Source: Planctomycetia bacterium
GTDB taxonomy: Bacteria > Planctomycetota > Planctomycetia > Pirellulales > PALSA-1355
Reading direction: 5' to 3'
Assembly: GCA_041497975.1 (NCBI GenBank)
Contig: JBGQHN010000001.1
Coordinates: 3,888 to 67,887 of the forward strand
Length of the DNA stretch: 64,000 nucleotides
Part shown: positions 1 to 64,000 of the stretch, piece by piece
Position numbering within the stretch: position 1 is the first letter of the stretch
Layout of the letters: every line of letters begins with the position of its first letter
Translations under genes and position numbers: made by a program
Notes under the pieces: model-generated
What the model was told of the DNA's origin: nothing
Seen by the model: the letters and a program-made list of their open reading frames with translations, nothing else
Database searches by the model: none

Positions 1-1
1 G

Positions 2-400
2 GACATCGAGAAAGATGCCCAGGCTGCAGATCGTTATGTCGCGGCCCGCGCCAAGCTGTATCTGGAACGACTCGCGGCCGGCGAACCAATCGCGGGAACG
101 TATCCTTACCCGATTCAAATCTGGCGGCTGGGGCCGAAGCTGACGTTCGTGGCCCTGGGGGGCGAGGTCGTCGTCGATTATGCTCTGCGAATCAAACAAG
201 AGCTGGGAGAAGATCGTACGTGGGTGGCCGGCTATAGCAACGACGTCATGGCCTACGTTCCCTCGCGCCGCGTGCTGGCCGAAGGCGGCTATGAAGGCGG
301 CGGAGCGATGGTGTACTACTCGCTGCCGTCGCCTTGGGCGCCGAGCGTTGAAGGGGCGATCATCGACGCGGTGCGCGCGACTGTGCTCAGGGCGAAATAG
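2..400 (+). CDS. Neutral/alkaline ceramidase-like hydrolase, C-terminal fragment (5' end outside window)
   Basis: Frame 2 is open from the window edge to TAG at 398-400. The translation ...YPYPIQIWRLGPKLTFVALGGEVVVDY...GYSNDVMAYVPSRRVLAEGGYEG... resembles the C-terminal part of non-lysosomal ceramidase-like proteins. Confidence 0.55.
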   Translation, partial: DIEKDAQAADRYVAARAKLYLERLAAGEPIAGTYPYPIQIWRLGPKLTFVALGGEVVVDYALRIKQELGEDRTWVAGYSNDVMAYVPSRRVLAEGGYEGGGAMVYYSLPSPWAPSVEGAIIDAVRATVLRAK

Positions 401-550
401 CATCACGCGCCGGTGCCGTTCGACTTACAAGGCGATCGGCGGTGCTTTTGGAAATCAAGGTCGCGCACGTTACAATGTGCATCGCGAGGGATCGTCGCAA
501 TCTGCTCGCGGTGCTAGTCTAGCCCAATGTGTTGAACCAAGGCACGGATC

Positions 551-1753
551 ATGCGAACGACGTGGACGTTCAGCTCGGCCGGCCAGATCATCTTTGGTCT
601 CGGTTCCACGCGCCAGTCGGGCGAGGTCGCCCGGCGGTTGGGACTGAAGCGCGTTCTGATTGTCACCGACAAGGCGCTTGTCGAAGCAGGTATTTGCGAA
701 GAAGTGCAAAGGCCGCTCGGCGGGCAAGTTACCCTAGACGTTTTCGCCGGCGGCGAGCCCGAGCCGTCGCTGCGCGCCGCCGATCGTTGTATCGAGCACG
801 CGCGCGACTTTCGGCCGGACGGGCTGATCGGCTTGGGCGGCGGCAGCAACATGGACCTGGCCAAGATGGCTGCCACGGTGCTGGCCCACGGCGGTTCGCC
901 GCGCGATTACCTGGGCGAAGACCGCATCGGCGGACCGATTTTGCCATTGGTCTGCATTCCCACGACTTCCGGCACCGGCAGCGAAGTTTCTGCATCGAGC
1001 GTCTTTACGGATCAAGACAACAACATCAAAGCCGGCGCGATGAGCAACTATCTGCGCCCGAAAGTGGCGATCGTCGATCCGCGGCTGACGCTCTCATGTC
1101 CGCGGAAGGTGACCGCCGACAGCGGCATCGACGCCATGACGCACGCCATCGAGGCATTTACGGCCGTCGACAACGCGGATTTCCCCTTGCCGCCCGGCGA
1201 AACGTCGTTGTACCAGGGTCGCCATCCGTTGGGCGATTGCCTGGCGGAAAAGGCGATCGCGATCATCGCCAAGAACCTGCCGACGGCGGTCGAAAGTCCC
1301 CACGATCTGGCGGCGCGCGAAGCCATGGCGCTGGGTGCGATGCTCGCCGGGCTGGCGTTTTCGAACGTCGGCGTTGCGCTGGTGCATGCGCTTGAATATC
1401 CGATCGGCGGCGCCACGCATTGCTCGCATGGCGCCGGCAACGGCATGCTGCTGCCCTACGTGATGCGCTACAACCTGCCGGCGCGCGAGCGAGAATTTGC
1501 CCGCGTCGCCGAGTTGCTGGGCGAAGACACCGCGGGCATGACACAATCGCAAGCCGCCGCGCAGGCCGTGACGGCGATCGAAAAACTCAATCGCCGCATC
1601 GGCATCCCCGCGCGGTTGAGCGAACTGGGGGCCCGCGCGGAGCAGATTCCCGAGTTTGCCGAAAAAGCGCTCGGCATCGTCCGGCTGATCCGCGTCAATC
1701 CGCGGGTTCCGACCGTGCCCGACATGGTGCAATTGCTTCGTGAAGCCTATTGA
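551..1753 (+). CDS. Iron-containing (group III) alcohol dehydrogenase
   Basis: 400 aa from an ATG start. Carries GLGGGSNMDLAK (NAD-binding glycine motif), DAMTHAIEAF and LVHALEYPIGGATHCSHG (metal-binding His cluster), all typical of the Fe-ADH family. Confidence 0.9.
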   Translation: MRTTWTFSSAGQIIFGLGSTRQSGEVARRLGLKRVLIVTDKALVEAGICEEVQRPLGGQVTLDVFAGGEPEPSLRAADRCIEHARDFRPDGLIGLGGGSNMDLAKMAATVLAHGGSPRDYLGEDRIGGPILPLVCIPTTSGTGSEVSASSVFTDQDNNIKAGAMSNYLRPKVAIVDPRLTLSCPRKVTADSGIDAMTHAIEAFTAVDNADFPLPPGETSLYQGRHPLGDCLAEKAIAIIAKNLPTAVESPHDLAAREAMALGAMLAGLAFSNVGVALVHALEYPIGGATHCSHGAGNGMLLPYVMRYNLPAREREFARVAELLGEDTAGMTQSQAAAQAVTAIEKLNRRIGIPARLSELGARAEQIPEFAEKALGIVRLIRVNPRVPTVPDMVQLLREAY

Positions 1754-1802
1754 ACACCGGGCCTGGGAACTTTTGAAGCTGGAAGGCGAATCGGGAATCC
1801 CC

Positions 1803-3023
1803 ATGAACCAATTCCACAACCGTCGCGAGTTTTTGGAACAACTGGGCTTGGCCTCGGCGATGTTGGCCGGATACACGGCCACGGCCCGCGGATTTGCGGC
1901 CAATGAGACCGTCCACATCGGCTGCATTGGCACGGGCGGGCGCTGCCAGGCCTTGATGCGCGCTCTCAAGGAAGTATCGGGGGTGCGAATTACGGCCGTC
2001 TGCGACGTGTGGGACGTGCACCTCGAGGCCGGCAGGAAACTGGCCGACGCGGGGGCCGCGACCACCAAGAATCACCACGAGTTGCTCGCGCGCGACGACG
2101 TCAACGCGGTCATCATTGGTACCCCCGACCACTGGCACGTGCCGATTACGATCGACGCCTGCATGGCGGGCAAGGACGTTTACGTGGAAAAACCGCTCAC
2201 GCACGATCTGTCCGAAGGTGCGGCCGTCATCCATGCACAGAATCAGTATCGGCGGATCGTGCAGGTCGGCACGCAGCAGCGCAGCATGCCGCAATTCCAG
2301 AAAGCATTCGAGATTCTGAAGTCGGGTCAGTTAGGCGATATTCACAAAGTCCATTTGACGTGGAACCGCAACACTCCGCGCTGGACGCGCGGCAATTACA
2401 ACGTCGACCCGAAGTCCGTCGATTGGAAGCGTTTTCTCGGGGCCGCGCCCGAGCAGCCCTTCGACGAATACCGGTTTCGCAATTGGCGCTGGTTTTGGAA
2501 TTTTGGCGGCGGCATTTTCACCGACCTGATGGTCCATCACGTCGATATTGCCCATTGGTTCTTGGGACTCGATCATCCCGAGGTCGCGACCTCGATCGGC
2601 GATATGTTCAAGGCCCAAGGGTTATGGGAAACGCCGGACTCCGTGCAGACCCTGCTGCGATATCCCGAGCGAGAAGCGCAGGTGTACTTCGAAGGCACTT
2701 TTGCGAACGCCCGCAATGGGGCCATGCTCGAATTCATGGGCAGCGAGGCCACGCTCTATCTCGACCGCGGGCGATACGAGATCCATCCGGAGCGCAACAA
2801 GAAGATCCAGTACAGCGAAATGGTGTTGGGCAGCGGTCCCCGCGGCGCTGACTTTTACGATCTGCCCAAGGGCGAGGTGTTGCACCTGGCCAACTGGGTC
2901 GAGTGCATCCGCAGCCGCGACAGGCCGAATTGCCCGGCCGAAGTCGGCGTGAGCGCGGCGGGGGCGGCGCACCTGGCCAACATGGCGCTGCGCAGCGGCC
3001 AGGTTGCGCGCTGGCAAGGTTGA
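1803..3023 (+). CDS. Gfo/Idh/MocA family oxidoreductase with twin-arginine signal
   Basis: ATG at 1803 gives MNQFHNRREFLEQLGLASAMLAG (TAT-like signal). This is followed by a Rossmann motif IGCIGTGGRCQ and the VYVEKPL motif of Gfo/Idh/MocA enzymes. The track ORF starting at 1740 overlaps the ADH stop and is probably too long. Confidence 0.85.
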   Translation: MNQFHNRREFLEQLGLASAMLAGYTATARGFAANETVHIGCIGTGGRCQALMRALKEVSGVRITAVCDVWDVHLEAGRKLADAGAATTKNHHELLARDDVNAVIIGTPDHWHVPITIDACMAGKDVYVEKPLTHDLSEGAAVIHAQNQYRRIVQVGTQQRSMPQFQKAFEILKSGQLGDIHKVHLTWNRNTPRWTRGNYNVDPKSVDWKRFLGAAPEQPFDEYRFRNWRWFWNFGGGIFTDLMVHHVDIAHWFLGLDHPEVATSIGDMFKAQGLWETPDSVQTLLRYPEREAQVYFEGTFANARNGAMLEFMGSEATLYLDRGRYEIHPERNKKIQYSEMVLGSGPRGADFYDLPKGEVLHLANWVECIRSRDRPNCPAEVGVSAAGAAHLANMALRSGQVARWQG

Positions 3024-3054
3024 TGCTTGAAAAGCGCCGGCCGCGACCGCCCGG

Positions 3055-3606
3055 TTAGCGCCGCACCAAGTTGTGGGTCTTGAGGATTAACACGCAGCTT
3101 GGGGCGTGCGTGATTCGGCCGTCGAGCACCATCTGCACCGCTTCGGCAAACGGCACGGCATGACGACGGATCTGTTCCGTGCCCTCCAGCTTCGCGGTTC
3201 CAAAGCTCAACTTGCGGGCCAGAAATAACCGCGTGGGCGAGACGACAACCGACGTGAAGGGATCGCACACGCCCAGGTCGATCCACTCGCCGGCCGTGAC
3301 GCCCAATTCTTCCTCGAGCTCTCGGCGAGCGGTCAGCTCGGCGTCTTCGCCCGGCTCGATCCCGCCGCTGACGACCTCGATCGTAGTCCGGCCCACGCCG
3401 TAGTGAAATTCCTCGGTGAGATACGCCGTCCCAACGTCGTCCAACGCCAGCACCGAGACCCCCGGCTTCAAATGCAGAATGCAATGAGATCCGGGCGATC
3501 CGTCGGGCCGGATCACCTCATCGCGGTGGAGCTGAATCCAGCGATCGCGATAGACTTCCTTGCGAGAAAGGATTTGCCAGGGACCATGGCGCGTGGGAAT
3601 TGTCAT
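3055..3606 (-). CDS. NUDIX hydrolase (ADP-ribose pyrophosphatase-like)
   Basis: Nudix box GGIEPGEDAELTARRELEEELG. ATG at 3606 is preferred over the upstream TTG at 3627. Confidence 0.85.
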   Translation of the reverse strand: MTIPTRHGPWQILSRKEVYRDRWIQLHRDEVIRPDGSPGSHCILHLKPGVSVLALDDVGTAYLTEEFHYGVGRTTIEVVSGGIEPGEDAELTARRELEEELGVTAGEWIDLGVCDPFTSVVVSPTRLFLARKLSFGTAKLEGTEQIRRHAVPFAEAVQMVLDGRITHAPSCVLILKTHNLVRR

Positions 3607-3747
3607 GGAACTCGATTGTGGCGGCAAAGGGAAAGGCTGCCGGCCAATCTTAATGAGAAAGCCCGGTCGTGCATACCCGCATTTGCGCGCGCCGTTGAGG
3701 CGATTGCGTCGTCGCCCCGACGCCAGCGCGAGTACTTGAATGCTGTC

Positions 3748-4302
3748 TTACTCAAATAACAACGGACCGGCGCGGCTGGGTATCGCCGACGGATAGGTCA
3801 AGTATCCCCGCGGTGAAATGCGTGCCTGGGGATTGAGCACGTGCGGTTTGCTCGTTGTCGCGTCGATGAGGTGCACGACGTCGATGCCGCGCGCTACCAG
3901 CGCGTCGGAAATCAGCCAGCGATGGCAACTCCAGGGAACCGCCTCGGCACACATGATGGCCGTCGTGCGGTCGCTAGCGCTCGCCATCAAGCGCTCGAGG
4001 GCCGCCAGAAATACCGGCGTCGACATATGGTCGGCGAACGCACGAAAACTTGCATTCTTCCAGTAAGCATTCGGCGAATTCGCCTGCGGGCGGCGGCGAC
4101 CGCCCAAGTCGGCCTCATGAATGTACGCAATGCCTGCTTCGTTCAGTGAGTCCTTCAGGAGGGCGGCGGAGAAGTGTGGGAAGCGCCGCGACGCGGGAAA
4201 TTGGCGGACATCGACCAACACCTCGACGCCAGCGGTCTTGAGCAATTCTCGAAAGTCGTTCGCGCTGCGCGTTGAATGCCCAATCGTATAGACGCTCGCC
4301 AT
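3748..4302 (-). CDS. DUF488 domain-containing protein
   Basis: From ATG 4302 the protein reads MASVYTIGHSTRSANDFRELL...VLVDVRQFPASRRFPHF...AIMCAEAVPWSCHRWLI, which is the DUF488 signature. The upstream part of the track ORF has no support. Confidence 0.8.
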   Translation of the reverse strand: MASVYTIGHSTRSANDFRELLKTAGVEVLVDVRQFPASRRFPHFSAALLKDSLNEAGIAYIHEADLGGRRRPQANSPNAYWKNASFRAFADHMSTPVFLAALERLMASASDRTTAIMCAEAVPWSCHRWLISDALVARGIDVVHLIDATTSKPHVLNPQARISPRGYLTYPSAIPSRAGPLLFE

Positions 4303-4497
4303 GTTGCTCGCCAAACGGGGGACTCGACAAACCGCAACCACTTCCATCGTAGCGCAGTTTCGCCGATGTTCAACCGAGCCCGACAACTTGCTTGTCAAAA
4401 GCTCTTGTGAGAATGAATTGCAACGCCCTGCCCTGCCGCGTATAACTGGCCGGCGTTAGACGGTTCGTCCCCACACACAGGGCTCGGGCAAGCGAAC

Positions 4498-6057
4498 GTG
4501 GATTCTCATTTGCCGATTGAGGGCGAGCCGTGGTGGTTGCGTTTGCCTTGGGACCGGCTGGGCTTGGTGCTCGGCCCGGCGGCCATGTTGGCGTGGATGG
4601 CCTGGGGCCCAAGGCACGACGTGACGCCCGAGGCTCATCGACTGGTGGGCGTGCTGCTGCTGACGATCATCTGGTGGCTGACCGAGCCGATTCCAATTCC
4701 GGCCACCGGATTGCTTGGCGTGGCCTTGTCGGTCATGGTCGGCGCCATCCCGCGCGACGTCGGCGGCAAGCCCCCCGCGGTCATTGCGCTGGAACCGTTC
4801 GGCAACCCGACGCTCTTTTTCTTGTTGGGCGGAATGTTCATCGGCCGGGCGATGAGCCGTCATGGGCTCGATCGTCGGATCGCACTGTCGATTCTGACGG
4901 CGCCCGGGGCCGCCCGCACGCCGAACACGTTGCTGGCCGCCGTCGGGCTGTCGGTGATGTTGATTTCGATGTGGATCTCGAACACGGCGGCCACGGCGAT
5001 GATCTGTCCGGTAACGCTGGGCATCATTGGCGTGCTGGCAGCGGGAATGGAAGGGGGCGAAGACGGGTTCGCCCGTTCGCCCTATGCTTCCGCGCTGTTG
5101 TTGATGACGGCGTATGCGTCGAGCGTGGGCGGAATCGCCACGCCGATTGGCACGACCACGAACGTCGTGGCGATGGGCTATTTTCGACAAACGGACTATT
5201 TTGGTCGTCCGGTGGATTTCGCACGCTGGAGCGTGGTCGGCGTGCCGATGATGCTCGCGCTTGGACTTGCGCTGTTTGCATGGCTGCGCTTTCTTGCGCC
5301 CCGGGACAAACTGGATCTTTCAGCCGTGCGCGCCCATCTTGCCCGCGAGCGCGCTAAATTGGGAAGCTGGTCGGTGGGCGAGTGGAACACGCTGGCCGTG
5401 TTTGTGGCGGTCGTGGCTCTGTGGATCGCCCCGTCGGTGCTGGTTCTGGCGGGAATGGAGGAAGAGAGTCGCTGGTTCAACGCGCATTTCCCCGAGGAGA
5501 TTGTGGCGCTCATTGCGCCGGTCTTGCTGTTTCTGCTTCCGATCGATTGGCGGCAGCGAAGATTCTCATTGGAGATCGACGACTTCGCTCGGATCGACTG
5601 GGGCACGCTCATGTTGTTCGGCTCCGGTCTGTCCCTGGGCAGCCTCATGGTTCGCACCGGCCTGGTCCGCGTACTAGGACAAAGCGCGTTCGATTGGCTG
5701 GGAACGGACGACATCTGGTTGATTACGGCCATGGCAATCGTGGGCGGTATTCTGTTGAGCGAATTCACCAGCAACGCCGCCGCGGCCACCGCGTTGATTC
5801 CGGTGGTCATGGCCATCTGCCAGGAGGCGGGCGTCGACAAGGTCCCCCCGCTGATGGGCGTGACCTTCGCCGCCAGCTTTGGCTCCGCGCTGCCGGTTTC
5901 CACCCCGCCCAACGCGATTGTCTACGGCTCCGGACTGCTGCCGGCGCGGAGGATGATGTTGGCCGGAGTAGGATTCGACGTCGCGTGCGGCGTCGTCATC
6001 TGGATCGTGCTGCGCGCGGCTTACACGCTGGGATGGACGCCGATCACGTCGCTTTAG
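4498..6057 (+). CDS. DASS/SLC13 family anion (dicarboxylate/sulfate) transporter
   Basis: 519 aa from a GTG start, polytopic. Has LTIIWWLTEPIPIPATGLLG and a second repeat half with SNAAAATALIPV / SALPVSTPPNAIVY, typical of the paired hairpins in DASS/ArsB-NhaD superfamily permeases. Confidence 0.85.
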   Translation: MDSHLPIEGEPWWLRLPWDRLGLVLGPAAMLAWMAWGPRHDVTPEAHRLVGVLLLTIIWWLTEPIPIPATGLLGVALSVMVGAIPRDVGGKPPAVIALEPFGNPTLFFLLGGMFIGRAMSRHGLDRRIALSILTAPGAARTPNTLLAAVGLSVMLISMWISNTAATAMICPVTLGIIGVLAAGMEGGEDGFARSPYASALLLMTAYASSVGGIATPIGTTTNVVAMGYFRQTDYFGRPVDFARWSVVGVPMMLALGLALFAWLRFLAPRDKLDLSAVRAHLARERAKLGSWSVGEWNTLAVFVAVVALWIAPSVLVLAGMEEESRWFNAHFPEEIVALIAPVLLFLLPIDWRQRRFSLEIDDFARIDWGTLMLFGSGLSLGSLMVRTGLVRVLGQSAFDWLGTDDIWLITAMAIVGGILLSEFTSNAAAATALIPVVMAICQEAGVDKVPPLMGVTFAASFGSALPVSTPPNAIVYGSGLLPARRMMLAGVGFDVACGVVIWIVLRAAYTLGWTPITSL

Positions 6058-6121
6058 CACACCCGTCGAGAGGAAGCGGCCCGTGCCTTGTCTGGCCGCG
6101 GTACGGCGTGGCGGCGGCTTG

Positions 6122-6385
6122 TTAGCGCTCCTTGCGCTTCAACTTGGCGTCGTTCTCTTTCATGAACGCCCGCAGCTCGCTGGCAAAGTTGAGCAAGCGG
6201 TCCCACTGCTCGACATAGAGCGTTACCGGCATGCGCTGCAATCCGTAGACGCTGATGGCGCCTTTTTCGCTTACCTTGCAATACAAGGCCCCGCGCTTCG
6301 GTTCGAGGCCGGCCAAAAGTTTCGAAGCTTCTTCGACCTTGAGCTGTCCGGCCGCGAGCTTGGCCAGGATTTCTTCTTTATCCAT
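6122..6385 (-). CDS. Small hypothetical protein with SHOCT-like N-terminal helix
   Basis: ATG 6385 is preceded by GGGAGGG 8 nt upstream. MDKEEILAKLAAGQLKVEEASKLLAGL resembles SHOCT-like (LiaX/YvlB N-terminal type) helices. The remaining ~60 aa (LYCKVSEKGAISVYGLQRMPVTLYVEQW...) matched nothing I recognise. It lies 28 nt downstream of the DAC-like gene. Confidence 0.5.
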   Translation of the reverse strand: MDKEEILAKLAAGQLKVEEASKLLAGLEPKRGALYCKVSEKGAISVYGLQRMPVTLYVEQWDRLLNFASELRAFMKENDAKLKRKER

Positions 6386-6413
6386 CGACCCACCCTCCCA
6401 TGGTTCGCTCATT

Positions 6414-7802
6414 TCAGGCCACGCGCGCGTTGACGCGCCGCAACAACGGACCTTGCTGCTGGCCGGGGACAAAACCATTAACCGGCCTGTACGCAAGCTG
6501 CACGTCAATGTTTTCCCACAAAACCAGGCTGTCGGCAATCCTCGTCATGGCCCGAATGTCGCCGTCCTGCGAGACCACGAAACCCAGAGCTCCCGGTTTG
6601 TCGTAACAGTACCGCATCATGGCCCGATGGCGCGTGCCGTATTGCGTCAATTCGGACTGCCGCAGCAACTTTGGGTCGGCGTGAGAATCGCGAGCCACGA
6701 AGATGTCGCTAAGCAGATTGTCGGTGCGCACTTCGACTCCAAATCCGTGCACCACCATGCGGCGATCCACAAGCACAAAACCGTCGACGCAAGACAGAGA
6801 GGCAATGAACCGCACCGCCCCCAGAACTTCGTTCTTGTGCTCGCGAGATTCCCAAGCCCAGGGCACGTCGCCGCGCCCGGCGTAGGGCAGCACGTCGCGG
6901 CCGTTGCTCGCCTCTCCCTCCGCACGAGTATGCGACGGATGCAACTGGCTTTCGACCATGCGGCGCAGCGCCTTGAGCAACCGATCGTAGCGAATCTTGT
7001 ACTTGACGTTCAGACCGTCGAGCGTTGTTTGCGGCGTGATCAACAATCCGCCGCCGTGCCGATAGCGTTGGATATTCATCAAGATGCGGCAGATCGCGTT
7101 TAGCCACCGCATCAAGAGCTCGGCCTCCAGATCGACCGGCGAAACTTGCTCGGGCGTTTTTGATCCCGTGTCAACCAGATAGCTCCGCAGGCAATTGGCC
7201 AACAGGTCGTGAACGGGGCCCGACCAGAGCACGTCGTGGTACTCTTCGACAAGCGTATTCTGCTCCAGGCTGCCAATGAGCAGGTCGTTTTGATATACCG
7301 AGATATTGCCTACGCCCGTGATCGTGGCTTGAAACAAACCGGGCCGCTCGGGCGTTGTGCCGGCGTCGAGCGCGATGAAATCGCTGTGGCGCGGCTCTTG
7401 GTCGACCATGCCCCAAATGAACAGCTTGTTCTTCTTGTCGCGAAACACCGCCAACGACGAGACGGCCGGATCGGCGGCCCGAGCCAGCTTGGACAGTGTG
7501 CGCACGTCGAATGGCAAGGGCCGCTCGAATGGCACGTGGCTCCAACAGTCGGCCGGGCGCTGCGCCGCGGCTTGGCCCTGGCGCTCGTCGGGATCTACAA
7601 AATTCACGGTGCAAAAGATCGGCCGTCCCTCGTCGGTCTTCAGGCTGGCGAAATACAACGTTTCGAGCAGTCGGGTGAGAACGGCTTCGGCCGGCGCGCC
7701 GCCGTGTTGGCTGCGAAGACGTGTCGCGACCAACTTCGCCAAGTGGCCCGGATATTGCGTGGTTCGATCGATCATCAGGCGGTCGCCGGCGACTGCTAGC
7801 AC
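6414..7802 (-). CDS. Hypothetical protein with C-terminal diadenylate-cyclase-like (DisA_N/DAC-like) domain
   Basis: 462 aa from GTG 7802 (alternative ATG at 7775). The C-terminal third has, in order, RHGGGLLITP, VDGFVLVDRRMVVHGFGVEV, YGTRHRAMMRYC and ALGFVVSQDGDIRAMTR. These parallel the DAC-domain blocks (GALIV, DGA..I, GTRHRAA, VVSEE.G.IS). The ~300-aa N-terminal region is unrecognised. Confidence 0.6.
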   Translation of the reverse strand: MLAVAGDRLMIDRTTQYPGHLAKLVATRLRSQHGGAPAEAVLTRLLETLYFASLKTDEGRPIFCTVNFVDPDERQGQAAAQRPADCWSHVPFERPLPFDVRTLSKLARAADPAVSSLAVFRDKKNKLFIWGMVDQEPRHSDFIALDAGTTPERPGLFQATITGVGNISVYQNDLLIGSLEQNTLVEEYHDVLWSGPVHDLLANCLRSYLVDTGSKTPEQVSPVDLEAELLMRWLNAICRILMNIQRYRHGGGLLITPQTTLDGLNVKYKIRYDRLLKALRRMVESQLHPSHTRAEGEASNGRDVLPYAGRGDVPWAWESREHKNEVLGAVRFIASLSCVDGFVLVDRRMVVHGFGVEVRTDNLLSDIFVARDSHADPKLLRQSELTQYGTRHRAMMRYCYDKPGALGFVVSQDGDIRAMTRIADSLVLWENIDVQLAYRPVNGFVPGQQQGPLLRRVNARVA

Positions 7803-8012
7803 ATGGGTGCGCGGTATGGGACGGCGGACTTATCGGAAAACAGCTCCGGCGCGTCAAGGCCGACTGGGCCCGGCCAGTTTTCTGGTTTGCCGCAAATGCC
7901 GCAATTCAAGGGTTTCAACAGGGCACGCGAGATTCGCATGCTAGTGGCCGCAGGGCCGTTCAAGTAAAATCCGCGCATGGAGTTTCTCTCCTTTAGCTCA
8001 AGGGCGAACAAC

Positions 8013-8282
8013 ATGAAAACGTTTCTGTGCATAGCGGGGGCCTGCGGCGCGGTGGCGTTATTGGGCGCAAATTTCATCACGCAGAGCGAAGCTATCGTGT
8101 CGGGGGCATTGACGGAGCTCAAGTTCGAGCCGCTGCCGGGCAAGCCTGGGCTGGTCGGGGCTCCGCCCAAGTTCAAGGCGACCAAAGAGACGATCGGCTA
8201 TCTCGACAAGCTCGTGAAAGAAGGCAAGATCATCGAAATCCAAGCCAACGGCGCGCTGAATATCATCGACGCGAAAAAGTAA
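8013..8282 (+). CDS. Small secreted hypothetical protein
   Basis: ATG 8013 gives [27 protein letters not shown] (signal peptide) and a ~60-aa mature part. No family recognised. Confidence 0.45.
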
Positions 8283-8305
8283 CCGGAAAAATTCGGCAAA
8301 GCGGC

Positions 8306-8728
8306 ATGAAATCGCGCACAGAATACTTGACCTTCAACCTGCCGGCCCGCATGGCGTTCGAGAACATCACGCCCAAGGTGCAGAAAATCGTGCGCGCCAG
8401 CGGCGTGCGCGAAGGCCTGGTCCTGGTGAACGCCATGCACATTACCGCCAGCGTGTTTATCAACGACGACGAGCCGGGGTTGCACGAAGACTACAAGAAA
8501 TGGCTCGAAGAGCTGGCGCCGTTCGACCCTTCGCCCGAGCGCTATCATCATAATCGCACAGGCGAAGACAACGCCGACGCCCACATGAAGCGCCAGATCA
8601 TGGGCCGCGAAGTTGTCGTTGCCATCACCAACGGCAACCTGGACTTCGGTCCGTGGGAGCAGATTTTCTACGGAGAATTTGACGGCCGACGGCCTAAACG
8701 AGTGCTGGTGAAAGTCATCGGAGAGTAA
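8306..8728 (+). CDS. YjbQ/UPF0047 family protein (secondary thiamine-phosphate synthase-like)
   Basis: 140 aa from ATG 8306. [26 protein letters not shown]...[40 protein letters not shown] is the YjbQ family pattern. The upstream 93 codons of the track ORF are a GC artefact. Confidence 0.9.
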
Positions 8729-8761
8729 CATCGTCCAGTCGACGAGGGACCGAAACGGACC

Positions 8762-9232
8762 ATGATTCGCAAGATTGCCGCCGGCGCGGGCATTGGCCTG
8801 GCGATTGCCGTCGCGTCGTTTGCATATCTCGCCGCCTTGAGCATCTTTTCCAAGCGGCCGTCGAACCTCGGCCTGGTGGATGGTCGATTGCGCGCCTGCC
8901 CGAACTCTCCGAATTGCGTTTGCACGCAGGCGACCGACGCAGAGCATCGCATCGAGCCGTTCAGGTTCGCCGGCAGCGCCGCTGAAGCGCTCGAGCGGCT
9001 CAAGCAAGTCATCGGCGCGCTGCCACGGACGAAGATCGTGACGACAAGCGGCGACTACGTGCACGTTGAATTCACGACGCTGGTCATGCGATTTGTCGAC
9101 GACGTGGAATTTGCCGTCGACGAGAAAACCAGGACGATCCACTTTCTCTCCGCGTCGCGCGTCGGGTACTCCGACCTGGGCGTCAATCGCCGCCGCATGG
9201 AGTCCATTCGCGCGGCATTCGAAAAAAGTTGA
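8762..9232 (+). CDS. DUF1499 domain-containing protein
   Basis: N-terminal TM helix, then CPNSPNCVCTQ and VEFTTLVMRFVDDVEFAVDE...SASRVGYSDLGVNRRRME, typical of DUF1499. Confidence 0.8.
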   Translation: MIRKIAAGAGIGLAIAVASFAYLAALSIFSKRPSNLGLVDGRLRACPNSPNCVCTQATDAEHRIEPFRFAGSAAEALERLKQVIGALPRTKIVTTSGDYVHVEFTTLVMRFVDDVEFAVDEKTRTIHFLSASRVGYSDLGVNRRRMESIRAAFEKS

Positions 9233-9346
9233 TCCTCGCGGGGCGGTCCCAGCCGGCGGCCGCGGAGCGCCCCCTGCCCTGCTCTCTTGGCTCGGTGCCT
9301 TCTCGCGCCTGAAGCGCGGGCGGCGAGTCGCCACACGCGGGTGACC

Positions 9347-10273
9347 CTACGACGTGATGCCCTTGGTCAGCGCCATGAAAGCCGTCTCCAGGTTCAACTC
9401 GTCTTCCTTGAACAGCGACAACTTGAACCCGGCCTCGACCAGCAATGTCGCCAGTTGGGTGTAATCGGCAGCCGCGGGCACCAGCGTGACGACCAGTAGA
9501 TTGCCGCGCGAAGCGACTTTCTCCACGCTCGGGTGATCTTCAAGCAGCCGGGCCGCCGCGTCACGATTTTCGACCACGCCGACGTTGAGAATCGTTTGCC
9601 GGCGGACCTGTTTCATCACTTGCTCGACGTCCGCGTTGACCAGCAACTCGCCCCGTTCGATGATGCCGATCTTGTTGCAGATGTCGGCCAGCTCGGGCAG
9701 AATGTGGCTCGAAACCATGATGGTTTTGCCCAGGTTGCGCAGCTCTTTGAGCAGGCCGCGAATTTCGATTCGGGCGCGAGGATCCAGTCCGCTGGCCGGT
9801 TCATCGAGCAAGAGCACCTGCGGATCGTGCAGCAGCACGCGGGCCAGACCCAGGCGCTGCGTCATGCCGCGCGAAAGACTTGTCACCAGGGCCTCGCGCT
9901 TGTAGCCCAGGTCCACCAGGTCGAGCACTTCGCCGCAGACCTGGCGGCGCTTGGCCCCCTTGATGCGATATGCGGCGGCGAAAAACTCGAGATACTCGAT
10001 GACTTTCATGTCGTCGTAGACGCCGAAGAAGTCGGGCATGTAGCCGATGATGCGTCGGATGTCGCGCGCTCGGGTATAGATCGAATATCCGCAGACGTAC
10101 GCCTCGCCCCAGGTGGGATTGAGCAGCGTGGCCAGGATGCGCATGGTGGTTGTTTTGCCGGCGCCGTTGGGCCCGATAAAGCCAAACACGTCCCCTTTTT
10201 TCAGGTCGAGTTCCAAGGCCTTGACGGCAAACAGTTCGCCGTACTTCATCGTCAGGTCGTGTGCTTCAATCAC
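9347..10273 (-). CDS. ABC transporter ATP-binding protein (ABC-2 type)
   Basis: Walker A GPNGAGKTTT, signature LSRGMTQRL, Walker B LLLDEPASGLD and H-loop SSHIL. It is the last gene of a co-directional operon, and no permease gene is adjacent. Confidence 0.9.
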   Translation of the reverse strand: MIEAHDLTMKYGELFAVKALELDLKKGDVFGFIGPNGAGKTTTMRILATLLNPTWGEAYVCGYSIYTRARDIRRIIGYMPDFFGVYDDMKVIEYLEFFAAAYRIKGAKRRQVCGEVLDLVDLGYKREALVTSLSRGMTQRLGLARVLLHDPQVLLLDEPASGLDPRARIEIRGLLKELRNLGKTIMVSSHILPELADICNKIGIIERGELLVNADVEQVMKQVRRQTILNVGVVENRDAAARLLEDHPSVEKVASRGNLLVVTLVPAAADYTQLATLLVEAGFKLSLFKEDELNLETAFMALTKGITS

Positions 10274-10340
10274 CGAAAAGCTCCCTTGGCGTATGCAGCT
10301 GCTCTACGGCGCCGGCGGCGCGGTCTGGAGATTTGCCATT

Positions 10341-12641
10341 TCACGGCGACGACCGATCTTGCACCCCAAACACGTAGCGCTGGAACGTCCACTGAGCGCC
10401 GGCCGCGTCCACCAGCGGCTGTGCGTCGCGCTGGAGGGTCGCCGCCTGCCCGGCGCTGCGTCCGACAAGGACCGCCCGGCCGTTTTGTACCAGCCCGCTA
10501 AGTTCTACGAAACCTTGGTACTTATGGGCCAGACCCGTGTATTTTTCACCGCCGGCCAATGAGTGCGACGTCATGATCTCGACGATCTTGGCAATATCGA
10601 ACGATGCACGATCATAAGGCAAGGCGACGTTGCGGTCTCCCTGAACCGTCACGCGGCGCAAATAAGTCTCGACGCGTTGCGGATCCAGATCGGTTTCAAT
10701 GGCGATGGTTTGGTCGGGTCTCAATTGTCGCAGCGGATAGGCCCAGCGCTCGTAGAAGAGCACGCAATCCTCGAGCGCGTGTTGCGAGCGGTTGTTGAGC
10801 GTGCCGACGAGTCGTCCCGTGTCGCTCAGTTGGGCTTCGATGGCCGGCGTGCCCGACTGCCACCATCGTCCGACAAAGGCCTTACTCGACCAGTCGGCGA
10901 TCGGCACGCGCTGCATGCGCTCGAGGTTGTGGGAAAAGTCATAGGCCTCGGTAAACATCGGCGTGCTGCTGCCGGTCGCATCCATGCCCCCAAAACCGCT
11001 TCCCGGCAATCCCAGCCACGAGAAGACCAGGCCGGCCGCCACGGGAGACTTTTCGGCCGCCACGCGAGGACCGAGCGAGAGATCGTAAAGGTCGACCTTC
11101 GGACTGAAGACGGCCGCCCAACTTGTGCCTCGCACCAGTCTTGTCTCGGCGTCGAAATCGACGAGATCAATTCGATTGACCCGCACCTCCCGGCCCTTGA
11201 GCCCATAGGTCAGCGCATACGCCCCCGCGCTGAATGCCACCACGGTGACGGCGAACGTGAGCCAGGTTAATTCCATTCGGCCGAGCACGCGCTTGATGAT
11301 GAAATAGTCGAGTGGGCCGATGCAAACGATATAGGCCACAGCCAGCAGCGCCACCAGCCAGAATGGCACAAGCTCGACGCCCGCAAACTGGTCCAATGCG
11401 CCGCGCAACTGGCCGGAGAGATCGTCGAAGCCCAACGTCGTCACTTGCCCCAGTCCCTGTGACTCATCTTGCGAAACCCGCGGAGCCGACCTGCCCAACA
11501 GCTTGTCGAAAAGCTGCGCCCGCCCGCGCCAGCCTGCCAGCGGTGGCCCTTGGAGATCGAAGGCAACGAACACTACTTCGCCAAATCCGTGCGGCGCGCG
11601 AACGATCAGCGGCAGATCGCGGGCATGGCTGCCGGCATAGGCCTCTATTTTCCCCCGCACGTTTCGCAGCTTTGGCACCTGCAAGGCGAACGCGCCGCCC
11701 TGGGTAGTAAGCGGTTCGGACGTTTCGGCGTAGGTCTCAAATGCCGTGCTTTGCCGCAGTGGCACGAGCGCCTCGAACTCTCCGGGCGCGAGCCTCGCCA
11801 GCGGAGACTCCCCGGTCAATACCTTATCCGCCTGCGGGCCGACGCTCAGAATCAACTGGCCCCCCATCGTCACCCACCGGTCCAACGCGGCGAGTTGCGC
11901 AGCGTGGGAAGCGAGTTGCGCATTGGTTTGATCGGGCACGGTCGCGAGGATAACGGTATCGACCCCCTCGTAGCCCAACCAATTGGTTGGCAACTGGCCA
12001 AGATCGTTCACGTTGGCCACTTTGGCTCCGCGCTCGTCCAGGGACGTTTCGTCCTCAGCCGATAGCGGTGAGCCGAACGCCACAATCAAAGTCCAGTCCG
12101 ATGGAAGGATACCGCCCAGTTGTGGATTGTCCACCGTGCTAAACGTACGGCTGGCCAGCAAGCGGTCTTGGCTGCGGAAACCGACGGTCAGGTCGCTATG
12201 TAGCCGCCCGACCTTGGCGTACAAAAGCACCGCCGTCTTCTCGCCCGGACGAATCGTTATGTCTTGGCCGCTTGGGTCACACACCCGGGATGGCACGGCA
12301 TCGCCGTCGAGCGCGGTCAATTCAACGGAGCCGCTGACCTCCTCGTTGCCGCCTTGAAGCGTGATTTCAAAGGGGGTCCAATAACCCACTTTGAACCGAC
12401 CCGCGAAACCCGGCCGAATTCCCGTGACCGTTGGCGATTCGGGTCGGATTGCGAGCCGGGTTGGCTCGGGGGGTGTCGGTTCGTATTCGGTGGCGAGTAG
12501 CGCCGTCGGCCAACATGGGCTCGCCCAACAAAGGGTCATGCCCAGCACCGCCGGCCACAAACGAAGTCGCGCGACCATCCCACGTCGACGACGTCTGGCT
12601 GGGGCCTGGCTGTGCAGGTCGCGTCCGACTCGGCCGGTCAT
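10341..12641 (-). CDS. Large hypothetical membrane protein (766 aa)
   Basis: ATG 12641 forms an ATGA overlap with the MazG-like stop. It has a signal/TM segment (LRLWPAVLGMTLCWASPCWPTALLA) and a large extracytoplasmic part with a Rossmann-like segment VDTVILATVP...WVTMGGQLILSVG. Two central TM helices follow (FWLVALLAVAYIVCIG, WLTFAVTVVAFSAGAYALTYGL), then a further ~300-aa domain. No family recognised. Confidence 0.7.
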   Translation of the reverse strand: MTGRVGRDLHSQAPARRRRRGMVARLRLWPAVLGMTLCWASPCWPTALLATEYEPTPPEPTRLAIRPESPTVTGIRPGFAGRFKVGYWTPFEITLQGGNEEVSGSVELTALDGDAVPSRVCDPSGQDITIRPGEKTAVLLYAKVGRLHSDLTVGFRSQDRLLASRTFSTVDNPQLGGILPSDWTLIVAFGSPLSAEDETSLDERGAKVANVNDLGQLPTNWLGYEGVDTVILATVPDQTNAQLASHAAQLAALDRWVTMGGQLILSVGPQADKVLTGESPLARLAPGEFEALVPLRQSTAFETYAETSEPLTTQGGAFALQVPKLRNVRGKIEAYAGSHARDLPLIVRAPHGFGEVVFVAFDLQGPPLAGWRGRAQLFDKLLGRSAPRVSQDESQGLGQVTTLGFDDLSGQLRGALDQFAGVELVPFWLVALLAVAYIVCIGPLDYFIIKRVLGRMELTWLTFAVTVVAFSAGAYALTYGLKGREVRVNRIDLVDFDAETRLVRGTSWAAVFSPKVDLYDLSLGPRVAAEKSPVAAGLVFSWLGLPGSGFGGMDATGSSTPMFTEAYDFSHNLERMQRVPIADWSSKAFVGRWWQSGTPAIEAQLSDTGRLVGTLNNRSQHALEDCVLFYERWAYPLRQLRPDQTIAIETDLDPQRVETYLRRVTVQGDRNVALPYDRASFDIAKIVEIMTSHSLAGGEKYTGLAHKYQGFVELSGLVQNGRAVLVGRSAGQAATLQRDAQPLVDAAGAQWTFQRYVFGVQDRSSP

Positions 12642-12991
12642 GGCTTCTCCGCGTCGGCACAAGTACAAACGAACTGGCCGCAACCGGGGCAACCCGACCC
12701 ATACTTGCGCATCACGGCGTCGCTCAGATCGACTTCGGCCACATTGGCGATCGTCGCCAGCCAGGCCAGCACATCGGCAAACTCGGCCGCGCGTTCCTGA
12801 TGCGTGCCACTGCGCAGCGCGCTGGCCAATTCGCCGATTTCTTCCATCAGCCACATGAACGTGCCGTCGATGCCCCGCGCGACGTCTTTCTCGAAATACA
12901 TATCGCGGATCAGCCGTTGAAAATCGGCCAGATTTACCGCGGGACGCGCTTGCTCGGGCGACGGCCGGGAACCTTCTGTCTGGTGATTCAC
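12638..12991 (-). CDS. MazG-like nucleotide pyrophosphohydrolase domain protein
   Basis: 117 aa from a GTG start (GTGA overlap with the upstream stop). WLMEEIGELASAL and AAEFADVLAWLATIAN are the paired acidic helices of all-alpha MazG-type NTP pyrophosphatases. The C-terminal tail GCPGCGQFVCTC is Cys-rich. Confidence 0.8.
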   Translation of the reverse strand: MNHQTEGSRPSPEQARPAVNLADFQRLIRDMYFEKDVARGIDGTFMWLMEEIGELASALRSGTHQERAAEFADVLAWLATIANVAEVDLSDAVMRKYGSGCPGCGQFVCTCADAEKP

Positions 12992-15882
12992 TCGAGTGTC
13001 TCCAAGAGTTCTTGGGCTCCCTGGTGTTTCGGATCCAGCTTGAGAAGCTCTTCGAGTACCGGCTTGGCCCGGTCCGGCCGTTTGGCCTGGATGTGCATCT
13101 TGGCGAGAGCCAGTCGCAATGCCAGGTCGTCGGGGTCGAGCTCGACGGCCGCCGCGTATTCATCGGCCGCTGCCGCGGCGTTGCCCAGCGCCGCGAGCGC
13201 CTCGGCCCGCCACTGGTGCAATTGGGGATCCATCACCTGGATGCGCAGTCCCTCCAACGACCACTGTCCCGCGGCCGCCCAATCGCCTCGGGCCACGGCA
13301 AGTTGAGCCAGTTTCTTGCGGGCCGACAGATCATCGGCATCGGCCGCCGCCAAGCGGGCCAACACGTCGGCCAGCTCGCTGTTCTGTCCGGATTTCAAAT
13401 AGACGGCGGCCAGCGATTTGAGCCACTTCACACCGTTGGGATCGCGCTTGGCGCCGAGCTGATACAATTCGGCGGCCGCCGAGTAATCTTCGGCCTTCAA
13501 CTTCAGCCCGGCCAACAGCGCGAGCAGATTCTCCTGTGGGTTTTCGCGATCCAGGGCGCCTTCCAGACGCGCCAGGGCCGCCTTGTTCTCGGCCACCAGC
13601 AAATGCAACCGAGCCCGGACGTAATTGGCCAGAGCGTTGCGTGGCTCGACCTTCATCGCCGCGTCGGCCCAGCGCCGCGCGTCGGCATAATTCTTGCGCC
13701 CCAACTGGGCTTGGGCCATGCGGGCCATCAAGTCCGCGTCCTGGGGGTTCTTGGACAATCGTTTCTGTACTTCGCTCAAAGTCATTGCCGGCGCCTGGGC
13801 CGCGGTCGGCAAGTGAGCAATGACTTTCTTGACGGACTGGCGATAACCGTCTTCGAAATCGCGCGGAGTGACGTTGAACGAACGCGCCAGGGCTTCCGGC
13901 GTGCCCAAATTGTCCGCGTACGCGGCCAGCATCTTGGCAATCGCATCGTCGCCGAACCGCTCGAGCATGTACTGGGCGTACAGTTCGGCCTGGCAGTACG
14001 CCAGGGTCCATTGGTCGCTCGATTGCGGGCGAATGAAGCCGAGATTGATCGACTCGAGGTCGAACAGCTTGTTGGCCGCGAAGTGTTCGAGAAGCACGTC
14101 GTTCCACGCCTGGGGCCGCGGGTATCCCTCGTTCAAGACGGCCACCGCTTCGGTGAACCAATGCGGTATGTTGAAATCGGTCTGCTGCAAATTGATGACG
14201 TGCACGAATTCGTGCTTGAGCACGCGCGCCCAGTTAAATCGCTGTTCGCCTTCGCTGGGCGACTGCAGCGCCACGATCTTGCCGGCACAAGCGCCGATCG
14301 GATGTATGTGTGGCAGCCCGACCATCCGCGCGCTGAACCAGCCGTGGCCGTCGGTGTTCTTGGCCTGGCTGAACACTTCGAAGAGCGATTTGTCGGGCGG
14401 CGCGTAGCCCATCTGCCGCACCAGGTGCGGATAGACCTCTTCCAGCCAATCGCCCATGTAGCGCGCCAGCAGCCGGTCTTTGGCCGGATCGAACTTGATG
14501 CGGAAGTGCTCGGTCTCCTGCGTTTCGTACGTGGCCAGCACTTCCAACACCTTGAGGGTGTTGTTCACGCGGACGTTGAAGGGATCGATCTTGAACGCCT
14601 CGTCGAGCACCGCTTTGGCCTGCTCTTCTTCGCCCAATCGCATGAGCATCATGCCCAACTGGCCGCCGGGGCCGATCAGTTGCGGCATCCGCGTCATCGC
14701 CTCGCGGTAGTAGTGTGCCGCCGCCGGCCAACGGCGCAGACGGTCGAGCGCGTCGGCGAGGGTCTCGAAAAAGACGCCCGGGTGAGGATTGCGCCCGGTA
14801 ACTTCGGCCACCAACTTGCCGAAGCGCTTGTCGTCCATCGTACGGGCAAGCCCATCGACCGCGGCATATCCGGCCGCCATTCGCCCCAAAGTCTCCTCCG
14901 AGTGCGGGTGCAATTTCAATGCTTCCGTCAAGACGCCGATGCATTGGCGCGGCTCGAAATTCGCCAGGTGAATGTCGGCTTTCAAGTGCCATGCATCGAG
15001 CAATTGCGGATTGATCTCCATTGCGCGATCGCAGGAAGCTTGGGCGGCGGCCAACTCGAACTCTTCCAGCGACAGTTGGCCCAAGGCCACGTGCACTTCG
15101 GCCGCGTTATGGTTCAGCTCGAGCGCGGCCTTCAACTCCTTGCCCGCGTCGGCCATGTTGTACTTTTCGGCAAACAGCCGTCCAGCTTCGTAGTGTGCTT
15201 GCCAACAAGTCGGATCGGTCGACACGAGATCCGGATAGAATTCGTTCACCAGAAAGCCGAACTGATCGCTCAACCGATTCCAGCGGGCGAATTGGGCCGC
15301 CCCCAAGCCCACCCAGCGCAAGTTGCGTGGATCTTTGACTCGGCCGGCATTGAACAACTTGACCAGCCGCTCGTAGCCGGCGTTGGCCTGTGCCAGGCAA
15401 CCCGCGGCGCAATCGAGTTCGGCACGCACCCACAAGGCCAGGGTCTGGTCATTGTCCAGCTTCAGCGCGGCGGCTGCTGACTCGTCGGCCGCCTCGTAGT
15501 CCCCGCGGCCCAACGCCAGGCGGGCCAACTCAGCCTGCAGCGTCGCGGCCTCTGGGTGCTTTTTGGCCGCTTCAGCAAGGGTTTGCACGGCCTGTTCGCG
15601 CTGGCCGACCGCTTCCTGGCAGGCGGCCACGCCCCTGGCCGCCTCCACTGCGTTCTGGGCCCTCAGGGCACGATACGCGTCTTGGGCTTCGGCGTACTTT
15701 CCCTCCTGCGATAGCCGGTGCGCCGCGGCCAGCGGGCCTTCAGCCGCGGGCTCGTCGGCGGCCAGACCGACACGGCAAAAGGCCAGCGCCAGCCATGCCC
15801 CTCCCCAGGCCGCGATCCGGAAGGAAGACTTCAACGGGAGGCTCACGATAGCTCCATGCAGGGTCGCAACCGACAGTCGCAT
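12988..15882 (-). CDS. Exported TPR-repeat protein with embedded HExxH (peptidase MA-like) domain
   Basis: 964 aa from an ATG start with a signal-like N-terminus. TPR-like A/L/Y-rich repeats lie on both sides of a central block RVLKHEFVHVINLQQTDFNIPHWFTEAVAV (HExxH plus a downstream Glu, gluzincin-like). Confidence 0.8.
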   Translation of the reverse strand: MRLSVATLHGAIVSLPLKSSFRIAAWGGAWLALAFCRVGLAADEPAAEGPLAAAHRLSQEGKYAEAQDAYRALRAQNAVEAARGVAACQEAVGQREQAVQTLAEAAKKHPEAATLQAELARLALGRGDYEAADESAAAALKLDNDQTLALWVRAELDCAAGCLAQANAGYERLVKLFNAGRVKDPRNLRWVGLGAAQFARWNRLSDQFGFLVNEFYPDLVSTDPTCWQAHYEAGRLFAEKYNMADAGKELKAALELNHNAAEVHVALGQLSLEEFELAAAQASCDRAMEINPQLLDAWHLKADIHLANFEPRQCIGVLTEALKLHPHSEETLGRMAAGYAAVDGLARTMDDKRFGKLVAEVTGRNPHPGVFFETLADALDRLRRWPAAAHYYREAMTRMPQLIGPGGQLGMMLMRLGEEEQAKAVLDEAFKIDPFNVRVNNTLKVLEVLATYETQETEHFRIKFDPAKDRLLARYMGDWLEEVYPHLVRQMGYAPPDKSLFEVFSQAKNTDGHGWFSARMVGLPHIHPIGACAGKIVALQSPSEGEQRFNWARVLKHEFVHVINLQQTDFNIPHWFTEAVAVLNEGYPRPQAWNDVLLEHFAANKLFDLESINLGFIRPQSSDQWTLAYCQAELYAQYMLERFGDDAIAKMLAAYADNLGTPEALARSFNVTPRDFEDGYRQSVKKVIAHLPTAAQAPAMTLSEVQKRLSKNPQDADLMARMAQAQLGRKNYADARRWADAAMKVEPRNALANYVRARLHLLVAENKAALARLEGALDRENPQENLLALLAGLKLKAEDYSAAAELYQLGAKRDPNGVKWLKSLAAVYLKSGQNSELADVLARLAAADADDLSARKKLAQLAVARGDWAAAGQWSLEGLRIQVMDPQLHQWRAEALAALGNAAAAADEYAAAVELDPDDLALRLALAKMHIQAKRPDRAKPVLEELLKLDPKHQGAQELLETLE

Positions 15883-15994
15883 CCACAGTCACCCACTAGG
15901 TTTACCGTAACGCAACCGGCGTAAGCGTACAAGCCTCAAGTTCAGCACGTTGCGTGTTGCGTTTGTGGCGCCATGCGATGCAAGCTCGTCAACC

Positions 15995-16831
15995 TCACTC
16001 CAACAGCCAATCGACGACTTGCACCAGGCCGTCTTCGTCGTGGCTGGGAGCGATCCGATCGGCGGCCAGCTTGACTTCAGGCAGCGCGTTGTCCATCGCG
16101 ATGCCCAGACCGGCCGCCGCGATCATGGGAATATCGTTGACGTCGTCGCCCGCGGCGCAGATTTCCGCAGGCTCAATGCCCCATTCCGCGGCCAGCCGGG
16201 TCACTCCCGTCCATTTGCTGACGCCAAAGGGCGCGATTTCGCAGATGTAGCCGGTATATCGTGGACTGCGAAGCACGTGCACGTATAAATGTTCCGGTAG
16301 TTTTTCCTCGAGTTGTTGCGCGAGGCGCAACATTTCATCGCGAGGGCCCATGGCGAACCCGGCAAAAATGCCCGAGGGTGGCTCGCTCATCAGCGCCGGA
16401 AAAACGCGCTCGAAGCCCGCGTTTTTTTGAAAGAATTCAATCATCTCGGGCCGACCCGTCTCGCACGTCGCACAATAGTAGTCAAACCCAAGGTCGAACG
16501 TGTCGGCATAGAGGACGGCCTCGTAGCCGGTCTTGGATACGGTTTCCAGACACGATTCGAGCGCTCCCGGGTTGAACGACGCGCGAAACAGAGTGCAATG
16601 ATCGGAAGCCCGCTTGATCAAAGCGCCACTGGCGGTCACCAGCGGCACGTTGAGCTGGAGCGGTTCGACGAGCGGCAGCACGCGGCTGTAGCGGCGCCCG
16701 GTGGCCAGCACGATTTCGATGCCGGCCCGCTTGGCGCGCAAAATGGCGTCCCGCGTCGCGTTGGTCAACTCGTTGCGGCTGTTGACCAGCGTGCCATCAA
16801 TATCGATTGCCAATAAGCGATAACGCGCCAT
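15995..16831 (-). CDS. Cof-type HAD-IIB family hydrolase
   Basis: From ATG 16831 the protein reads MARYRLLAIDIDGTLVNS (motif I), then LATGR and a C-terminal GDDVNDIPM (motif IV). The 152 upstream codons of the track ORF are unsupported. Confidence 0.85.
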   Translation of the reverse strand: MARYRLLAIDIDGTLVNSRNELTNATRDAILRAKRAGIEIVLATGRRYSRVLPLVEPLQLNVPLVTASGALIKRASDHCTLFRASFNPGALESCLETVSKTGYEAVLYADTFDLGFDYYCATCETGRPEMIEFFQKNAGFERVFPALMSEPPSGIFAGFAMGPRDEMLRLAQQLEEKLPEHLYVHVLRSPRYTGYICEIAPFGVSKWTGVTRLAAEWGIEPAEICAAGDDVNDIPMIAAAGLGIAMDNALPEVKLAADRIAPSHDEDGLVQVVDWLLE

Positions 16832-17086
16832 GGAAAAACCGTTGGTAAGCAAGCGCTCGCGGACCGGGCGCCCAGGCCCTTTGAGGGCTCGCGTTCGCCT
16901 TCCGCCGCAAGTATCGCAAAAACTTGCACCGCCGAACACCCGCCGAAGCCCTGCAGCTCGACGAGCGGCACGGCGTTTTCCGACCTCAATCGCCGCGCGA
17001 TCAAGTCGATGCTCTGTTCCCCAGTGCGGAAGGCATCTAAGATATTGAGTCTGCCAAGGAAAACGCACTTCGGGTTGCTTTCGCTC

Positions 17087-17398
17087 ATGGCTGAATGGGT
17101 AACGGTTGCAAAAGTTGGCGCCATTGGCGAGGGCAGCGGCGCGGCATTCCCCGTGGGCGACAAACTGGTAGCTGTCTTTAACCTGGGCGGCGGGGTGTAT
17201 CGAGCGATCAACGATCTCTGCCCGCACATGGGCGCGTCGTTGGCCGACGGCTATGTGGAGGACGGCGTGGTGACGTGCCCCTGGCATGCCTGGCGATTCC
17301 GCGTGTGCGACGGCACCTGGTGCGACAACCCGCGCATCAAGACCGATACGTTCGAAGTGCGCGTCGTGGGGGACGAGATCCAGGTGCTTTCGCAGTGA
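17087..17398 (+). CDS. Small Rieske [2Fe-2S] domain protein (NirD-like)
   Basis: 103 aa from ATG 17087 with the Rieske ligands CPHMGASL...CPWHAWRF. Confidence 0.85.
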   Translation: MAEWVTVAKVGAIGEGSGAAFPVGDKLVAVFNLGGGVYRAINDLCPHMGASLADGYVEDGVVTCPWHAWRFRVCDGTWCDNPRIKTDTFEVRVVGDEIQVLSQ

Positions 17399-17413
17399 CG
17401 CCGTTGACGGTGA

Positions 17414-17525
17414 AGCCCGCTGCCTGTCGAAATTGGGACAGGCACCTCGCGGATGCGTTTTTCACGCTTTTTCGGGAGATGTGGCTCGGAGCCAGTCCCC
17501 TTTTTCAACGGCCTGGTAAGTGGCT
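17414..17525. repeat. Hairpin-forming intergenic repeat, copy 1 (REP/MITE-like)
   Basis: Aligns by eye with 41593-41710. Uninterrupted shared blocks are tgggacaggcacct (14 nt), gtttttcacgctttttcgg (19), tggctcggagccagtccc (18) and tttttcaacggcc (13). The left arm gcctgtcgaaattgggacaggcacc is an imperfect inverted repeat of the right arm ggagccagtcccctttttcaacggc. The element ends at the TGA stop of the minus-strand MBL gene. Confidence 0.8.
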
Positions 17526-18208
17526 CAAAGCGTGATCGTGCCGCCGGGGGCGACCACGATCGGCTCGGCCTTGGTTTCGGCCTTGATCCTGGCGGCCCAG
17601 GCAGACGTATCCTGCGCGATTGGCGGCCAGGTGTTGTAGTGCGACGGCACGACGCGTTTGGGCTCGAGGAGTTTGACGGCCTGCACCGAGTCGTTTGGCC
17701 CCATGGTAAAACGATCGCCGATCGGCACGACGGCCAGCTCGAGTCCGACAGCGCCGATCAACTTCATGTCGTAGAACAGGCCGGTATCGCAAGCGAAATA
17801 AACGTTGCCATCGGCCAACGCGAGCAGGAACCCGCCCGGATTTCCGCCGCCGCTGCCGTCGGGCAACACCGAACTATGATGCGCGATGGTCATCTGGACG
17901 CGTCCGAACGGCAGATCGATGCCGCCGCCGATGTTCATGGGCTGCGTGTTCTTGACCCCCTGCTTGCCGAGCCACTCGCAGATCTCGTAGTTAGCGACGA
18001 CGGTCGCGCCGGTGCGGTTTGCGATCGAGGCAGCGTCGGCCACGTGATCAAAGTGGCCGTGCGAAACGAGCACGAAATCAGGCTTCACCGCGTGGGCTTT
18101 CACCGGAGCCGTGGGAGAATCGTTCAAGAAAGGATCGATGAGGATCGTTTTGTCACCGGCCTTCACCAGCCAACAGCCGTGTCCTAACCAGCGCAATGTT
18201 GTCGCCAT
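17525..18208 (-). CDS. Metal-dependent hydrolase, MBL fold (UPF0173-like)
   Basis: 227 aa. LRWLGHGCWLV...ILIDPF and the LVSHGHFDHV metal-binding motif. Confidence 0.85.
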   Translation of the reverse strand: MATTLRWLGHGCWLVKAGDKTILIDPFLNDSPTAPVKAHAVKPDFVLVSHGHFDHVADAASIANRTGATVVANYEICEWLGKQGVKNTQPMNIGGGIDLPFGRVQMTIAHHSSVLPDGSGGGNPGGFLLALADGNVYFACDTGLFYDMKLIGAVGLELAVVPIGDRFTMGPNDSVQAVKLLEPKRVVPSHYNTWPPIAQDTSAWAARIKAETKAEPIVVAPGGTITL

Positions 18209-18222
18209 AACGATGGCCCTTT

Positions 18223-19647
18223 CTACTTCCGCAGAAATGCGTTCATGTGTTTCTTGTACGCTTCGACGCCGGGCTGGCCGTAGGGATTGATGCCGATCAG
18301 GCGGCCTTCGACAACCGTGGCTAGCATCATCATCTGGAAGAACTGTCCCAACGACGCTTCGTCCAAGCGCGGCAAATGAAGATCGGCCGTGGGGCGTCGG
18401 TCTTCGGCGTATGCCTGATTCGTGCCGGCGATCGCCGCAGCCATGATGTCCGGCAACGTCTTGTCGGCCAGCGAATTGAGCTGATCCTGATCCGGGTCCG
18501 AATGCCCGACCTTCAGGGGATCGCGCCGCGCGTGGTCGACGATCAGGTTGGTGATCAGCTTATCGCGGCGCCCTTGTTGATGTTGCTGGCCGCGAGAGTG
18601 GAGATCGCGCGTGTTGACCATGGTAAGCGGCGTGGCTCCCCGCTCGTTCTTGCCCAGGCTTTCGGAAAGCAATTGATCGCACCACATACCCGTGGCTTCC
18701 AGTCCTTTTCCCCAGGTCGCCAGCACGCGGATCGTCGCGCCGCGCAACTGCTCCATCAGGTGGCACACGCCGACGTACCGCAACACGATGTTCTCACTCG
18801 GCGGAGCGGAGCGAAACTGCGCGTTCATCGCCGCGGCCCCTGCCAACAATTTGATCACATCCAGCCCCAGAATAGCCGCCGGCAGCAGTCCCACGGCTGT
18901 CAAGACCGAGAACCGTCCGCCCACCCCGTCTGGAATTGGAAAGCTTTCTGCGCAGCCCAGCGCCCGAGCCAGGTCGAACAGGCGTCCCGACCGGCCGGTG
19001 ACCGGAACGATCAGGTCGGCCAGGAGCTTCTGGTCGCCGCCCGAGGCTTTGCGAAGCATCGCGAGTAGCTGGCGAAAGGCGACCGCCGTTTCCAACGTGC
19101 CACCGCTCTTGCTAATGACCACGATGCCCCAGCGGTCCGCGAGGTCGCGCGGCGAGGCATTGCCCAGCAGGTCGAGCAGTCCTTGGGTGGCGTCGTTGTC
19201 AACGTTGTTGCCCTCGAAATAAAGGCGCGGATGTCCGCTGCGCTCGGCGCGAGTCAATTCGTTGTAATAAGGATGGCAGCAAGCCTCGAACAGCGCCCGG
19301 GCGCCCATGTACGACCCGCCAATGCCCAACAGCACCACGCGATCAACGAGGCCATCAAGCTTTCGCGTGCTGGCCAGGATGCGCGCGATCTGGCTGGTGG
19401 CGCGCGATTCTCGATACTCCGTCAGAAGCCGCTCGGGCAGCTCGACGAATCCCGCGTCGAGCGGTTCTTTCACGGGCGGAAACTTGCCGCCGCTTTGCCA
19501 CAACCGTGCGTCGGCCAGCACTTCGGCCCGGGCTTGTTCCAAGCGCGGCGATAGTCGCGCCAAGTCCTCGGGCGAAAGTCCCGTGCCTGGAACCATCGCG
19601 CCCGAGCAGTCGTAGCGCAACGGCGCAATGGAAGGGCTGCTGCTCAT
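18223..19647 (-). CDS. pgi: Glucose-6-phosphate isomerase
   Basis: 474 aa from ATG 19647. VLLGIGGSYMGARAL and VISKSGGTLETAVAF are PGI signature regions. The longer track ORF (to 19809) adds an unsupported N-terminus. Confidence 0.9.
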   Translation of the reverse strand: MSSSPSIAPLRYDCSGAMVPGTGLSPEDLARLSPRLEQARAEVLADARLWQSGGKFPPVKEPLDAGFVELPERLLTEYRESRATSQIARILASTRKLDGLVDRVVLLGIGGSYMGARALFEACCHPYYNELTRAERSGHPRLYFEGNNVDNDATQGLLDLLGNASPRDLADRWGIVVISKSGGTLETAVAFRQLLAMLRKASGGDQKLLADLIVPVTGRSGRLFDLARALGCAESFPIPDGVGGRFSVLTAVGLLPAAILGLDVIKLLAGAAAMNAQFRSAPPSENIVLRYVGVCHLMEQLRGATIRVLATWGKGLEATGMWCDQLLSESLGKNERGATPLTMVNTRDLHSRGQQHQQGRRDKLITNLIVDHARRDPLKVGHSDPDQDQLNSLADKTLPDIMAAAIAGTNQAYAEDRRPTADLHLPRLDEASLGQFFQMMMLATVVEGRLIGINPYGQPGVEAYKKHMNAFLRK

Positions 19648-19862
19648 AACAATCACCGGCGAGAGTCGTGGCCGCTGTTCGCAATCGGAGTACGAATCGT
19701 GAAGATAACCCTTGGCATAGCGCCCTGCCAAGAGGCCGGACCGTGGCGCGGCGTCGAGCCGGGAATTCGTGCCTTTACGGCTTGTGCGCCAGCCGGATTT
19801 TGATACCACTGAAGAGTGCCCGCCGCGCAGCGAGCAACATACGCCCTAGGAAATCGGCCGTC

Positions 19863-21068
19863 ATGGACATGCACGAATTGACTCGCGAGTTGCAGGTGCA
19901 CAATGATTCCAAAATCGTGCTGCTCGTCGCCGACGGCCTTGGCGGACTTCCCCTGAGGGCGGGCGGAAAAACCGAGCTCGAAACGGCCCGTACCCCGAAT
20001 TTGGACGAGCTGGCCCGCCGTGGAACCTGCGGGGGCAGCATCCCGGTCAAGCCAGGCATTACGCCCGGCAGCGGGCCCGGGCATCTGGCGCTATTTGGTT
20101 ACGACCCGCTCGTGTATCGCATCGGCCGCGGGGCGCTCGAGGCGACGGGCATCGGTTTCCACCTGGGCGATTTGGACGTCGCGGCGCGCGGAAACTTCTG
20201 CACGCTGGATGCGGCGGGCAACATCGTCGATCGGCGCGCCGGCCGCATCGGCTCCGAAGAAAGCGCTCCCTTGGCCGTTAAACTGCGCCAAGTCAAAATC
20301 CCCGGCGTGGAGGTGTTCGTCGAGCCCGTCAAGGAACATCGCTTCGTCGTCGTCTTTCGCGGTCCGAGGCTGGGAGGCGACGTGCACGACACCGATCCGC
20401 AAGCGACCGGCGTGCCACCACTTGCACCCAAGGCAATCGATCCAGAGAGTCAACGGACCGCCGAGGTAGCCGTCGAGTTTGTCGCCCAGGCCCGCAGAAT
20501 CCTGGCCGAACAAAAGCGGGCCAACGGCCTGACGTTGCGCGGTTTTTCGCGCAAGCCCCAGTTGCCGACGTACCAGGAAGTGTACGGACTGAAGGCGGCC
20601 GCGATCGCCGTATATCCGATGTACAAGGGCCTGGCCAGGCTGGTCGGAATGGACATCGTTGGCAACGCGCAAACGATCGGCGAGCAGATCGACGTGCTTA
20701 CGCAACAGTGGGGCAATTACGACTTCTTTTTCATCCACTTCAAATACACCGACAGCACCGCCGAGGATGGCAATTTCGAAGCCAAGGTCAAACGGATCGA
20801 GGAACTGGACTCCATCATTCCGCGCATCATGGCCTTGAACCCGACCGTGCTGGTCGTCACGGGCGACCACAGCACGCCCAGCTTGCTGAAGAGTCATAGC
20901 TGGCATCCCGTGCCGACACTGCTGGTTTCCCACGCGTGCCGGCCGGACGGCTCGAAGGCGTTTGGGGAACGCGAAGCGATGCACGGCGGCTTGGGCCAAT
21001 TCGAGGCCAAATATCTGATGCCGCTGGCGCTGGCCAATGCCGGGCGATTGGGTAAATACGGCGCGTAG
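19863..21068 (+). CDS. apgM: Cofactor-independent phosphoglycerate mutase, archaeal/ApgM type
   Basis: 401 aa from ATG 19863. Carries KIVLLVADGLGG, TPNLDELA and VVTGDHSTPSLLKSHSWHPVP, typical of the ApgM metalloenzyme family. Confidence 0.9.
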   Translation: MDMHELTRELQVHNDSKIVLLVADGLGGLPLRAGGKTELETARTPNLDELARRGTCGGSIPVKPGITPGSGPGHLALFGYDPLVYRIGRGALEATGIGFHLGDLDVAARGNFCTLDAAGNIVDRRAGRIGSEESAPLAVKLRQVKIPGVEVFVEPVKEHRFVVVFRGPRLGGDVHDTDPQATGVPPLAPKAIDPESQRTAEVAVEFVAQARRILAEQKRANGLTLRGFSRKPQLPTYQEVYGLKAAAIAVYPMYKGLARLVGMDIVGNAQTIGEQIDVLTQQWGNYDFFFIHFKYTDSTAEDGNFEAKVKRIEELDSIIPRIMALNPTVLVVTGDHSTPSLLKSHSWHPVPTLLVSHACRPDGSKAFGEREAMHGGLGQFEAKYLMPLALANAGRLGKYGA

Positions 21069-21097
21069 AGGTAGAGATGGTCTGGCGGCCAGAGGGC

Positions 21098-22318
21098 CTA
21101 GCGCACCAGGCGTGCGTTGAGCCAATCGGCGTGGTCGAGCTCGTCGCCCCGATCGGCGTAGTCGACCAGCAAGCTTAGGCGTTTGGCCCCCGATACGTCG
21201 ACCGAGATCGGCACGGGCGGCTGGCCGCCGCGGATAATCTCGCTCGTGGCCCGCTCTTGCCAGGCGCCGCTGCCATCGTCGATGAAGACTCGAAACTCGA
21301 CGCTGCCGCGCTGGCCGGCTTCGGCGTCGATTGCCAGATCGGCTTCGAAGCGGCGATACGACCGGTCGAGATCGTACGTGATCCGCGCCGGGCTGTGCAT
21401 TCCCAGCCCTTTGGCATACAGCCGCTCGCCGGCACGCAACTGGGAGCCGAGCACGCTGCGGTCTGCCTGAAACGGCCACGTCAGTTGCAAATACGGAACG
21501 TGGCGGTAGCTGGACGGCTTGAGATCGGAAAGATATTCGATGCGGCCGCCGAACGGTTGCAAGGCAACGATCGCATCCGTCGGCGATTTTAATTCCGCGC
21601 CCCCGACCAGCTTCAAGCGGGCGCTGTTCTTGTCGGCCAATAGTTCGATTGCCGTCAGGCGGCTGCCGTCCCGAAAGCCGGCCAAAGTTCTGGGACCGCT
21701 GGGGCGTGACTTGTAGACCAGTGTGGGATTGAAAATGATCACCGAGATCTTGTCGACCTCGACGTCGACCTTTCCGGCGTTCGTCTCCAGCGGCACGACT
21801 TTCTGCTGCCAGCCGAGGATCGTGCCGGTCAATTCGTCGCCGTTGTCCAAGAGCAGACGATCGGTTTGGCCACCGGCCGTGGCAATGCGAGTCATCCACC
21901 CATCGAGCGTGGCCCGGTCTTGGAGCGATCGCAGGACGATGCCGGCCACTAGCTCCAGCGGCAGGCTGAAGTCGCCGAACACCTGCGAACCGCCGCGCAC
22001 TTCTTCTTTCTCGATCAGCGCCGTATCGGCCACGATCCAGCCGCCGCCGGCCAGAAAAATTCGAATCCCGCTTGCCGGTTCAACCAGTGCGCCCCACATC
22101 GCCAGGTCACCTGAGGGAATCTCGCGCTCGACCCCGGATTCGGCGAAGCGTAAATTCGACTTAGCGTCGGCGGCCACGAGCGCTCCGCGAAACGGCTTTC
22201 CTTCCGCGGGGATGCCTAGCGGCGACTCGCCAAAGACAGCGGCCAGCGGCACCGTGACGGCCAGGCACAGCGATGCCACAAGCACCTTTGACGTCGGTCG
22301 CAGCAACAGTCGTGGCAT
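21098..22318 (-). CDS. Exported NPCBM/NEW2 domain-containing protein
   Basis: Signal peptide MPRLLLRPTSKVLVASLCLAVTVPLAAV. The C-terminal ~140 aa (AKGLGMHSPARITYDL...FEADLAIDAEAG.RGSVEFRVFIDDG...LSLLVDYADRGDELDHADWLNARL) matches the NPCBM carbohydrate-binding module pattern. Its ATG directly follows the upstream TGA. Confidence 0.75.
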   Translation of the reverse strand: MPRLLLRPTSKVLVASLCLAVTVPLAAVFGESPLGIPAEGKPFRGALVAADAKSNLRFAESGVEREIPSGDLAMWGALVEPASGIRIFLAGGGWIVADTALIEKEEVRGGSQVFGDFSLPLELVAGIVLRSLQDRATLDGWMTRIATAGGQTDRLLLDNGDELTGTILGWQQKVVPLETNAGKVDVEVDKISVIIFNPTLVYKSRPSGPRTLAGFRDGSRLTAIELLADKNSARLKLVGGAELKSPTDAIVALQPFGGRIEYLSDLKPSSYRHVPYLQLTWPFQADRSVLGSQLRAGERLYAKGLGMHSPARITYDLDRSYRRFEADLAIDAEAGQRGSVEFRVFIDDGSGAWQERATSEIIRGGQPPVPISVDVSGAKRLSLLVDYADRGDELDHADWLNARLVR

Positions 22319-23410
22319 TCAGCGTTGAAAGATCGGTAGGAAGTTATTGGGCATTTGAAGAACGATGCATGCCATGCTGGTTCCGTATTCCATGCAGATC
22401 GAATCATTCCACGATCCGTCCTCGGCCTGGCGGGACACCAGCGCGTCGCGGACGGCCGGATACCACCTGGTCCAATACTCGCCTCCGGCGTGCCACATGG
22501 CCTGCACGGCGTAGTAGTGGCCGTAGAAATAATGGCTCTCGCGATTGAATTCGTTGGCCTGCGGCAGAAAGCCCATCAAGTAATCGAGTCCCTTTTTGAT
22601 CTCCGGACCCTCGTAGATGCCGGCGCTATACAAGGCGACGACCCCGGCAGCGGAGCGCGGAAATGCGCTTTGCCCGCCTTGGATCATGTACATGAAGCCG
22701 CCGTCGGGATTTTGACTTTTTTTGACGTATTCAGTGCAGCGGTCGATCGTCTCGCGGGGCACGAACAGGCCGGCATTGCGCGCCGCCCGCAGGGCCATCA
22801 CCTGGCAAATCGTGACGGAAATATCAGCGTCGCGACGCACCGGCTGGTAGCGCCAGCCCCCTTCATTATTCTGCGTGTTGACGATCAGGTGCACCGCCTT
22901 GGTCAGCTTTTCGCGAATGTCGCCGCGCATGGTCATGCCGTAACATTCGGCCAAGAACAGCGTGGCGAATCCGTGGCCATACATCGGGCCGTGGCTGCTG
23001 GCGTTCGGAATGTTGATAAATCCGCTCTCTTGCGTGTTGGCCAAGATGAAGTCGATGGCCCGGTTGACGTTGCGGCCATGGGGCCCGCGGCCCGGGGTGC
23101 TGCCACCCGACATGAATGCCATTCCGGCCAGCGCGCAAATCGCGACATTGCGGCTATAACCGCCGGACCGGAAAGACCCATCTTCATCCTGTCGCGTGGC
23201 GATCAAGTTCAACCCGCGTTCGATCGCCCGCGCGGCGGGCGGTGTGATGAGCTCGGCGGCTGTTTTTTCCGGATCTTTTGGCTGCGCGAAAGCGTGTCGG
23301 CCAATACTCGCCAGCGAGAAACCACCCGCCAGGGCCTGGCCGAGGAAGCGGCGTCGGTCGGCCCTATCCGCAGGCGGCTTCAATCGGTGAGGTGTTGCAC
23401 GATGTCGCAT
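22319..23410 (-). CDS. TAT-signal prenyltransferase/squalene-oxidase-repeat (terpene cyclase fold) protein
   Basis: RRRFLGQALAGGFSLASIGRHAFA is a twin-arginine signal. Four QW-like repeats are present (RQDEDGSF, QNNEGGWRY, SQNPDGGFMY, RQAEDGSWND), characteristic of the alpha/alpha-toroid prenyltransferase/SHC repeat family. Confidence 0.75.
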   Translation of the reverse strand: MRHRATPHRLKPPADRADRRRFLGQALAGGFSLASIGRHAFAQPKDPEKTAAELITPPAARAIERGLNLIATRQDEDGSFRSGGYSRNVAICALAGMAFMSGGSTPGRGPHGRNVNRAIDFILANTQESGFINIPNASSHGPMYGHGFATLFLAECYGMTMRGDIREKLTKAVHLIVNTQNNEGGWRYQPVRRDADISVTICQVMALRAARNAGLFVPRETIDRCTEYVKKSQNPDGGFMYMIQGGQSAFPRSAAGVVALYSAGIYEGPEIKKGLDYLMGFLPQANEFNRESHYFYGHYYAVQAMWHAGGEYWTRWYPAVRDALVSRQAEDGSWNDSICMEYGTSMACIVLQMPNNFLPIFQR

Positions 23411-23426
23411 GTTGCACTCCCGCGGG

Positions 23427-24239
23427 TCATTTCCTGTTCTGTTCCTCCGCCAAGCGCTTATAGTAACGTTCGATCATCAGTTCGTATTGTGGCAAAAATC
23501 GCTCCGGCGAGTTTTGCAACATTTGTTCGCGAGCCCGCTGGGGCAGATGTCCCCAAGCGTCCTTCAATAGCCCTTTGACCAATTCCGGATCGGGCCGCGC
23601 GTCTTCGGCCTTGCCCAGACGATCCGTGCTGTCTTGGGCCGGCTTGTTCGAATCCTTGCCCGACTTGCCGGCCGACGGTTTGGATTGCTGAACCTGTTGT
23701 CGCTTGCTGGTTTGCTGTTTCTTGTTCTTTGTCGACGCGGCCTGCTGCGCGGCGCGCTGCTGCTGGGCTTGTTCGATCAACTTAGCCAGGTCTTCGACAA
23801 TTCGCTGCTGCAGGTGCTCGGCGTGCGCGCGCTGGGCGCGATCGGTAATCAAACTCTCTGCGGACCGCATCTCTTGGCTGATATACGAAAGAGGGTCCTC
23901 TTCGGGGCTTGGCATGCCGATATCTTCGCCGTCAATAACGGATTGATCGAGTGGCTGCTCGCTCGACTTGTCACCAGCGGGGCGCTTTGACCGCCGGCTG
24001 TCCTTGGCATCGCCGGCGCCCTCAAGCAGTTCGTTGTCCAGATCCTTCAGTAGCGTCTCGTCGAGCGTGGGTTCCGCGGCGCTTTTTTTTGCCGCGGGTG
24101 GGGCGTCTTGGGGTTTAGAATCCGGTTCGCCGGCGGCATCGGCTGGTGCCAGCGCCAGCGTAAACGCCAACAGCCCGGCGCACGCGACGATGAGCGGAAC
24201 AGCCGGCGACGATCGCGAAAACCAGCACGCGTTAGCCAT
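23427..24239 (-). CDS. Secreted charged hypothetical protein
   Basis: 270 aa with a signal peptide (PLIVACAGLLAFTLALAPADA), an acidic then Q/K-rich low-complexity middle, and a conserved-looking C-terminus WGHLPQRAREQMLQNSPERFLPQYELMIERYYKRLAEE. It has an 8-nt overlap with the upstream gene. Confidence 0.6.
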   Translation of the reverse strand: MANACWFSRSSPAVPLIVACAGLLAFTLALAPADAAGEPDSKPQDAPPAAKKSAAEPTLDETLLKDLDNELLEGAGDAKDSRRSKRPAGDKSSEQPLDQSVIDGEDIGMPSPEEDPLSYISQEMRSAESLITDRAQRAHAEHLQQRIVEDLAKLIEQAQQQRAAQQAASTKNKKQQTSKRQQVQQSKPSAGKSGKDSNKPAQDSTDRLGKAEDARPDPELVKGLLKDAWGHLPQRAREQMLQNSPERFLPQYELMIERYYKRLAEEQNRK

Positions 24240-27200
24240 CAGAATCCTTTTCTACCGCCGCGCGTGGTTCGCCGGGGGGCGGTGCTATGTCGCCTGGCGG
24301 ACCCTCTTGGCGCACGTCAGGAAGCTTTTCGGGATCATCCTCTGGATTGTCCGCGGGGGGCTCGGCCAATTTGAGCGTCAAGTCCGCCAGTTTGCCCTGC
24401 TCGGCGGCAATCTCAGTTAATTCTTGATCGGCCGTTGCGGCGGCGTCGTCCTTGGGCGTAGTCAGGGTTCGATACCGACCGTTGAGATCTTCTTGCAAGA
24501 TCTTGAGCAACTTCAATTGGGTTAATACGTAGTTGCCGTCGGATCGAGCACCTTTTCCGCCTGCCGATCCGCCGCCTTCCGCGCCGCCGGACTTCGCTTT
24601 GGCCTTGTCTTCGAACGCCGTCAGCAATTGGGCCAGCCGCACCCGAGCCGCCTCCTGGCTGCCCTGTGTAGCGGTGCCGGTCTCGCGGTGTGTGAGCAAT
24701 TCGGCGGCCCGCGTCATTTGCTTGGCGGCCCCGCCGAGCGCCAAGTTGATGACTTCGGTGAGCGAGAGCTTTTCAGCCAATAGGGAAGTGTCGCCCTCCA
24801 GTGATTTCTGCTGGCGAGCCAGATCGTTGACCGTGCTGAGCTGAGCCCGCGTCAGGCGGCCCGCGCTGGCGCGCAAGTTCTCGATCCGCTCGGTTTCCTG
24901 GATGAGTTTTTTCTGGCGCTCGTGCAAGCTCTTGAGCGAGTCTTCCAGACGGGCCATCTGCTCGCGGGCCAAATCTTCTTCCGCTTGACGCCGTCGCTGC
25001 GCCAGTTGCTCTTGAGCTTCCTGCAGATCTTTTTCCGCCTTTTCGGCTTGTTGTTCGGCCGCCGCCGCGTCGCCCTGTTGCCCGGCGTTGCCCGCCTGCT
25101 GCATCTTGCCTGCCGCGCCCGAAGTGCTGCGACCGGCTTGCTCCGCCTGCAAGCGTTCCAGCCGCCGGGCCAGTCGGGCCGCCTCGTCCTCGAGTTTCTT
25201 TTGTTCGCGAGCCAGACGTTCGAGCTGCTGTTTTCGCTCGGCGTCCGGCTTGTCAGCCGCGGCGCGCATTTGCTTGCGTAGACCGGCCTGGCGCTCTCGG
25301 ATGTTGGAAAGCTGTTGTTCCGATTCGCGCAGCTGCTTGACCAGTCTGGTGAGTTCCTGCTCGCGCCGATTGGACAAGATCGCCATCAGGTCTTCGAGAT
25401 CCTTGGCGATCTTTGTCTGTTGCTCGACGGCCTGGCCGAGTTGATTTCGCTCCAGCTGTTGGCTCGACTGCCGCATTTGCCCGCTGATGGCTTGTTGCTG
25501 CGACTGGTGCAGTCCGTCGGAAATCGTCGCGGCCGAAAGAGGGTCGGTTTGTTGGAGCGACTGGGTCGTTTCGGCCATCTGCTGCTGGACTTTTTCCAGC
25601 CTGCGACTCAACTCGACCTGTTGGGCCGAAAGTTTTTTCAAGTCCGCCTGCTGCTGCGAGTCAAGATCTTTCAATTCCCGTCCCAGGGTCTTTTGACCGA
25701 TTTCCTTGGTGGCGCTGGCAATCGCTTCCTGATCGCGCTGCAGGTGCGCGACATCTCGGGCAAAGCGGCGGTAGTTGTCCCACTGGCCCAGTTCACTCAA
25801 CATGTTTTCCAGCGACGAAATCACCTGGTCCTGATTCGCTCCGGCGCTGGTGAGCGATTTGTTCACCAGTGGGTCGACCTGGGTTTGCGACGGAGTCTGG
25901 CCGGCGTCTTGAGGCAATTTGGACTGGGCCGTCTTGATCAAACTCGTCAGGTCACGCTCGATGGCATTCAAGTGTTGTTGGCCGAGCCGGTCGAGCTCCT
26001 CCATGATCGCGGTCATGTGCCGTTCGATTTCGGGGCTATCGACGCGGTTGTTGCCGAGATCGGTCAGAAAATCGCCGATCTGCGCCGGAATGCCCTCGGT
26101 CCGGCTCGTTAAGGTTCGCGTCACCTGGCGTTGATTCAGCTCGGCGCTCTGCGCATGGTCGACATCTTGTTTATTCAGTCGCCCGACCTGGTCCAATTGG
26201 ATCTCTAGTGACTTCGTCTGCGCGCGTGCATCCTGTTGCAACTTCAGCACGCGCTGTAACTCACCGACGATCAATTGCTGCCGTTGAGCAAGGCGTTCTT
26301 CGAGTTCCGCCGGCGTGATGATTGAAATCTGGCGGACGGTGCTCTTGCCTAGTTGCGGCACATAGTCACTGGCGGTGGCCCAAAACGTGAGTTGTGAACC
26401 GGTCTTGAGACCCAAATCCGCGAGCGACCAGCGATGTTCCAACACTCGCGTTTCGCCCAGGTGTCCGCCGACCAGCAGCCCCGGGGAAACCTGGGGGGGC
26501 ACTTTGTCGGGTCCCTGATGAATTGGTACGGCAAAGTCCTCCACGTCCGAGCGGTCCGAGCGGCTGAAGTGCAAGCCGATTTCGCGAACGGCCAGATCGT
26601 CTTTGACCGCGATCTTAAGCGGCACTTCGCCTTGCGGAGTCACGAAGATATTGCCCGTGGGTTGCTCGACGGTAACGGTCGGCACCTGATCCACGATTGC
26701 GCGGATTTCCCAGCGATCGTCGGCGCCCCCGATCAGACCTGGGCCATCTTCGAGTGCGATCCAGTAGGCGCCGGATTTGTCGATGACAAATGGGCTCTCG
26801 GCATCGGTACCCAGCGAGAACCCGTAAGCGTCCGCCGACAATTGCAAGCTCAGCTGGGGGCCATTTTCCTGGTGGATCTTGGCGCCGCGAAGCTTTTTTG
26901 TCGAAATGCCCGATAGCTCGACGCGAGTGCCGCGCAACGCGTAGATGTTCTTTTCGCACGACTCGACGGGCAAGCCGGTATAGTCCGGCGGATGCAGCGT
27001 CAGTTGCAACGAATCGAGCTTCGGAGGCTCGACCACCTCCAAGTGAATCCACTCCATCGAAGAATCGTCGCCCCCCTCGGCCCGATACCAAAATGGCCGA
27101 GTCACGTTTTCCTTTCGGGCGACCATTGTTCCATTCAGCAAGGTCATGGACTCGGATACTTCTTCGACGCTCGACGCGCCGGCATCATAGCGATAGTGGA

Positions 27201-27882
27201 TGCGAACTTCGTCGGGCACGCGGTGTTGGGCGTCCCGAACGAGTTCGACCTCGAAGGACTGGCCGGCGGCCAATCGCGTCGGAGCTTGCCGAAAAGCCAG
27301 ACGGTAGAACTTGGGCCAGCTTTCGCCGCCCAGGGGCCGGGCAAGCCGCCCCAGTGCAATGCGGGCAGCCGACGGCGACACGGCGAGAACTCCAAGCGCG
27401 ACGGCTCCCACGACGGCCGCCACCAGCAGCGCGCGACGCGTCGGTCGGCGCTCGAAGACGCTCGAAAAGTCCAAGCCTTCAACGTCGGACGCCGTCCTGA
27501 GTACTACCGCGCGGCGCAGGACCGCTGAGCCCGCCAGGGTGTCGGTCTCCGACTGCTTGAGAAACTGAATCGTGCTGGCCAGGCGGTCTGTCAAACTGGG
27601 GAATCGCCGCTCGATGCGTTGCGCAAGCTGGAGATCGTCCAACCGGCGGGCGAAACCGACGATCCAAAATCGAACGCAGGCCCACGCAAAAACAAGAACC
27701 ACCGCCAGGCTGCACATCAGCCGGATGCCAGGGTCTTGAAAACGAATGAAATAGTCCGCCAAGCCGAGCAGCAACACGGTCAGCGTCACCAGGCTGACGG
27801 TCCAGCTCAGGGCATACAAGGCCATCAGCCGGCGAGCCTGGAAACGCACCTGGCCAATTTTCTGTTCCAGCGGATGTGCCAT
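24232..27882 (-). CDS. Membrane-anchored giant coiled-coil protein (1216 aa; DUF4175-like topology, tentative)
   Basis: N-terminal TM helices (LMALYALSWTVSLVTLTVLLLGLADYF; LMCSLAVVLVFAWACVRFWIVGF), a beta-rich middle region, then about 600 aa of Q/E/R/L/A-rich heptad-like sequence and a Pro/acidic tail. Confidence 0.75.
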   Translation of the reverse strand: MAHPLEQKIGQVRFQARRLMALYALSWTVSLVTLTVLLLGLADYFIRFQDPGIRLMCSLAVVLVFAWACVRFWIVGFARRLDDLQLAQRIERRFPSLTDRLASTIQFLKQSETDTLAGSAVLRRAVVLRTASDVEGLDFSSVFERRPTRRALLVAAVVGAVALGVLAVSPSAARIALGRLARPLGGESWPKFYRLAFRQAPTRLAAGQSFEVELVRDAQHRVPDEVRIHYRYDAGASSVEEVSESMTLLNGTMVARKENVTRPFWYRAEGGDDSSMEWIHLEVVEPPKLDSLQLTLHPPDYTGLPVESCEKNIYALRGTRVELSGISTKKLRGAKIHQENGPQLSLQLSADAYGFSLGTDAESPFVIDKSGAYWIALEDGPGLIGGADDRWEIRAIVDQVPTVTVEQPTGNIFVTPQGEVPLKIAVKDDLAVREIGLHFSRSDRSDVEDFAVPIHQGPDKVPPQVSPGLLVGGHLGETRVLEHRWSLADLGLKTGSQLTFWATASDYVPQLGKSTVRQISIITPAELEERLAQRQQLIVGELQRVLKLQQDARAQTKSLEIQLDQVGRLNKQDVDHAQSAELNQRQVTRTLTSRTEGIPAQIGDFLTDLGNNRVDSPEIERHMTAIMEELDRLGQQHLNAIERDLTSLIKTAQSKLPQDAGQTPSQTQVDPLVNKSLTSAGANQDQVISSLENMLSELGQWDNYRRFARDVAHLQRDQEAIASATKEIGQKTLGRELKDLDSQQQADLKKLSAQQVELSRRLEKVQQQMAETTQSLQQTDPLSAATISDGLHQSQQQAISGQMRQSSQQLERNQLGQAVEQQTKIAKDLEDLMAILSNRREQELTRLVKQLRESEQQLSNIRERQAGLRKQMRAAADKPDAERKQQLERLAREQKKLEDEAARLARRLERLQAEQAGRSTSGAAGKMQQAGNAGQQGDAAAAEQQAEKAEKDLQEAQEQLAQRRRQAEEDLAREQMARLEDSLKSLHERQKKLIQETERIENLRASAGRLTRAQLSTVNDLARQQKSLEGDTSLLAEKLSLTEVINLALGGAAKQMTRAAELLTHRETGTATQGSQEAARVRLAQLLTAFEDKAKAKSGGAEGGGSAGGKGARSDGNYVLTQLKLLKILQEDLNGRYRTLTTPKDDAAATADQELTEIAAEQGKLADLTLKLAEPPADNPEDDPEKLPDVRQEGPPGDIAPPPGEPRAAVEKDSDG

Positions 27883-27986
27883 GCAAATTGTCCTCTCGCG
27901 GCCGAGCGTCCTGGTGCGGCCGTCCTGGCGCCTGCGGAGATCCGCTCATCCAAAACACGCGCCTTGGGACCCGCGATTCGTCGTTA

Positions 27987-30368
27987 TTATAGCATTCCCT
28001 TGCGTTTGCGCAGAATCCATTCCGACACCACCAGCCCTAAGAATGCAGCCAGCAGCCACCAGCGGTTCCAAAGAATTTCGGGCGGAAGCGTTTCGATTGG
28101 TACCTGGTGTCCGGGCGGCAACTCGTCGAGCAGCCTTTCCACGTCCGTGATGCGATAGAAACGTCCACGCGTGTCCTCGGCCGCGCGTTTCAGTTCTCCG
28201 GAGTCCATTTCGACGCGCTCCAGCTCGCCGGGCGGTGCCAGGACAAGAAAATCGGCTGAGGGGACTTTGCCCTCCAGCGTCGGCGCCGCGACCCACGCGT
28301 GATACTTTCCGTCCATGGGATCGCTAAACGCTCCCTCAAAAATGCCACGGTTCGTGGCATTGCGCTGCAATTTGACGCGTTGATTCTTCTGTCCTTCACG
28401 CTCCAGCACGACCGTCACTCCGTCGTCTTCAGCCGGCGCTTGTCGCTCATCGACGAAGCGGGCCCGCAATCGCACTACGTCGCCGCGGCGATACTCGCGG
28501 CGATCGGCCGCCAGTTCCACCGAGTTATCCTTGCCCAGCAGTTTCGAGCGGCTGAGGTAACGGACCGCCTGGACCCAGTAGCGGGCGAAGAAGACATCGC
28601 CCACGCGATAGCGCCACATCCAGGTGTCGTCGGTGGCGTGGAACAACACCTTGCCGGCGCCGACGTACTGCATCAAGAACACCGGCAGATGCCTGCCATC
28701 GGGGGCCAGCCGGGTCGGATGTTGGGCCAGCACGCGCGCCGCCGGCTTGATCTGCGGGGCCTCGAGCAGCCAATACAAGGGATGCAGGTCCTGCCAAATG
28801 CGCATGGTTTCAGCCTGGCTGTCACCCAATTGCATTTGCGGGCTGGCCAGGCCGAGTTCGGTCGGCTGCGCGACGAAGCCTTGATCGATCACGTGGCCGG
28901 TGTTGGGCGTGGTCACCGTGTCGAGATGAATGGGAAACAACGGCTCGAGCGGCGTGTTGCGGTATGCCGTCGGCGTAAATTGCGGTCCCGAGATAAACGC
29001 GATTCCGCCCCCCTTCTTCTCGACGAAATCGTTCAAATTGCTCAGCACGCTGGCGCTAAGATAGGTTGGGTTCACGTCGCCGAAAATCACTACGTCAAAT
29101 ACGAACAATTCCTCGCGTCGCACCGGAAAGACGCGCAGCGCCGTCTGATCCAACTCCGCGTATTCCAGGTCGGCGTCCTGCAAGACGGTTTTCAACTGAA
29201 TCGTGCTGTCGCGTTCCAGCATGTTCTTGAGATAGCGAAATTCGTAGCTGGGGTAGGCCTGCACGAGCAACACCTTGATCTGCTCCTTGCGCACGCTGAC
29301 CAATCGCGATTGGCGATTGTTTTCGACCTGGGCTTCGTCCGGCAGGTGCTCGACTTCGATCAGGTATTCGAATTCCCCGACCTTGGTGGGGCGGTACGGC
29401 AAATGCAACCGCTCGGGCGTACCGTCCTCGTTGATGGCGACCTTCATCTGCGCCAGCACGGTCGGGTCGTCCTTTTCGCGCAACGTGACCTCTACCGTTT
29501 TTCCGGCCAGGCCGCGCCCGATCAGCTTGTATTCGAAATTCACGATGTCGTCGACAAAAACGACTTCATCGACCAACAGATCCGCGAGCTCGAGGTCGAG
29601 AACAGGCCTTTCGCTGCCCAGTCCGACGGTGAACAGCGGAACGCCCTTGCGCCGCGCGTAGTGAGATGCGTCGGACAGACTGATCCCATCGGTGTTGATG
29701 CCGTCGGTGAGCAGAATGACGGCTGCCGGAGGCGTACCGCGCAGGTCGCTCAGCACGTAGCGCAACCCGGTACCCAGACGGCTGCTCTCTCCGCGCGGTT
29801 GTGCCTGTTCCACCGCGTCGCGCAATTCGACGAGCGAACCCGATTGGGCCCGCGCCGCGCTGGATACAAAGTACAGCTTGAGTCGATAACGACGGGCAAT
29901 GGCGCTCAGCACGTCGGTCTTTTTATCCAGAAGCACGGACTTGGCAAGGTTCAGGCGATTCGGCAGGTCGAATCCAGCCGCCTCCATCCGGCTGGCGACG
30001 AGCGCGTTGAGTTTCTTGTCATCATACCGATCGTCGATTCCCATGCTCGCCGAATCGTCAACAACGATTGCCACGGTTGGCAAGCCGGTGCGGCGCAGGG
30101 AGACCGTGAACTCGGCGATCATGAAGACGACGATGGCCATGGCCGCCAGCCTGAACGCAACCAGCACGGCCTTGGCGACGCGTCCGGCCGCGGTGCTTTC
30201 GCGCGCATAGAAGTACACCACCCAGGCCACGATCGAAATCGCCAAGAGCAACGTCACCCAGGGAGCCCAGGCCCAAGTGTTTTCCAGGCTCCAGGTCGTG
30301 CCTTCGCCCGGACTGACGGCTTCGACGCCGAGCCATTTTTCCAACCAGTTGGGAAGGATGCCGCTCAT
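27987..30368 (-). CDS. Membrane vWA domain protein (BatB-like)
   Basis: ATG 30368 forms an ATGA overlap with the BatA stop. Two N-terminal TM helices are followed by the vWA MIDAS motif VAIVVDDSASMG. A C-terminal Rossmann-like segment DVVIFGDVNP...KKGGGIAFISG and a final TM helix complete the protein. Confidence 0.8.
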   Translation of the reverse strand: MSGILPNWLEKWLGVEAVSPGEGTTWSLENTWAWAPWVTLLLAISIVAWVVYFYARESTAAGRVAKAVLVAFRLAAMAIVVFMIAEFTVSLRRTGLPTVAIVVDDSASMGIDDRYDDKKLNALVASRMEAAGFDLPNRLNLAKSVLLDKKTDVLSAIARRYRLKLYFVSSAARAQSGSLVELRDAVEQAQPRGESSRLGTGLRYVLSDLRGTPPAAVILLTDGINTDGISLSDASHYARRKGVPLFTVGLGSERPVLDLELADLLVDEVVFVDDIVNFEYKLIGRGLAGKTVEVTLREKDDPTVLAQMKVAINEDGTPERLHLPYRPTKVGEFEYLIEVEHLPDEAQVENNRQSRLVSVRKEQIKVLLVQAYPSYEFRYLKNMLERDSTIQLKTVLQDADLEYAELDQTALRVFPVRREELFVFDVVIFGDVNPTYLSASVLSNLNDFVEKKGGGIAFISGPQFTPTAYRNTPLEPLFPIHLDTVTTPNTGHVIDQGFVAQPTELGLASPQMQLGDSQAETMRIWQDLHPLYWLLEAPQIKPAARVLAQHPTRLAPDGRHLPVFLMQYVGAGKVLFHATDDTWMWRYRVGDVFFARYWVQAVRYLSRSKLLGKDNSVELAADRREYRRGDVVRLRARFVDERQAPAEDDGVTVVLEREGQKNQRVKLQRNATNRGIFEGAFSDPMDGKYHAWVAAPTLEGKVPSADFLVLAPPGELERVEMDSGELKRAAEDTRGRFYRITDVERLLDELPPGHQVPIETLPPEILWNRWWLLAAFLGLVVSEWILRKRKGML

Positions 30369-32560
30369 CGAGTCGTATGTCCAAACCGCCACGCCAAGAA
30401 CGTTTCGGCAAACAACAAGCCCAACACGCAGTAGAGCAGGGTCTTGTGCACTCCGCTGCGATGGCTGATGTTGGGCGAATCGGCCTCATCGAGGCTGGAA
30501 CGCTTGTGCGTCGTGAATTCCTTCGGCAATTCCTCGGGAGCCAATTTCGTCAGATCGCTTTCGCTGGTGTCGATGTTGACGGCGAACGCCTCGTTGCGCG
30601 AGACGGGTGCGCCCAAGTCAACGCGATACACTCCGCTCTCGTGCGTGTCGGCAAACGACCAGCGGCTCGACTGGCGGTCCATCGCCATCCGAACATCCTC
30701 GTGCGACCCATTTGGACTGGTCACGCTCACCGTGGCGCGCGTCGCCAAGGCTTCCAGGGAATCGCCCAGCACCTGGCCGACTTCCACGTTGTGTTCGGTC
30801 ATCTGTCCGCGAACGGCCAATGCCAGGATCTCCTGTACGATGGGCACAAAGCTAGGCCAGGCCGGCAGCGTGGTCCACGGCTCAGCCCCCGCGCCCGTCG
30901 ATGACAGCGATCCTTCCGTGGCGATCAAAATCGAGCGCCCTCGGTGAATCGTTTCTTCCACGATCGCCGCATCGCCGCCGTCGAATGCCAGCGCTATGCG
31001 CGCCGTCGGCTCCGGCGCCAGGCGGTAGTATTTGTAAACGGGCGTTGTCAACAAACCAGCTTGCTCGCGCCCCTGAAAAGCGGCCACCAGCGGGTGGCGA
31101 TAGTCGAGCGGGTCGAATCGATACTGATACTGGGGCTCGGCGATCAACTCCTTCAGCCGCGCGGGCAGCACCCGAACTCCTTGCTCGCCGGCCAGTTCAC
31201 GGTTGTAGCGATCGGGCAGCACCTGGTCGCCCAGAAAGAACACCAACCCGACGCCGTGCTTCAAAGCATTCTCCAGCACGCGGGCCTCGTTGGACGTGAA
31301 CTGCGCCACGTTGCATAAGAAGATGCAGTCATATCGCGACAAGTCCCGCTCCAGAAGCGCGCTTTCGGGTATGACCTCGGGTTGCACCGCGCCCGGCGCG
31401 TTCGCGTTTCCCGCATCGGGATTCAGCGCCAATGCCAGGTAATCGGTGGCGCCTGTCATGTGCTGCGTGGCGGGCTTTCCGTTGACACATAAGACGCGCA
31501 GTTGCTCCTTTACGGGCACCGAGAGCCAACGGTGATTGTCGATATCCAGCAGATCGGTGCCGAGCCGGACTTCGACGACGTGATCGCCCGGCGTGTCGAA
31601 GCGGTGCGAGAACGATACCCGGGCTTGTTCGCCGGCGGCCACGTCGACGTAAGCTTCCTTGATCCGTTTGTCATCGACGTGCAATTCGAGTGGGTGATGA
31701 TTGCGAGGCTGCGTGCCGAAGTTGCGGACCTGCGCCGAAACGGTGACCTCGCGGGTCGTCGTGGCGAACGGCTCATCGGCCGCGACGTTCGTGACGGCCA
31801 GGTTTTCGGCTCCGGCCTGTCCCAGGTCGACCACGACCAGCGTGGCCTGTTGGGCAAGTCGCTCCAGGCGCTGACGATATTCAGCCGCTTCCGCGTCCTT
31901 CAGTTCGGGCACCCAGGTGTTGCGACCCAAATCGGTGAGAAAGTACACTTCCTTGCGCATTTCGCCCGCATCTTCGGCCGATTGCAAGATTCGTTCGACA
32001 CGCACCAACGTGGCCGGCAGATCGGCTCCCGCGTGCGGCAGTTTCAAGTTCTCGATTTCTTCCAGAAAATCACGGGGTTCGGCAGCCGGAGAACCGACGA
32101 TCGTACTGGGCGGCGAAGCCATCAAAACGAGCGTGAAGGCGTCGCCCTGTGCGCTCTCGTCGACAATTTGGGCAGCCAGTTGCTTGGCCCGCTCGAAGCG
32201 ACTCTTGTCGGTCGGTTTATAGCCCATGGAGTATGAGCCGTCGATGACCAGCACTTTCAACGTCCGTTGGCCGGGTACGAAGCCCAGCCCCGCCTGCTCC
32301 AAGAACGGTTGTGCCACGGCGAACACGACCAGCGCGATGATCAGAGTTCGCACCAACAGCAGCAGCCATTGTTCGAGCCACATCCGGCGCGAATTCTTGC
32401 GCATCGCGGCCAGCAGATATTCGATCGCGGCCCAAGAGACTTCTCGGTAGCGTCGCTTGTTCCACAAGTGAATCAAGATTGGCGCGGCGGCGGCCGCCAG
32501 CCACCCGAGCATCAGGAGGTTGCCGAAGCCAAAGGCCAAAAGCGGTGGCAAGCTGCCCAT
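30365..32560 (-). CDS. BatA (aerotolerance regulator N-terminal) domain / vWA protein
   Basis: The N-terminus LLAFGFGNLLMLGWLAAAAAPILIHLWNKRRYREVSWAAIEYLL is the BatA_N pattern. MIDAS motif VLVIDGSYSMG. Later segment YDCIFLCNVAQF...HGVGLVFFLGD, and a C-terminal TM helix. Confidence 0.85.
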   Translation of the reverse strand: MGSLPPLLAFGFGNLLMLGWLAAAAAPILIHLWNKRRYREVSWAAIEYLLAAMRKNSRRMWLEQWLLLLVRTLIIALVVFAVAQPFLEQAGLGFVPGQRTLKVLVIDGSYSMGYKPTDKSRFERAKQLAAQIVDESAQGDAFTLVLMASPPSTIVGSPAAEPRDFLEEIENLKLPHAGADLPATLVRVERILQSAEDAGEMRKEVYFLTDLGRNTWVPELKDAEAAEYRQRLERLAQQATLVVVDLGQAGAENLAVTNVAADEPFATTTREVTVSAQVRNFGTQPRNHHPLELHVDDKRIKEAYVDVAAGEQARVSFSHRFDTPGDHVVEVRLGTDLLDIDNHRWLSVPVKEQLRVLCVNGKPATQHMTGATDYLALALNPDAGNANAPGAVQPEVIPESALLERDLSRYDCIFLCNVAQFTSNEARVLENALKHGVGLVFFLGDQVLPDRYNRELAGEQGVRVLPARLKELIAEPQYQYRFDPLDYRHPLVAAFQGREQAGLLTTPVYKYYRLAPEPTARIALAFDGGDAAIVEETIHRGRSILIATEGSLSSTGAGAEPWTTLPAWPSFVPIVQEILALAVRGQMTEHNVEVGQVLGDSLEALATRATVSVTSPNGSHEDVRMAMDRQSSRWSFADTHESGVYRVDLGAPVSRNEAFAVNIDTSESDLTKLAPEELPKEFTTHKRSSLDEADSPNISHRSGVHKTLLYCVLGLLFAETFLAWRFGHTTR

Positions 32561-32567
32561 AAAGCGA

Positions 32568-33470
32568 TTAATTTAAGCGGTTCATTCTGGAAGCGAGATA
32601 GCTCGACAGCGCGATTTCCAGCGACTGATCGGTTCGCAACAGTACGTAATCGATGCGTTGCCCGCGGCAGCCCTTGCGGACCGCTTGCAAAAACTTTCCG
32701 AACTCTTCCAGATAGGCCCGGCGCAGCGCGCGCGGGTCGGTCAACACGTCGGGCAGCTCCTCCATGCCGCGAAACAACGTCGTCTGGCGGAACGGAAACT
32801 CGAGCTCGGCGGGGTCGAGCACGTGAAACACCACCACCTCGTGGCGCCGGTGTCGAAAATGCTTCAGCCCGGCCATCATCGACGGGACGTTGTCGAACAA
32901 GTCGCTCAAGATCAGCACCAGCCCGCGCCGTTTTAGCCGCTCGGCCAAATCGTGAAAAATTGGCCCGGTCTGCGTTTTGCGCTGCGGTTCAGAATTCTCC
33001 ATTACGTACAATAGCTGCTTGAGATGCGAGGGGTTGCTGCTCGCGCGAATCAGCGCTCGAATCTCGTTGTCGAACGTGACCAGTCCCACGCTGTCCTGCT
33101 GCTGCAAAATCAGATACGACAGCGACGCCGCCACGCACTGGGCGTATTCCAGCTTGGACAGCGGAGCGTCGGCGCTCTTGTAGCGCATGCTTTCGCTGGT
33201 GTCGACGAGCATGTAGCTGACCAGATTGGTCTCTTCCTCATATTGCTTGAGGTAGAATTTGTCGGTTTTGCCGAACACTTTCCAGTCGACGTAGCGCAGG
33301 TCGTCGCCCTGCGAGTATTCGCGATGTTCGGCAAACTCGATCGAAAAGCCGTGATAAGGACTGCGATGCACGCCCGACACGTAGCCCTCCACGATCGACC
33401 GGGCCCGTAGCTCCAGTCCTTGGAGCTTAGCCAATGTCCGCGGATCTAAAAATTTGAGGTTGTTTTCCAC
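32568..33470 (-). CDS. DUF58 domain-containing protein
   Basis: [17 protein letters not shown]..., [40 protein letters not shown] and a degenerate vWA-like C-terminus. This is the canonical MoxR partner. Confidence 0.85.
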
Positions 33471-34479
33471 TGGACGCGGCCTCGTCGTCGATGGGGATGG
33501 TTTCGATCAGTCGTTGGATGATGTCATCGGGCTTGACTCCCTCAGCCTCGGCGTTGAAGTTGGTCATGATTCGATGTCGCAGCACGGGGAAGGCCACGGC
33601 GCGAATATCGTCGCTGTTGACGTAATAGCGTCCATGCAGCACTGCCCGGGCCTTGGCGCCCAGCACCAGGAACTGGCTGGCCCGCGGGCCGGCTCCCCAG
33701 CTCACGTAGTCTTGAATGAAGTCGGGCACGTGCCCCTTCTCGCGCCGCGTCAGGCGCGTGAATTGCAGCGCATAGCGGGCGATGTGATCGGCTACCGGCA
33801 CTTTGCGCACGATCTGTCCCAGGGCCACGATTTGTTCGGCATTGAGCGTGGGCGTAATCTCGAACTGTTTGTCGGTCGTTGTCTGCCGGACGATTTGGAA
33901 TTCCTCCTCCTCGTCGGGATAGTCGACAAAGATATTGAACATGAAGCGATCCAGCTGCGCTTCGGGCAGTGGATAAGTCCCTTCCTGTTCGATGGGGTTT
34001 TGGGTGGCCAGCACGAAGAACGGCTGCTCCAACAGATGCCGCTTGCCGCCCACGGTGATCTGATGTTCCTGCATCGCTTCCAATAGGGCCGCTTGCGTCT
34101 TGGGGGGAGTGCGGTTGATTTCGTCGGCCAGGATGACGTTGGCGAAGATCGGGCCCTCGAGAAACCTGAACTCGCGCGTGCCCGTCAACTTGTCTTCCTG
34201 AATCACTTCCGTGCCCGTGATGTCAGCCGGCATCAGATCGGGCGTGAATTGAATGCGGCTGAACTTCAGCGAAAGCGAATCGGCCAACGTGCGAATCATC
34301 AACGTCTTGGCCAGGCCGGGTACCCCGACGAGCAAGCAGTGCCCCCGCGCAAATAGCGAAATCAGCAGTTCCTCGATCACGTGCTGCTGGCCGACAATTA
34401 CTTTGCCAAGTTCCGCGGTAATGCGCTGAAAGGCCTCGTTCAACTGGTGCACCTGTTGGATGTCGTCGTCTGGAAGCAT
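33427..34479 (-). CDS. MoxR family AAA+ ATPase
   Basis: Walker A GVPGLAKT, Walker [10 protein letters not shown], and [22 protein letters not shown] (the MoxR signature region). Confidence 0.95.
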
Positions 34480-34576
34480 GAGTGGGTCCGATTGCTAGGG
34501 AATCAGTGACATATCGAACGAAGTGCCTTGGCGGTCTTGCCAGGTGTCAACGGACGCCAAAAAAAGTGCCAGGGCT

Positions 34577-37036
34577 TCAAGGTTCCTTGATTGTGCTCGT
34601 GCGGGGAGTCGGCCCCGAGGTCGAGCGTTGGTCGAGGGCGACCGCAGCACCTGCCGCCTTCGGCCGCTGGCCCTGCTGACGAAAGCCGAACAACTTGTCG
34701 GCCGTGGCAATCAACAACAAGTCGCCGGACGCCACAAGGTTGCCGCCGCCGGCGCCGCGCTGGGTGAGTGCGATCGGGTCGCGCATCTTCGCCGCAGGTG
34801 CAGCAGCATCCTGATCGAGAATATAGAGCTCGCTGGCGGTGGGCCAAATGACTTGATCGCCCATCAAGATCCCGCGACCGTGGCCCAAGGGGCTCGTATC
34901 GGGCCAGCGCTTGACGATCTTGCCGCGGCGGGCGTCGATCCACCACAACGCATCGCCGCTGGCTATGAGCGTGTCGTGTCCGACTCCGAGCAGGTGAACG
35001 GCGTCTTCCGGCAAATGACTCTCCCATAGCATTTCGCCGCTGCCGGCGTCGAGCGCAAAGATCGATTCGCAATCGGACGGCGCGACAAATAGCGTTCCGC
35101 GATGATATACGCACGGATTCAGATCGCGATAAAAGTGGGCCGTGCGCTTGTCCTGGCCGTCGGGTCCGGCTTTTTTCGCGCGCCGATAGAGCGTGGCCCA
35201 TTGCAGACGTCCGTCGCGCGCCGATATCGCCGCCACGGCGCCCAGGTTGGTGTTGTAGTACAACGTTCCCTGCTCCAGAGTGAGCAGGTTGTGCGTGATT
35301 TCCTCGGACTGGCCTCCGCTGGGCGTTTCGGCGGCGCAAACCATGGTCCGCCATCGCAGCCGCTTTGTTTGGGCGTCGAAACAGGCCACGTGGGCCTGGG
35401 GCCTGACGTCGCTCTTTCTCATGGCCACGTACAAGTCCGATCCGTCCACGATCGGCGAGCCTTCGAAGGCCCACTTTTCATCGTCGGATTTTTCCAGCGA
35501 CATTTTCCAGACCAGCCGGCCTTGTGCCGAGAGATCGAGACACACCAAATATCCGTTCATGCGGACGTCCAGCGATTCGAGCGGCCGGCTCGTGACCTGC
35601 GATCCCATGCGGGCATACAGCTTGTTGTCGTGCACGGTCATGGTGAAGCGCGGCACGCCCAGGCGGCCGCTCGTGCGGCCGGCCAACGCGGCGTTGTCAT
35701 CGGAAAAAATCTCGCCCGGCGGCCTTTTCGGATCGTCGCGCGGCCAGGCCGGCGCGCCGGTTTTCGAGTTGAAGGCGAAGATTCTGCCTTGATCGCAAAC
35801 AAGCACCAGGTCGCCGACGATCAAGGGGTGATAACTCAACAGGTGCTGGGCATCCTCGCCAATGCGGCGCAAACTGTACGCGCGCGAGTTCGATACGTCG
35901 GCCGACAGCGGTTCGCCCAAGTTGATGGGATCCCAGGCTTGAACGCCGAGATCGAGATTGCGCGGAGAGATCTTGTTGCGGCCAAGATCTCCGGCAAAGG
36001 TGGGCCAATCTTCGGTCGGCTTTACGTCGGGCCAATTTTCGGCCGCCGTAATGAGCGCCTTAAGCGCGTCGGCGTATTTTACGTCGCGTCCGGCCAATCG
36101 TCCTTCGGCGCCAGGATGAAGCTCCGCAAACGCCCCTAGTTCTTCACGAGCCCGTTGGAGCGAGCCCTCCATGATCGAAACCAAGATCAAGCGCGCCCGA
36201 ACGTCGGCCGAACGCAAAGTTTTGCCCGGATATGCCAGCCGGGTCAGCGGCAAACGCTGGTTTTTCCAGAACCGGACCAATGTGGCGGAGATTTCATCGG
36301 GCAGAATTTCGTCGCCGCGAAGCTGATAGAACTGCCCGGAGGCGGTTGAGTCCATGGCGTACCACTTATCCAAGAGCGCCGCCTCGCCAGCCGGCAGGTT
36401 GGCCTGCTGTCGGACGGCCTCAAAACGGGCGGCTGCAATACGCGCTGGAGGGACCTCGATCAGCCGCTCCCAATAGCGCCGTGCCGCCCCGTAATTGCTC
36501 CGTTCCAATTCGATTTCGCCCAATGCCCACAGGGCATCGTCGCCCCACGAGCTGCAAAACAGCTTTTCGACGACGTCGGCCAGCCGCGCGGTATTGCGCC
36601 GGCCCAGCCCCTCCTGGTACCATTGTTCGGCCAAGGGGTCGACGCGTTGGCGATAGAGGGCCAGCGCCTCGGCAGGCAGCGAAGCAAGCTGCACGTGACA
36701 GTAATCCGCCAAATTGACGTACCGCGCTGGCACAAGGGGTATCATCCTTGCGCCATGGTTTTCCATGATTTGGCGGAGCGTTTCGACGGCCTCATCCCAT
36801 TGCCCGTCGGTCACGTAGGCTCGGACTCGTTCCAGGTGAGCCCGCACGGCGCTGTCCGCCTGATCGAGATTTACCGATCCCGATAGCTCGATCGGTCCCG
36901 GAGAGAATTGAGCCCAAGCGCGCGACGCGGTCCCAGCGCCTAACATGCCTGCCACCGCTAACCATGCGGCCGCTTGAACTCGGCAGTATCGGCATGAGCG
37001 CCGCTTTGCCAAAACGTGCGGCTGCCGGCGAGGCAT
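34577..37036 (-). CDS. Exported TPR + PQQ-like beta-propeller repeat protein
   Basis: ATG 37036 gives a signal-like N-terminus (AAAWLAVAGMLGAGTASRAWA). A helical TPR-like N-terminal half is followed by repeated beta-propeller blades (e.g. LYVAMRKSD...VACFDAQTKRLRWRT; IFALDAGSGEMLWES). The TTG at 37087 is an alternative start. Confidence 0.75.
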   Translation of the reverse strand: MPRRQPHVLAKRRSCRYCRVQAAAWLAVAGMLGAGTASRAWAQFSPGPIELSGSVNLDQADSAVRAHLERVRAYVTDGQWDEAVETLRQIMENHGARMIPLVPARYVNLADYCHVQLASLPAEALALYRQRVDPLAEQWYQEGLGRRNTARLADVVEKLFCSSWGDDALWALGEIELERSNYGAARRYWERLIEVPPARIAAARFEAVRQQANLPAGEAALLDKWYAMDSTASGQFYQLRGDEILPDEISATLVRFWKNQRLPLTRLAYPGKTLRSADVRARLILVSIMEGSLQRAREELGAFAELHPGAEGRLAGRDVKYADALKALITAAENWPDVKPTEDWPTFAGDLGRNKISPRNLDLGVQAWDPINLGEPLSADVSNSRAYSLRRIGEDAQHLLSYHPLIVGDLVLVCDQGRIFAFNSKTGAPAWPRDDPKRPPGEIFSDDNAALAGRTSGRLGVPRFTMTVHDNKLYARMGSQVTSRPLESLDVRMNGYLVCLDLSAQGRLVWKMSLEKSDDEKWAFEGSPIVDGSDLYVAMRKSDVRPQAHVACFDAQTKRLRWRTMVCAAETPSGGQSEEITHNLLTLEQGTLYYNTNLGAVAAISARDGRLQWATLYRRAKKAGPDGQDKRTAHFYRDLNPCVYHRGTLFVAPSDCESIFALDAGSGEMLWESHLPEDAVHLLGVGHDTLIASGDALWWIDARRGKIVKRWPDTSPLGHGRGILMGDQVIWPTASELYILDQDAAAPAAKMRDPIALTQRGAGGGNLVASGDLLLIATADKLFGFRQQGQRPKAAGAAVALDQRSTSGPTPRTSTIKEP

Positions 37037-37372
37037 AACTGGCTCCAAAGCTCGCTCCCCAAGCACGAGGCGTGCGGGAGGAGACAATCGTTAACGCCCG
37101 AACCGGACGCTATTTAGGCGTCCGGGCAATTATAGAAGGCGGGCAGATTGCCGGAAAGAACGAAAACCGGCCGCCAGCACCCCGCGGGCATCAACTATTG
37201 AGTCCGTGGTTGATCATTGGCCGAGGGGCGACCAACGGAAGCCCTGAAAAACGTGGGATTACGGCTCGAATTGCCAAGCGATTTCTCTCTGTGAATTAAT
37301 AACTGCCAGAAGCGGCCCAAAACGCAGCCACACGGTCGGGAAAACTTTCTTGTCGCTCGCGTCGATTCTAAT

Positions 37373-37540
37373 CTATCGGGCGTAACCTTCCACGATCCGG
37401 CCAATGACGAAACCGCACACAGCGCTGACCAGCATGGTGAGCATTTGGCCCAGGCTGATGGCGTCGGATAACTGCAAAACGATGGACAACGGCGGCAACG
37501 TCAATCCGATCACTTGAAGACCGCGACCAATGCTGCGCAT
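37373..37540 (-). CDS. Small two-TM hypothetical membrane protein (55 aa)
   Basis: ATG 37540. MRSIGRGLQVIGLTLPPLSIVLQL...MLTMLVSAVCGFVIGRIV forms two hydrophobic helices. There is no other support. Confidence 0.35.
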   Translation of the reverse strand: MRSIGRGLQVIGLTLPPLSIVLQLSDAISLGQMLTMLVSAVCGFVIGRIVEGYAR

Positions 37541-37632
37541 TGCGAAACCGAATCTTGCACGTTTCCAGTTTTGGAGCGCCAACCTATCATAGTGGCTGCC
37601 GCGCGTCGCGACCAGTTCGAGGCGTGCTAAAC

Positions 37633-38121
37633 ATGAACCGCGCATTGAGGCACCACGTGAAATCCGCGCCGCGAGCGTCGTATTGGACCGTCGTCGCGCG
37701 GGCGTGGCGGCTACGCTGTCCGCGCTGCGGGCAAGGACGGCTTTTCCGAAACCTGATTTCGATGAACTCCCACTGTGGCAGTTGCGGTTTGCGCTACGAG
37801 CGAGAGCCAGGGTACTTTTTGGGGTCGATTTATATTAATTACGGCCTCACGGCGCTGTTGGTTACCGCGCTGTACTTCGCGCTATTCTTCAGCGGCGCCC
37901 TCTCGCCCCAGGCCGCGCTGTGGATCGTGACCGCTTTCGCGTTCGTGTTTCCGATCTGGTTTTTTCGCTACGCGCGCAGCCTGTGGCTCGGCTTCGATCA
38001 TTATTGGGATCCCACGGCGGACGACGCGACCGAGGACGAACAAGGGACGCGCGCGGACGAATCGAACCAAGGCGCACAGGGGGCACGGCGCAATTCGCGC
38101 CGCGCGGATGCAGAATTCTAG
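37633..38121 (+). CDS. DUF983 domain-containing membrane protein
   Basis: ATG 37633. Zinc-ribbon-like CPRCGQGRLF...CGSCGLRYEREPGYFLGSIYINYGL followed by two TM helices, the DUF983 pattern. Confidence 0.75.
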   Translation: MNRALRHHVKSAPRASYWTVVARAWRLRCPRCGQGRLFRNLISMNSHCGSCGLRYEREPGYFLGSIYINYGLTALLVTALYFALFFSGALSPQAALWIVTAFAFVFPIWFFRYARSLWLGFDHYWDPTADDATEDEQGTRADESNQGAQGARRNSRRADAEF

Positions 38122-38414
38122 GATTGCTCGGGGCGCGAATCGTGGCCCACTGTCTTATTCGATTCGGCAATTCGCCGCTGCTCACGCTTTACTGCGCGGT
38201 ACATCAATCCGGCGAACGTGCCCACGATGGCGAAGGGCATCGACATCATGAATAAAATGCTGTAGTAGATGCCGCGCGCCAGATCGCCCTGCGAACCGTC
38301 GGAGGCCAATGCCGCCTGGCAACTCGGGCACGCCGAGGCAATCGAAGCACTGCAGACCGCGATCAGGCAGACCGTCAAACCAAGAGACCGAGATAGCATC
38401 ATTCTGGCGTTCAT
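38118..38414 (-). CDS. Small exported CxxC membrane protein
   Basis: ATG 38414. Signal peptide ending ...SIASACPSCQAAL (CxxC directly after the predicted cleavage region), then one TM helix (IYYSILFMMSMPFAIVGTFAGLMY). It lies 13 nt downstream of the DUF420 gene. Confidence 0.5.
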   Translation of the reverse strand: MNARMMLSRSLGLTVCLIAVCSASIASACPSCQAALASDGSQGDLARGIYYSILFMMSMPFAIVGTFAGLMYRAVKREQRRIAESNKTVGHDSRPEQS

Positions 38415-38427
38415 ACTGCTTCCTTTA

Positions 38428-38922
38428 TCAGGCGTCTCGACGGACCGAAGCCGCGGCATTTTCTCGGACGCCTTCGATTATAGACTTCCCCGCCGGGGCT
38501 GGGTAGACGTGATAGAGCATCGCGTAAATGACGACTCCGGTGATGGATACATAAAGCCAAATCGGAAAAGTCCAACGCGCAAACTGGCGATGTCTTGCGC
38601 GGCGGTCCCGCAGGCCCAAATAGATCGTAATCGAAGCCAAAACGGGCACGGTAGCCGCCAAGGTGACGTGGCTGATAAGTATGGTGTAGTACACCGGCCG
38701 CACGGACGGAGGGCCCTCAAACTTCACGCTCAGCTTGTGGTAGTGATAGATCAAATAGCACGTCAAGAAGGCGATGGAAACCGCGAATGCCAAGAGCATC
38801 GTGATTTTGTGGGCGCGCTCGCGGCCGGCCTTGATAAATGCCCAGCCCGTCACGAGCAACACCGCCGCCACCGCGTTGAGCGTGGCGTTGACGGTCGGCA
38901 ACTGATCGAGGCTGATATCCAA
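38428..38922 (-). CDS. DUF420 (CtaM-like) membrane protein
   Basis: LPTVNATLNAVAAVLLVTGWAFIKAGRERAHKITMLLAF...H..FARWTFPIWLYVSITGVVIY is the DUF420 pattern. The apparent start is TTG. Confidence 0.8.
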   Translation of the reverse strand: MDISLDQLPTVNATLNAVAAVLLVTGWAFIKAGRERAHKITMLLAFAVSIAFLTCYLIYHYHKLSVKFEGPPSVRPVYYTILISHVTLAATVPVLASITIYLGLRDRRARHRQFARWTFPIWLYVSITGVVIYAMLYHVYPAPAGKSIIEGVRENAAASVRRDA

Positions 38923-38990
38923 GCCAGTGTTCTCCCCGCATGGCCCTGCCCGCCGCCACGGGCGCGTGCCTCAATGCCATCGAACGCGGA

Positions 38991-39665
38991 TCAGCGTGCC
39001 CCGGCGGTCTCGGCCGCTTGCGCGATCGGTTTATCTTCGTCTCCGCCCTCGGCTTCAACAACCTGCAATAGCTTTTTGAGCATCTCCACCTGATCGGGCT
39101 CCGTCAGCCGAAACCGGCCGCGAACCTGTCCCTTGCGATCCACCACGCACGCCCGGTCCGTATGCGCGCCCTTTTCCACCGAAATCTGGAAAAAATCCTG
39201 GCCGACGCGCTCAATCAGCCCCATGTCGCCGGTCAAGAAGGTCCACCGCGCCGGATCGGCATGGAAATGCTGCGCATATTTCGTTAACGCCTCGGGCGTG
39301 TCGTTTTCCGGATCGCAGGTGATACTGACATAGCGCACGTTGCTTTGTGGGTTGGTCTGTTGAATCGCGGCCAGGGCTTGATTCAACCGCCAACATACGG
39401 CCGGGCAGTTGGTGAAAAAGAAACTCGCCACCCACACCTTTCCCCGCAGGCTATTGGAGTCAAACGGCCGACCGGATTGATCCGTGAGCGTAAATTCGCT
39501 CAGCGGTGGCCGCTTTGACATCGGCTGCCGTGCCATAAGATCCGGCGAGGCGGGCCCGACGATGGCCTCATTCGTGGACTGGATGTGGCGCGCGGCGACA
39601 TACGAAGCGTAAATCGCGACCAGGCAACTGGCCAAAATGAGCCAGAATTTCACGGAACCTGTCAT
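38991..39665 (-). CDS. SCO family copper chaperone / thiol-disulfide protein
   Basis: 224 aa from ATG 39665 (ATGA overlap with the permease stop). N-terminal TM anchor, FFFTNCPAVC (CxxxC) and a thioredoxin-fold remainder with conserved His (AQHFHADP). Confidence 0.9.
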   Translation of the reverse strand: MTGSVKFWLILASCLVAIYASYVAARHIQSTNEAIVGPASPDLMARQPMSKRPPLSEFTLTDQSGRPFDSNSLRGKVWVASFFFTNCPAVCWRLNQALAAIQQTNPQSNVRYVSITCDPENDTPEALTKYAQHFHADPARWTFLTGDMGLIERVGQDFFQISVEKGAHTDRACVVDRKGQVRGRFRLTEPDQVEMLKKLLQVVEAEGGDEDKPIAQAAETAGAR

Positions 39666-40540
39666 GGCATATCTCCCGTGGTCCGCTGTCCCGCAATCTT
39701 GCAGGCCAGGGCAAACATCGCTACGGCAAAAAAAACAGTAACGATCCAACACGTGGACAATTGCGGCGTATCGAGCGGCAGCGGGGCATCGGCCACGTTC
39801 CAATACATTAGCCGCCGCAAGCCCGCGACGCCGTACGTCAGCGGGTTGAGGTGCATGGCAAGCGTGAGACACCACGGGATCCAGCTCATGCCGGCCTCGG
39901 TGGGCGGCGGCGGAAAGAACGCGCCGCTCAGCAGCCACATCGGCATCAAAAACACGCTCATGATCGCGTGAAAGCCCTGTGTCGAGTCCATCCGCCAGGC
40001 AATCACCAATCCCAGCGAAGTCAGCGCCAGCGAAACAAGCGTCAGTAGCAGTACGATCGCGATCAGCATGAGCGCCGAGAAGTGGAGTCCCAGGGTCAGG
40101 CCCAGCGCCAAGAACACAAGCCCCTCGACCATCGCAATGAGGGAGCCACCGAGCACCTTTCCCAATACCATCGACCAGCGTGGAATCGGCGCCACGAGCA
40201 CCGATTGCAAAAACCCTTCGCGGCGATCTTCGATCACCGAGATCGTGGCAAAAATGGCCGTGAACAGCAAAATCAAGACCAGCGCGCCCGGGAAAAAGTA
40301 CTCCCGGTACGAGAGCCGCGCCGCATCCTCGCCGGCCAGGCGAAACGTTGGTCCCAGCCCCGCGCCAAACAACAGCCAAAAGATGACTGGCTGTCCGATG
40401 GCTCCGAACACGCGATTTGGCTGCCGCACGAAGCGCACCCATTCCCGCTGGCAAAGCGTGGCCGCGGCCAGCCAGGGCCGGCTGGCCGACTGAAGCGGCG
40501 CCGCGATGGCCCCAGACGTGGGAGCGATCAGTTGTGCCAT
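39662..40540 (-). CDS. ABC-2 type transporter permease
   Basis: 292 aa from ATG 40540, 2 nt after the ATPase stop. CQREWVRFVRQPNRVFGAIGQPVIFWLLFG followed by six hydrophobic helices, ABC-2/NosY-like. Confidence 0.8.
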   Translation of the reverse strand: MAQLIAPTSGAIAAPLQSASRPWLAAATLCQREWVRFVRQPNRVFGAIGQPVIFWLLFGAGLGPTFRLAGEDAARLSYREYFFPGALVLILLFTAIFATISVIEDRREGFLQSVLVAPIPRWSMVLGKVLGGSLIAMVEGLVFLALGLTLGLHFSALMLIAIVLLLTLVSLALTSLGLVIAWRMDSTQGFHAIMSVFLMPMWLLSGAFFPPPPTEAGMSWIPWCLTLAMHLNPLTYGVAGLRRLMYWNVADAPLPLDTPQLSTCWIVTVFFAVAMFALACKIAGQRTTGDMP

Positions 40541-40542
40541 GG

Positions 40543-41511
40543 TTACCTCGCCAGCGCCGGCGCAGTCCCATCGCTTGGCGCCTGCCAAAACCGATGACCC
40601 GTGCGAGCGATGAACACGTCCTCGAGCGTCGGCTTGCCCAGCGTGACCGATTCGATCTGGCCGGGAAAAGCCTCCACGAGTCGCGCGATCCACTGGTGAC
40701 CGTTCGCCTCTTCCAGCCGCACGAAACCGTCGAGGACCTGTGGTTCGCGGCCGAATTGGACGCCGATGGCGGAAGCGAGCCGGCTCGGGTCGGACGTTTG
40801 AATCGTGATCGAGTCGCCGCCAACCGTGGCCCGCAAGGCGTCTGGCGTGTCGAGCGCCACCAGCCGCCCTTCGTGCAAGATCGCGATGCGATCAGCCTTG
40901 TCGGCCTCCTCGAGCAAGTGCGTCGTAAGCACGACGGTCACGCCCTGGTCGTCGCGGAGCGTGCGGAAATAATTCCATAAGTCGCTACGGGCAGCGGGAT
41001 CAAGACCCGTGCTCGGTTCGTCCAGCAGCAGCAAATCGGGATAATGGATCATTCCCTTGGCCAGTTCAACGCGGCGCCGCAAACCGCCCGAAAGGGACTC
41101 GACCCGGTCCCGCGCGCGATCGGACAAGCCGAGGCGGTCGAGCATCGCGGCCGCTCGCTGGCGCAATTGTGAGCCGGACAAACCATAAAGGTGGCCCTGG
41201 TGACGAAGATTTTCCGCCACGGTCAGTTTTTTGTCCAAGCTCGGCGACTGAAATACCACGCCGATTGCCGACCGGACCTGCGCGCTCTGGCGGCGTAGAT
41301 CAAACGACAGGACCTCGGCCTCTCCCTGCTGGAGCGGAATAAGCGTCGACAGCAGGCGAAACAACGTCGTCTTGCCGCCGCCATTGGGCCCGAGAAAAAC
41401 GAAGATTTCCCCCCGCGCCACGCTGACGCTCAAGTCGTCAAGCGCCTTGCGCCGTCCGTAATGATGGACCAGGTGCGAAACCCGGATCGCGGGCGAGTGG
41501 TTCATGATCAT
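40543..41511 (-). CDS. ABC transporter ATP-binding protein
   Basis: Walker A GPNGGGKTT, signature LSGGLRRRVELA, Walker B LLLLDEPSTGLD. Confidence 0.9.
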   Translation of the reverse strand: MIMNHSPAIRVSHLVHHYGRRKALDDLSVSVARGEIFVFLGPNGGGKTTLFRLLSTLIPLQQGEAEVLSFDLRRQSAQVRSAIGVVFQSPSLDKKLTVAENLRHQGHLYGLSGSQLRQRAAAMLDRLGLSDRARDRVESLSGGLRRRVELAKGMIHYPDLLLLDEPSTGLDPAARSDLWNYFRTLRDDQGVTVVLTTHLLEEADKADRIAILHEGRLVALDTPDALRATVGGDSITIQTSDPSRLASAIGVQFGREPQVLDGFVRLEEANGHQWIARLVEAFPGQIESVTLGKPTLEDVFIARTGHRFWQAPSDGTAPALAR

Positions 41512-41592
41512 TCGTGGAAAGTCGTCGATCGACAGCGCTCGCGCTTTCGGCGACGACCAGACCCCCGGCCGGCCGAGCCAAACGAACCGTCG

Positions 41593-41710
41593 AGCCGCCT
41601 AATGCCTGTTGAAGAACTGGGACAGGCACCTGGCGGACATGGTTTTTCACGCTTTTTCGGACGATCTGGCTCGGAGCCAGTCCCAGTTTTTCAACGGCCG
41701 CCTAATGGCT
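41593..41710. repeat. Hairpin-forming intergenic repeat, copy 2 (REP/MITE-like)
   Basis: Homologous to 17414-17525. The arms gcctgttgaagaactgggacaggcacc (41604-41630) and ggagccagtcccagtttttcaacggc (41673-41698) are imperfect inverted repeats. An 11-nt direct repeat gccgcctaatg lies at 41594-41604 and 41697-41707. The right end overlaps the last codons and TAG stop of the subunit IV-like gene. Confidence 0.8.
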
Positions 41711-42157
41711 TTCGCCGCTGGATGGACTTTCCTTAGCCCTACCGTGAGGCGAATCGCCGTGGCGTACGGTCGCCTTGTGCGGGGCGCGGGGCGCGGCCAT
41801 GTAAAGTTCACGTTCTTCAGACAGCCAGTGGCCACGCAGGCCGATGTCGGGCACAAGCGCTAAGATCAAAAAGATCGACATAAAGGCGGCCGGAACCGTC
41901 AGCACATACTTCCAGCTCGCTTCATATTTTACGTGCATAAAGAACAAGATGACCAGCATTGCCTTGGTGCATGATACGGCCATCATGAACGCCCAGCCGA
42001 TTTTGGGCTGCTCATGGAAGGGCCAATAGTCCGAGTACGTGAAGAACGAGGCCGTCGTCAAAAGGCACAGCGCTATAAAAACGTAGATGTACTGCGCGAT
42101 GCCGTCGTGACTCCCCTCAGAGTGCTCGGCCGCGTGTGCGTGGGCATGTTCCGACAT
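41702..42157 (-). CDS. Cytochrome c oxidase subunit IV-like small membrane protein
   Basis: 151 aa from ATG 42157. The His-rich N-terminus is followed by YIYVFIALCLLTTASF..., AFMMAVSCTKAMLVILFFMHVKYE and a third helix, the pattern of prokaryotic caa3/aa3 subunit IV. A ~45-aa C-terminal tail follows. Confidence 0.75.
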   Translation of the reverse strand: MSEHAHAHAAEHSEGSHDGIAQYIYVFIALCLLTTASFFTYSDYWPFHEQPKIGWAFMMAVSCTKAMLVILFFMHVKYEASWKYVLTVPAAFMSIFLILALVPDIGLRGHWLSEERELYMAAPRAPHKATVRHGDSPHGRAKESPSSGESH

Positions 42158-42204
42158 CAAAGTTACTCCGCGCGTGTCGCCAGCGAATGCGTCACCAAAT
42201 AATC

Positions 42205-43212
42205 TTAGAACAAATACAATAGCGGGAACAGGAAGATCCACACCAGATCGACGAAGTGCCAGTACAAACCGATGTTCTCCACGATTCCCGCCCGCATGAC
42301 GCCCAGGGTCATGGGAACCATGATCGCAAACACGATCAGGCCGATAAGCACGTGCAGCGCGTGAAACCCGGTCAAGAGAAAATAAGTGCTGGCCCACATA
42401 TTGCCGCCGGGGATCACAATCGGCAACTTGAGCCACTCGTGAACGTCGTTCAGTCCTTCCTCGTGACCGTGCCCGGTGGGAAGCGGCATGATGCGATCGG
42501 CCAGTTCCTGTAAAGCCACGTGTCGGACGGTATTGTCGGAGTTGGTGGCGGCCGTCTTTTCCTGCTCGAGTTCAAAGTCCGTCAACTCTTTGACGACGGC
42601 TAATCGTTCGCGCACGTCGATGATCGCCGAGTCGGCGTCGACCGCCTCGGGCGACAGCTTGGCGTTGAGCGCGTCCTCCTCGGCCTTCAGCTTCGATTCC
42701 AGATCGTTCAAGCGAAGTCGCACGGCCGCGGCATAGTTCAGATCGGGCTTTTCATACACCCGGCTGTGCGGTTTCCAGGGATAAATGCCGTGTGAAAACT
42801 TGGCATTGTATTCATACAGCTTCACGCCGAGAAATACGCTGCCCAATGCGAACGTCAGGAGCAGCCAACCCTTGGCCGGGCCCGCCCTATTTGCCCGCGC
42901 GGCCTCCAATCCCAACACGATGGTGACGCTGGAGCAGATCAGCACGAACGTGTTGAAAGCCCCGATCGGTTCGCTCAAGTGGACCTCGCGCGGCAAGGGC
43001 CAGGTCGGGGCCCCGAAGCGGAGCACGATGTACGTGCCGATCAGCCCGGCGAAGAACATGATCTCGGTCGACAGGAACAGCCAAACGATCAACTTGCCGT
43101 TTGGGATCGGCAGCCCCGGGTGATACTCGAGGCCCACATGCGACCCCCCATGGTCATCGTGCGCATGGTCGTCCGCCGAGTGCGAAGCGGCGTGTGTGAG
43201 TGCTTGGGCCAT
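42205..43212 (-). CDS. ctaE: Cytochrome c oxidase subunit III (with long soluble insertion)
   Basis: [32 protein letters not shown] and [20 protein letters not shown] are subunit III motifs. A ~120-aa charged helical insert lies between the third and fourth helices. Confidence 0.85.
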
Positions 43213-43260
43213 ATTCGCGCTATAAGCCTTTCGTTGACACGGAAAAAACGTCTCGTTTCG

Positions 43261-44163
43261 TCACGCCAGCGGTCCCAAGACCAGCAATCCCATCATGGCA
43301 GGCAAATAGACTAGCGACGCCAACAGCAAGCGCCTGGCGGACTTGTCGCTTAGTTCGAAGAAAAACCAAATCGCGCACGCCAATTGGGCCGCACCCAAGA
43401 CGAGCGCCCACGCGAAATAAATCTCGCCGGCCGGCTGCAACAGGCAGGGAACCAGGCTGACAGGAATTAATACCAGTGACGACACGATGGCCTGGGCGCC
43501 CGCGCGAACCCCGCTGGGATCCACCGTGCTGAGCATTTGCAAACCCGCGCCGGCATACTGCCGGCGATAGATCCAGGCGATGGCCATGAAATGCGGGAAC
43601 TGCCAAAGAAACACGATCAAGAACAGCGACCAGGCCCGCAAATCAAACGGCGCTCCGGTGGCCGCCCAACCCATCAGCACGGGCAATGCGCCCGCCACGG
43701 CGCCGACGGCCGTGTTGAGCGGCGTGCGCGTTTTGAGCGGCGTATAGATCCACACGTAGAGCGTCCACGTAAGCAGGCCCAGCGCGGCGGTCTTGACCCC
43801 CACGGTCAGCGCCAGATAGGCCAGTCCGGCCAGGATCGACAGCGTGCTGAAGCAAACGACCTGACAGCCGGTCAAGCGTCCCGCGGGCAACGGCCGGTCG
43901 GCCGTGCGCGGCATTTGGGCGTCGGTGGCGCGTTCCAACCATTGATTGAGCGCGCTGGCGCTGGCCGCGACCATGGCGGTGCCGACGAGCGCATGGATCA
44001 GCACCCAACCGGCCGGCGGACCCCAGTTAGCCACAAACGCCGCCACCGCGACGGTAACCAGCACCATCGCCGAGATTTTCGGCTTCGTGAGCTCGCAATA
44101 ATCGGTAACTCGCACCGTCCACGCCGCGCGTTGATCTTCGATCGACAACGAAGTCATGCTCAT
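43261..44163 (-). CDS. ctaB: Protohaem IX farnesyltransferase (haem O synthase)
   Basis: UbiA-family motif ALNQWLERATDAQMPRTADRPLPAG, with nine hydrophobic helices. ATG 44163 forms an ATGA overlap with the ctaA stop. Confidence 0.9.
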   Translation of the reverse strand: MSMTSLSIEDQRAAWTVRVTDYCELTKPKISAMVLVTVAVAAFVANWGPPAGWVLIHALVGTAMVAASASALNQWLERATDAQMPRTADRPLPAGRLTGCQVVCFSTLSILAGLAYLALTVGVKTAALGLLTWTLYVWIYTPLKTRTPLNTAVGAVAGALPVLMGWAATGAPFDLRAWSLFLIVFLWQFPHFMAIAWIYRRQYAGAGLQMLSTVDPSGVRAGAQAIVSSLVLIPVSLVPCLLQPAGEIYFAWALVLGAAQLACAIWFFFELSDKSARRLLLASLVYLPAMMGLLVLGPLA

Positions 44164-45173
44164 CGGACGCTCCCCATGAGCCACGGCGTCTGGCCGGCAC
44201 GCAGTGCAGGCCGCCAGGCCAGTCGCACCGACCTCAACGCCAACAGTAAACTCGTCGCGAGAATCAGCGAGCCGATCGCCACGTGGGCCGTTGCAAACAG
44301 CGCCTGGGTAGCGCTATCGGCGCCGACAACGTGGCCCGCCGCGAAATTGAAGTCTGACATCCAAGCAGGCCAACCATATTTCGTGACCCAGGTCGCCGCG
44401 CCGAGACCGACTTGTGTCACGATCAAGCCTGCCAGGGCCAGCGCGGGCCGCCACAGTGACCGCTCAGCGCGCTGCGTGCGATAAACCTGCGCGGCCAACG
44501 CGATGGCATGCACGACCAGCGCGGCGGCGATCGCCAAATGGAAAAAAAGCGCGGTGCGGAAGTCAGACGCCCGGGCCCCGGCCGGCAGATGTCGCAACTG
44601 CGACCCCACGACAAGTTGGCCAAAGGCCAGCAAGGTTGTCAACGCAGCGAGTCGTTCGATGGACGCCAGTCCGGCCAAGGTCTGCGCGGCGGCCGATTGC
44701 CAGCGGCGGGAAGTAATCGCGGCCAACGCTACGGTGAAGGCAAAGAAAGCCGGAGCAACGCATCCGTGGATTTGCGCCAACTTCACTTCGTCCTCGATGA
44801 CGCGCATACCTCCCAGGGCGCCTTGAAGGATCACGGCTGCCAATGCGACCAGCGCCAGTCGGCGAACCAGCGGCCGGCTGCGCCACGTCGAGACGCAAAG
44901 AGCGATCGTTGTCATGCCCACGAGCGTGCCGAACAGCCGATGGCCATGCTCGATGAACAATTTCCAGGGACCGAAGATCCACGTTTGCCAGGGGTAGAGA
45001 AACAGGTTGTAGCCATACGTGTTCGGCCAATCCGGCACCGCCATACCAGCTCCGTAGGTGGTGACGAGCCCGCCGATCCAAATCATCGGGAACGTGGCGC
45101 AGACCAGCGCCACCGCCCAGCGATGTGGCCATGCACTCTCAAATTCAGGACTCGGTCGGTTCACGTTCGTCAA
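44160..45173 (-). CDS. ctaA: COX15/CtaA family haem A synthase
   Basis: PMIWIGGLVTTYGAGMAVPDWPNTYGYNLFLYP and conserved His-containing helices (IEHGHRLFG; QIHGCVAP; FFHLAIA). The start is uncertain: TTG 45173 or GTG 45164 are the first in-frame starts that do not overlap ctaD. The track ORF start at 45416 would overlap ctaD by more than 200 nt. Confidence 0.75.
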   Translation of the reverse strand: MTNVNRPSPEFESAWPHRWAVALVCATFPMIWIGGLVTTYGAGMAVPDWPNTYGYNLFLYPWQTWIFGPWKLFIEHGHRLFGTLVGMTTIALCVSTWRSRPLVRRLALVALAAVILQGALGGMRVIEDEVKLAQIHGCVAPAFFAFTVALAAITSRRWQSAAAQTLAGLASIERLAALTTLLAFGQLVVGSQLRHLPAGARASDFRTALFFHLAIAAALVVHAIALAAQVYRTQRAERSLWRPALALAGLIVTQVGLGAATWVTKYGWPAWMSDFNFAAGHVVGADSATQALFATAHVAIGSLILATSLLLALRSVRLAWRPALRAGQTPWLMGSVR

Positions 45174-45201
45174 TGCTCGCGCTGGTTCGTTGATCTGAAG
45201 C

Positions 45202-46998
45202 TTAGTGTGCCGGCGGTTGCTGTGGCGGGTTCTGCTGTTCGTCGGGGGGCGGTTGGGTTTGCGGATAGAAATCGGTATCGACTTCCGGCGAAGCATATTC
45301 ATAGGGGCCGCGGTAGACCACGGGTTGAAAGTCGAAATTGCCGTGGCCCGGTGGGCTGGGAGCCTGCCATTCGAGTCCGTTGGAGTGCCAGGGATTGCGG
45401 TCGGCACGCGGACCAAGAAACAAACTCAAAATGAAGTTAAGGGCGAAAATGATCTGCACGGCGACCATGCCGATAGCGCACCAGGTCATGAAGATATTGA
45501 GCGACTGCAGATGGTGGAATGTTTGGTAGTGATACGGATCGGCCAGGCGTCTTGGGAACCCGACCACGCCCAGGATGTGCATCGTGAAAAATGTGCCGTT
45601 CAAAAACAGGAACGTGAAGAAGAAATGCACCTTGCCCCACTTCTCGTTCATCATGCGACCGAACATCTTGGGATACCAAAAGTAGATCGCGCCAAAGACG
45701 CCCATCGCCGTCCCGGCAAACAGGACGTAATGAAAATGGGCCACGATAAAGTAGGTGTCGTGAATAAAGATATCGACCGGCGTGGCTGCCATGAAAATGC
45801 CCGACAACCCGCCAATGATGAACATCGACACAAACGACAGCGCGAATAACATAGCCGTGGTGAAGCGAATGTTGCCGCCCCATACGGTCCCCAGCCAGTT
45901 GAACGTCTTAATGGCGCTGGGCAACGCGATCATCATGGTCGAGACCATGAAGGTCATGCCCAAGGCCGGGTTCATGCCGGAGACGAACATGTGGTGGCCC
46001 CACACGATGAACCCTAGTCCGGCGATGCCGGCGATCGAGTAGATCATCGGCTTGTAGCCGAACAGCGGTTTTCGGGCAAAGCAGGCGATGATGTCGGAGA
46101 CCATGCCCATCGCCGGCAAAATCATGATGTAAACCGCCGGATGCGAGTAGAACCAAAACAGGTGTTGCCACAGTAACGGTTGGCCGCCGCCCGAGGCCAT
46201 CGCCGCATTGTTGGCGGTCCACCCGTCTGGAATAAAAAATCCGGTGCCCAACAGGCGGTCCATCAATTGCATGAATCCCGCGGCCGTCAACACCGGCAGC
46301 GCGAAGGCCTGCAGAATGGCGGTGATGAACATGGCCCAGATCGTCATGGGGAGCCGGAACATCGTCATTCCCGGAGCCCGCATCTGGATGATGGTGGTCA
46401 GATAATTGACCGAACCCATCATCGACGAGACGCCCACGAACGTCAGGCCGATCAGCCACAACGTCTGGCCGTTGAGATCCGTCAGCGCCAGAGGCGGATA
46501 GGAAGTCCAACCGGCCTTGGCAGCACCGCCCGAAACGAAGAAACTGGAGCCCATGGCGATGAACGCTGGCCACATGAACCAGTAACTCAGCATGTTCAAC
46601 GTGGGAAAGGCCATGTCTTCGGCGCCGATCATCAGCGGGATCAAAAAGTTGCCGAAAGCGCCGGCCAGGATGGGGATGATCACGAAAAAAATCATCACGG
46701 TGGCATGCATCGTAAACAGCACGGTGTAGAACTCGGGCGAGATTTGTCCGCCTTCGCCCGAGAACAGCATCTTGCCGATGACCGGCATTTCAGCCCAGGG
46801 CCAGGCCACTTGCCAGCGGATGCCCAGGGCCAAAAGCCCGCCCACCAAAAACCACAACAGCGTGGAGAAAAGGAACTGGATGCCGATGACCTTGTGATCT
46901 CTGGAGAACACATAGGTGGTCAAAAACCTGCCGGCATGCGCGTGGCTTGCGGCGCCGGCGACGTCGTGTGCGTGGGAACCGACCGTGGTCGTGCTCAT
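45202..46998 (-). CDS. ctaD: Cytochrome c oxidase subunit I (haem-copper oxidase, A-type)
   Basis: 598 aa. Carries LFWFYSHPAVYIMILP, WGHHMFVSG and HFHYVL haem/CuB ligand regions. ATGA overlap with the subunit II stop. Confidence 0.97.
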   Translation of the reverse strand: MSTTTVGSHAHDVAGAASHAHAGRFLTTYVFSRDHKVIGIQFLFSTLLWFLVGGLLALGIRWQVAWPWAEMPVIGKMLFSGEGGQISPEFYTVLFTMHATVMIFFVIIPILAGAFGNFLIPLMIGAEDMAFPTLNMLSYWFMWPAFIAMGSSFFVSGGAAKAGWTSYPPLALTDLNGQTLWLIGLTFVGVSSMMGSVNYLTTIIQMRAPGMTMFRLPMTIWAMFITAILQAFALPVLTAAGFMQLMDRLLGTGFFIPDGWTANNAAMASGGGQPLLWQHLFWFYSHPAVYIMILPAMGMVSDIIACFARKPLFGYKPMIYSIAGIAGLGFIVWGHHMFVSGMNPALGMTFMVSTMMIALPSAIKTFNWLGTVWGGNIRFTTAMLFALSFVSMFIIGGLSGIFMAATPVDIFIHDTYFIVAHFHYVLFAGTAMGVFGAIYFWYPKMFGRMMNEKWGKVHFFFTFLFLNGTFFTMHILGVVGFPRRLADPYHYQTFHHLQSLNIFMTWCAIGMVAVQIIFALNFILSLFLGPRADRNPWHSNGLEWQAPSPPGHGNFDFQPVVYRGPYEYASPEVDTDFYPQTQPPPDEQQNPPQQPPAH

Positions 46999-47819
46999 TC
47001 AGTATCCCCTTGTTCCACGGGCTGAGAGTCTTCCGTGGCAGTTTGCTCGAGATATTTTTGTTCCAGCCACTTGTTGAAGTCCTCCCGCGACTCGACCGTC
47101 AAGCGGCCTTTCATTTTGTAGTGGCCCCAGCCGCACAGTTCCGCGCAGACCAGGTCGTACACACCGGTGTCGGTCGCCCTGAACCAAACCGGTATCTTCA
47201 TGCCCGGCACGGCGTCCTGCTTGACGCGCATGTTGGGCAAAAAGAAGCTGTGCAAGACGTCGGCGCTCTTCAAGTCGATCAAGATCTCTTCATTCACCGG
47301 CAAGTGCAGATCGTTGACCACGAAGATGTCGTCGCTGTCTCCCAGCTTGCCTTGGGCCTTCAGGCCCGGATAGCGCAAACGCCATTCGAACTGCCGGGCG
47401 GTTACTTCGAGCGTCGGCGGCATGTCGTCGGCCGTTCCGAAGATGCCGTCGGGACCCGCTGCCGGATTGCGGATCTTCGAATCGGCCCAGGCGTTCATCT
47501 GATAAATGGCAATGAACAACAGCACGGCCGAGGGGATGATCGTCCACACGATTTCCAGGCTGTGGCTACCGTGCGTGAACTTTGCCGGCTTGACCTGGCC
47601 CTTGCCGTCGTAGCGCCACAGAAACCAGAACAATACCATTTCGGTAACGACGAATACGGCGCCGGTCAGCCACAAGATGAAATAAAACAGGTGATCGATC
47701 GTGTGACCGTGCTGCGAGATATCCGTTGGCAGCCAGTGCTTGTACCACGGCGCAACGACAAACGAGGCCACGCCCAGGACGGGTACCAGCAAAAACACCA
47801 CGCTCCAAAACTTCCCCAC
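46995..47819 (-). CDS. ctaC: Cytochrome c oxidase subunit II
   Basis: Two N-terminal TM helices and the CuA motif HSFFLP...CAELCGWGHYKM. GTG start. Confidence 0.92.
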   Translation of the reverse strand: MGKFWSVVFLLVPVLGVASFVVAPWYKHWLPTDISQHGHTIDHLFYFILWLTGAVFVVTEMVLFWFLWRYDGKGQVKPAKFTHGSHSLEIVWTIIPSAVLLFIAIYQMNAWADSKIRNPAAGPDGIFGTADDMPPTLEVTARQFEWRLRYPGLKAQGKLGDSDDIFVVNDLHLPVNEEILIDLKSADVLHSFFLPNMRVKQDAVPGMKIPVWFRATDTGVYDLVCAELCGWGHYKMKGRLTVESREDFNKWLEQKYLEQTATEDSQPVEQGDTE

Positions 47820-47955
47820 GGCTATTCTCCCGGCTCCCGCAATTTTTCCCGGCGGCGCTGTTGGGTCTTCATGGATGATTTCCGACGGTCGGCAACGCGC
47901 CGGTCAACCGTCGCGCTGAACCGACGAAACGAACTCGCTTCGCAGTAGCCTGTGT

Positions 47956-49209
47956 CTAAAAATTCTTGGCCTGGCTGACTCGCAACTGCTCCTGGCGCCG
48001 CGGCTCGCTGATCGGCTCGTACGGCAGTGACAGGACGTAATCCACCAGGTTCCAAATCTCTTCGTTTTTCAGCGTGCCTTGGGCACCCGGGGTGGCCGGG
48101 CCAACGCCGGGCATCGGCACGCCATTGATTCCCGCGTACATGCGACGATAGATGTCCAAAGGCCGGCGACCGCCGCGATAGATGCCTTGCCGCAAATTGC
48201 GCGGAATGGCGTTGCGCGGAGGCAGCGCGTCGGTCTGCAAGACCGAATGGGCGAAAGCGATTTGAGCTTCCGCCTGACTTCGATCGGCGCTCGACATCTC
48301 GCTGTTCTCGTTGATCGACTTTTGCTGGTCTTCGAGCCGCTTCGCCATCTCGACCAACGGCTTTGTCCAGTCGTCATAATCGTTCGTCTGGCCGTCACCC
48401 AGCGCGCTGGGTCCGTGGCATTTCACGCAATTGGCCGCCGTGCCGTAGAATAATTCGCGCCCCTTGGCGACCGACGCGGCCACGTCGGCGATCGATCGCT
48501 TTTCGGGTTGCACGATTTTTTCGGAGGCCGTGCGCCAATTCTCGGCAATCGGCTTGACGATTTCGTCGACCAGCACGGCCCGCGTGGTTTCAAGTCGTTC
48601 GCCTTCGCCCAAGGCCGTCAGCGCGTTGATCAGATCGATTTCCGTCTGGCCTCGCATGCTGAGATACTTCACGTACTCGACAAGCGCGTTGATTTGAGCG
48701 TCGGGCAACAGATCGAATGAGGGCATCGCGGTGCCGGGAACGCCGTGCCTGACCACCATCTCCAGGTCGTACTCGGTCGGCTTGGCGGCGCGTTCGGTCG
48801 ACTTGAACTTGAACTTGCCCTGCCGGTAATCGCGCGGATAGGGATTGAGCACCATCGCCGTCGGACCCTGACCGTCGCCGGTCGTGCCGTGACAATGGCC
48901 GCAATGGCGGCGGTAGAGCCCGGTCTCACGGCCGAACTGATCGCTGCGCACCGGGCCGGCCGCGACTTGCAGTTTCTTCAAGTCCAAGCTGGTGTCGCTC
49001 AGCACGAAGGGCTCGTCGGGCGTGCCGTACAAGGCCTCGAGAACGTTGGCCAGCTCTTGCCGCTGGTCGGGCGGAATCTGCGCGTCGGCAATCGCCACCA
49101 TGTTGAGATGGAATTGCGGCGAGTCGCTCTTGGAGCAGCCCGTGGCCAGTAGGGCCAACAGCGCAAGGCCGGGAAAAAACCGCGAATGGCCCAACAGAGT
49201 CTTTTTCAT
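47956..49209 (-). CDS. Dihaem c-type cytochrome lipoprotein
   Basis: ATG 49209 gives MKKTLLGHSRFFPGLALLALLATGCS (lipobox). Two CxxCH motifs are present (CGHCH, CVKCH). Confidence 0.8.
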   Translation of the reverse strand: MKKTLLGHSRFFPGLALLALLATGCSKSDSPQFHLNMVAIADAQIPPDQRQELANVLEALYGTPDEPFVLSDTSLDLKKLQVAAGPVRSDQFGRETGLYRRHCGHCHGTTGDGQGPTAMVLNPYPRDYRQGKFKFKSTERAAKPTEYDLEMVVRHGVPGTAMPSFDLLPDAQINALVEYVKYLSMRGQTEIDLINALTALGEGERLETTRAVLVDEIVKPIAENWRTASEKIVQPEKRSIADVAASVAKGRELFYGTAANCVKCHGPSALGDGQTNDYDDWTKPLVEMAKRLEDQQKSINENSEMSSADRSQAEAQIAFAHSVLQTDALPPRNAIPRNLRQGIYRGGRRPLDIYRRMYAGINGVPMPGVGPATPGAQGTLKNEEIWNLVDYVLSLPYEPISEPRRQEQLRVSQAKNF

Positions 49210-49327
49210 GAGTAACACTCGGCGTTCGAGCCGACGGCAAATGACACGTTTCGAAACTACGGTGATTGATCGAGCTTCCGAGCCCGCGGCTCGCTGCGGC
49301 CGGCTCGCCCACTGCGCGTCTGCAGGT

Positions 49328-50242
49328 CTATCTGAGCGCTCCAGCTGGCACTTCCAAAGCCAGGTCCATCGTTTGGTCGGGCTCAAGCTTTACTTTGAAA
49401 CGTCCCTTTGGGGACCATTTGAGTTCCTTTTTCGGTAGAACAACGGCGCCGTTGGGGCCGGCCCCGCGCTCGTGCCAGACTTGGATTTCGACCTCCTCGC
49501 CGGCCGGCAGATTAGCGAGCTCGAACGAACCATCGGCTTTCGTCACCGCAAAGTACTTGTCCTTCCGCGGCAGCAAGTAGGCCTTCATCCACGGATGAAT
49601 ACTGCACGAAACCGGCGCCGGCAGGGCTTCTTCCTTGGTGGGGATGTACAGCAGCGATTGACCGACGGGCAAGTTCTGGTTGAAGGCGGCGCCCTTGGCC
49701 GGATCGATTTTCGTGTTGTGGCCGACCGGGTCGCTGTTCTTCACGTTGACCCCACGATTGACCTGGCAGGCCGCGACGTGCGTCAGGAACATGCAGCCTT
49801 TTTGATCGAAGTCGAGCGGTTCCACCTTGCTATCCTTGTCGAGCGGCTGCGCCGATTCATGCACGCGCTTGACGCGCGGCGCGTAGACGACAATGTTGGA
49901 AATGCCTCCGTCGGAGCCGATCACCAGCGAGTTGTCGACGATCCCCTGCCCTTTCCCGCAGACCTCGGTGTCTTTGTCCACATTCAGCTTGCCAGGCGTG
50001 GGCGGCGTGCCGACGAATTTGAACGTGCCGCGCAGCGTGCCCCAGCCCGTACCGGTGGCTGCGACGTCGGCGCTCGTTTCACTACTCGCCTCCGCGCCGC
50101 TGGCCTTGAGCTTTTCCCGAATGTCGAGCGCCACTTGCTTGTCCGCGCGCGGTCCGGCCGTGGCCGGCCGGCCACAACCCGCCAGCGCTACTGCGGCGAC
50201 GGGGCCGACAATTGCCAAAAAAACCACAAACTTCGTGTGCAT
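49328..50242 (-). CDS. Cupredoxin-like (type-1 copper) lipoprotein with C-terminal carboxypeptidase-regulatory-like beta domain
   Basis: ATG 50242 gives a lipobox (VAAVALAGCG). Putative T1Cu ligands are SDPVGHNTKI (His) and CSIHPWM (Cys-x2-His-x2-Met, as in amicyanin). This is followed by ADGSFELANLPAGEEVEIQVWHE. It is a paralogue of 50283-51050. Confidence 0.7.
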   Translation of the reverse strand: MHTKFVVFLAIVGPVAAVALAGCGRPATAGPRADKQVALDIREKLKASGAEASSETSADVAATGTGWGTLRGTFKFVGTPPTPGKLNVDKDTEVCGKGQGIVDNSLVIGSDGGISNIVVYAPRVKRVHESAQPLDKDSKVEPLDFDQKGCMFLTHVAACQVNRGVNVKNSDPVGHNTKIDPAKGAAFNQNLPVGQSLLYIPTKEEALPAPVSCSIHPWMKAYLLPRKDKYFAVTKADGSFELANLPAGEEVEIQVWHERGAGPNGAVVLPKKELKWSPKGRFKVKLEPDQTMDLALEVPAGALR

Positions 50243-50282
50243 ACGTTGTATTCCTTCGGCCGACCCGTCAGGCGTCAAACGG

Positions 50283-51050
50283 CTACTTGAAAATCGAGCC
50301 GCTGACCTTGATGTCGCCAAGGTTGTTTTCCCCAGGTTTGATTTTGTACTTGAAATTGCCCTTGGAGTCGGACGTGCCGCCCTTGAAGCCGGCGTTTCTC
50401 AAGTAGCCTGCTTTTTCGTGCCACAGTCCGAATTCGAGTTCTTTACCAGCCGGCAAATCCTTGATGGTGAAGGTACCGGTCTTGTCCGAGACGGCAGCGT
50501 AAGGATCGGTGCGAACGATCAACCACGCGCCCATCCAGGTGTGGATATTGCAGCCCACCTTGACCGGCCGGACTTCCGGCTTGGCGAATTTATGTTTGAG
50601 CGGATCGGCCCCGGCCGCCAGGATCGGATTGATTCCATCGTTGCTGATCGAAGCGATGTTGGTGTTGTGGCCCGTGGGGTCTGAGTTCTTCAACAACAGG
50701 GTTTGCGACGTGCGCACGACGAGTACATGCGGCTCGAAGTGGCAATTCTTGTTGTCCAGTTCCACGTTGTCCTTGGCGCTCGATTCATACGCGGGATTGA
50801 CCGGCACGTTCTTGGATTTGAGTATGATGACCGCATTGGCCAGCCCGCCTTTGGCATCGACCAACAGGTCTTCATCCGTAAGCTTGACCTTGCACATTGG
50901 ATCCTTCGAGGTATCGATCGGCGCGGGCGTTGGCGCCTTGCCGTCGTAGACGAACCGGCCAGTCAGGGTGCCCCAATCGGCGGCCAGGGCGCCAGTGGCC
51001 AGCAACACCGTCAGGGCGAACGACGCGCCCGCTATCATAGATTTGCACAT
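50283..51050 (-). CDS. Cupredoxin-like (type-1 copper) exported protein with C-terminal carboxypeptidase-regulatory-like beta domain
   Basis: Signal peptide. FEPHVLVVRTSQTLLLKNSDPTGHNTNI (a cupredoxin strand with the HN ligand) and CNIHTWM (C-x2-H-x2-M), then KTGTFTIKDLPAGKELEFGLWHE. Confidence 0.7.
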   Translation of the reverse strand: MCKSMIAGASFALTVLLATGALAADWGTLTGRFVYDGKAPTPAPIDTSKDPMCKVKLTDEDLLVDAKGGLANAVIILKSKNVPVNPAYESSAKDNVELDNKNCHFEPHVLVVRTSQTLLLKNSDPTGHNTNIASISNDGINPILAAGADPLKHKFAKPEVRPVKVGCNIHTWMGAWLIVRTDPYAAVSDKTGTFTIKDLPAGKELEFGLWHEKAGYLRNAGFKGGTSDSKGNFKYKIKPGENNLGDIKVSGSIFK

Positions 51051-51051
51051 A

Positions 51052-51282
51052 TTATTTTTGGTCTCCTTGCTCGGCCGAAGGCGTTCCGCCGCCGGAGGTC
51101 GAGTCGGTAGAAGCGGCCGCGGGGTCCTTGGGGCCGGATTCGGTGCCTAAATCCACGGTGGGAGCAGTGGCGTTTTGTGAGGCTCCTGAGGGAGGCGGCG
51201 CGGGCTTGCCGCAGCCGGCCGTCGGTAGCACGGCCGCCAACAGCAACAAGGCATTATAAAACGCGCGTCGTGCATTGACCAT
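51052..51282 (-). CDS. Small lipoprotein, low-complexity (76 aa)
   Basis: ATG 51282 is preceded by GGAGAGG. Lipobox LLAAVLPTAGCG followed by a Pro/Ser/Gly-rich tail. It is tightly packed between the octahaem stop and the cupredoxin start. Confidence 0.45.
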   Translation of the reverse strand: MVNARRAFYNALLLLAAVLPTAGCGKPAPPPSGASQNATAPTVDLGTESGPKDPAAASTDSTSGGGTPSAEQGDQK

Positions 51283-51297
51283 CGTTGACCTCTCCGA

Positions 51298-54200
51298 TTA
51301 CTGGGCCGCGTCTTGGCGCTGCGCGCCGGCAGACGCATTTTCAGCCGCCTCAGGTACTTTGATCAGTGGCGTGATCGACGTCTTACTTTCCATGAACCGA
51401 TCGTAGTTTAACATCAGGTCGACCAGCGCATTGAGCTGGTCGTCGCTGCTGCCCTTGAAAAGCGACTGGCTGATCGGCTTGTCGGGCGGCACGTTGGCTT
51501 GCATCCTCGTGTACGGCAAAAGCCGCTTGGGGTTGGCCATCCACGGCAGCAGGAACTCGGGCCGCAGGCGATTGTAGACCTGGTCCAAGCGCGGCGCATT
51601 GTTCCGCTCGCTGCCTTTGGGAGTGTAGTCGCCGACCAGGTGGCACTTGATGCATTCCGTTTGGGTGACAATCTTCAGCGCGTCGCCCAAGCGGTCGGGA
51701 TGGCTCGCGTCTTGTGCCGCCAGATACGATTCTCGCGTCCGTGAATCGAAGTTGTAGGGATAGTCTGCGCGGTCCACCGCGGCGAAGTAGTTGGCCAATT
51801 TGCTGGCCTCATCCGACGACATGTTGAATTTCGGCATGCGCAATACCGCCGCCGGGCGAATCATGTGCGGGTCCAGCAAGAAATCGTGCAGCCAGTTGCT
51901 TTGAACCTTGCGCCCCTCGCCCGCCAGCGGCGGCGGCAACCAGCCCCAGGCTTCGTCCGGGTTCTGGTTCGGGTTGATTTTCAATTCCTCGGCCACGACG
52001 ACCGGGTGCGCCAGTCGGGCCAGAAGGCCGCCCAGCGGCGGATAGCGCTTCGCGATGCTCGACTCGGGAATCAGAATCTTCTGCAAACCGGCTTGCCAGG
52101 CTTCGCCGTTGAGGAGCACGTTTTCCCAGGGCATGAAAAAGTAATAGGCCTTGGTCCGCGGATCGTCCGGCCCCAGCGGAGTGCCCTCTTCGTCGTGGGG
52201 TATCGGATTGCCTTCGGCGTCGGCGACCGGCATGCCGATCAGCGTCGCGTGCCGCAGCCCGCGCGTGTCGGTCTCCAGCGAGGCTTTTACCTGCTGCGGA
52301 CTGAATTGCGGCTCCAGGAATTCGTAATCTTTCACGATCTCGGGCTTTTCGAAATCGGCCGCCTGATAAGCCAATTCCCAGCGATCGAGCTCGAGCGTGT
52401 GACAGCCTGTGCAATTGAACTTCTCGATGACTTGCATCCCGTCGACGATTGCCGCGCGGCGCGGATCGGCGTGATACACGTATTGCAGCGCCGGCGGCTC
52501 GGCGACCAGGCCCAACACAAACGTGATAATCGCTTCGCGCTGGGCATCGTCCAGGGCCGTGAACTGCGGCATGCGCAGTCGTTCGTTGTATCCCTTGTTT
52601 TGAGTCTTCTTATAGTCGTAGCTGCGCGGCTCGCGAAGCTTTTGCCAGATGAAACCCTCGCGCTGGTGACCGAAAAGCTTCTCCATGAAGTAGCCCACGT
52701 CGGACGGCAGGTTGAGGAAGTCCACGTGGGTATGCCCATAGGCCCCTTCGTCAGCTTCTTCGATCCTCTGGTCGGTGACGTCTTTCGCTGGTGGGCCATC
52801 ACTGTGCACCAACGGCCCGGGAGCGCCGTGCGCATGCTTGATGTACTCGACGATTTGCTCGAAGGCCAGCTTGTCGGGAGTCTTGCGGGCCCAATCGGCC
52901 AGCCCCGTGCCGATCGGTTTGACGTCCTCGAATCCCGGAATGTCATGACAGCCCGAGCAACCGTACTTGTTAATCGTGCGGCGGCCGACGTAGCTCAGCT
53001 TCTTTTCGGTCGACATTGCGCCGACGAGCTCGACTTCGTCTCCCTTCAGCTCGCTGCGACGGCTCTCGGGAATGCCGTTTTTGAGATAGATTTCGGCTTG
53101 CCGGGTCGAGTTCAAGGCCATCTTGAGATGATCCAGGGCCAAGGCCTGCAGGGCTTGTTCTTGATCGTCGCTCAGTTGGCGCGACGGCACGTCCGTGGGC
53201 TTCCAATCCTGCCGCGAATCCAGCAAGAACGCCGTGATGTCAGCCGCAGGGTCCGACCGTTTGCCGTCGCTGTCCGTGACCGGATCGAGCAGCATGTTTG
53301 GCATCAGCGTCCGCGCGTGGTACTGGCTCGGATTGCGCAGCCACGTGTAGAGCCATTTCTTCCCTTCGGCTTTCAGCGACAGCTTTGCGCCGATGCGGGA
53401 CAGGTTGGGGCCTTGCGTCATATTGCCGGCGGGGAAATCGCTGTGCTGATGACAAGCCAGGCAGCGCACCTCAAACGCCTTCTTGCCTCGCTCGGCCGAG
53501 GCCTCGACGGTTACGGATTGTGGCGGGGTGGCGTATTTGAACGGCTGGCTCTTGGCCAGCAGATACTCGACGATGCCGCGGATTTCGATCGGTTCGAAAC
53601 GCAGAGACGCTTTCAAGCCCTGGCCGTCCAGATGACCCGTCTGCCCGAAGGATTGCGGCATCTTCGTGCTGGGACGAAAATCACTCGGCTTGCGGACCCA
53701 GGAGTACAGAAACTCGAAACCGACCTTGCTGGCGACGTGGCGCAGGCTGGGTCCCACTTTGCGCAACTGGCCCGGCGTTTCAACGTCGTCCAAGAGCGCG
53801 ACAAGCTTCTTGGTTACATTGGCGTCTTCTCCGGGCAACTTATCGCCATTTTTTAGCGATTCGGCCAGCGAATGGCGCGCCGAGCTGTTGGAAGGTTCGC
53901 GCGCCAAGTCGCTCGCCCAAGTCTGTTGTCGTTCGTTCAGGCCGCTCCCGGCCAAGAGAGCCTGGGCCGCGGCCGAGTAATTCGGCTCGGTGCGCAGATC
54001 GGGTCCAATGCGTCGATTCGGGCCGTCATAGCCATTGATTTCATGGCAACCAAAGCAGCCGAATTGCTGAATCAAGCGGAAGCCTTCGATCAGCTTGGGT
54101 GCCGGCGGATCGGGAAATCGCGGGCTGGGCTCCAGCTCCGTCACGTCGTGATGGCACTTCAAGCACAAGCTTTCGGCGAAGCGCTTGGGATACATCGGGA

Positions 54201-55713
54201 AGATCCAATGATGGTTGTCAAACCAACCATGCTCGTGCTTCCACTTGTCGGCCTGGAACGGATCGTTTGGCGCGTGCGACGCCCACTTGAACGCGGTGGC
54301 GCTGCCCTGCCCGTCGTGGCAAATCGTGCACCCGATGTCGAGCAGCTTGTGAGGGCTCAACGATCCGACGAACAGGTCGAGCCGCGGATGACTGGCATAG
54401 GGATTGGGCAGACCACGGCGAACGGTGATCTCGAGCGGTTGACCCCATTCGACGCTTTCGAGCAGATAATTGTAGACGGCGCGCTTATCCAGGACCTTGG
54501 CATCGTTAACGCTCTCGATAACGTCGCCGACTTCGAGCCGCGCCTTGGCCGCCGGCGCCTGGGGACGCACGACGCTCACGACCGCGTCGGCCGGATCGAG
54601 AAGTCCCTCGTTGGCCAATTGCAACCCGTAGGTTTCCTTGAGCAGCCGAACGTACAGTCGTTCCGTCGAGTCATCGTCGGAACTTCTCTCCGCCAGGTCC
54701 GGCGGAGCCGTGGCCGGCGTGTCCATGGTCAACACCAGGCTGTGCTGCCGCTCGTAGCCGGGCGCCGTGGCCGAACCGGGCGCCGTTTTGTCAATCGCCA
54801 GATGGCAATTCGTGCAGCGGTCGAAGCGGGCCACGTCACGGAAGTTGTAGTTGATCGTCAGCTTGGGCAGCCAGATCTGATCGATCTTCTTGGGCGAGAA
54901 GGCGTCGATGATCGGCAGCGCGATGATCTCCTTCATCGCGTGATCTTGCCGCTCGTAGAGTTGCTTCTCGAGCTGGCCCACCGTGCCGGTCAATTCATCG
55001 AGTTGTTTCTTTTTTTCGTCCTCATCGGCCGTGATCCGCGCTACGATCGATTCCAACCGCTTGCGATGCTCCGTGGCGTCTTGCAGTTTGAGCGTCGCCT
55101 GCTGGACTTCTTTGATGATGTCGGTGACGCGCTCTTGCATGGCGTCCAGGGTGGACTTGGGCAACTCCCTGCCGACTCCCAATTCGTATTCACTGCGAGC
55201 GACGTCCAAATCGGCGTTGCGAAACTTTTTCGTAGATGCCAGCCCGTCCTCGCGAAATCTGGCTTGCCGGGAGAACGACAACAGGTTCCGGAGAAACTCG
55301 TCGCGCAAGGCCGGCAAGGCCGGTCTGTCGGCTTCATCGGGGTCTTTTAGTTTCTTGTACGTCGCGTCGATGGTCTCGAAGTTGGCGGTTTTTTTGTTCT
55401 TTTCGGCGTCTTGCGCGACGGTGTCGACAAACTGATCGACCAGCGCGCCGTCGGGAACTTCGCTCCGCGCGGCTTGCCAGGCCCTGGTCGCCTCGTCCAG
55501 TTGCTGGCGATACTGGTCGCTCTCTTCCTGGCTGATGCGGGCCTGAGTCGTCCAGGCTTCAATCTTCTGAAACTTGCGCTGATAGTCCTTCCACTCTCGG
55601 CGGTGGTCGGCGGCGAGCATCCAGATCGTGGTAATCAGCATCGCCAACCCACTGATCCCGAAGATCACGTGCATCAGCCTTGAATCGCGCCAGGTTTGCT
55701 CTGTGGCAGGCAT
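51298..55713 (-). CDS. Giant membrane-anchored octahaem c-type cytochrome (1471 aa) with coiled-coil and PDZ-like segments
   Basis: Eight CxxCH motifs (CTNCH, CTICH, CLKCH, CFGCH, CLACH, CSGCH, CTGCH, CIKCH). N-terminal TM helix (VIFGISGLAMLITTIWML), ~250 aa of coiled-coil-like sequence, and a PDZ-like block AAKARLEVGDVIESVNDAKVLDKRAVYNYLLESVEWGQPLEITVRRG. It lies directly downstream of the Rieske/cytochrome b genes. Confidence 0.85.
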   Translation of the reverse strand: MPATEQTWRDSRLMHVIFGISGLAMLITTIWMLAADHRREWKDYQRKFQKIEAWTTQARISQEESDQYRQQLDEATRAWQAARSEVPDGALVDQFVDTVAQDAEKNKKTANFETIDATYKKLKDPDEADRPALPALRDEFLRNLLSFSRQARFREDGLASTKKFRNADLDVARSEYELGVGRELPKSTLDAMQERVTDIIKEVQQATLKLQDATEHRKRLESIVARITADEDEKKKQLDELTGTVGQLEKQLYERQDHAMKEIIALPIIDAFSPKKIDQIWLPKLTINYNFRDVARFDRCTNCHLAIDKTAPGSATAPGYERQHSLVLTMDTPATAPPDLAERSSDDDSTERLYVRLLKETYGLQLANEGLLDPADAVVSVVRPQAPAAKARLEVGDVIESVNDAKVLDKRAVYNYLLESVEWGQPLEITVRRGLPNPYASHPRLDLFVGSLSPHKLLDIGCTICHDGQGSATAFKWASHAPNDPFQADKWKHEHGWFDNHHWIFPMYPKRFAESLCLKCHHDVTELEPSPRFPDPPAPKLIEGFRLIQQFGCFGCHEINGYDGPNRRIGPDLRTEPNYSAAAQALLAGSGLNERQQTWASDLAREPSNSSARHSLAESLKNGDKLPGEDANVTKKLVALLDDVETPGQLRKVGPSLRHVASKVGFEFLYSWVRKPSDFRPSTKMPQSFGQTGHLDGQGLKASLRFEPIEIRGIVEYLLAKSQPFKYATPPQSVTVEASAERGKKAFEVRCLACHQHSDFPAGNMTQGPNLSRIGAKLSLKAEGKKWLYTWLRNPSQYHARTLMPNMLLDPVTDSDGKRSDPAADITAFLLDSRQDWKPTDVPSRQLSDDQEQALQALALDHLKMALNSTRQAEIYLKNGIPESRRSELKGDEVELVGAMSTEKKLSYVGRRTINKYGCSGCHDIPGFEDVKPIGTGLADWARKTPDKLAFEQIVEYIKHAHGAPGPLVHSDGPPAKDVTDQRIEEADEGAYGHTHVDFLNLPSDVGYFMEKLFGHQREGFIWQKLREPRSYDYKKTQNKGYNERLRMPQFTALDDAQREAIITFVLGLVAEPPALQYVYHADPRRAAIVDGMQVIEKFNCTGCHTLELDRWELAYQAADFEKPEIVKDYEFLEPQFSPQQVKASLETDTRGLRHATLIGMPVADAEGNPIPHDEEGTPLGPDDPRTKAYYFFMPWENVLLNGEAWQAGLQKILIPESSIAKRYPPLGGLLARLAHPVVVAEELKINPNQNPDEAWGWLPPPLAGEGRKVQSNWLHDFLLDPHMIRPAAVLRMPKFNMSSDEASKLANYFAAVDRADYPYNFDSRTRESYLAAQDASHPDRLGDALKIVTQTECIKCHLVGDYTPKGSERNNAPRLDQVYNRLRPEFLLPWMANPKRLLPYTRMQANVPPDKPISQSLFKGSSDDQLNALVDLMLNYDRFMESKTSITPLIKVPEAAENASAGAQRQDAAQ

Positions 55714-55755
55714 AGTTCTCGCTCGCGCGCATCAGGAAGCGCGGAGTAGTGTGGC

Positions 55756-57057
55756 TCAAAAATTCAAAAAATACTCGGGGATGCTCACGATATATTTCAT
55801 GTTCAGCGTCCAACGCAGCACCATCTTCAGCGGCAGCGCCGCCATGAACAACAACAGGTTGGACATCAGCATGAACCGCAAAAATCCCATCTTGACGAAA
55901 TAGCTCCTGAAAATCGTGGTCGCCATCAAGGGCGGCAACAGCGCGAAATACGCGAACAACAGCGCGATGCCAAACCACTCGCGATACAAGATCATGCCGA
56001 TCTCGACGTACCACGGGCTGCCTGAGGCGGCTTTGGGCAGGGCCTGGCCCATCCACGCGATCCAGAAGTATTGCGACAGGTCGACGTTGTTGAGCGCCAG
56101 CACCTTGTGCGGATCCCAATACTCGAACGGCCCGAAGATATTCCAGTTCGGTCCGCGGAAAAACGTGCCCAGGATGATCAGCGTGATCCACATTTCCAGG
56201 AATCCGAACTGGAAAATCAAGTAGCTGAACTTCCGCTCTTCGATCGTGAAATAGCCGTTGCCCCTCTTGTTGAAATCCAAGAACGGAATGGCCATCAATC
56301 CGAAGATGATCAAGCTGGGCAGCAGCACGCCGGCCATCCAGGGATCGTAATAGACGAGCATTTCCTGCAGGCCCAGGAAGTACCAGGGGGCCTTCGAGGG
56401 ATTGGGCGTTTTCACGCTGCTGGCCGGTTCCTCCAAGGGGGCCTGCAGGCCGATTCCCCACACCAGTAGAAACGCGGTCAGGGCGATCATGCAAATCAGT
56501 TCCGTGTAGACCAGGTCCGGCCACACCAGAACTTTTTCGTTGTCCAGCTTTTCGGTGGGTGGCAAACCCTGCTTGGCCCGATTGTCGTTTTCCACGGCCT
56601 TGGCCGTGGCCAACCAGGTAAAGAATCCCAACAGGAACACCAGGCCGACGATGGGGACGTTGTCGGGCTTGGTGACGATCGCGGCAAAGTTTGGGTCAAC
56701 GATCGACATTCCCATGACGACCAGCGCCAGATTCAGCCCCACCCAGGCGACCATTGGCTGCACGAAGAAACGGCGCCCCAGGAAAAACACGGCCAACAGC
56801 GTGGTGGTGCCCACGCTGTAAACCACGGGGCCGGTGGCGCTGTTGACGGCTTCGCGCCACGATTGGGGCAATCCTGGCGGGCTGCCGCCAAACGCCGCCG
56901 ACGCGACCGCCACGAGAATGAACGAGACCGCAACCCACACAATCGCTTGAGCGACGTTGTGCTTCTTGTGCCAGAAGTAAAAGGCCAGCACGGCGTTCAT
57001 CGCCGCCAGGCACAAGTAATATCCGCCCAAAAATCCGGAAACGTCGGAACCGTGCAT
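55756..57057 (-). CDS. Cytochrome b C-terminal domain / subunit IV-like protein (enlarged, 433 aa)
   Basis: Core VWPDLVYTE...PNPSKAPWYFLGLQEMLVYY corresponds to the PEWY region of cytochrome b C-terminal/PetD. Extra hydrophobic helices are present both N- and C-terminal to this core. Confidence 0.85.
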   Translation of the reverse strand: MHGSDVSGFLGGYYLCLAAMNAVLAFYFWHKKHNVAQAIVWVAVSFILVAVASAAFGGSPPGLPQSWREAVNSATGPVVYSVGTTTLLAVFFLGRRFFVQPMVAWVGLNLALVVMGMSIVDPNFAAIVTKPDNVPIVGLVFLLGFFTWLATAKAVENDNRAKQGLPPTEKLDNEKVLVWPDLVYTELICMIALTAFLLVWGIGLQAPLEEPASSVKTPNPSKAPWYFLGLQEMLVYYDPWMAGVLLPSLIIFGLMAIPFLDFNKRGNGYFTIEERKFSYLIFQFGFLEMWITLIILGTFFRGPNWNIFGPFEYWDPHKVLALNNVDLSQYFWIAWMGQALPKAASGSPWYVEIGMILYREWFGIALLFAYFALLPPLMATTIFRSYFVKMGFLRFMLMSNLLLFMAALPLKMVLRWTLNMKYIVSIPEYFLNF

Positions 57058-57168
57058 ATTTTGTTCGCTTGTTGAGTCACGCGGACGTCAATGGCCGCCA
57101 CTCGTCACTTGTTTCCAACCATCAACTCATGCGCCTGCTCGAATCCGCGGTCGGGTAGGAACTGGTCT

Positions 57169-57942
57169 CTACAGGGGACCACTGATGCCGCCGTCCTTGC
57201 GGACGCGCCAAAAATGGATGGCCAGCAGCAACGACACGGCCAACGGAATCGCGATGCAATGCAGAATATAGAATCGATTGAGCGTTTCTTCGCCCACGAA
57301 GCGCGCGCCAAGCAGCGCAAAGCGCGCATCCGAGGCGTTGGTGATCATGTCAATTCCCTGGATATTGAGCAACTGTTGCCCGGGACCTTCGTGGCCCAAA
57401 ATCGGCGTGGCCCGCGCCATGTTCGAACCGACCGTGATGGCCCAGATCGCCAACTGGTCCCAAGGCAGCAGGTAGCCGGTGAACGACAACATCAGCGTCA
57501 TCAGCAGCAAAATCACGCCGATGACCCAATTGAATTCACGCGGCGGCTTGTAGCTGCCGGTCAAAAACACGCGGTACATATGCAACCACACCGTGATCAC
57601 CATCGCGTGCGCGCCCCAGCGATGCAATTCGCGCAAGATGCCCAGCGAAGTGACGTCTCGCAAGCTCAATATGTCGTTGTAGGCCCATTCGAGCGTGGGG
57701 CGGTAATAGAACATCAACAGCACGCCGGTCACCGTCTCGACCAGAAACAGAAAGAACGTGACGCCGCCCATGCACCACGTGTAGCTCAGCGCAATGCCCT
57801 GCTTCTTGATCGATACCGGGTGCAGATGCAAAAAGAAGTTGGTCAGCATCACCACAATGCGGTTGCGGCGATCCTGGGGCATGGGGTGCCGGAAGATGCT
57901 CTTCCACACCTGCGACTCGCGAATCATTTCGCCAATGGACAT
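57169..57942 (-). CDS. Cytochrome b6-like (cytochrome b N-terminal domain)
   Basis: [44 protein letters not shown]...WLHMYRVF and [14 protein letters not shown] are the four-helix haem b domain motifs. Confidence 0.9.
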
Positions 57943-58130
57943 CGTTTGCTACCGCGCTTTCGAAAAAAGAAAGAAGTCCAACTATCGAGGCGCACTCGCG
58001 CGCAGGTCCGAGCGACAAGGTGAAGACGGTTCGTGCTTACGAAGGCCGCCGGGCGCCCGGCGGCCGCAGGCGGACGCGTCCTGCGAAACGGCGCAGCATC
58101 TCACGCGACTAGGGCGGCACTCCCCCAGGC

Positions 58131-59204
58131 TCAGACCGCGACGTACGAAGCAGGGTCGCTCCACTGGCCGATTTCTTCCTGAAAAAGCTTGCTCTTGTCG
58201 ACTTCCAACTGGCCGTCGTCGGCGATGCGAATGGCATAACGCTCGAGCGGCCGCGGCGCAGGCCCCTCGAAATTGATGCCATCCTTGTAAAAACCGCTGC
58301 CGTGGCAGGGACATTTGAACTTCTGTTCGCCCTCCAGCCAATTGGGCGTGCAGCCCAAATGCGTGCAGACCGACCGCAACGCGTAAATCTCGGGCTTTCC
58401 GTTGTACTCGTAGTTGACCACCCATACGCCGTACTGCGGGATGAACTTGGTTTCCACTTGCCCAGGAGAAAAGTTGCTCGGGAACCCGACCTTGAACTTG
58501 CTCGGGGGTTCCGTCAGTACGTTGGGATACATGAAGCGGGCTGTCCCCAACGTCCACAGTCCCAGCGTCGTGGCCAACGACGTGAAGCCAATCCCCAAGA
58601 AGGAACCCAACATCATGTCGCCGATAAAACTGCGGCGGGTTTGTTCGACGACGGGCGCGGGCTTTGGCATGGCGTAGTCGGGCTTGACCGGCATTGGCGG
58701 AACGACAGCTTTCGCCTTCTCCGGCTTGGGCGCCGGTTTCACGTCGGGCGCCTTGAGTGCTGCTTCAGCCTTCGACATGGGACCCGGCTTGACCGCGCTG
58801 CGAGCTTCAGCCAGGATGCTGCCCGTATCTTTCGGAGCGGCGGGGGGCGCTTCTGCCGGCGCGGCTTCGGCGATTGCCGGTTTGGGTGATTCTTTTTTCA
58901 CCGGCGCGGCTGCTGCAGGCTTCGCGGCCGCTGGTTTGGATGGGACCGAGGCGCCTTCCTTTTTTTCAGCGCGAGCGGCTGCCAACATTTCAGCAACGCT
59001 CGGTCGCGCGCCACCCGAGAGCTTTGGCGCGGCGGGTTTCGCCACGGCGGCTGGCGCCTCGGCGGGCGAAAGCGCCGATGCACCATCGATGGCCGGTGTT
59101 TCGGCTGGTGGTGCCGCCGCGCCTGCCTCCGGGGACTTACTCGCGTCGGCCTTGCGTGCCGCGGCCAAGATCTCGGCCACGGACATCTTCTTCTTGTCCG
59201 CCAT
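58131..59204 (-). CDS. Rieske iron-sulfur subunit of a cytochrome bc-type complex, with long N-terminal extension
   Basis: CTHLGCTPNW...CPCHGSGF Rieske boxes. TAT-like TRRSFIGDMMLGSFLGIGF lies ~190 aa from ATG 59204 and is preceded by an Ala/Pro/Lys-rich region. TTG 59225 is an alternative start. Confidence 0.9.
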   Translation of the reverse strand: MADKKKMSVAEILAAARKADASKSPEAGAAAPPAETPAIDGASALSPAEAPAAVAKPAAPKLSGGARPSVAEMLAAARAEKKEGASVPSKPAAAKPAAAAPVKKESPKPAIAEAAPAEAPPAAPKDTGSILAEARSAVKPGPMSKAEAALKAPDVKPAPKPEKAKAVVPPMPVKPDYAMPKPAPVVEQTRRSFIGDMMLGSFLGIGFTSLATTLGLWTLGTARFMYPNVLTEPPSKFKVGFPSNFSPGQVETKFIPQYGVWVVNYEYNGKPEIYALRSVCTHLGCTPNWLEGEQKFKCPCHGSGFYKDGINFEGPAPRPLERYAIRIADDGQLEVDKSKLFQEEIGQWSDPASYVAV

Positions 59205-59366
59205 GCCCAGTACCCTCAGGCCCAAGCGATCATTTGCATCGCCACCAACCGCAAAGTGGACGCAAACGATCCAGCCAGCCTTAAATCCAAGCTACAGACA
59301 ACCCCCGAACCGCCTTCCAGCACTGTCCGCGGCAGGGATTGTGACATTTTTAACGATCTATTTCAA

Positions 59367-59396
59367 GTTGTAACGCACATTCCCTACGGTTGTCAA
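59367..59396 (-). promoter_or_regulatory. Candidate sigma70-type promoter for the respiratory gene run
   Basis: The minus strand reads TTGACA (59396-59391), an 18-nt spacer, then TACAAC (59372-59367). This is ~160 nt upstream of the Rieske ATG, in the most AT-rich spacer of the window. It is a pattern match only. Confidence 0.2.
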
Positions 59397-59703
59397 CCCA
59401 CCCTTTTTCGCCCAAACCTGGGCAAGCTAAAGCATCCGACGCGCAAACGCGACGCGACAAAAGGGAAGGCAAGAATCTGAGCTCGGCCGGCAGCACTAGC
59501 CAACCAGACTTCGTCAATGCATCTTGCAAGAGAACAAGCCTCCCTGCCTGACGACTGCATCACCGCCGAGCCATGCAATCACCTGCTAATATCATAGCAA
59601 GACTACCTCACTAATCCGCAAGCCCTCCTTGGCCTCGGCCGTGACTTTTTCTGCGAAACGCCAGCCTCCGTTAGACCCGCGGCAAATTGCCCGCGAAGGG
59701 CAG

Positions 59704-60780
59704 ATGGTCGATTGGCCGGCGCTGGAAGGTCTCGTGCACCGCGATCCGGGCGGCCGAGGGCTGGCGAGTTTTCGGGCCGCGGGGTCATCGCTCGACGTGG
59801 GACAATTGCGCGCGGCCGCGGACCACTTGGCGCTGCATGCCACGAGTGTCGGCATTGTCACCGGTTTTTGCGCGGTTGCCGGCAATCACGTGGCCGCCGA
59901 AACCGATGGCCCGCCGGGCGCCCTGTTCTTGGCGCGAGCACTGACAGCACTGGGGATTGACGTTTCATTGATCACCGACAGTTACGCATTGCCGCTGTTG
60001 AAGGTCGGTTGCGAACTGTGGAACTTGAGTCCGACGATCCTGGTCGAGTTTCCGTCCGAGGAGGGGTCGCCGAACTCGACGGTCCGCGCGCGCAATGACC
60101 GGCTGGCGGACGTACGAACTGAGTCCTGGGTCGACGAGTTCCTGGCCACCGGTCGGGGACAACACTTGAGCCATTTGATTGCCATCGAACGAGCCGGCCC
60201 CAGCCACACGCTTGAGTCGATCGCCGCACAGCCGCGCAGCGGGCCGGCCCCCAGCGAACGATTCGCGACCGAAGTCCCCGCGGCCCACCGCGACGTCTGC
60301 CACAGCATGCGCGGCGACTCGATCAACGGCTACACGGCCAAGACGCATCGACTGTTTGAATGTGTTGGCGAGCGGAAAATGCCAATCACCACGATTGGTA
60401 TCGGCGATGGCGGCAACGAAATCGGCATGGGTGTTTTTGCTTGGGAGCTGATCGTCGAGGCGATCGGCCGCGGTCCTGCTAGTCGCATCGCCTGCCGCAT
60501 CGCGACCGATTTCACGTTGCTTGCGGGAGTCAGCAATTGGGCAGCCTATGCCTTGGCTTTGGCCACTGTGCGGTTGCGCGAGGCCAATAATCTCGGTCGC
60601 GGCTGGGATGCGCGCCAGGAGCGCGCGTTGATCGAGGCGATCGTGCGGCAAACCGAGGCTGTCGACGGCGTTACCCTGCGGCACGAGCCAACCGTCGACG
60701 GGCTCGAACTGGACGTCTGCCTCGCGCCATTGGTCGAAATGCGGAAGCTATTGCGCTACGGTGAACAGCCGGAACATTGA
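59704..60780 (+). CDS. DUF4392 (D-glutamate cyclase-like) domain protein
   Basis: ATG 59704. Carries VGIVTGFCAV...ETDGPPGALFLARAL, HLIAIERAGPSH, GIGDGGNEIGMG and LLAGVSNWAAYAL, which match the DUF4392 pattern. Confidence 0.8.
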   Translation: MVDWPALEGLVHRDPGGRGLASFRAAGSSLDVGQLRAAADHLALHATSVGIVTGFCAVAGNHVAAETDGPPGALFLARALTALGIDVSLITDSYALPLLKVGCELWNLSPTILVEFPSEEGSPNSTVRARNDRLADVRTESWVDEFLATGRGQHLSHLIAIERAGPSHTLESIAAQPRSGPAPSERFATEVPAAHRDVCHSMRGDSINGYTAKTHRLFECVGERKMPITTIGIGDGGNEIGMGVFAWELIVEAIGRGPASRIACRIATDFTLLAGVSNWAAYALALATVRLREANNLGRGWDARQERALIEAIVRQTEAVDGVTLRHEPTVDGLELDVCLAPLVEMRKLLRYGEQPEH

Positions 60781-60899
60781 GCCCGGCGGATCTTGTGGGC
60801 GGCCATTTGAGATATGATGGCTGGTGGAGAGCGCGAGTTCGATGGACGAGAACCGGCGCTGGGGCCGGCGATGCACGACACGCCGTTGGTGTTGGAGTC

Positions 60900-62522
60900 A
60901 TGTATCTTTTCGAAAACCCGGTGTTGCAACGCGAGCTGCTGGTTAACCTGCGGATGACGCGGGCATTTGTCTTGCTGCTGTTGTACCTGGGCCTATTGGC
61001 AATTGTCGTGTTTCTGGCCTGGCCGCAAGAGCGGCACCTTGATCTGACCACCAACCCGGAAGCCGCGCGGCGTCTGGTGAACTTGGTGTTTTTGGGGCAG
61101 TACTTATTGGCGTCGATGATGGCCCCCAGTTTCGCGGCCGGCACGATCACGGGTGAAAAAGAGCGCAAGAGCTACGAAATGTTGTTGGCCAGTCCGTTGC
61201 GGCCTGGCGCGATCGTGCTGGGCAAGCTGCTGGCTTCGCTGTGCCATTTGCTGCTGTTGGTGTTTGCTTCGCTGCCGATCGTGATGTTGTGCCTTCCGTT
61301 GGGCGGCGTATCGATTTACGAGGCCTTGGCCGCGTACTTGGGGCTGATCCTGTCGGTCATCACGTTCGGAATGATCAGCCTGGCAACCAGCAGCTACTTC
61401 CGCCGCACGTCGGCCTCGCTGGTCGTGGCATACCTGGTGATTCTCCCTTTGGCGCTCGTGGCCGTCGCCTGCTGGATCGGCCTCGAGAATCAAGGTCGAC
61501 TCCGCCTGGCCCTGACGCTTTCGGTGTTTCCGGCCATTTGCGGATTGATTTGTATTACGCTGTTCCGCGATACGACCGCACGGCTGTTGCATCCGCCCGA
61601 CGTGGGCAGCGAGGGCAAGGAGGTCGTCGACTTGGACGTCGAAGCCAGCGAGGCGATGGGCCTGGTGATCCAAAGCGATCAGTTTCCCGACAGGCTGTTC
61701 GCCCCCAGCAAACGCAACGATCTACTGGCCGACGGGGCCAATCCGGTGTTCGACAAGGAAATGCGCAGCGAAATCTTCAGCCAGGGCACGTTGATGCTGC
61801 GGGTCGTGATCCAGGTCAGTATGTTGCTGGCCATTCCCCTGATGGCGTTTTTGCTGTACGCGTTTCCCGACTTGTCGCCCTGGTACATTTCGTACGTGAT
61901 TTTGTTCAATATGCTCGTTGGCCCGGTATTTTCCGCCGGCAGCGTAACGAGCGAACGCGAGCGCGAGACGTTGGATTTGCTGCTCACCACCACGCTCTCG
62001 CCCGGCCAGATCCTGTGGCCCAAGCTGCTTTCCGGACTGCGGGTTTCCAGCGTGCTCACGATGTTCTTGTTGTGGCCGCTGCTCTTGGCCGTGGTGATGG
62101 TCAATACGTACTGGAGCAATCTCTTGAGCGTCTTGGGCTTTTTGGCAGTCGTGCTCACCGTCTGCGTCACGACAGCCACGATTGCTCTGTTTTGTTCCGT
62201 GATGTTTCGCAAGACTTCGATCAGTTTGATGACGACGTATTTGCTGATCGTGGTCTTGTTCACGTTTCCATTGGCGGTCACCTTTTTTTCGGGCACGTTT
62301 TTTGCCGATTCGCCCGTGACCTCATTGATCCGGCAGGCCAGCTTCACCAGCCCGTTTGCGACCGTGTTCAACCTGCCCATCGATATGATGATGTCTCGCT
62401 CGACGAGCGTGGGGCCCGACTGGTGGTTTTTTGCGTCATTCATCACGTTCTATGCTGGCTTCGACGGCGCGCTGATGGCCACCATGGCATGGCTGTTCAA
62501 TGTCCGCTGGCGCATGGAATGA
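60900..62522 (+). CDS. ABC-2 family transporter permease (duplicated, ~12 TM), no adjacent ATPase
   Basis: ATG 60900. MYLFENPVLQRELLVNLRM..., then GTITGEKERKSYEMLLASPL and a second copy GSVTSERERETLDLLLTTTL, i.e. two ABC-2 permease halves fused. Confidence 0.75.
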   Translation: MYLFENPVLQRELLVNLRMTRAFVLLLLYLGLLAIVVFLAWPQERHLDLTTNPEAARRLVNLVFLGQYLLASMMAPSFAAGTITGEKERKSYEMLLASPLRPGAIVLGKLLASLCHLLLLVFASLPIVMLCLPLGGVSIYEALAAYLGLILSVITFGMISLATSSYFRRTSASLVVAYLVILPLALVAVACWIGLENQGRLRLALTLSVFPAICGLICITLFRDTTARLLHPPDVGSEGKEVVDLDVEASEAMGLVIQSDQFPDRLFAPSKRNDLLADGANPVFDKEMRSEIFSQGTLMLRVVIQVSMLLAIPLMAFLLYAFPDLSPWYISYVILFNMLVGPVFSAGSVTSERERETLDLLLTTTLSPGQILWPKLLSGLRVSSVLTMFLLWPLLLAVVMVNTYWSNLLSVLGFLAVVLTVCVTTATIALFCSVMFRKTSISLMTTYLLIVVLFTFPLAVTFFSGTFFADSPVTSLIRQASFTSPFATVFNLPIDMMMSRSTSVGPDWWFFASFITFYAGFDGALMATMAWLFNVRWRME

Positions 62523-62562
62523 GGACGGCCCTTGGGCCGCCCCGTGCGTCGCAGCCCGCGAC

Positions 62563-63453
62563 TTACCCCCGCTCGTTGTCGTCCCGGCAGATGCGATTGC
62601 CTCCGCCGCGCTTCGCCTCGCGCAGGGCTCGTTCCGCGCCGGCAAACATATCCGCCGCCAGCTTATAAGCCCGGCCGGCCGCGAATCCGATGCTGGCGGT
62701 CAACGGAACTGTCCCGGCGAGGATTCGCTGGGCGGCGACCGCCTCGCGCAGCCGGTCCAAAACGCCGCGAACATGTGCTTCTCCGATGTCCTCCAGCAGG
62801 ACTCCAAATTCGTCGCCGCCGAGACGAGCAATCAGATCCTCGCGCCTCAGTTGCTCCGCCAGCGCCCGCGCAGAGCTTTGCAGCACCTGGTCGCCGGTCG
62901 CATAATCGGCCCGATCGTTGACTTGTTTGAAATGATCCAGGTCGACGATGGCCAGCCACAGTGGCTGCCGCGTCGCGCGTGCCAAGGCAAATCTGCTGGA
63001 CAATTGTCGGTCCCAAGCTCGGCGGTTGGCCAAACCGGTCAACGGATCGGTCTCGGCCAAGAGTATGATCTGCTGCTGCCTTACCGCGATCTCGTCGTGG
63101 CCGATCGAAAGCCGCACGATTTGGCCGACGAGCCCGCACGTCAGACACAATTCACGGCTGGTCCAGTCCGGTCCCAGGGTCACGTCGGCCCAAGCCGCGG
63201 CTCCCATGCCCACCACGGCCGGTCTCGCGCCGGAGTTCGAAGCTTGTCGATCGCCGATGTGCAGCCCGCTCGCGCGCGCCGCTTCGTCGGTGGGAAGGTC
63301 GGTTAACAGGACTTCGATATGTGCGTCGTTGGGTACCGCGGCGGCTGATTGCCACACAGTCGCGCCGCTTGCCTGTAGTATTTCGGCCCAGCGTCCGGCA
63401 GCCTGAGCGTCCTGCGCCAAAATGAGAACTTTGGGCGGCTGAGAGGGGAGCAT
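62563..63453 (-). CDS. GGDEF diguanylate cyclase with receiver-like N-terminal domain
   Basis: DPLTGLANRRAW, DLDHFKQVND and RLGGDEFGVLL (intact GGDEF). The N-terminal ~120 aa (KVLILAQDAQ...IEVLLTDLP) is REC-like but lacks the usual DD pair. Confidence 0.85.
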   Translation of the reverse strand: MLPSQPPKVLILAQDAQAAGRWAEILQASGATVWQSAAAVPNDAHIEVLLTDLPTDEAARASGLHIGDRQASNSGARPAVVGMGAAAWADVTLGPDWTSRELCLTCGLVGQIVRLSIGHDEIAVRQQQIILLAETDPLTGLANRRAWDRQLSSRFALARATRQPLWLAIVDLDHFKQVNDRADYATGDQVLQSSARALAEQLRREDLIARLGGDEFGVLLEDIGEAHVRGVLDRLREAVAAQRILAGTVPLTASIGFAAGRAYKLAADMFAGAERALREAKRGGGNRICRDDNERG

Positions 63454-63530
63454 CGCTCGATTATATCAGGCAACGGAAAGATTCGTCGTCGTCGTGAACG
63501 CCGAAAAACCGCGAACAACGCTCAATTGCT

Positions 63531-63559
63531 TTGCAGGCGCGCGCGCGGCGCGTTAGAAT
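63531..63559 (+). promoter_or_regulatory. Candidate sigma70-type promoter upstream of pyrB
   Basis: TTGCAG (63531-63536), a 17-nt GC-rich spacer, then TAGAAT (63554-63559). This is ~125 nt upstream of the pyrB ATG. It is a pattern match only. Confidence 0.25.
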
Positions 63560-63685
63560 CTGAAGCGAGCGCAGTGGGCGATGATTTCAGGTGCAACTTT
63601 GAAGATGGCCGCGGGGTGCGAATAGGACCGCTGCCTGGCTTGGAAGCTAGTGCTGCGCGCAGTTTGGCACGAGGAAGGTTCGACT

Positions 63686-64000
63686 ATGAGTACCGATGTG
63701 ATGGATATCGGCGCGGTGCCGGCGGCATGGACCCGGCGTCATCTGTTGGATGTCGAAAGCCTCACGGCCGAAGAGATCAACGCTATTTTGGACAGCGCCG
63801 TGACATTCAAGGAAGCCACGGCCAACTGCGCGCAAAAAATTCCAATTCTCGCGGGGCGCACGTGCGCCAATTTGTTCTTTGAGCCGTCCACCCGCACGCG
63901 AACCAGTTTTTCGCTGGCGGGCCGGAGGTTGGGAGCCGACACGATTGATTTTTCATCGTCGGGCAGCAGCTTGTCGAAGGGCGAAACGTTCATCGATACG
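63686..64000 (+). CDS. pyrB: Aspartate carbamoyltransferase catalytic subunit, 5' fragment (continues beyond window)
   Basis: My own translation from ATG 63686 is [36 protein letters not shown]...[26 protein letters not shown]. It contains the carbamoyl-phosphate-binding STRTR motif and is open to the window end. It is not in the ORF track because no stop is present. Confidence 0.9.

Follow-up and report, generated by a model that had tools for sequence, protein, structure and literature searches.

[quoted passage not shown] A planctomycete genome study found neither a typical cytochrome c gene nor a plastocyanin gene between the two complexes (PMC5673643). In the 64-kb stretch of DNA analysed here (denoted the window), a pair of paralogous genes, cupA and cupB, is placed between the genes of a Rieske/cytochrome b (bc) complex and those of an aa3-type oxidase, and this pair is probably the electron link reported as missing. 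More specifically, we favour a reading in which cupA and cupB constitute a tethered type-1 copper relay in the periplasm, leading from the bc complex to the aa3 oxidase, and assign it a probability of roughly two in three.

The features of the locus are collected in Table 1. The first-pass annotation had described adjacent paralogues of 304 and 255 aa, with a lipobox on the former and a signal peptide on the latter, preceded by a 76-aa lipoprotein gene; all of these were recovered on the minus strand. The motifs it listed (G.L.G.F.[FY].G..PTP, KNSDP.GHNT, C.IH.WM and LPAG.E.E...WHE) are found in both proteins, and the neighbours it named are likewise in place, with the 1471-aa cytochrome carrying eight CXXCH motifs upstream and the lipoprotein carrying two, followed by CtaC and CtaD, downstream. 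The two genes are indeed adjacent, but their order had to be reversed, as the 255-aa gene (cupA) and not the 304-aa gene (cupB) leads in the direction of transcription. cupA and cupB share 34% identity over ~235 residues (E = 5e-40), i.e. a paralogy far beyond chance, and the orthologues of cupB form a clade of their own. The length of cupB is counted from an ATG within a 330-aa ORF; its lipobox Cys23 is followed by a linker of ~40 aa and then by the same two-domain module as in cupA.

Table 1 Features of the cup locus and its respiratory neighbours (positions in the window)
Feature	Position	Strand	Basis or remark
Rieske protein	within ORF 58131-59225	minus	Pfam Rieske
Cytochrome b, N-terminal part	57169-57942	minus	Pfam Cytochrome_B
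Cytochrome b, C-terminal/subunit IV-like part	55756-57057	minus	Pfam Cytochrom_B_C
Octahaem cytochrome c of the Rieske/cytochrome b complex, 1471 aa	51298-55713	minus	8 CXXCH; Pfam Cytochrom_C and PDZ
lipo76, small lipoprotein, 76 aa	51052-51282	minus	lipobox LPTAG-C
cupA, secreted two-domain protein with predicted type-1 copper site, 255 aa	50283-51050	minus	model, Foldseek, homologues
cupA cupredoxin domain, residues ~92-181	50508-50777	minus	profile alignment to amicyanin
cupA predicted ligands	His128 50667-50669; Cys167 50550-50552; His170 50541-50543; Met173 50532-50534	minus	
cupB, lipoprotein paralogous to cupA, 304 aa	49328-50242	minus	lipobox ALAG-C23
cupB cupredoxin domain, residues ~139-226	49565-49828	minus	paralogy, Foldseek, motif
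cupB predicted ligands	His175 49718-49720; Cys213 49604-49606; His216 49595-49597; Met219 49586-49588	minus	
Dihaem cytochrome c lipoprotein	47956-49209	minus	2 CXXCH; lipobox LATG-C; Pfam Cytochrom_C x2
aa3-type oxidase genes	41702-47819	minus	Pfam and NCBIfam
CtaC	46995-47819	minus	CuA motif H...CAELCGWGHYKM; without fused cytochrome c
CtaD	45202-46998	minus	Pfam/NCBIfam
SCO1/SenC	38991-40823		separate gene

From octahaem cytochrome c through lipo76, cupA, cupB and dihaem cytochrome c to CtaC, the intergenic gaps are 15, 1, 40, 118 and 136 nt, the second separating the lipo76 stop codon from the cupA ATG. Scanning the operon for promoters and terminators gave no signal exceeding shuffled expectation, and tblastn found no further cup copies within the 64-kb window. 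Two plus-strand ORFs that overlap the cup genes (49472-50290 and 49893-50684) were treated as high-GC shadow ORFs, because the evidence from homology, structure and synteny is all on the minus strand. Among the neighbours, the octahaem cytochrome c has a membrane helix at its N-terminus and an internal PDZ domain, and the start of the dihaem cytochrome c was placed at Met60 of its ORF. Pfam and NCBIfam also assign haem A synthase, haem O synthase, CtaE and CtaF to the aa3 oxidase block. Counting against the relay, the octahaem and dihaem cytochromes c already encoded here could in principle bridge the two complexes without copper proteins; in actinobacterial supercomplexes such bridging is accomplished by the dihaem QcrC.

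Single-sequence searches were insufficient to assign the fold of the cup proteins. phmmer against the PDB matched 4hcf at E = 0.24 only, and both proteins missed the Pfam cut-offs (15.4 bits vs. 27 for Cupredoxin_1 and 15.4 vs. 21.2 for Copper-bind) and had no NCBIfam match. Across the family, Cupredoxin_1 is matched at E ≤ 0.01 by only 7 of 109 members; the curated Pfam and NCBIfam models thus do not cover it. Significance was reached only with the broader 109-sequence profile A3, whose members were pre-selected for the ligand motif and which matched amicyanin among the PDB sequences at E = 6.4e-6 (29 bits; E = 5e-5 for wild-type 1aac). The unselected 38-sequence profile A1 returned the identical amicyanin alignment at E = 0.46. 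Profile A3 also matches the T1 domain of NirK and a Nitrosopumilus blue copper domain (5fc9, E = 0.003).

The structural comparison gave the same result. Confident AF2 models of cupA and cupB were obtained with pLDDT values of 91.3 and 87.8, respectively, and their top Foldseek matches in the PDB are exclusively cupredoxins, with a probability of 1.0 and target-normalised TM-scores of ~0.7. These matches comprise amicyanin, plastocyanin, pseudoazurin, the NirK T1 domain and 4hcf, with amicyanin, the NirK T1 domain and plastocyanin at the top for cupB. For cupA, 4hcf (Bacillus anthracis “Cupredoxin_1”) and 5fc9 are among the top matches at E about 4e-5 to 1e-4, and the copper chaperone CupA is found among the weaker ones; azurins appear lower down in the lists and only as loop-engineered variants. 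Superposition on amicyanin gave an rmsd of ~2.1 Å over 88 of its 105 residues. The profile and structure searches suggested in the first-pass annotation hence both return the cupredoxin fold, in line with its proposal of cupredoxins with a type-1 site.

Its motif-based choice of ligands is also borne out by the alignment. In the A3 alignment, GHN falls on His53-Asn54 of amicyanin and CnIHpWM on Cys92-x2-His95-x2-Met98; the first histidine is directly followed by Asn129 in cupA and by Asn176 in cupB. The His, Asn, Cys, His and Met residues are essentially invariant, being retained in ~99 of the 101 syntenic genes compared at overall identities down to 35-45%, and of the 150 most similar cluster representatives at 50% identity, 123 carry the full ligand motif. 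Superposition and alignment to amicyanin suggest that the four ligands would cluster in space. Judging from these patterns, cupA and cupB are probably type-1 (blue) copper proteins and would bind copper accordingly. Two variants of the metal site were considered and rejected. His108 is invariant in close cupA orthologues but is replaced by R, Q, P or I in the wider set, which argues against a fifth ligand; a binuclear CuA-type site was dismissed because the loop holds a single Cys. Neither the PCuAC motif H(M)x10Mx21HxM nor the CxxxC of Sco proteins occurs in the cup sequences.

The first-pass annotation had also described a β-sandwich tail. This part is present but is no separate appendage; together with the N-terminal segment it appears to form one sandwich, such that the cupredoxin domain appears nested within a prealbumin-like (CarboxypepD_reg-like) host. 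The intact protein matched PF13620/PF13715 at E = 1e-3 to 5e-2, through its C-terminal part only. Splicing out residues ~39-65 and ~81-180, i.e. the cupredoxin domain and flanking segments, joins the N- and C-terminal parts and improved the match to E = 2.6e-6 (27.8 bits, against a cut-off of 32.2), with an alignment that crosses the splice. PF13620 is matched at E ≤ 0.01 by 37 of 109 family members, and the two N-terminal and five C-terminal strands counted in the AF2 model fit a seven-stranded sandwich. No full-length structural counterpart was seen among the top 50 PDB matches, as all of these span the cupredoxin part only.

The arrangement of the locus is widely conserved. About 40 of 57 genome loci (Pirellulales, Lacipirellulaceae and other Planctomycetia) have their genes in the succession Rieske, cytochrome b, octahaem c, (anchor), cupA, cupB, dihaem c, CtaC, CtaD. 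In one lineage, represented by three independent assemblies, octahaem cytochrome c, a Pro/Ala linker and a cup module with intact ligands are joined in frame in a single protein (P0188). Behind it come two genes similar in size to cupA and cupB (258 and 306 aa), so that the fused module would be a third copy. Bremerella cremea has an operon of the form cup-cup-dihaem c-CtaC-CtaD with housekeeping genes upstream, and here the pair is found with the oxidase alone. A paralogue with the full motif is encoded in a cluster with a molybdoenzyme, NarH-like and NarJ-like proteins, a Rieske protein, cytochrome b and a multihaem protein; none of the ORFs examined in this cluster was identified as a copper enzyme.

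The cup family is large and planctomycete-specific. cupA has more than 500 close homologues; annotation pipelines mostly label the proteins “hypothetical”, cupA is annotated as “plastocyanin” by JGI, and our literature searches found no description of planctomycete cup proteins. Some family members have lost ligands and are fused to signalling proteins, so the module is not an electron-transfer unit everywhere. Comparing the signatures of cupA and cupB revealed no consistent difference in pI, and the sole group-specific position is N100 vs. Q; neither charge nor residues thus account for the presence of two copies.

Membrane attachment varies within the family. Sequence comparison shows that lipo76 corresponds to the lipid anchor and Pro/Ala-rich linker of a long-form cupA, detached into a gene of its own: the homologous sequence forms the N-terminus of a 305-320-aa cupA in ~12 genomes, and in ~15 genomes, window included, it is a separate ORF ending in ...G[DE]QK just ahead of cupA. 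Judged from sequence, cupA of the window carries a Sec signal peptide without twin arginine (MCKSMIAGASFALTVLLATGALA/ADWG), its orthologues are either lipoproteins or secreted with a separately encoded anchor as in the window, and cupB and nearly all of its orthologues have a lipobox. The linkers that follow the lipid anchor are of low complexity and 40-60 residues long, and a linker is retained in the fusion to octahaem cytochrome c.

These observations can be combined into a tentative path for the proposed relay. Menaquinol would be oxidised by the split Rieske/cytochrome b complex, with electrons exiting via the membrane-anchored octahaem cytochrome c, the presumed donor to the cup proteins. 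The copper centres of cupA and/or cupB would accept these electrons and pass them to the dihaem cytochrome c lipoprotein, the presumed partner on the oxidase side, and/or straight to CuA of the aa3 oxidase. Throughout, the cup proteins would be kept near the complexes by the lipid anchor and the flexible 40-60-residue linker or, in one lineage, by the linker to the octahaem cytochrome itself. The direction of electron transfer and the partners, a tethered relay in place of a free shuttle, and whatever division of labour holds between cupA and cupB are what we infer. Dedicated bc-oxidase carriers had been proposed from gene position in the first-pass annotation; synteny in ~40 genomes, the octahaem c fusion and co-segregation with the oxidase in Bremerella all speak for such an assignment, albeit the carrier role itself is one that we infer.

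The cup proteins, of an unusual two-domain design, share features with several known systems. Amicyanin (MauC) of Paracoccus and Methylobacterium is the best profile match (E = 6e-6) as well as one of the top structural matches and shares the His-Asn...Cys-x2-His-x2-Met pattern. Amicyanin, however, has a single domain of ~105 aa and works with methylamine dehydrogenase, whereas the cup domain appears nested in a second β-sandwich, in mature proteins of 230-280 aa that are mostly lipid-anchored. Moreover, in contrast to mau-encoded amicyanin, the cup genes sit between those of a Rieske/cytochrome b complex and those of an aa3 oxidase, and the window genes examined include no mau gene.

Halocyanin is a lipid-anchored protein. 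In haloarchaea it is encoded with a Rieske/cytochrome b complex of the split-cytochrome-b type and has been proposed to pass electrons received from this complex on to a terminal oxidase (PMC3509893). The likeness to the cup pair lies in a type-1 copper protein encoded alongside a split-cytochrome-b Rieske complex; the halocyanin cluster differs in phylum and cupredoxin subfamily, and it has a single copy, no prealbumin-like domain and no octahaem or dihaem cytochromes. The loop of auracyanins, azurin-like proteins that function alongside alternative complex III, is longer (Cys-x4-His-x4-Met). Auracyanins A and B of Chloroflexus and Roseiflexus are membrane-tethered blue copper proteins considered to be periplasmic acceptors for a quinol oxidoreductase (PMC10873879). 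Two paralogues and a membrane tether are shared with the cup pair, but the latter has the Cys-x2-His-x2-Met loop, a Rieske/cytochrome b partner and its best matches among amicyanin, plastocyanin and pseudoazurin. The earlier label “auracyanin-like” is therefore retained as a functional analogy only, given that ligand loop and fold are of the amicyanin type and the partner is not alternative complex III. AcoP, encoded in the rus/cox cluster of Acidithiobacillus ferrooxidans, interacts with the oxidase and exchanges electrons with a dihaem cytochrome (PMC10804444). Like the cup proteins it is a cupredoxin attached to the membrane, and its gene accompanies those of a dihaem cytochrome c and an aa3 oxidase; conversely, its copper site is green, its anchor is a transmembrane one, it has one domain only and it is part of the iron-oxidation chain of an acidophile, and no homology between AcoP or rusticyanin and the cup proteins was detected beyond the common fold. 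Finally, 4hcf and the purple cupredoxin 5fc9 of Nitrosopumilus are small single-domain proteins whose gene context has nothing in common with that of the cup pair.

In the closest competitor of the proposed relay, cupA and cupB are fixed subunits of an obligate bc-aa3 supercomplex and form a static haem/copper wire docked via the prealbumin-like domain. A precedent is known from the SoxM complex of Sulfolobus, where the sulfocyanin SoxE is a fixed subunit. The cup module joined covalently to the octahaem cytochrome in one lineage, the strict co-operonic conservation with both complexes and the additional non-cupredoxin domain as a possible binding surface are all in favour of such an arrangement. 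Still, we regard it as unlikely, as the long low-complexity linkers of 40-60 residues, kept even in the fusion, are suggestive of mobility over rigid docking, and cupA of the window has a plain signal peptide and no anchor of its own.

A second alternative is that the cup proteins are not carriers but oxidase accessory or copper-handling factors, i.e. AcoP-like stabilisers or PCuAC-like chaperones of CuA. The genes are directly upstream of dihaem c, CtaC and CtaD and accompany those of the oxidase even where the bc genes lie at another locus, the chaperone CupA is among the weaker Foldseek matches, and both chaperone-like and electron-transfer roles have been proposed for AcoP (PMC10804444). 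We nevertheless consider this explanation very improbable, since the identity and spacing of the ligands match a buried electron-transfer T1 site and not a Met/His-rich PCuAC or CxxxC Sco site, and one cup copy is fused to the cytochrome on the bc side. Copper delivery is further disfavoured by the dedicated SCO1/SenC gene nearby and by the full-ligand paralogue of the Nar-like cluster, with no copper enzyme identified among the ORFs examined there. Slightly less probable again is that periplasmic dehydrogenases feed electrons into the oxidase through the cup proteins, bypassing the bc complex: amicyanin and azurin serve quinoprotein dehydrogenases, amicyanins are the closest relatives by structure and sequence, a PQQ-propeller protein is encoded ~12 kb from the cup pair and the Bremerella operon pairs the cup genes with the oxidase only, but no dehydrogenase gene is conserved across the cup clusters and in most genomes the cup genes directly follow that of the bc-complex cytochrome, to which one copy is fused.

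A wider and doubtful extension is that the Pirellulales-type bc-aa3 super-operon encodes an obligate assembly, with the octahaem cytochrome, the two copper modules and the dihaem cytochrome as one hybrid haem/copper wire in the periplasm and the host domain as its docking device, and that the module is a phylum-wide, multi-purpose copper redox unit. If so, it would have been recruited thousands of times, and its fusions to ECF sigma factors, BlaR1-type sensors and kinases would serve periplasmic redox or copper sensing. Returning to the tethered relay, the locus and the ~40 syntenic ones suggest a specific and testable answer to the question of the missing link, namely paired type-1 copper proteins that are conserved and tethered by lipid. 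The anchor-fused, anchor-detached and cytochrome-tethered forms provide a natural series for studying how the confinement of redox carriers near their partners evolves, and a copper requirement for respiration is implied in a widespread group of environmental bacteria.

The genes from the Rieske protein to the oxidase lie on the minus strand, as compiled in the table below. As described in the first-pass annotation, two adjacent genes for proteins of 304 aa (cupB, lipobox) and 255 aa (cupA, signal peptide) are present with a 76-aa lipoprotein ORF (lipo76) ahead of them, and the annotated neighbours confirm their placement between the octahaem c and the dihaem c/CtaC genes. Successive genes between octahaem c and CtaC are separated by 15, 1, 40, 118 and 136 nt. 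A consensus scan revealed no terminator signal above chance across the gene cluster, which is compatible with a single operon but does not prove it. Two long plus-strand ORFs overlapping cupA/cupB (49472-50290 and 49893-50684) are regarded as shadow ORFs: the genome has 61% GC, and the minus strand is where all the evidence from homology and structure falls. Residues ~371-434 of the octahaem cytochrome form a PDZ domain (PDZ_2, E = 3e-7; PDZ_6, E = 7e-6), unusual in a respiratory cytochrome. The SCO1/SenC-domain ORF is found just past the oxidase genes and adjoins an ABC transporter.

Features of the cup gene cluster and its surroundings, in order of transcription for the minus-strand genes
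Feature	Position	Strand	Remarks
Rieske protein	within ORF 58131-59225	minus	first in transcription order
Cytochrome b, split	57169-57942 and 55756-57057	minus	after Rieske
Octahaem cytochrome c, 1471 aa	51298-55713	minus	eight CXXCH motifs, internal PDZ domain
lipo76	51052-51282	minus	76-aa lipoprotein
cupA	50283-51050	minus	255 aa, Sec-type signal peptide
cupB	49328-50242	minus	304-aa lipoprotein
Dihaem cytochrome c	47956-49209	minus	lipoprotein
CtaC	46995-47819	minus	CuA motif, without fused cytochrome c
CtaD, haem A synthase, haem O synthase, CtaE, CtaF		minus	downstream of CtaC in that order
SCO1/SenC-domain ORF	38991-40823		domain at residues 442-562 of 610-aa ORF, true start uncertain
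PQQ beta-propeller protein	34577-37087		beyond SCO1/SenC ORF

The proposed paralogy of cupA and cupB holds, with 34% identity over ~235 aligned residues (E = 5e-40), and each shared motif quoted earlier was found in both proteins. Curated libraries miss the pair: Pfam gave no above-threshold match for either protein (sub-threshold Cupredoxin_1 and CarboxypepD_reg only) and NCBIfam zero matches. The JGI pipeline labels cupA of the window “plastocyanin” and cupB “hypothetical”; the fold of one copy had thus already been detected automatically. AF2 models computed from a 38-sequence alignment were confident for both proteins, reaching pLDDT 91.3 and pTM 0.85 for cupA, and 87.8 and 0.86 for cupB. 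The top Foldseek matches in the PDB were exclusively cupredoxins, namely 4hcf (B. anthracis Cupredoxin_1), 5fc9 (Nitrosopumilus), amicyanin, pseudoazurin, plastocyanin and CuA domains for cupA, and amicyanin, the NirK T1 (type-1 copper) domain and plastocyanin for cupB. The cupB model superimposes on amicyanin with an rmsd of ~2.1 Å (88/105 residues, target TM-score 0.70). Query-normalised TM-scores were ~0.3, hence the two-domain protein is not covered in full by any of the 50 top-ranking solved structures. A 109-member family profile matched amicyanin at E = 6.4e-6 (wild type, 5e-5) in an alignment running across the entire cupredoxin domain, and also a NirK T1 domain and 5fc9. This profile is biased, as it was assembled from motif-positive sequences; the unselected 38-sequence profile returned the identical amicyanin alignment at weaker significance. 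The cupredoxin fold anticipated from the sequence is recovered by profile and structure searches alike. The cup proteins are homologues of amicyanin-type cupredoxins without being amicyanins, as they have two domains, another partner and another context.

The copper ligands of amicyanin itself are well established. In the profile alignment, the family G-H-N falls on amicyanin His53-Asn54, and C-n-I-H-p-W-M on Cys92-Thr-Pro-His95-Pro-Phe-Met98. The predicted copper ligands are accordingly His128, Cys167, His170 and Met173 in cupA, and His175, Cys213, His216 and Met219 in cupB. The role of amicyanin Asn54 is discussed in PMC12723479. All but two of the 101 cup genes from the scanned loci keep the five key residues, the exceptions being one Met to Glu exchange and one frameshifted gene; His108 is invariant in close relatives and variable across the 101-gene set. 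A reading in which the cup proteins bind no copper is hard to reconcile with the strict retention of exactly the four ligand positions at 35–45% overall identity. Axial Met to Glu variants (C.IHPWE/C.IHPFE) occur in some paralogues, namely at L015:10904-11602, where three cup copies form an array in the bc-aa3 cluster and the variant is the middle one, and in the proteins P0180, P0189 and P0224; an axial Glu would make for a different copper site.

In the cupA model, two N-terminal strands (26-36, 74-77) precede an eight-stranded cupredoxin (95-180) and a C-terminal part of five strands (185-250). The latter had been described as a beta-sandwich tail. Upon in silico deletion of the cupredoxin with its flanks (residues ~39-65 and ~81-180) and joining of the N- and C-terminal parts, the CarboxypepD_reg-type match improved from E ~1e-3 to 2.6e-6, with an alignment that crosses the junction (27.8 bits vs a Pfam threshold of 32.2). 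Instead of being followed by a tail, the cupredoxin thus appears to be inserted in a seven-stranded prealbumin-like sandwich, of which the supposed tail is a part. Cys53 and Cys103 are >90% conserved and may form a disulfide joining the two parts.

A one-genome-per-species scan yielded 57 loci, essentially all from Planctomycetota (including Pirellulales, Lacipirellulaceae, Bremerella, Stieleria and one Phycisphaera). The order Rieske, cytochrome b N, cytochrome b C, octahaem c, (anchor), cupA, cupB, dihaem c, CtaC, CtaD is seen in ~40 of them, and most others are truncated contigs with a portion of it. One complete planctomycete-type cluster (CAZPEM010000054.1) is filed under a Chitinophagaceae MAG; this contig is probably mis-binned. 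First- and second-position cup genes fall mostly in separate clades of a neighbour-joining tree, pointing to an old duplication plus some later cupA re-duplications. In cultured Bremerella cremea, where bc and oxidase genes are apart, the pair remains with the oxidase (cup-cup-dihaem c-CtaC-CtaD, preceded by genes for purine and pyrimidine biosynthesis). The protein P0188 (1809 aa), whose gene was found in three independent assemblies, consists of an octahaem c orthologue, a Pro/Ala-rich linker of ~50 residues and an in-frame cup module with intact ligands; it is followed by two genes likened to cupA/cupB by size alone (258 and 306 aa), then dihaem c and oxidase.

cupB is a lipoprotein, as are many of the cupA orthologues, and their low-complexity linkers measure 40–60 residues. 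Comparison of lipo76 (51052-51282) with loci L001-L026 identified it as a homologue of the lipid anchor plus linker found in long-form cupA. Anchor, linker and cupA form one protein in ~12 genomes; in ~15, including that of the window, anchor and linker are a separate, conserved ORF ending in ...G[DE]QK, and cupA has its own signal peptide. The two forms represent a gene fission or fusion, with the orphan anchor retained.

The cup family is large. Matches numbered 549 among word-sharing candidates, and when HMMER was run over the full set of 50%-identity cluster representatives, 8820 matched at E ≤ 1e-3, of which 4673 reached E ≤ 1e-10; 123 of the 150 best representatives carry the full N.D..HN...C..H..M motif. 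Among metagenomic proteins (P0121, P0124, P0131, P0237, P0241, P0262), cup modules occur in fusion with an ECF sigma factor, with membrane sensors of the BlaR1/M56 type (a tandem pair of modules plus ankyrin repeats) and with a Ser/Thr kinase-TPR-Cu/Zn-SOD protein. Except in the last of these (P0121), some of the copper ligands are missing, and these sequences suggest that the fold has another use as well, sensory or structural.

A different respiratory cluster, of Nar type (L030:3347-14967) and read gene by gene, comprises a 1211-aa molybdopterin oxidoreductase, NarH-like 4Fe-4S protein, NarJ-like chaperone, a third cup paralogue (260 aa, T1 motif complete), MOSC, Rieske, full-length cytochrome b and multihaem c. 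Of the ORFs examined in L030, none was recognised as a copper enzyme, which favours electron transfer over copper delivery. A planctomycete cluster that combines Rieske/cytochrome b with Nar-type genes and has a blue copper protein of its own is reminiscent of the Rieske/cytochrome b-Nar cluster of haloarchaea. Partial evidence comes from L042, a contig of the same MAG as the window's closest relative, where a closely related paralogue (~10076-10741) and a similar weak cytochrome c match ~8 kb upstream are all that is seen.

The fusion P0188, the Bremerella pair, the Nar-type paralogue, the separate Sco gene and the tethers together best support a locally confined (tethered) T1 copper relay from the bc complex to the aa3 oxidase, to which we assign a probability of roughly two in three. 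The octahaem c of the Rieske/cytochrome b complex would act as electron donor to the relay, with the dihaem cytochrome c, the oxidase CuA or both as acceptors. Most of the remaining probability falls to a less likely variant of the same idea, in which the cup proteins are static supercomplex subunits; the cup-octahaem c fusion and the extra domain fit, and the long flexible linkers and anchor-free cupA argue against it. Amicyanin-style electron entry from periplasmic dehydrogenases is a further rival, but the cluster revealed no dehydrogenase gene conserved as a partner. An oxidase chaperone or stabiliser, modelled on AcoP (PMC10804444), is made less likely by ligands that are those of a canonical T1 site, by the presence of a Sco gene (SCO1/SenC) of its own within the window, by the Nar-type paralogue and by the module fused to a bc-side cytochrome. 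We infer the function, copper binding and direction of electron flow of this relay, as well as any reason for two copies. The initial interpretation as copper electron carriers is supported computationally.

Sulfocyanin belongs to SoxM, and its role there can be likened to the one proposed for the cup proteins, which lack its defining features. The same applies to halocyanin in the haloarchaeal Rieske/cytochrome b cluster (PMC3509893) and to AcoP/rusticyanin with dihaem cytochrome and aa3 oxidase (PMC10804444). “Auracyanin-like” serves as a functional analogy to auracyanin with alternative complex III (PMC10873879); the defining auracyanin features other than the membrane tether are absent. 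In the literature searched, we found no description of the pairing, nested architecture, conserved bc-aa3 position or role. [quoted passage not shown] Computational evidence supports the cup pair as lineage-specific, nested-domain, mostly lipid-tethered T1 copper carriers.

Follow-up and report, generated by a model that had tools for sequence, protein, structure and literature searches.

The window analysed here, a 64,000-nucleotide stretch of DNA from a member of the Planctomycetota, carries genes for a Rieske protein, a cytochrome b and a subunit IV, and raises the question of which protein stands in for cytochrome c1 or f beside them. The gene that follows encodes an octahaem cytochrome c. 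We consider it likely that this protein serves a b6f-like Rieske/cytochrome b complex as its c-type cytochrome, functionally replacing c1 or f without being a homologue of either.

Gene neighbourhood of the octahaem cytochrome

58131..59225, minus strand: Rieske iron-sulfur protein (Pfam Rieske; PetC-like NCBIfam matches; motifs CTHLGC and CPCHGS)
57169..57942, minus strand: cytochrome b6-type four-helix cytochrome b (Pfam Cytochrome_B, 134.5 bits; ExtP, 259.8 bits; cytochrome b6, 185 bits)
55756..57057, minus strand: enlarged subunit IV-like protein, 433 aa (Cytochrom_B_C, 23.2 bits; ExtQ; hydropathy)
51298..55713, minus strand (55713→51298): octahaem cytochrome c gene, one ORF of 1471 aa starting with ATG
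51052..51282, minus strand: short conserved ORF for a 76-aa lipoprotein, downstream of the octahaem gene in the intergenic gap; called as a gene in public contigs
50283..51050, minus strand: amicyanin-like type-1 copper protein A with a C-terminal Ig-like domain (profile A3 against PDB)
49328..50320, minus strand: amicyanin-like type-1 copper lipoprotein B, a paralogue of A (BLASTP 34% identity, E=8e-40)
47956..49386, minus strand: dihaem class-I cytochrome c lipoprotein adjoining CoxB (Pfam Cytochrom_C, two stretches; lipobox LATGC)
41702..47819, minus strand: aa3-type oxidase and assembly genes CoxB, CoxA, CtaA, CtaB, CoxC and CoxD (Pfam COX2, COX1, COX15-CtaA, UbiA, COX3, COX4_pro)

The Rieske, cytochrome b6-like and subunit IV-like genes lie upstream of the octahaem gene on the same strand, the last of them separated from it by 42 nt. 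The Rieske protein carries a Tat motif, and its N terminus is extended by a long Ala/Pro-rich stretch; M8 at 59204 is the likely start. The cytochrome b6-type protein contains a CMGG motif (CxGG, haem ci), and the subunit IV-like protein has about 10 hydrophobic segments and the Qo motif APWY. The Pfam searches yield no match to c1 or f, only two real genes in the 64 kb contain CxxCH (the octahaem and the dihaem cytochrome), and no other candidate c subunit was found between the subunit IV and oxidase genes. The open reading frames and Pfam matches thereby bear out two claims of the initial annotation, namely the position of the gene directly after the Rieske, cytochrome b and subunit IV genes and the absence of a c1- or f-type cytochrome. 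The initial annotation gave no strand for the octahaem gene, which is on the minus strand.

Ten close loci conserve the 76-aa lipoprotein ORF in this place (E 8e-22 to 8e-5). The two downstream proteins, previously named as cupredoxins, are indeed amicyanin-like, with profile A3 matching amicyanin (PDB 2gb2_A, E=0.0013) and the ligands H128, C167, H170 and M173 being invariant.

Domain anatomy of the octahaem protein

The protein has a mass of roughly 160 kDa. A motif scan counts eight CxxCH motifs, as noted before, at aa 300, 462, 517, 553, 751, 919, 1101 and 1354; these use all 16 of its 16 cysteines, and 0.005 motifs would be expected by chance from its composition. The following regions can be distinguished:

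55609..55677, minus strand: N-terminal signal-anchor TM helix, aa 13-35 (hydropathy; AlphaFold2 helix 11-37)
54949..55596, minus strand: long-helix region, aa 40-255, inserted between the TM helix and haem 1 (AlphaFold2 helices)
54802..54915, minus strand: haem-1 module, aa 267-304 (P267, F272, W281-L-P, N290-F, R296-F-D-R-C300xxCH)
54394..54660, minus strand: PDZ domain between haems 1 and 2 (insertion, aa about 352-440)
54034..54390, minus strand: core of haems 2, 3 and 4, aa 442-560 (fixed spacing; weak c3/c7-like matches)
53509..54096, minus strand: class-I cytochrome c domain 4 (haem 4, Met685; Pfam Cytochrom_C on the separate segment)
53164..53508, minus strand: class-I cytochrome c domain 5 (haem 5, Met804; Cytochrom_C, SoxX model)
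52489..53016, minus strand: class-I cytochrome c domain 6 (haem 6, Met1048; Pfam segment search, hhalign, invariant Met)
51709..52461, minus strand: class-I cytochrome c domain 7 (haem 7, invariant Met1293; FixO-like match 1261-1329, hhalign)
52042..52398, minus strand: beta-rich insert of domain 7, aa about 1106-1224 (DSSP strands, model residues 667-785)
51364..51702, minus strand: class-I cytochrome c domain 8 (haem 8, Met1404; Pfam segment search, hhalign, invariant Met)

Hydropathy finds a single hydrophobic helix at about aa 13-35, and the AlphaFold2 helix at 11-37 agrees with it, supporting the N-terminal TM helix proposed earlier. The juxtamembrane motif EWKDYQRKF follows directly. Residues H15, F18, D36 and W41 of this part are invariant across three planctomycete architectures, identity among homologues is 0.65-0.70 for aa 1-50, and the TM and juxtamembrane part aligns (E=2e-4) with a distant pentahaem relative at locus L137. 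Conservation reaching this far is expected of a helix packed into a complex, and not of a mere anchor.

The charged stretch after the TM helix, also recognized in the initial annotation, contains 38% charged residues in aa 40-255, compared with 27% over the whole protein. AlphaFold2 predicts about 215 residues of long helices here (40-63, 66-84, 89-105, 113-123, 127-181 and 186-255), connected by tight turns of 3-4 residues, with pLDDT above 90 for aa 70-250. In a comparison of the planctomycete architectures, the stretch between aa 42 and 266 contains no invariant residues. Among relatives, haem 1 lies 84 to 435 aa from the N terminus; its separation from the juxtamembrane motif is 256 aa in the octahaem protein of the window, 208-243 aa in a compact marine form and 38 aa in the L137 protein. 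The helical region is an insert of variable length between the TM helix and haem 1. The haem-1 module behind it is the best-conserved stretch of the protein (mean identity 0.86 for aa 276-300) and includes invariant residues, and a Pfam search of aa 267-304 gives no family matches.

The core of haems 2-4 shows weak Pfam matches to Cytochrom_c3_2, Cytochrome_C7 and Paired_CXXCH, of which Cytochrome_C7 exceeds its cut-off in relatives. These haems are spaced at medians of 55 and 36 residues, intervals that are far less variable than all the others. H442, H455, H480 and M507, near haems 1-3, are invariant and are candidate distal ligands.

Haems 4-8 can be assigned, from their sequences, to five homologous class-I His/Met domains. 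Cytochrom_C matches the whole protein with 78 bits (best stretch 740-831), and hhalign relates domain 4 to domains 5, 6, 7 and 8 with 97-99% probability. Domain 4 bears an insert of about 80 aa, and its M685-P686 is invariant. The SoxX model is barely at its cut-off on the haem-5 domain (61.2 bits, cut-off 61), where M804 is invariant. Five invariant Met in P..T.MP motifs form one series after haems 4-8, so that, with H442, H455, H480 and M507, every haem has an invariant distal-ligand candidate. Because AlphaFold2 confidence is low around all haem-binding stretches, the haem order and the helical topology are read solely from secondary structure and spacing. For the haem region, a Foldseek search of the PDB finds nothing significant; SoxX comes first (probability 0.92, E=0.48), and yeast c1 reaches a probability of 0.30.

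The PDZ-like block reported between the first two haem motifs passes both profile and fold comparison. Pfam PDZ_2 matches aa 371-434 with 30.9 bits (gathering cut-off 27), pLDDT is about 90 across the domain, and Foldseek superposes the model with the solved PDZ domains of Scribble, DLG1 and NHERF1 (probability 1.00, TM-score to target 0.63-0.78). The binding-loop residues Y362-G363 are conserved. The placement of the domain varies by lineage: here it follows haem 1, another clade has it behind haem 6, and others lack it. The conserved C-terminal tails of the Rieske and subunit IV proteins were tried as PDZ ligands, and they show no covariation with PDZ presence. The PDZ domain and the beta-rich insert are lineage-specific accessories outside the conserved electron path, probably with a role in docking or stabilisation. 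The helical region, like the PDZ domain, may serve in scaffolding or docking, as first suggested.

Family and conserved linkage

On sequence similarity, the octahaem protein is placed in a large family found in planctomycetes and, in the compact form, in marine Marinimicrobia. Its homologues form 531 clusters at 50% identity (E<=1e-30); 119 of the 120 closest carry eight CxxCH, and nearly all full-length relatives among the matches listed have exactly eight. The compact form of about 990 aa is common among proteins named Marinimicrobia, which were returned by a search seeded from one low-GC marine contig, and has eight CxxCH in 120 of 120 listed.

In all loci with enough flank among 80 species-level loci, a single strand carries the genes for Rieske, cytochrome b, subunit IV, octahaem, cupredoxin(s), dihaem c, CoxB and CoxA in this order. 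The order also recurs in two planctomycete sub-architectures, one without the PDZ domain (L081) and one with it relocated (L082). The cytochrome b6-type protein is 81-98% identical across the loci holding it, bar one (L075, 58%). Low-GC marine loci hold the same genes as the planctomycete clusters. In one of them (L100) the Rieske, cytochrome b, subunit IV and octahaem genes are consecutive on one strand, with cupredoxin-like and SCO1 genes on the opposite strand. The linkage to Rieske and cytochrome b that had been read from this single locus therefore extends to the sufficiently long loci and to the marine contigs. At L137, the operon around the pentahaem relative encodes Rieske and cytochrome b together with an NAD(P)/FeS oxidoreductase.

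Proposed role and alternative explanations

The confirmed PDZ domain, the real architecture and the linkage to Rieske, cytochrome b and subunit IV support in silico the c-subunit role first proposed from this one locus, and we infer that the protein is physically a member of the complex. The complex would be of the menaquinol-oxidising b6 type, with the octahaem subunit wiring it towards the co-encoded oxidase. The conserved N-terminal TM helix would anchor the protein in the complex, and the long charged helices may form an excursion starting and ending near the membrane. Such a return would put the haem-1 module at the membrane surface, within reach of the mobile Rieske head, which could reduce haem 1. 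Electrons would then pass through the fixed-spacing core of haems 2-4 into the five tandem class-I His/Met domains (haems 4-8), and from there to the amicyanin-like copper proteins, the dihaem c lipoprotein or both, and on to CuA of the aa3-type oxidase. The Rieske/cytochrome b complex and the oxidase may form a supercomplex.

A less probable reading makes the octahaem protein a free-standing, membrane-anchored electron hub or store that takes electrons from several donors to the oxidase, co-transcribed without being a stable subunit, with the dihaem c or a cupredoxin as the true Rieske acceptor. Eight haems go far beyond the need of a Rieske-to-oxidase link, and the dihaem c lipoprotein, likewise conserved in the cluster with the copper proteins, could in principle be the direct Rieske partner. 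However, the genes of the dihaem c and of the cupredoxins are on the oxidase side of the cluster and their products are lipoproteins or secreted, whereas the octahaem gene always comes immediately after subunit IV and its TM helix is kept across architectures and into a distant operon type. The 247-nt gap after the octahaem gene holds a promoter-like site, but the promoter count is at chance level.

We regard a catalytic role as very unlikely, in which the protein would be a multihaem enzyme such as a peroxidase, a nitrite or hydroxylamine oxidoreductase or one that oxidises sulfur, tethered in the manner of the HAO-like Kuste4574 of the Kuenenia complex. Octahaem enzymes exist, and an HAO-like octahaem protein is present in the Kuenenia complex (PMC12954380). 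The haem-5 domain also reaches the SoxX cut-off, but this match is that of a generic class-I domain, and neither Pfam nor NCBIfam matches the protein to HAO, ONR, MccA, peroxidase or any other family of catalytic multihaem proteins. Further points against catalysis are the invariant distal-ligand candidate that each haem has and the aa3 oxidase with assembly genes as the genomic partner. An assembly or annotation artefact fusing separate cytochrome genes, for which the unusual length is the sole point, has virtually no chance of being correct and is rejected, as the identical 1471-aa protein occurs in an NCBI assembly (P0001 of a public collection) and in two independent SRA assemblies, and hundreds of full-length eight-haem homologues exist.

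Comparison with known systems

The preferred reading, a c subunit of the complex, gives the octahaem protein the same gene position as cytochrome c1/f after cytochrome b/subunit IV. They also share having just one TM anchor, and a c haem in the periplasm to which the Rieske electron would pass. Pfam and Foldseek indicate no sequence or fold relation to c1/f. Cytochromes c1 and f carry C-terminal anchors and one haem, whereas the octahaem protein has an N-terminal anchor and eight haems and is five to six times larger.

Alternative complex III, a quinol:cytochrome c oxidoreductase, also has a membrane-anchored multihaem wire, the pentahaem ActA, which can feed an aa3 oxidase within a supercomplex. 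The quinol-oxidising module of that complex is unrelated, without a Rieske protein or cytochrome b, and no ActA homology to the octahaem protein was seen among the matches of the searches made.

QcrC is linked to an aa3 oxidase without needing a soluble carrier. Like the octahaem protein, it is a class-I multi-domain c subunit wiring a menaquinol-oxidising Rieske/cytochrome b complex to an aa3 oxidase, and it is the dihaem subunit of the actinobacterial III2IV2 supercomplex (PMC7908018). It has two haems compared with eight here and lacks the haems 2-4 core, the helical insert and the PDZ domain; the QcrC model scores 18.4 bits on the octahaem protein (cut-off 200). QcrC acts in a supercomplex, whereas for the octahaem system a supercomplex is a possibility.

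Among NCBIfam models, the partners come closest to ExtP (259.8 bits) and ExtQ (55.9 bits), and ExtS scores 44 bits on the haem-5 domain, all below their cut-offs. In the Geobacter ext cluster, ExtP is b6-like, ExtQ subunit IV-like and ExtS a cytochrome c lipoprotein (PMC5877670). Both clusters have a b6-type pair working with several c-type cytochromes; unlike the cluster here, ext acts in extracellular or metalloid reduction, includes a porin and has no oxidase link.

The b6f-like complexes of the anammox bacterium Kuenenia contain a TM-anchored hexa- or octahaem cytochrome c instead of cytochrome f (PMC12954380). Their subunit IV has 5 TM helices, compared with about 10 hydrophobic segments here, and the sections of that paper drawn on here mention no PDZ domain for the anammox subunits. 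The operon here is without the NAD(P) oxidoreductase and the HAO-like protein of the anammox complexes described there, and has copper proteins and an aa3 oxidase instead; the L137 pentahaem operon shares with them the same kind of NAD(P)/FeS oxidoreductase (PMC12954380). Kustd1485 is described there with long helices wrapping round the complex and, like Kuste4573 and the octahaem protein, is encoded with a Rieske protein, a b6-like cytochrome b and an enlarged subunit IV (PMC12954380). On its proposed role, the octahaem protein resembles the anammox subunits in replacing cytochrome f, and it is also like them in its TM anchor and in belonging to the range of six or eight c haems (PMC12954380). 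Kuenenia and the organism of the window belong to the same phylum, the Planctomycetota.

A probable multihaem subunit in a Rieske/cytochrome b and oxidase gene cluster

Rieske/cytochrome b complexes usually have a single-haem cytochrome, c1 or f, as their third redox subunit. The initial annotation had seen neither in the window and had proposed as the c subunit a 1471-residue octahaem cytochrome c, whose gene directly follows those of the Rieske protein, cytochrome b and subunit IV. The open reading frame is real, with an ATG start, and is located on the minus strand with a gap of 42 nt to the subunit IV gene; the 64 kb contain two genuine cytochrome c genes, neither of them encoding c1 or f. 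The minus-strand order is Rieske, cytochrome b6-type, subunit IV-like, octahaem protein, a small lipoprotein open reading frame, two paralogous copper proteins, dihaem c, CoxB, CoxA, CtaA, CtaB, CoxC and CoxD, followed by an ABC transporter, SCO1 and DUF420. The main features are as follows.

58131..59225, minus strand, Rieske protein with a Tat motif and the boxes CTHLGC and CPCHGS
55756..57057, minus strand, subunit IV-like protein, 433 residues, with the Qo motif APWY and a strongly conserved PEYFLNF C-terminus
51298..55713, minus strand, octahaem cytochrome c
51052..51282, minus strand, small lipoprotein, 76 residues, with an LPTAGC signal, a PPPGA motif and an acidic low-complexity tail
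50283..51050 and 49328..50320, minus strand, amicyanin-like type-1 copper protein paralogues, 34% identical to each other

The subunit IV-like protein has about 10 hydrophobic segments; subunit IV of the b6f complex has three transmembrane helices. The cytochrome b6-type protein (257 residues) carries the motif CMGG, corresponding to the CxGG of haem ci. For Blastopirellula marina and Pirellula staleyi, a split form of cytochrome b that contains the haem ci cysteine has been noted (PMC3509893). In the Rieske protein, which likely starts at M8 (59204), the twin-arginine motif is preceded by about 190 cytoplasmic residues rich in Ala, Pro and Lys, an extension that the Marinimicrobia-type Rieske protein (182 residues) lacks.

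The 76-residue open reading frame takes up the greater part of the 247 nt that separate the octahaem gene from the gene for cupredoxin A. Its location is conserved in the 10 closest loci (tblastn E 8e-22 to 8e-5), and public contigs annotate it as a gene. The complex may include this lipoprotein as a small subunit. The copper-protein paralogues, which have a C-terminal Ig-like (CarboxypepD_reg-like) domain fused to them, yield no Pfam or NCBIfam match, but a profile of 16 orthologues matches amicyanin over the whole cupredoxin domain (E=0.0013), and the ligands H128, C167, H170 and M173 are invariant. The dihaem protein preceding CoxB is a class-I cytochrome c lipoprotein. No NAD(P) oxidoreductase gene is found in the window cluster or in the 82 planctomycete loci (L001-L082).

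A scan of the region for promoters and terminators gave counts at chance level and is uninformative on operon boundaries. One promoter-like site at 51253..51281 on the minus strand (TGGTCA, 17 nt, TATAAT; 10/12 matches) directly follows the stop codon of the octahaem gene and extends over the start of the 76-residue open reading frame; such sites occur at chance number in the region. Elsewhere in the window, a cluster resembling an aerotolerance operon (24235..34494, minus strand; MoxR AAA ATPase, DUF58, BatA/VWA, VWA, DUF4175-like) lies upstream of the respiratory genes, and a PQQ-like beta-propeller protein is encoded at 34580..37090.

Haem domains of the octahaem protein

The eight CxxCH motifs reported for the protein are present at residues 300, 462, 517, 553, 751, 919, 1101 and 1354. 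All 16 cysteines fall within them, where 0.005 motifs would be expected by chance from the composition. The predicted N-terminal transmembrane helix is recovered as a single hydrophobic helix (residues 13-35) with all eight motifs downstream, giving a membrane anchor combined with covalent haem attachment on the periplasmic side. A fusion or assembly artefact was discarded, as two independent SRA assemblies, like an NCBI assembly, encode the identical 1471-residue protein, which belongs to a large family of the same layout.

The profile search for repeated cytochrome c folds, which had been suggested as a check, shows that each of haems 4-8 resides in a class-I cytochrome c domain and that the five domains, named here by haem number, are homologous. 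Domain 4 matches domains 5, 6, 7 and 8 with 98.8, 98.0, 97.1 and 97.9% probability (hhalign between sub-alignments). The whole protein scores 78 bits against Cytochrom_C (Pfam ID PF00034), and when the segments are searched separately, domains 5 and 6 alone pass the cut-off of 21.3 bits, with domains 4, 7 and 8 reaching 18.6, 14.8 and 19.4 bits. Each class-I domain has one invariant Met within P..T.MP (M685, M804, M1048, M1293 and M1404), and domain 7 contains a beta-rich insert at residues ~1106-1224.

Haems 2-3-4 form a core with near-constant spacing (medians 55 and 36 residues). In the window protein, the c3/c7 models (Pfam ID PF14537 and PF14522) give 22.6 and 21.8 bits, below their cut-offs of 25 and 24.8, and the Paired_CXXCH model also matches the core weakly; in two relatives, P0358 and P0245, Cytochrome_C7 scores above cut-off (34.6 and 32.4 bits). 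The haem 1 stretch, residues 276-300, is the best-conserved part of the protein (identity 0.86), and its separate Pfam search matched no known family. Four invariant residues, H442, H455, H480 and M507, are the candidates for the distal ligands of haems 1-3. Because a conserved sixth-ligand candidate is present for every haem, we interpret the protein as an electron wire and discarded the possibility that it is a catalytic enzyme.

The octahaem protein is outside the c1, f and QcrC families. Neither cytochrome c1 (Pfam ID PF02167) nor cytochrome f (Pfam ID PF01333) is matched in it by Pfam or NCBIfam, the actinobacterial QcrC model (NF050122) gives 18.4 bits against a cut-off of 200, and the PDB sequence search returned marginal PDZ and cytochrome c matches only, with no c1 or f. 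In the Foldseek comparison, yeast c1 reached a probability of 0.30 with E=1.3.

The PDZ domain

The PDZ-like block noted in the initial annotation withstood comparison by both profile and fold. PDZ_2 (Pfam ID PF13180) matches residues 371-434 with 30.9 bits (cut-off 27), and Foldseek matched solved PDZ structures with a probability of 1.00 and TM-scores to the target of 0.63-0.78; the AlphaFold2 pLDDT for residues 320-440 is about 90. The peptide-binding loop is retained, with Y362 near-invariant and G363 invariant.

Three architectures are found in planctomycetes: PDZ between haems 1 and 2, as in the window protein; PDZ between haems 6 and 7, as in P0245 with PDZ_2 at residues 814-865; and no PDZ, as in P0358 (1245 residues). 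The second belongs to a Planctomycetaceae-labelled clade that includes P0245 and the locus L082:9001-13158. In some Pirellulales-type members, haem 1 is followed by a tandem pair of PDZ domains. The P0245-type PDZ differs in place and resembles the window PDZ only weakly (E ~1e-3 to 1e-4), which suggests an independent acquisition or a relocation.

As PDZ ligands we considered the conserved C-termini of the Rieske protein, GQWxDPxS[FY][VI]x[VA], and of subunit IV, PE[FY][FS]LNF, both of which are probably periplasmic. These termini are equally conserved in the PDZ-less locus L081 and the PDZ-relocated locus L082. Since neither the Rieske tail ([FY][VI]x[VA]) nor the subunit IV tail (LNF) covaries with PDZ presence, we claim neither as the PDZ ligand.

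A large family with a conserved operon in planctomycetes

The first homologue search returned more than 1500 homologues. Among the best 120 of these, the length is 1435-1573 residues in 118 and the number of CxxCH motifs is exactly eight in 119, so that the full-length architecture, whose occurrence in relatives had been left as a check, is widely shared. When residues 260-740 served as the query of an exhaustive search, 531 clusters at 50% identity were found (E<=1e-30), with lengths up to 1977 residues; eight CxxCH motifs and an N-terminal transmembrane helix occur in nearly all full-length cluster members. Scanning one genome per species, the family is present in at least 590 species genomes, the best 80 of which are all labelled Planctomycetota, mostly Pirellulales.

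Among the 80 species-level loci, every one with enough flanking sequence has Rieske, cytochrome b, subunit IV, octahaem protein, cupredoxin(s), dihaem c, CoxB and CoxA in this order on one strand. The cytochrome b proteins are 81-98% identical except in L075 (58%), and the octahaem proteins are 38-66% identical. The same operon surrounds all three planctomycete architectures, including L081 and L082, and the same-strand order of Rieske, cytochrome b, subunit IV and octahaem protein is likewise found in a marine contig, L100, indicating linkage as a single unit.

Eight of these loci (L012, L013, L018-L021, L027 and L041) come from MAG records labelled ‘Candidatus Kuenenia (stuttgartiensis)’ and carry the Pirellulales-type cluster. 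Because these loci have 62-65% GC and an aa3 oxidase, the label is almost certainly wrong.

A compact marine form and a distant pentahaem relative

The invariant motif CT.CH.G.G..T.F, back-translated with an AT bias, was used to scan metagenomes and yielded 84 loci, mostly marine and of 27-41% GC. The marine loci (range L085-L164) encode Rieske, cytochrome b (64-70% identity), subunit IV, a compact octahaem protein of about 950-1030 residues (mostly about 990-1030), a cupredoxin-like gene and CoxA. The compact form, for example at L100:3338-6316 on the plus strand, matches the window protein with E=4e-41 and retains the eight haems, the N-terminal helical region and the 55-residue spacing of haems 2-3; it has no PDZ, and its haems 1 and 2 are spaced 42 residues apart. 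The L100 protein as query returned 1109 homologues, and among the matches listed, 120/120 have eight CxxCH motifs. Seven of the listed homologues have an NCBI organism name, which is Candidatus Marinimicrobia (SAR406) in six and Rhodobacteraceae in one. Marinimicrobia rank among the most abundant lineages of the dark ocean. The L100 contig encodes its cupredoxin-like protein and a CusF-SCO1 fusion on the strand opposite to the octahaem gene.

A more distant operon at L137:3948-9082 (minus strand, 44% GC) encodes an NAD(P)/FeS oxidoreductase (646 residues), a Rieske protein (174 residues), a fused long cytochrome b (463 residues) and, as the fourth protein, a pentahaem cytochrome of 424 residues without the helical insert. 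The alignment of the pentahaem protein with the window protein covers haems 2-4 (E=5e-13), the transmembrane helix with the juxtamembrane motif (E=2e-4) and the haem 1 motif.

The motif scan also returned L102 (13399 nt, 41% GC), in which a 747-residue open reading frame with 13 CxxCH motifs lies close to a less closely related Rieske/cytochrome b pair (54% identity for cytochrome b). The encoded protein is a predicted further multihaem partner of a b6-type complex.

The transmembrane helix and the helical insertion

The charged helical stretch described after the transmembrane helix is borne out, residues 40-255 being 38% charged and predicted to form long helices in an AlphaFold2 model built with 59 homologues. 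The helices span residues 40-63, 66-84, 89-105, 113-123, 127-181 and 186-255, with pLDDT >90 for residues 70-250, and the long helices are linked by tight turns of 3-4 residues. No residue of the region is invariant, and haem 1 lies between 84 and 435 residues from the N-terminus. From the juxtamembrane motif to haem 1 there are 256 residues in the window protein, 208-243 in the compact marine form and only 38 in L137; the helical region is therefore an insertion separating two conserved elements that were formerly neighbours.

H15, F18, D36 and W41 are invariant across all three planctomycete architectures. His15 (codon 55669..55671, minus strand) is at the cytoplasmic edge of the transmembrane helix (55609..55677, minus strand); as a special ligand throughout the family it was discarded, being replaced in Marinimicrobia-type sequences and in L137. 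Conservation of the helix itself extends even to the L137 type of operon and suggests packing into the complex.

Proposed function and electron path

The conserved operon linkage, a line of evidence from comparative genomics, supports the proposal that the octahaem protein is the c subunit of the Rieske/cytochrome b complex, and the family as a widespread, uncharacterised, putative c subunit of b6-type complexes. Such a subunit, with eight haems and about 1000-1900 residues, would take the place of c1 or f, in every case beside an aa3 oxidase, with a separate compact form in Marinimicrobia. The helices and the PDZ may serve in docking, as the initial annotation had suggested.

The free length of the insert, the tight turns and the adjacency of transmembrane helix and haem 1 in L137 point to a helical excursion, in which the long helices would run outward and return to the membrane surface. 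Taking the breaks at residues 64-65 and 106-112 as kinks and not turns, the helix lengths would be roughly +6.7, -5.2, +8.2 and -10.5 nm, with a near-zero net displacement that would keep haem 1 within reach of the Rieske head. Electrons could then traverse the core of haems 2-4 and the five His/Met domains and reach CuA by way of the copper proteins and/or the dihaem c.

A further-reaching and rather doubtful reading is that the b6-type complex and the aa3 oxidase form an obligate supercomplex with a new architecture, in which the octahaem subunit is the fixed wire between them. The partners would be held tightly together by the helical arms, aided in some lineages by the PDZ, and the eight haems with bound copper proteins would provide a continuous path of about 10 nm without a diffusible carrier. 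If true, this would be the main aerobic quinol-to-oxygen route of two groups of major ecological importance, Planctomycetia and marine Marinimicrobia (SAR406).

The assignment as c subunit, if correct, would define the quinol-to-oxygen route of planctomycetes and Marinimicrobia. It would also establish a series from five haems (L137) through eight in a compact form (Marinimicrobia) to eight with PDZ and inserts (planctomycetes), from which one can ask what makes a long haem wire necessary in a bc complex, and would provide a clear target for cryo-EM and complexome analysis in cultivable planctomycetes.

Comparison with known systems

We found no account in the literature of the octahaem subunit, its PDZ, the link to the aa3 oxidase or the presence in Marinimicrobia, though Dibrova et al. 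2013 may mention it. The reduction of multihaem cytochromes by Rieske proteins is an established idea, which PMC5317091 credits to Dibrova et al. 2013.

Among described systems, the anammox complexes come nearest; they operate in a different metabolism. According to PMC12954380, a membrane-anchored hexa- or octahaem cytochrome c replaces cytochrome f in the b6f-like complexes of Kuenenia, subunit IV is enlarged, and long helices of the multihaem subunit Kustd1485 wrap around the complex. The octahaem protein resembles these multihaem subunits (Kustd1485 and Kuste4573) as they are described there, and the window cluster differs in having no NAD(P) oxidoreductase. The pentahaem protein of L137, coming from an operon of the NAD(P)-oxidoreductase type, provides an indirect link between the window protein and the anammox-type subunits.
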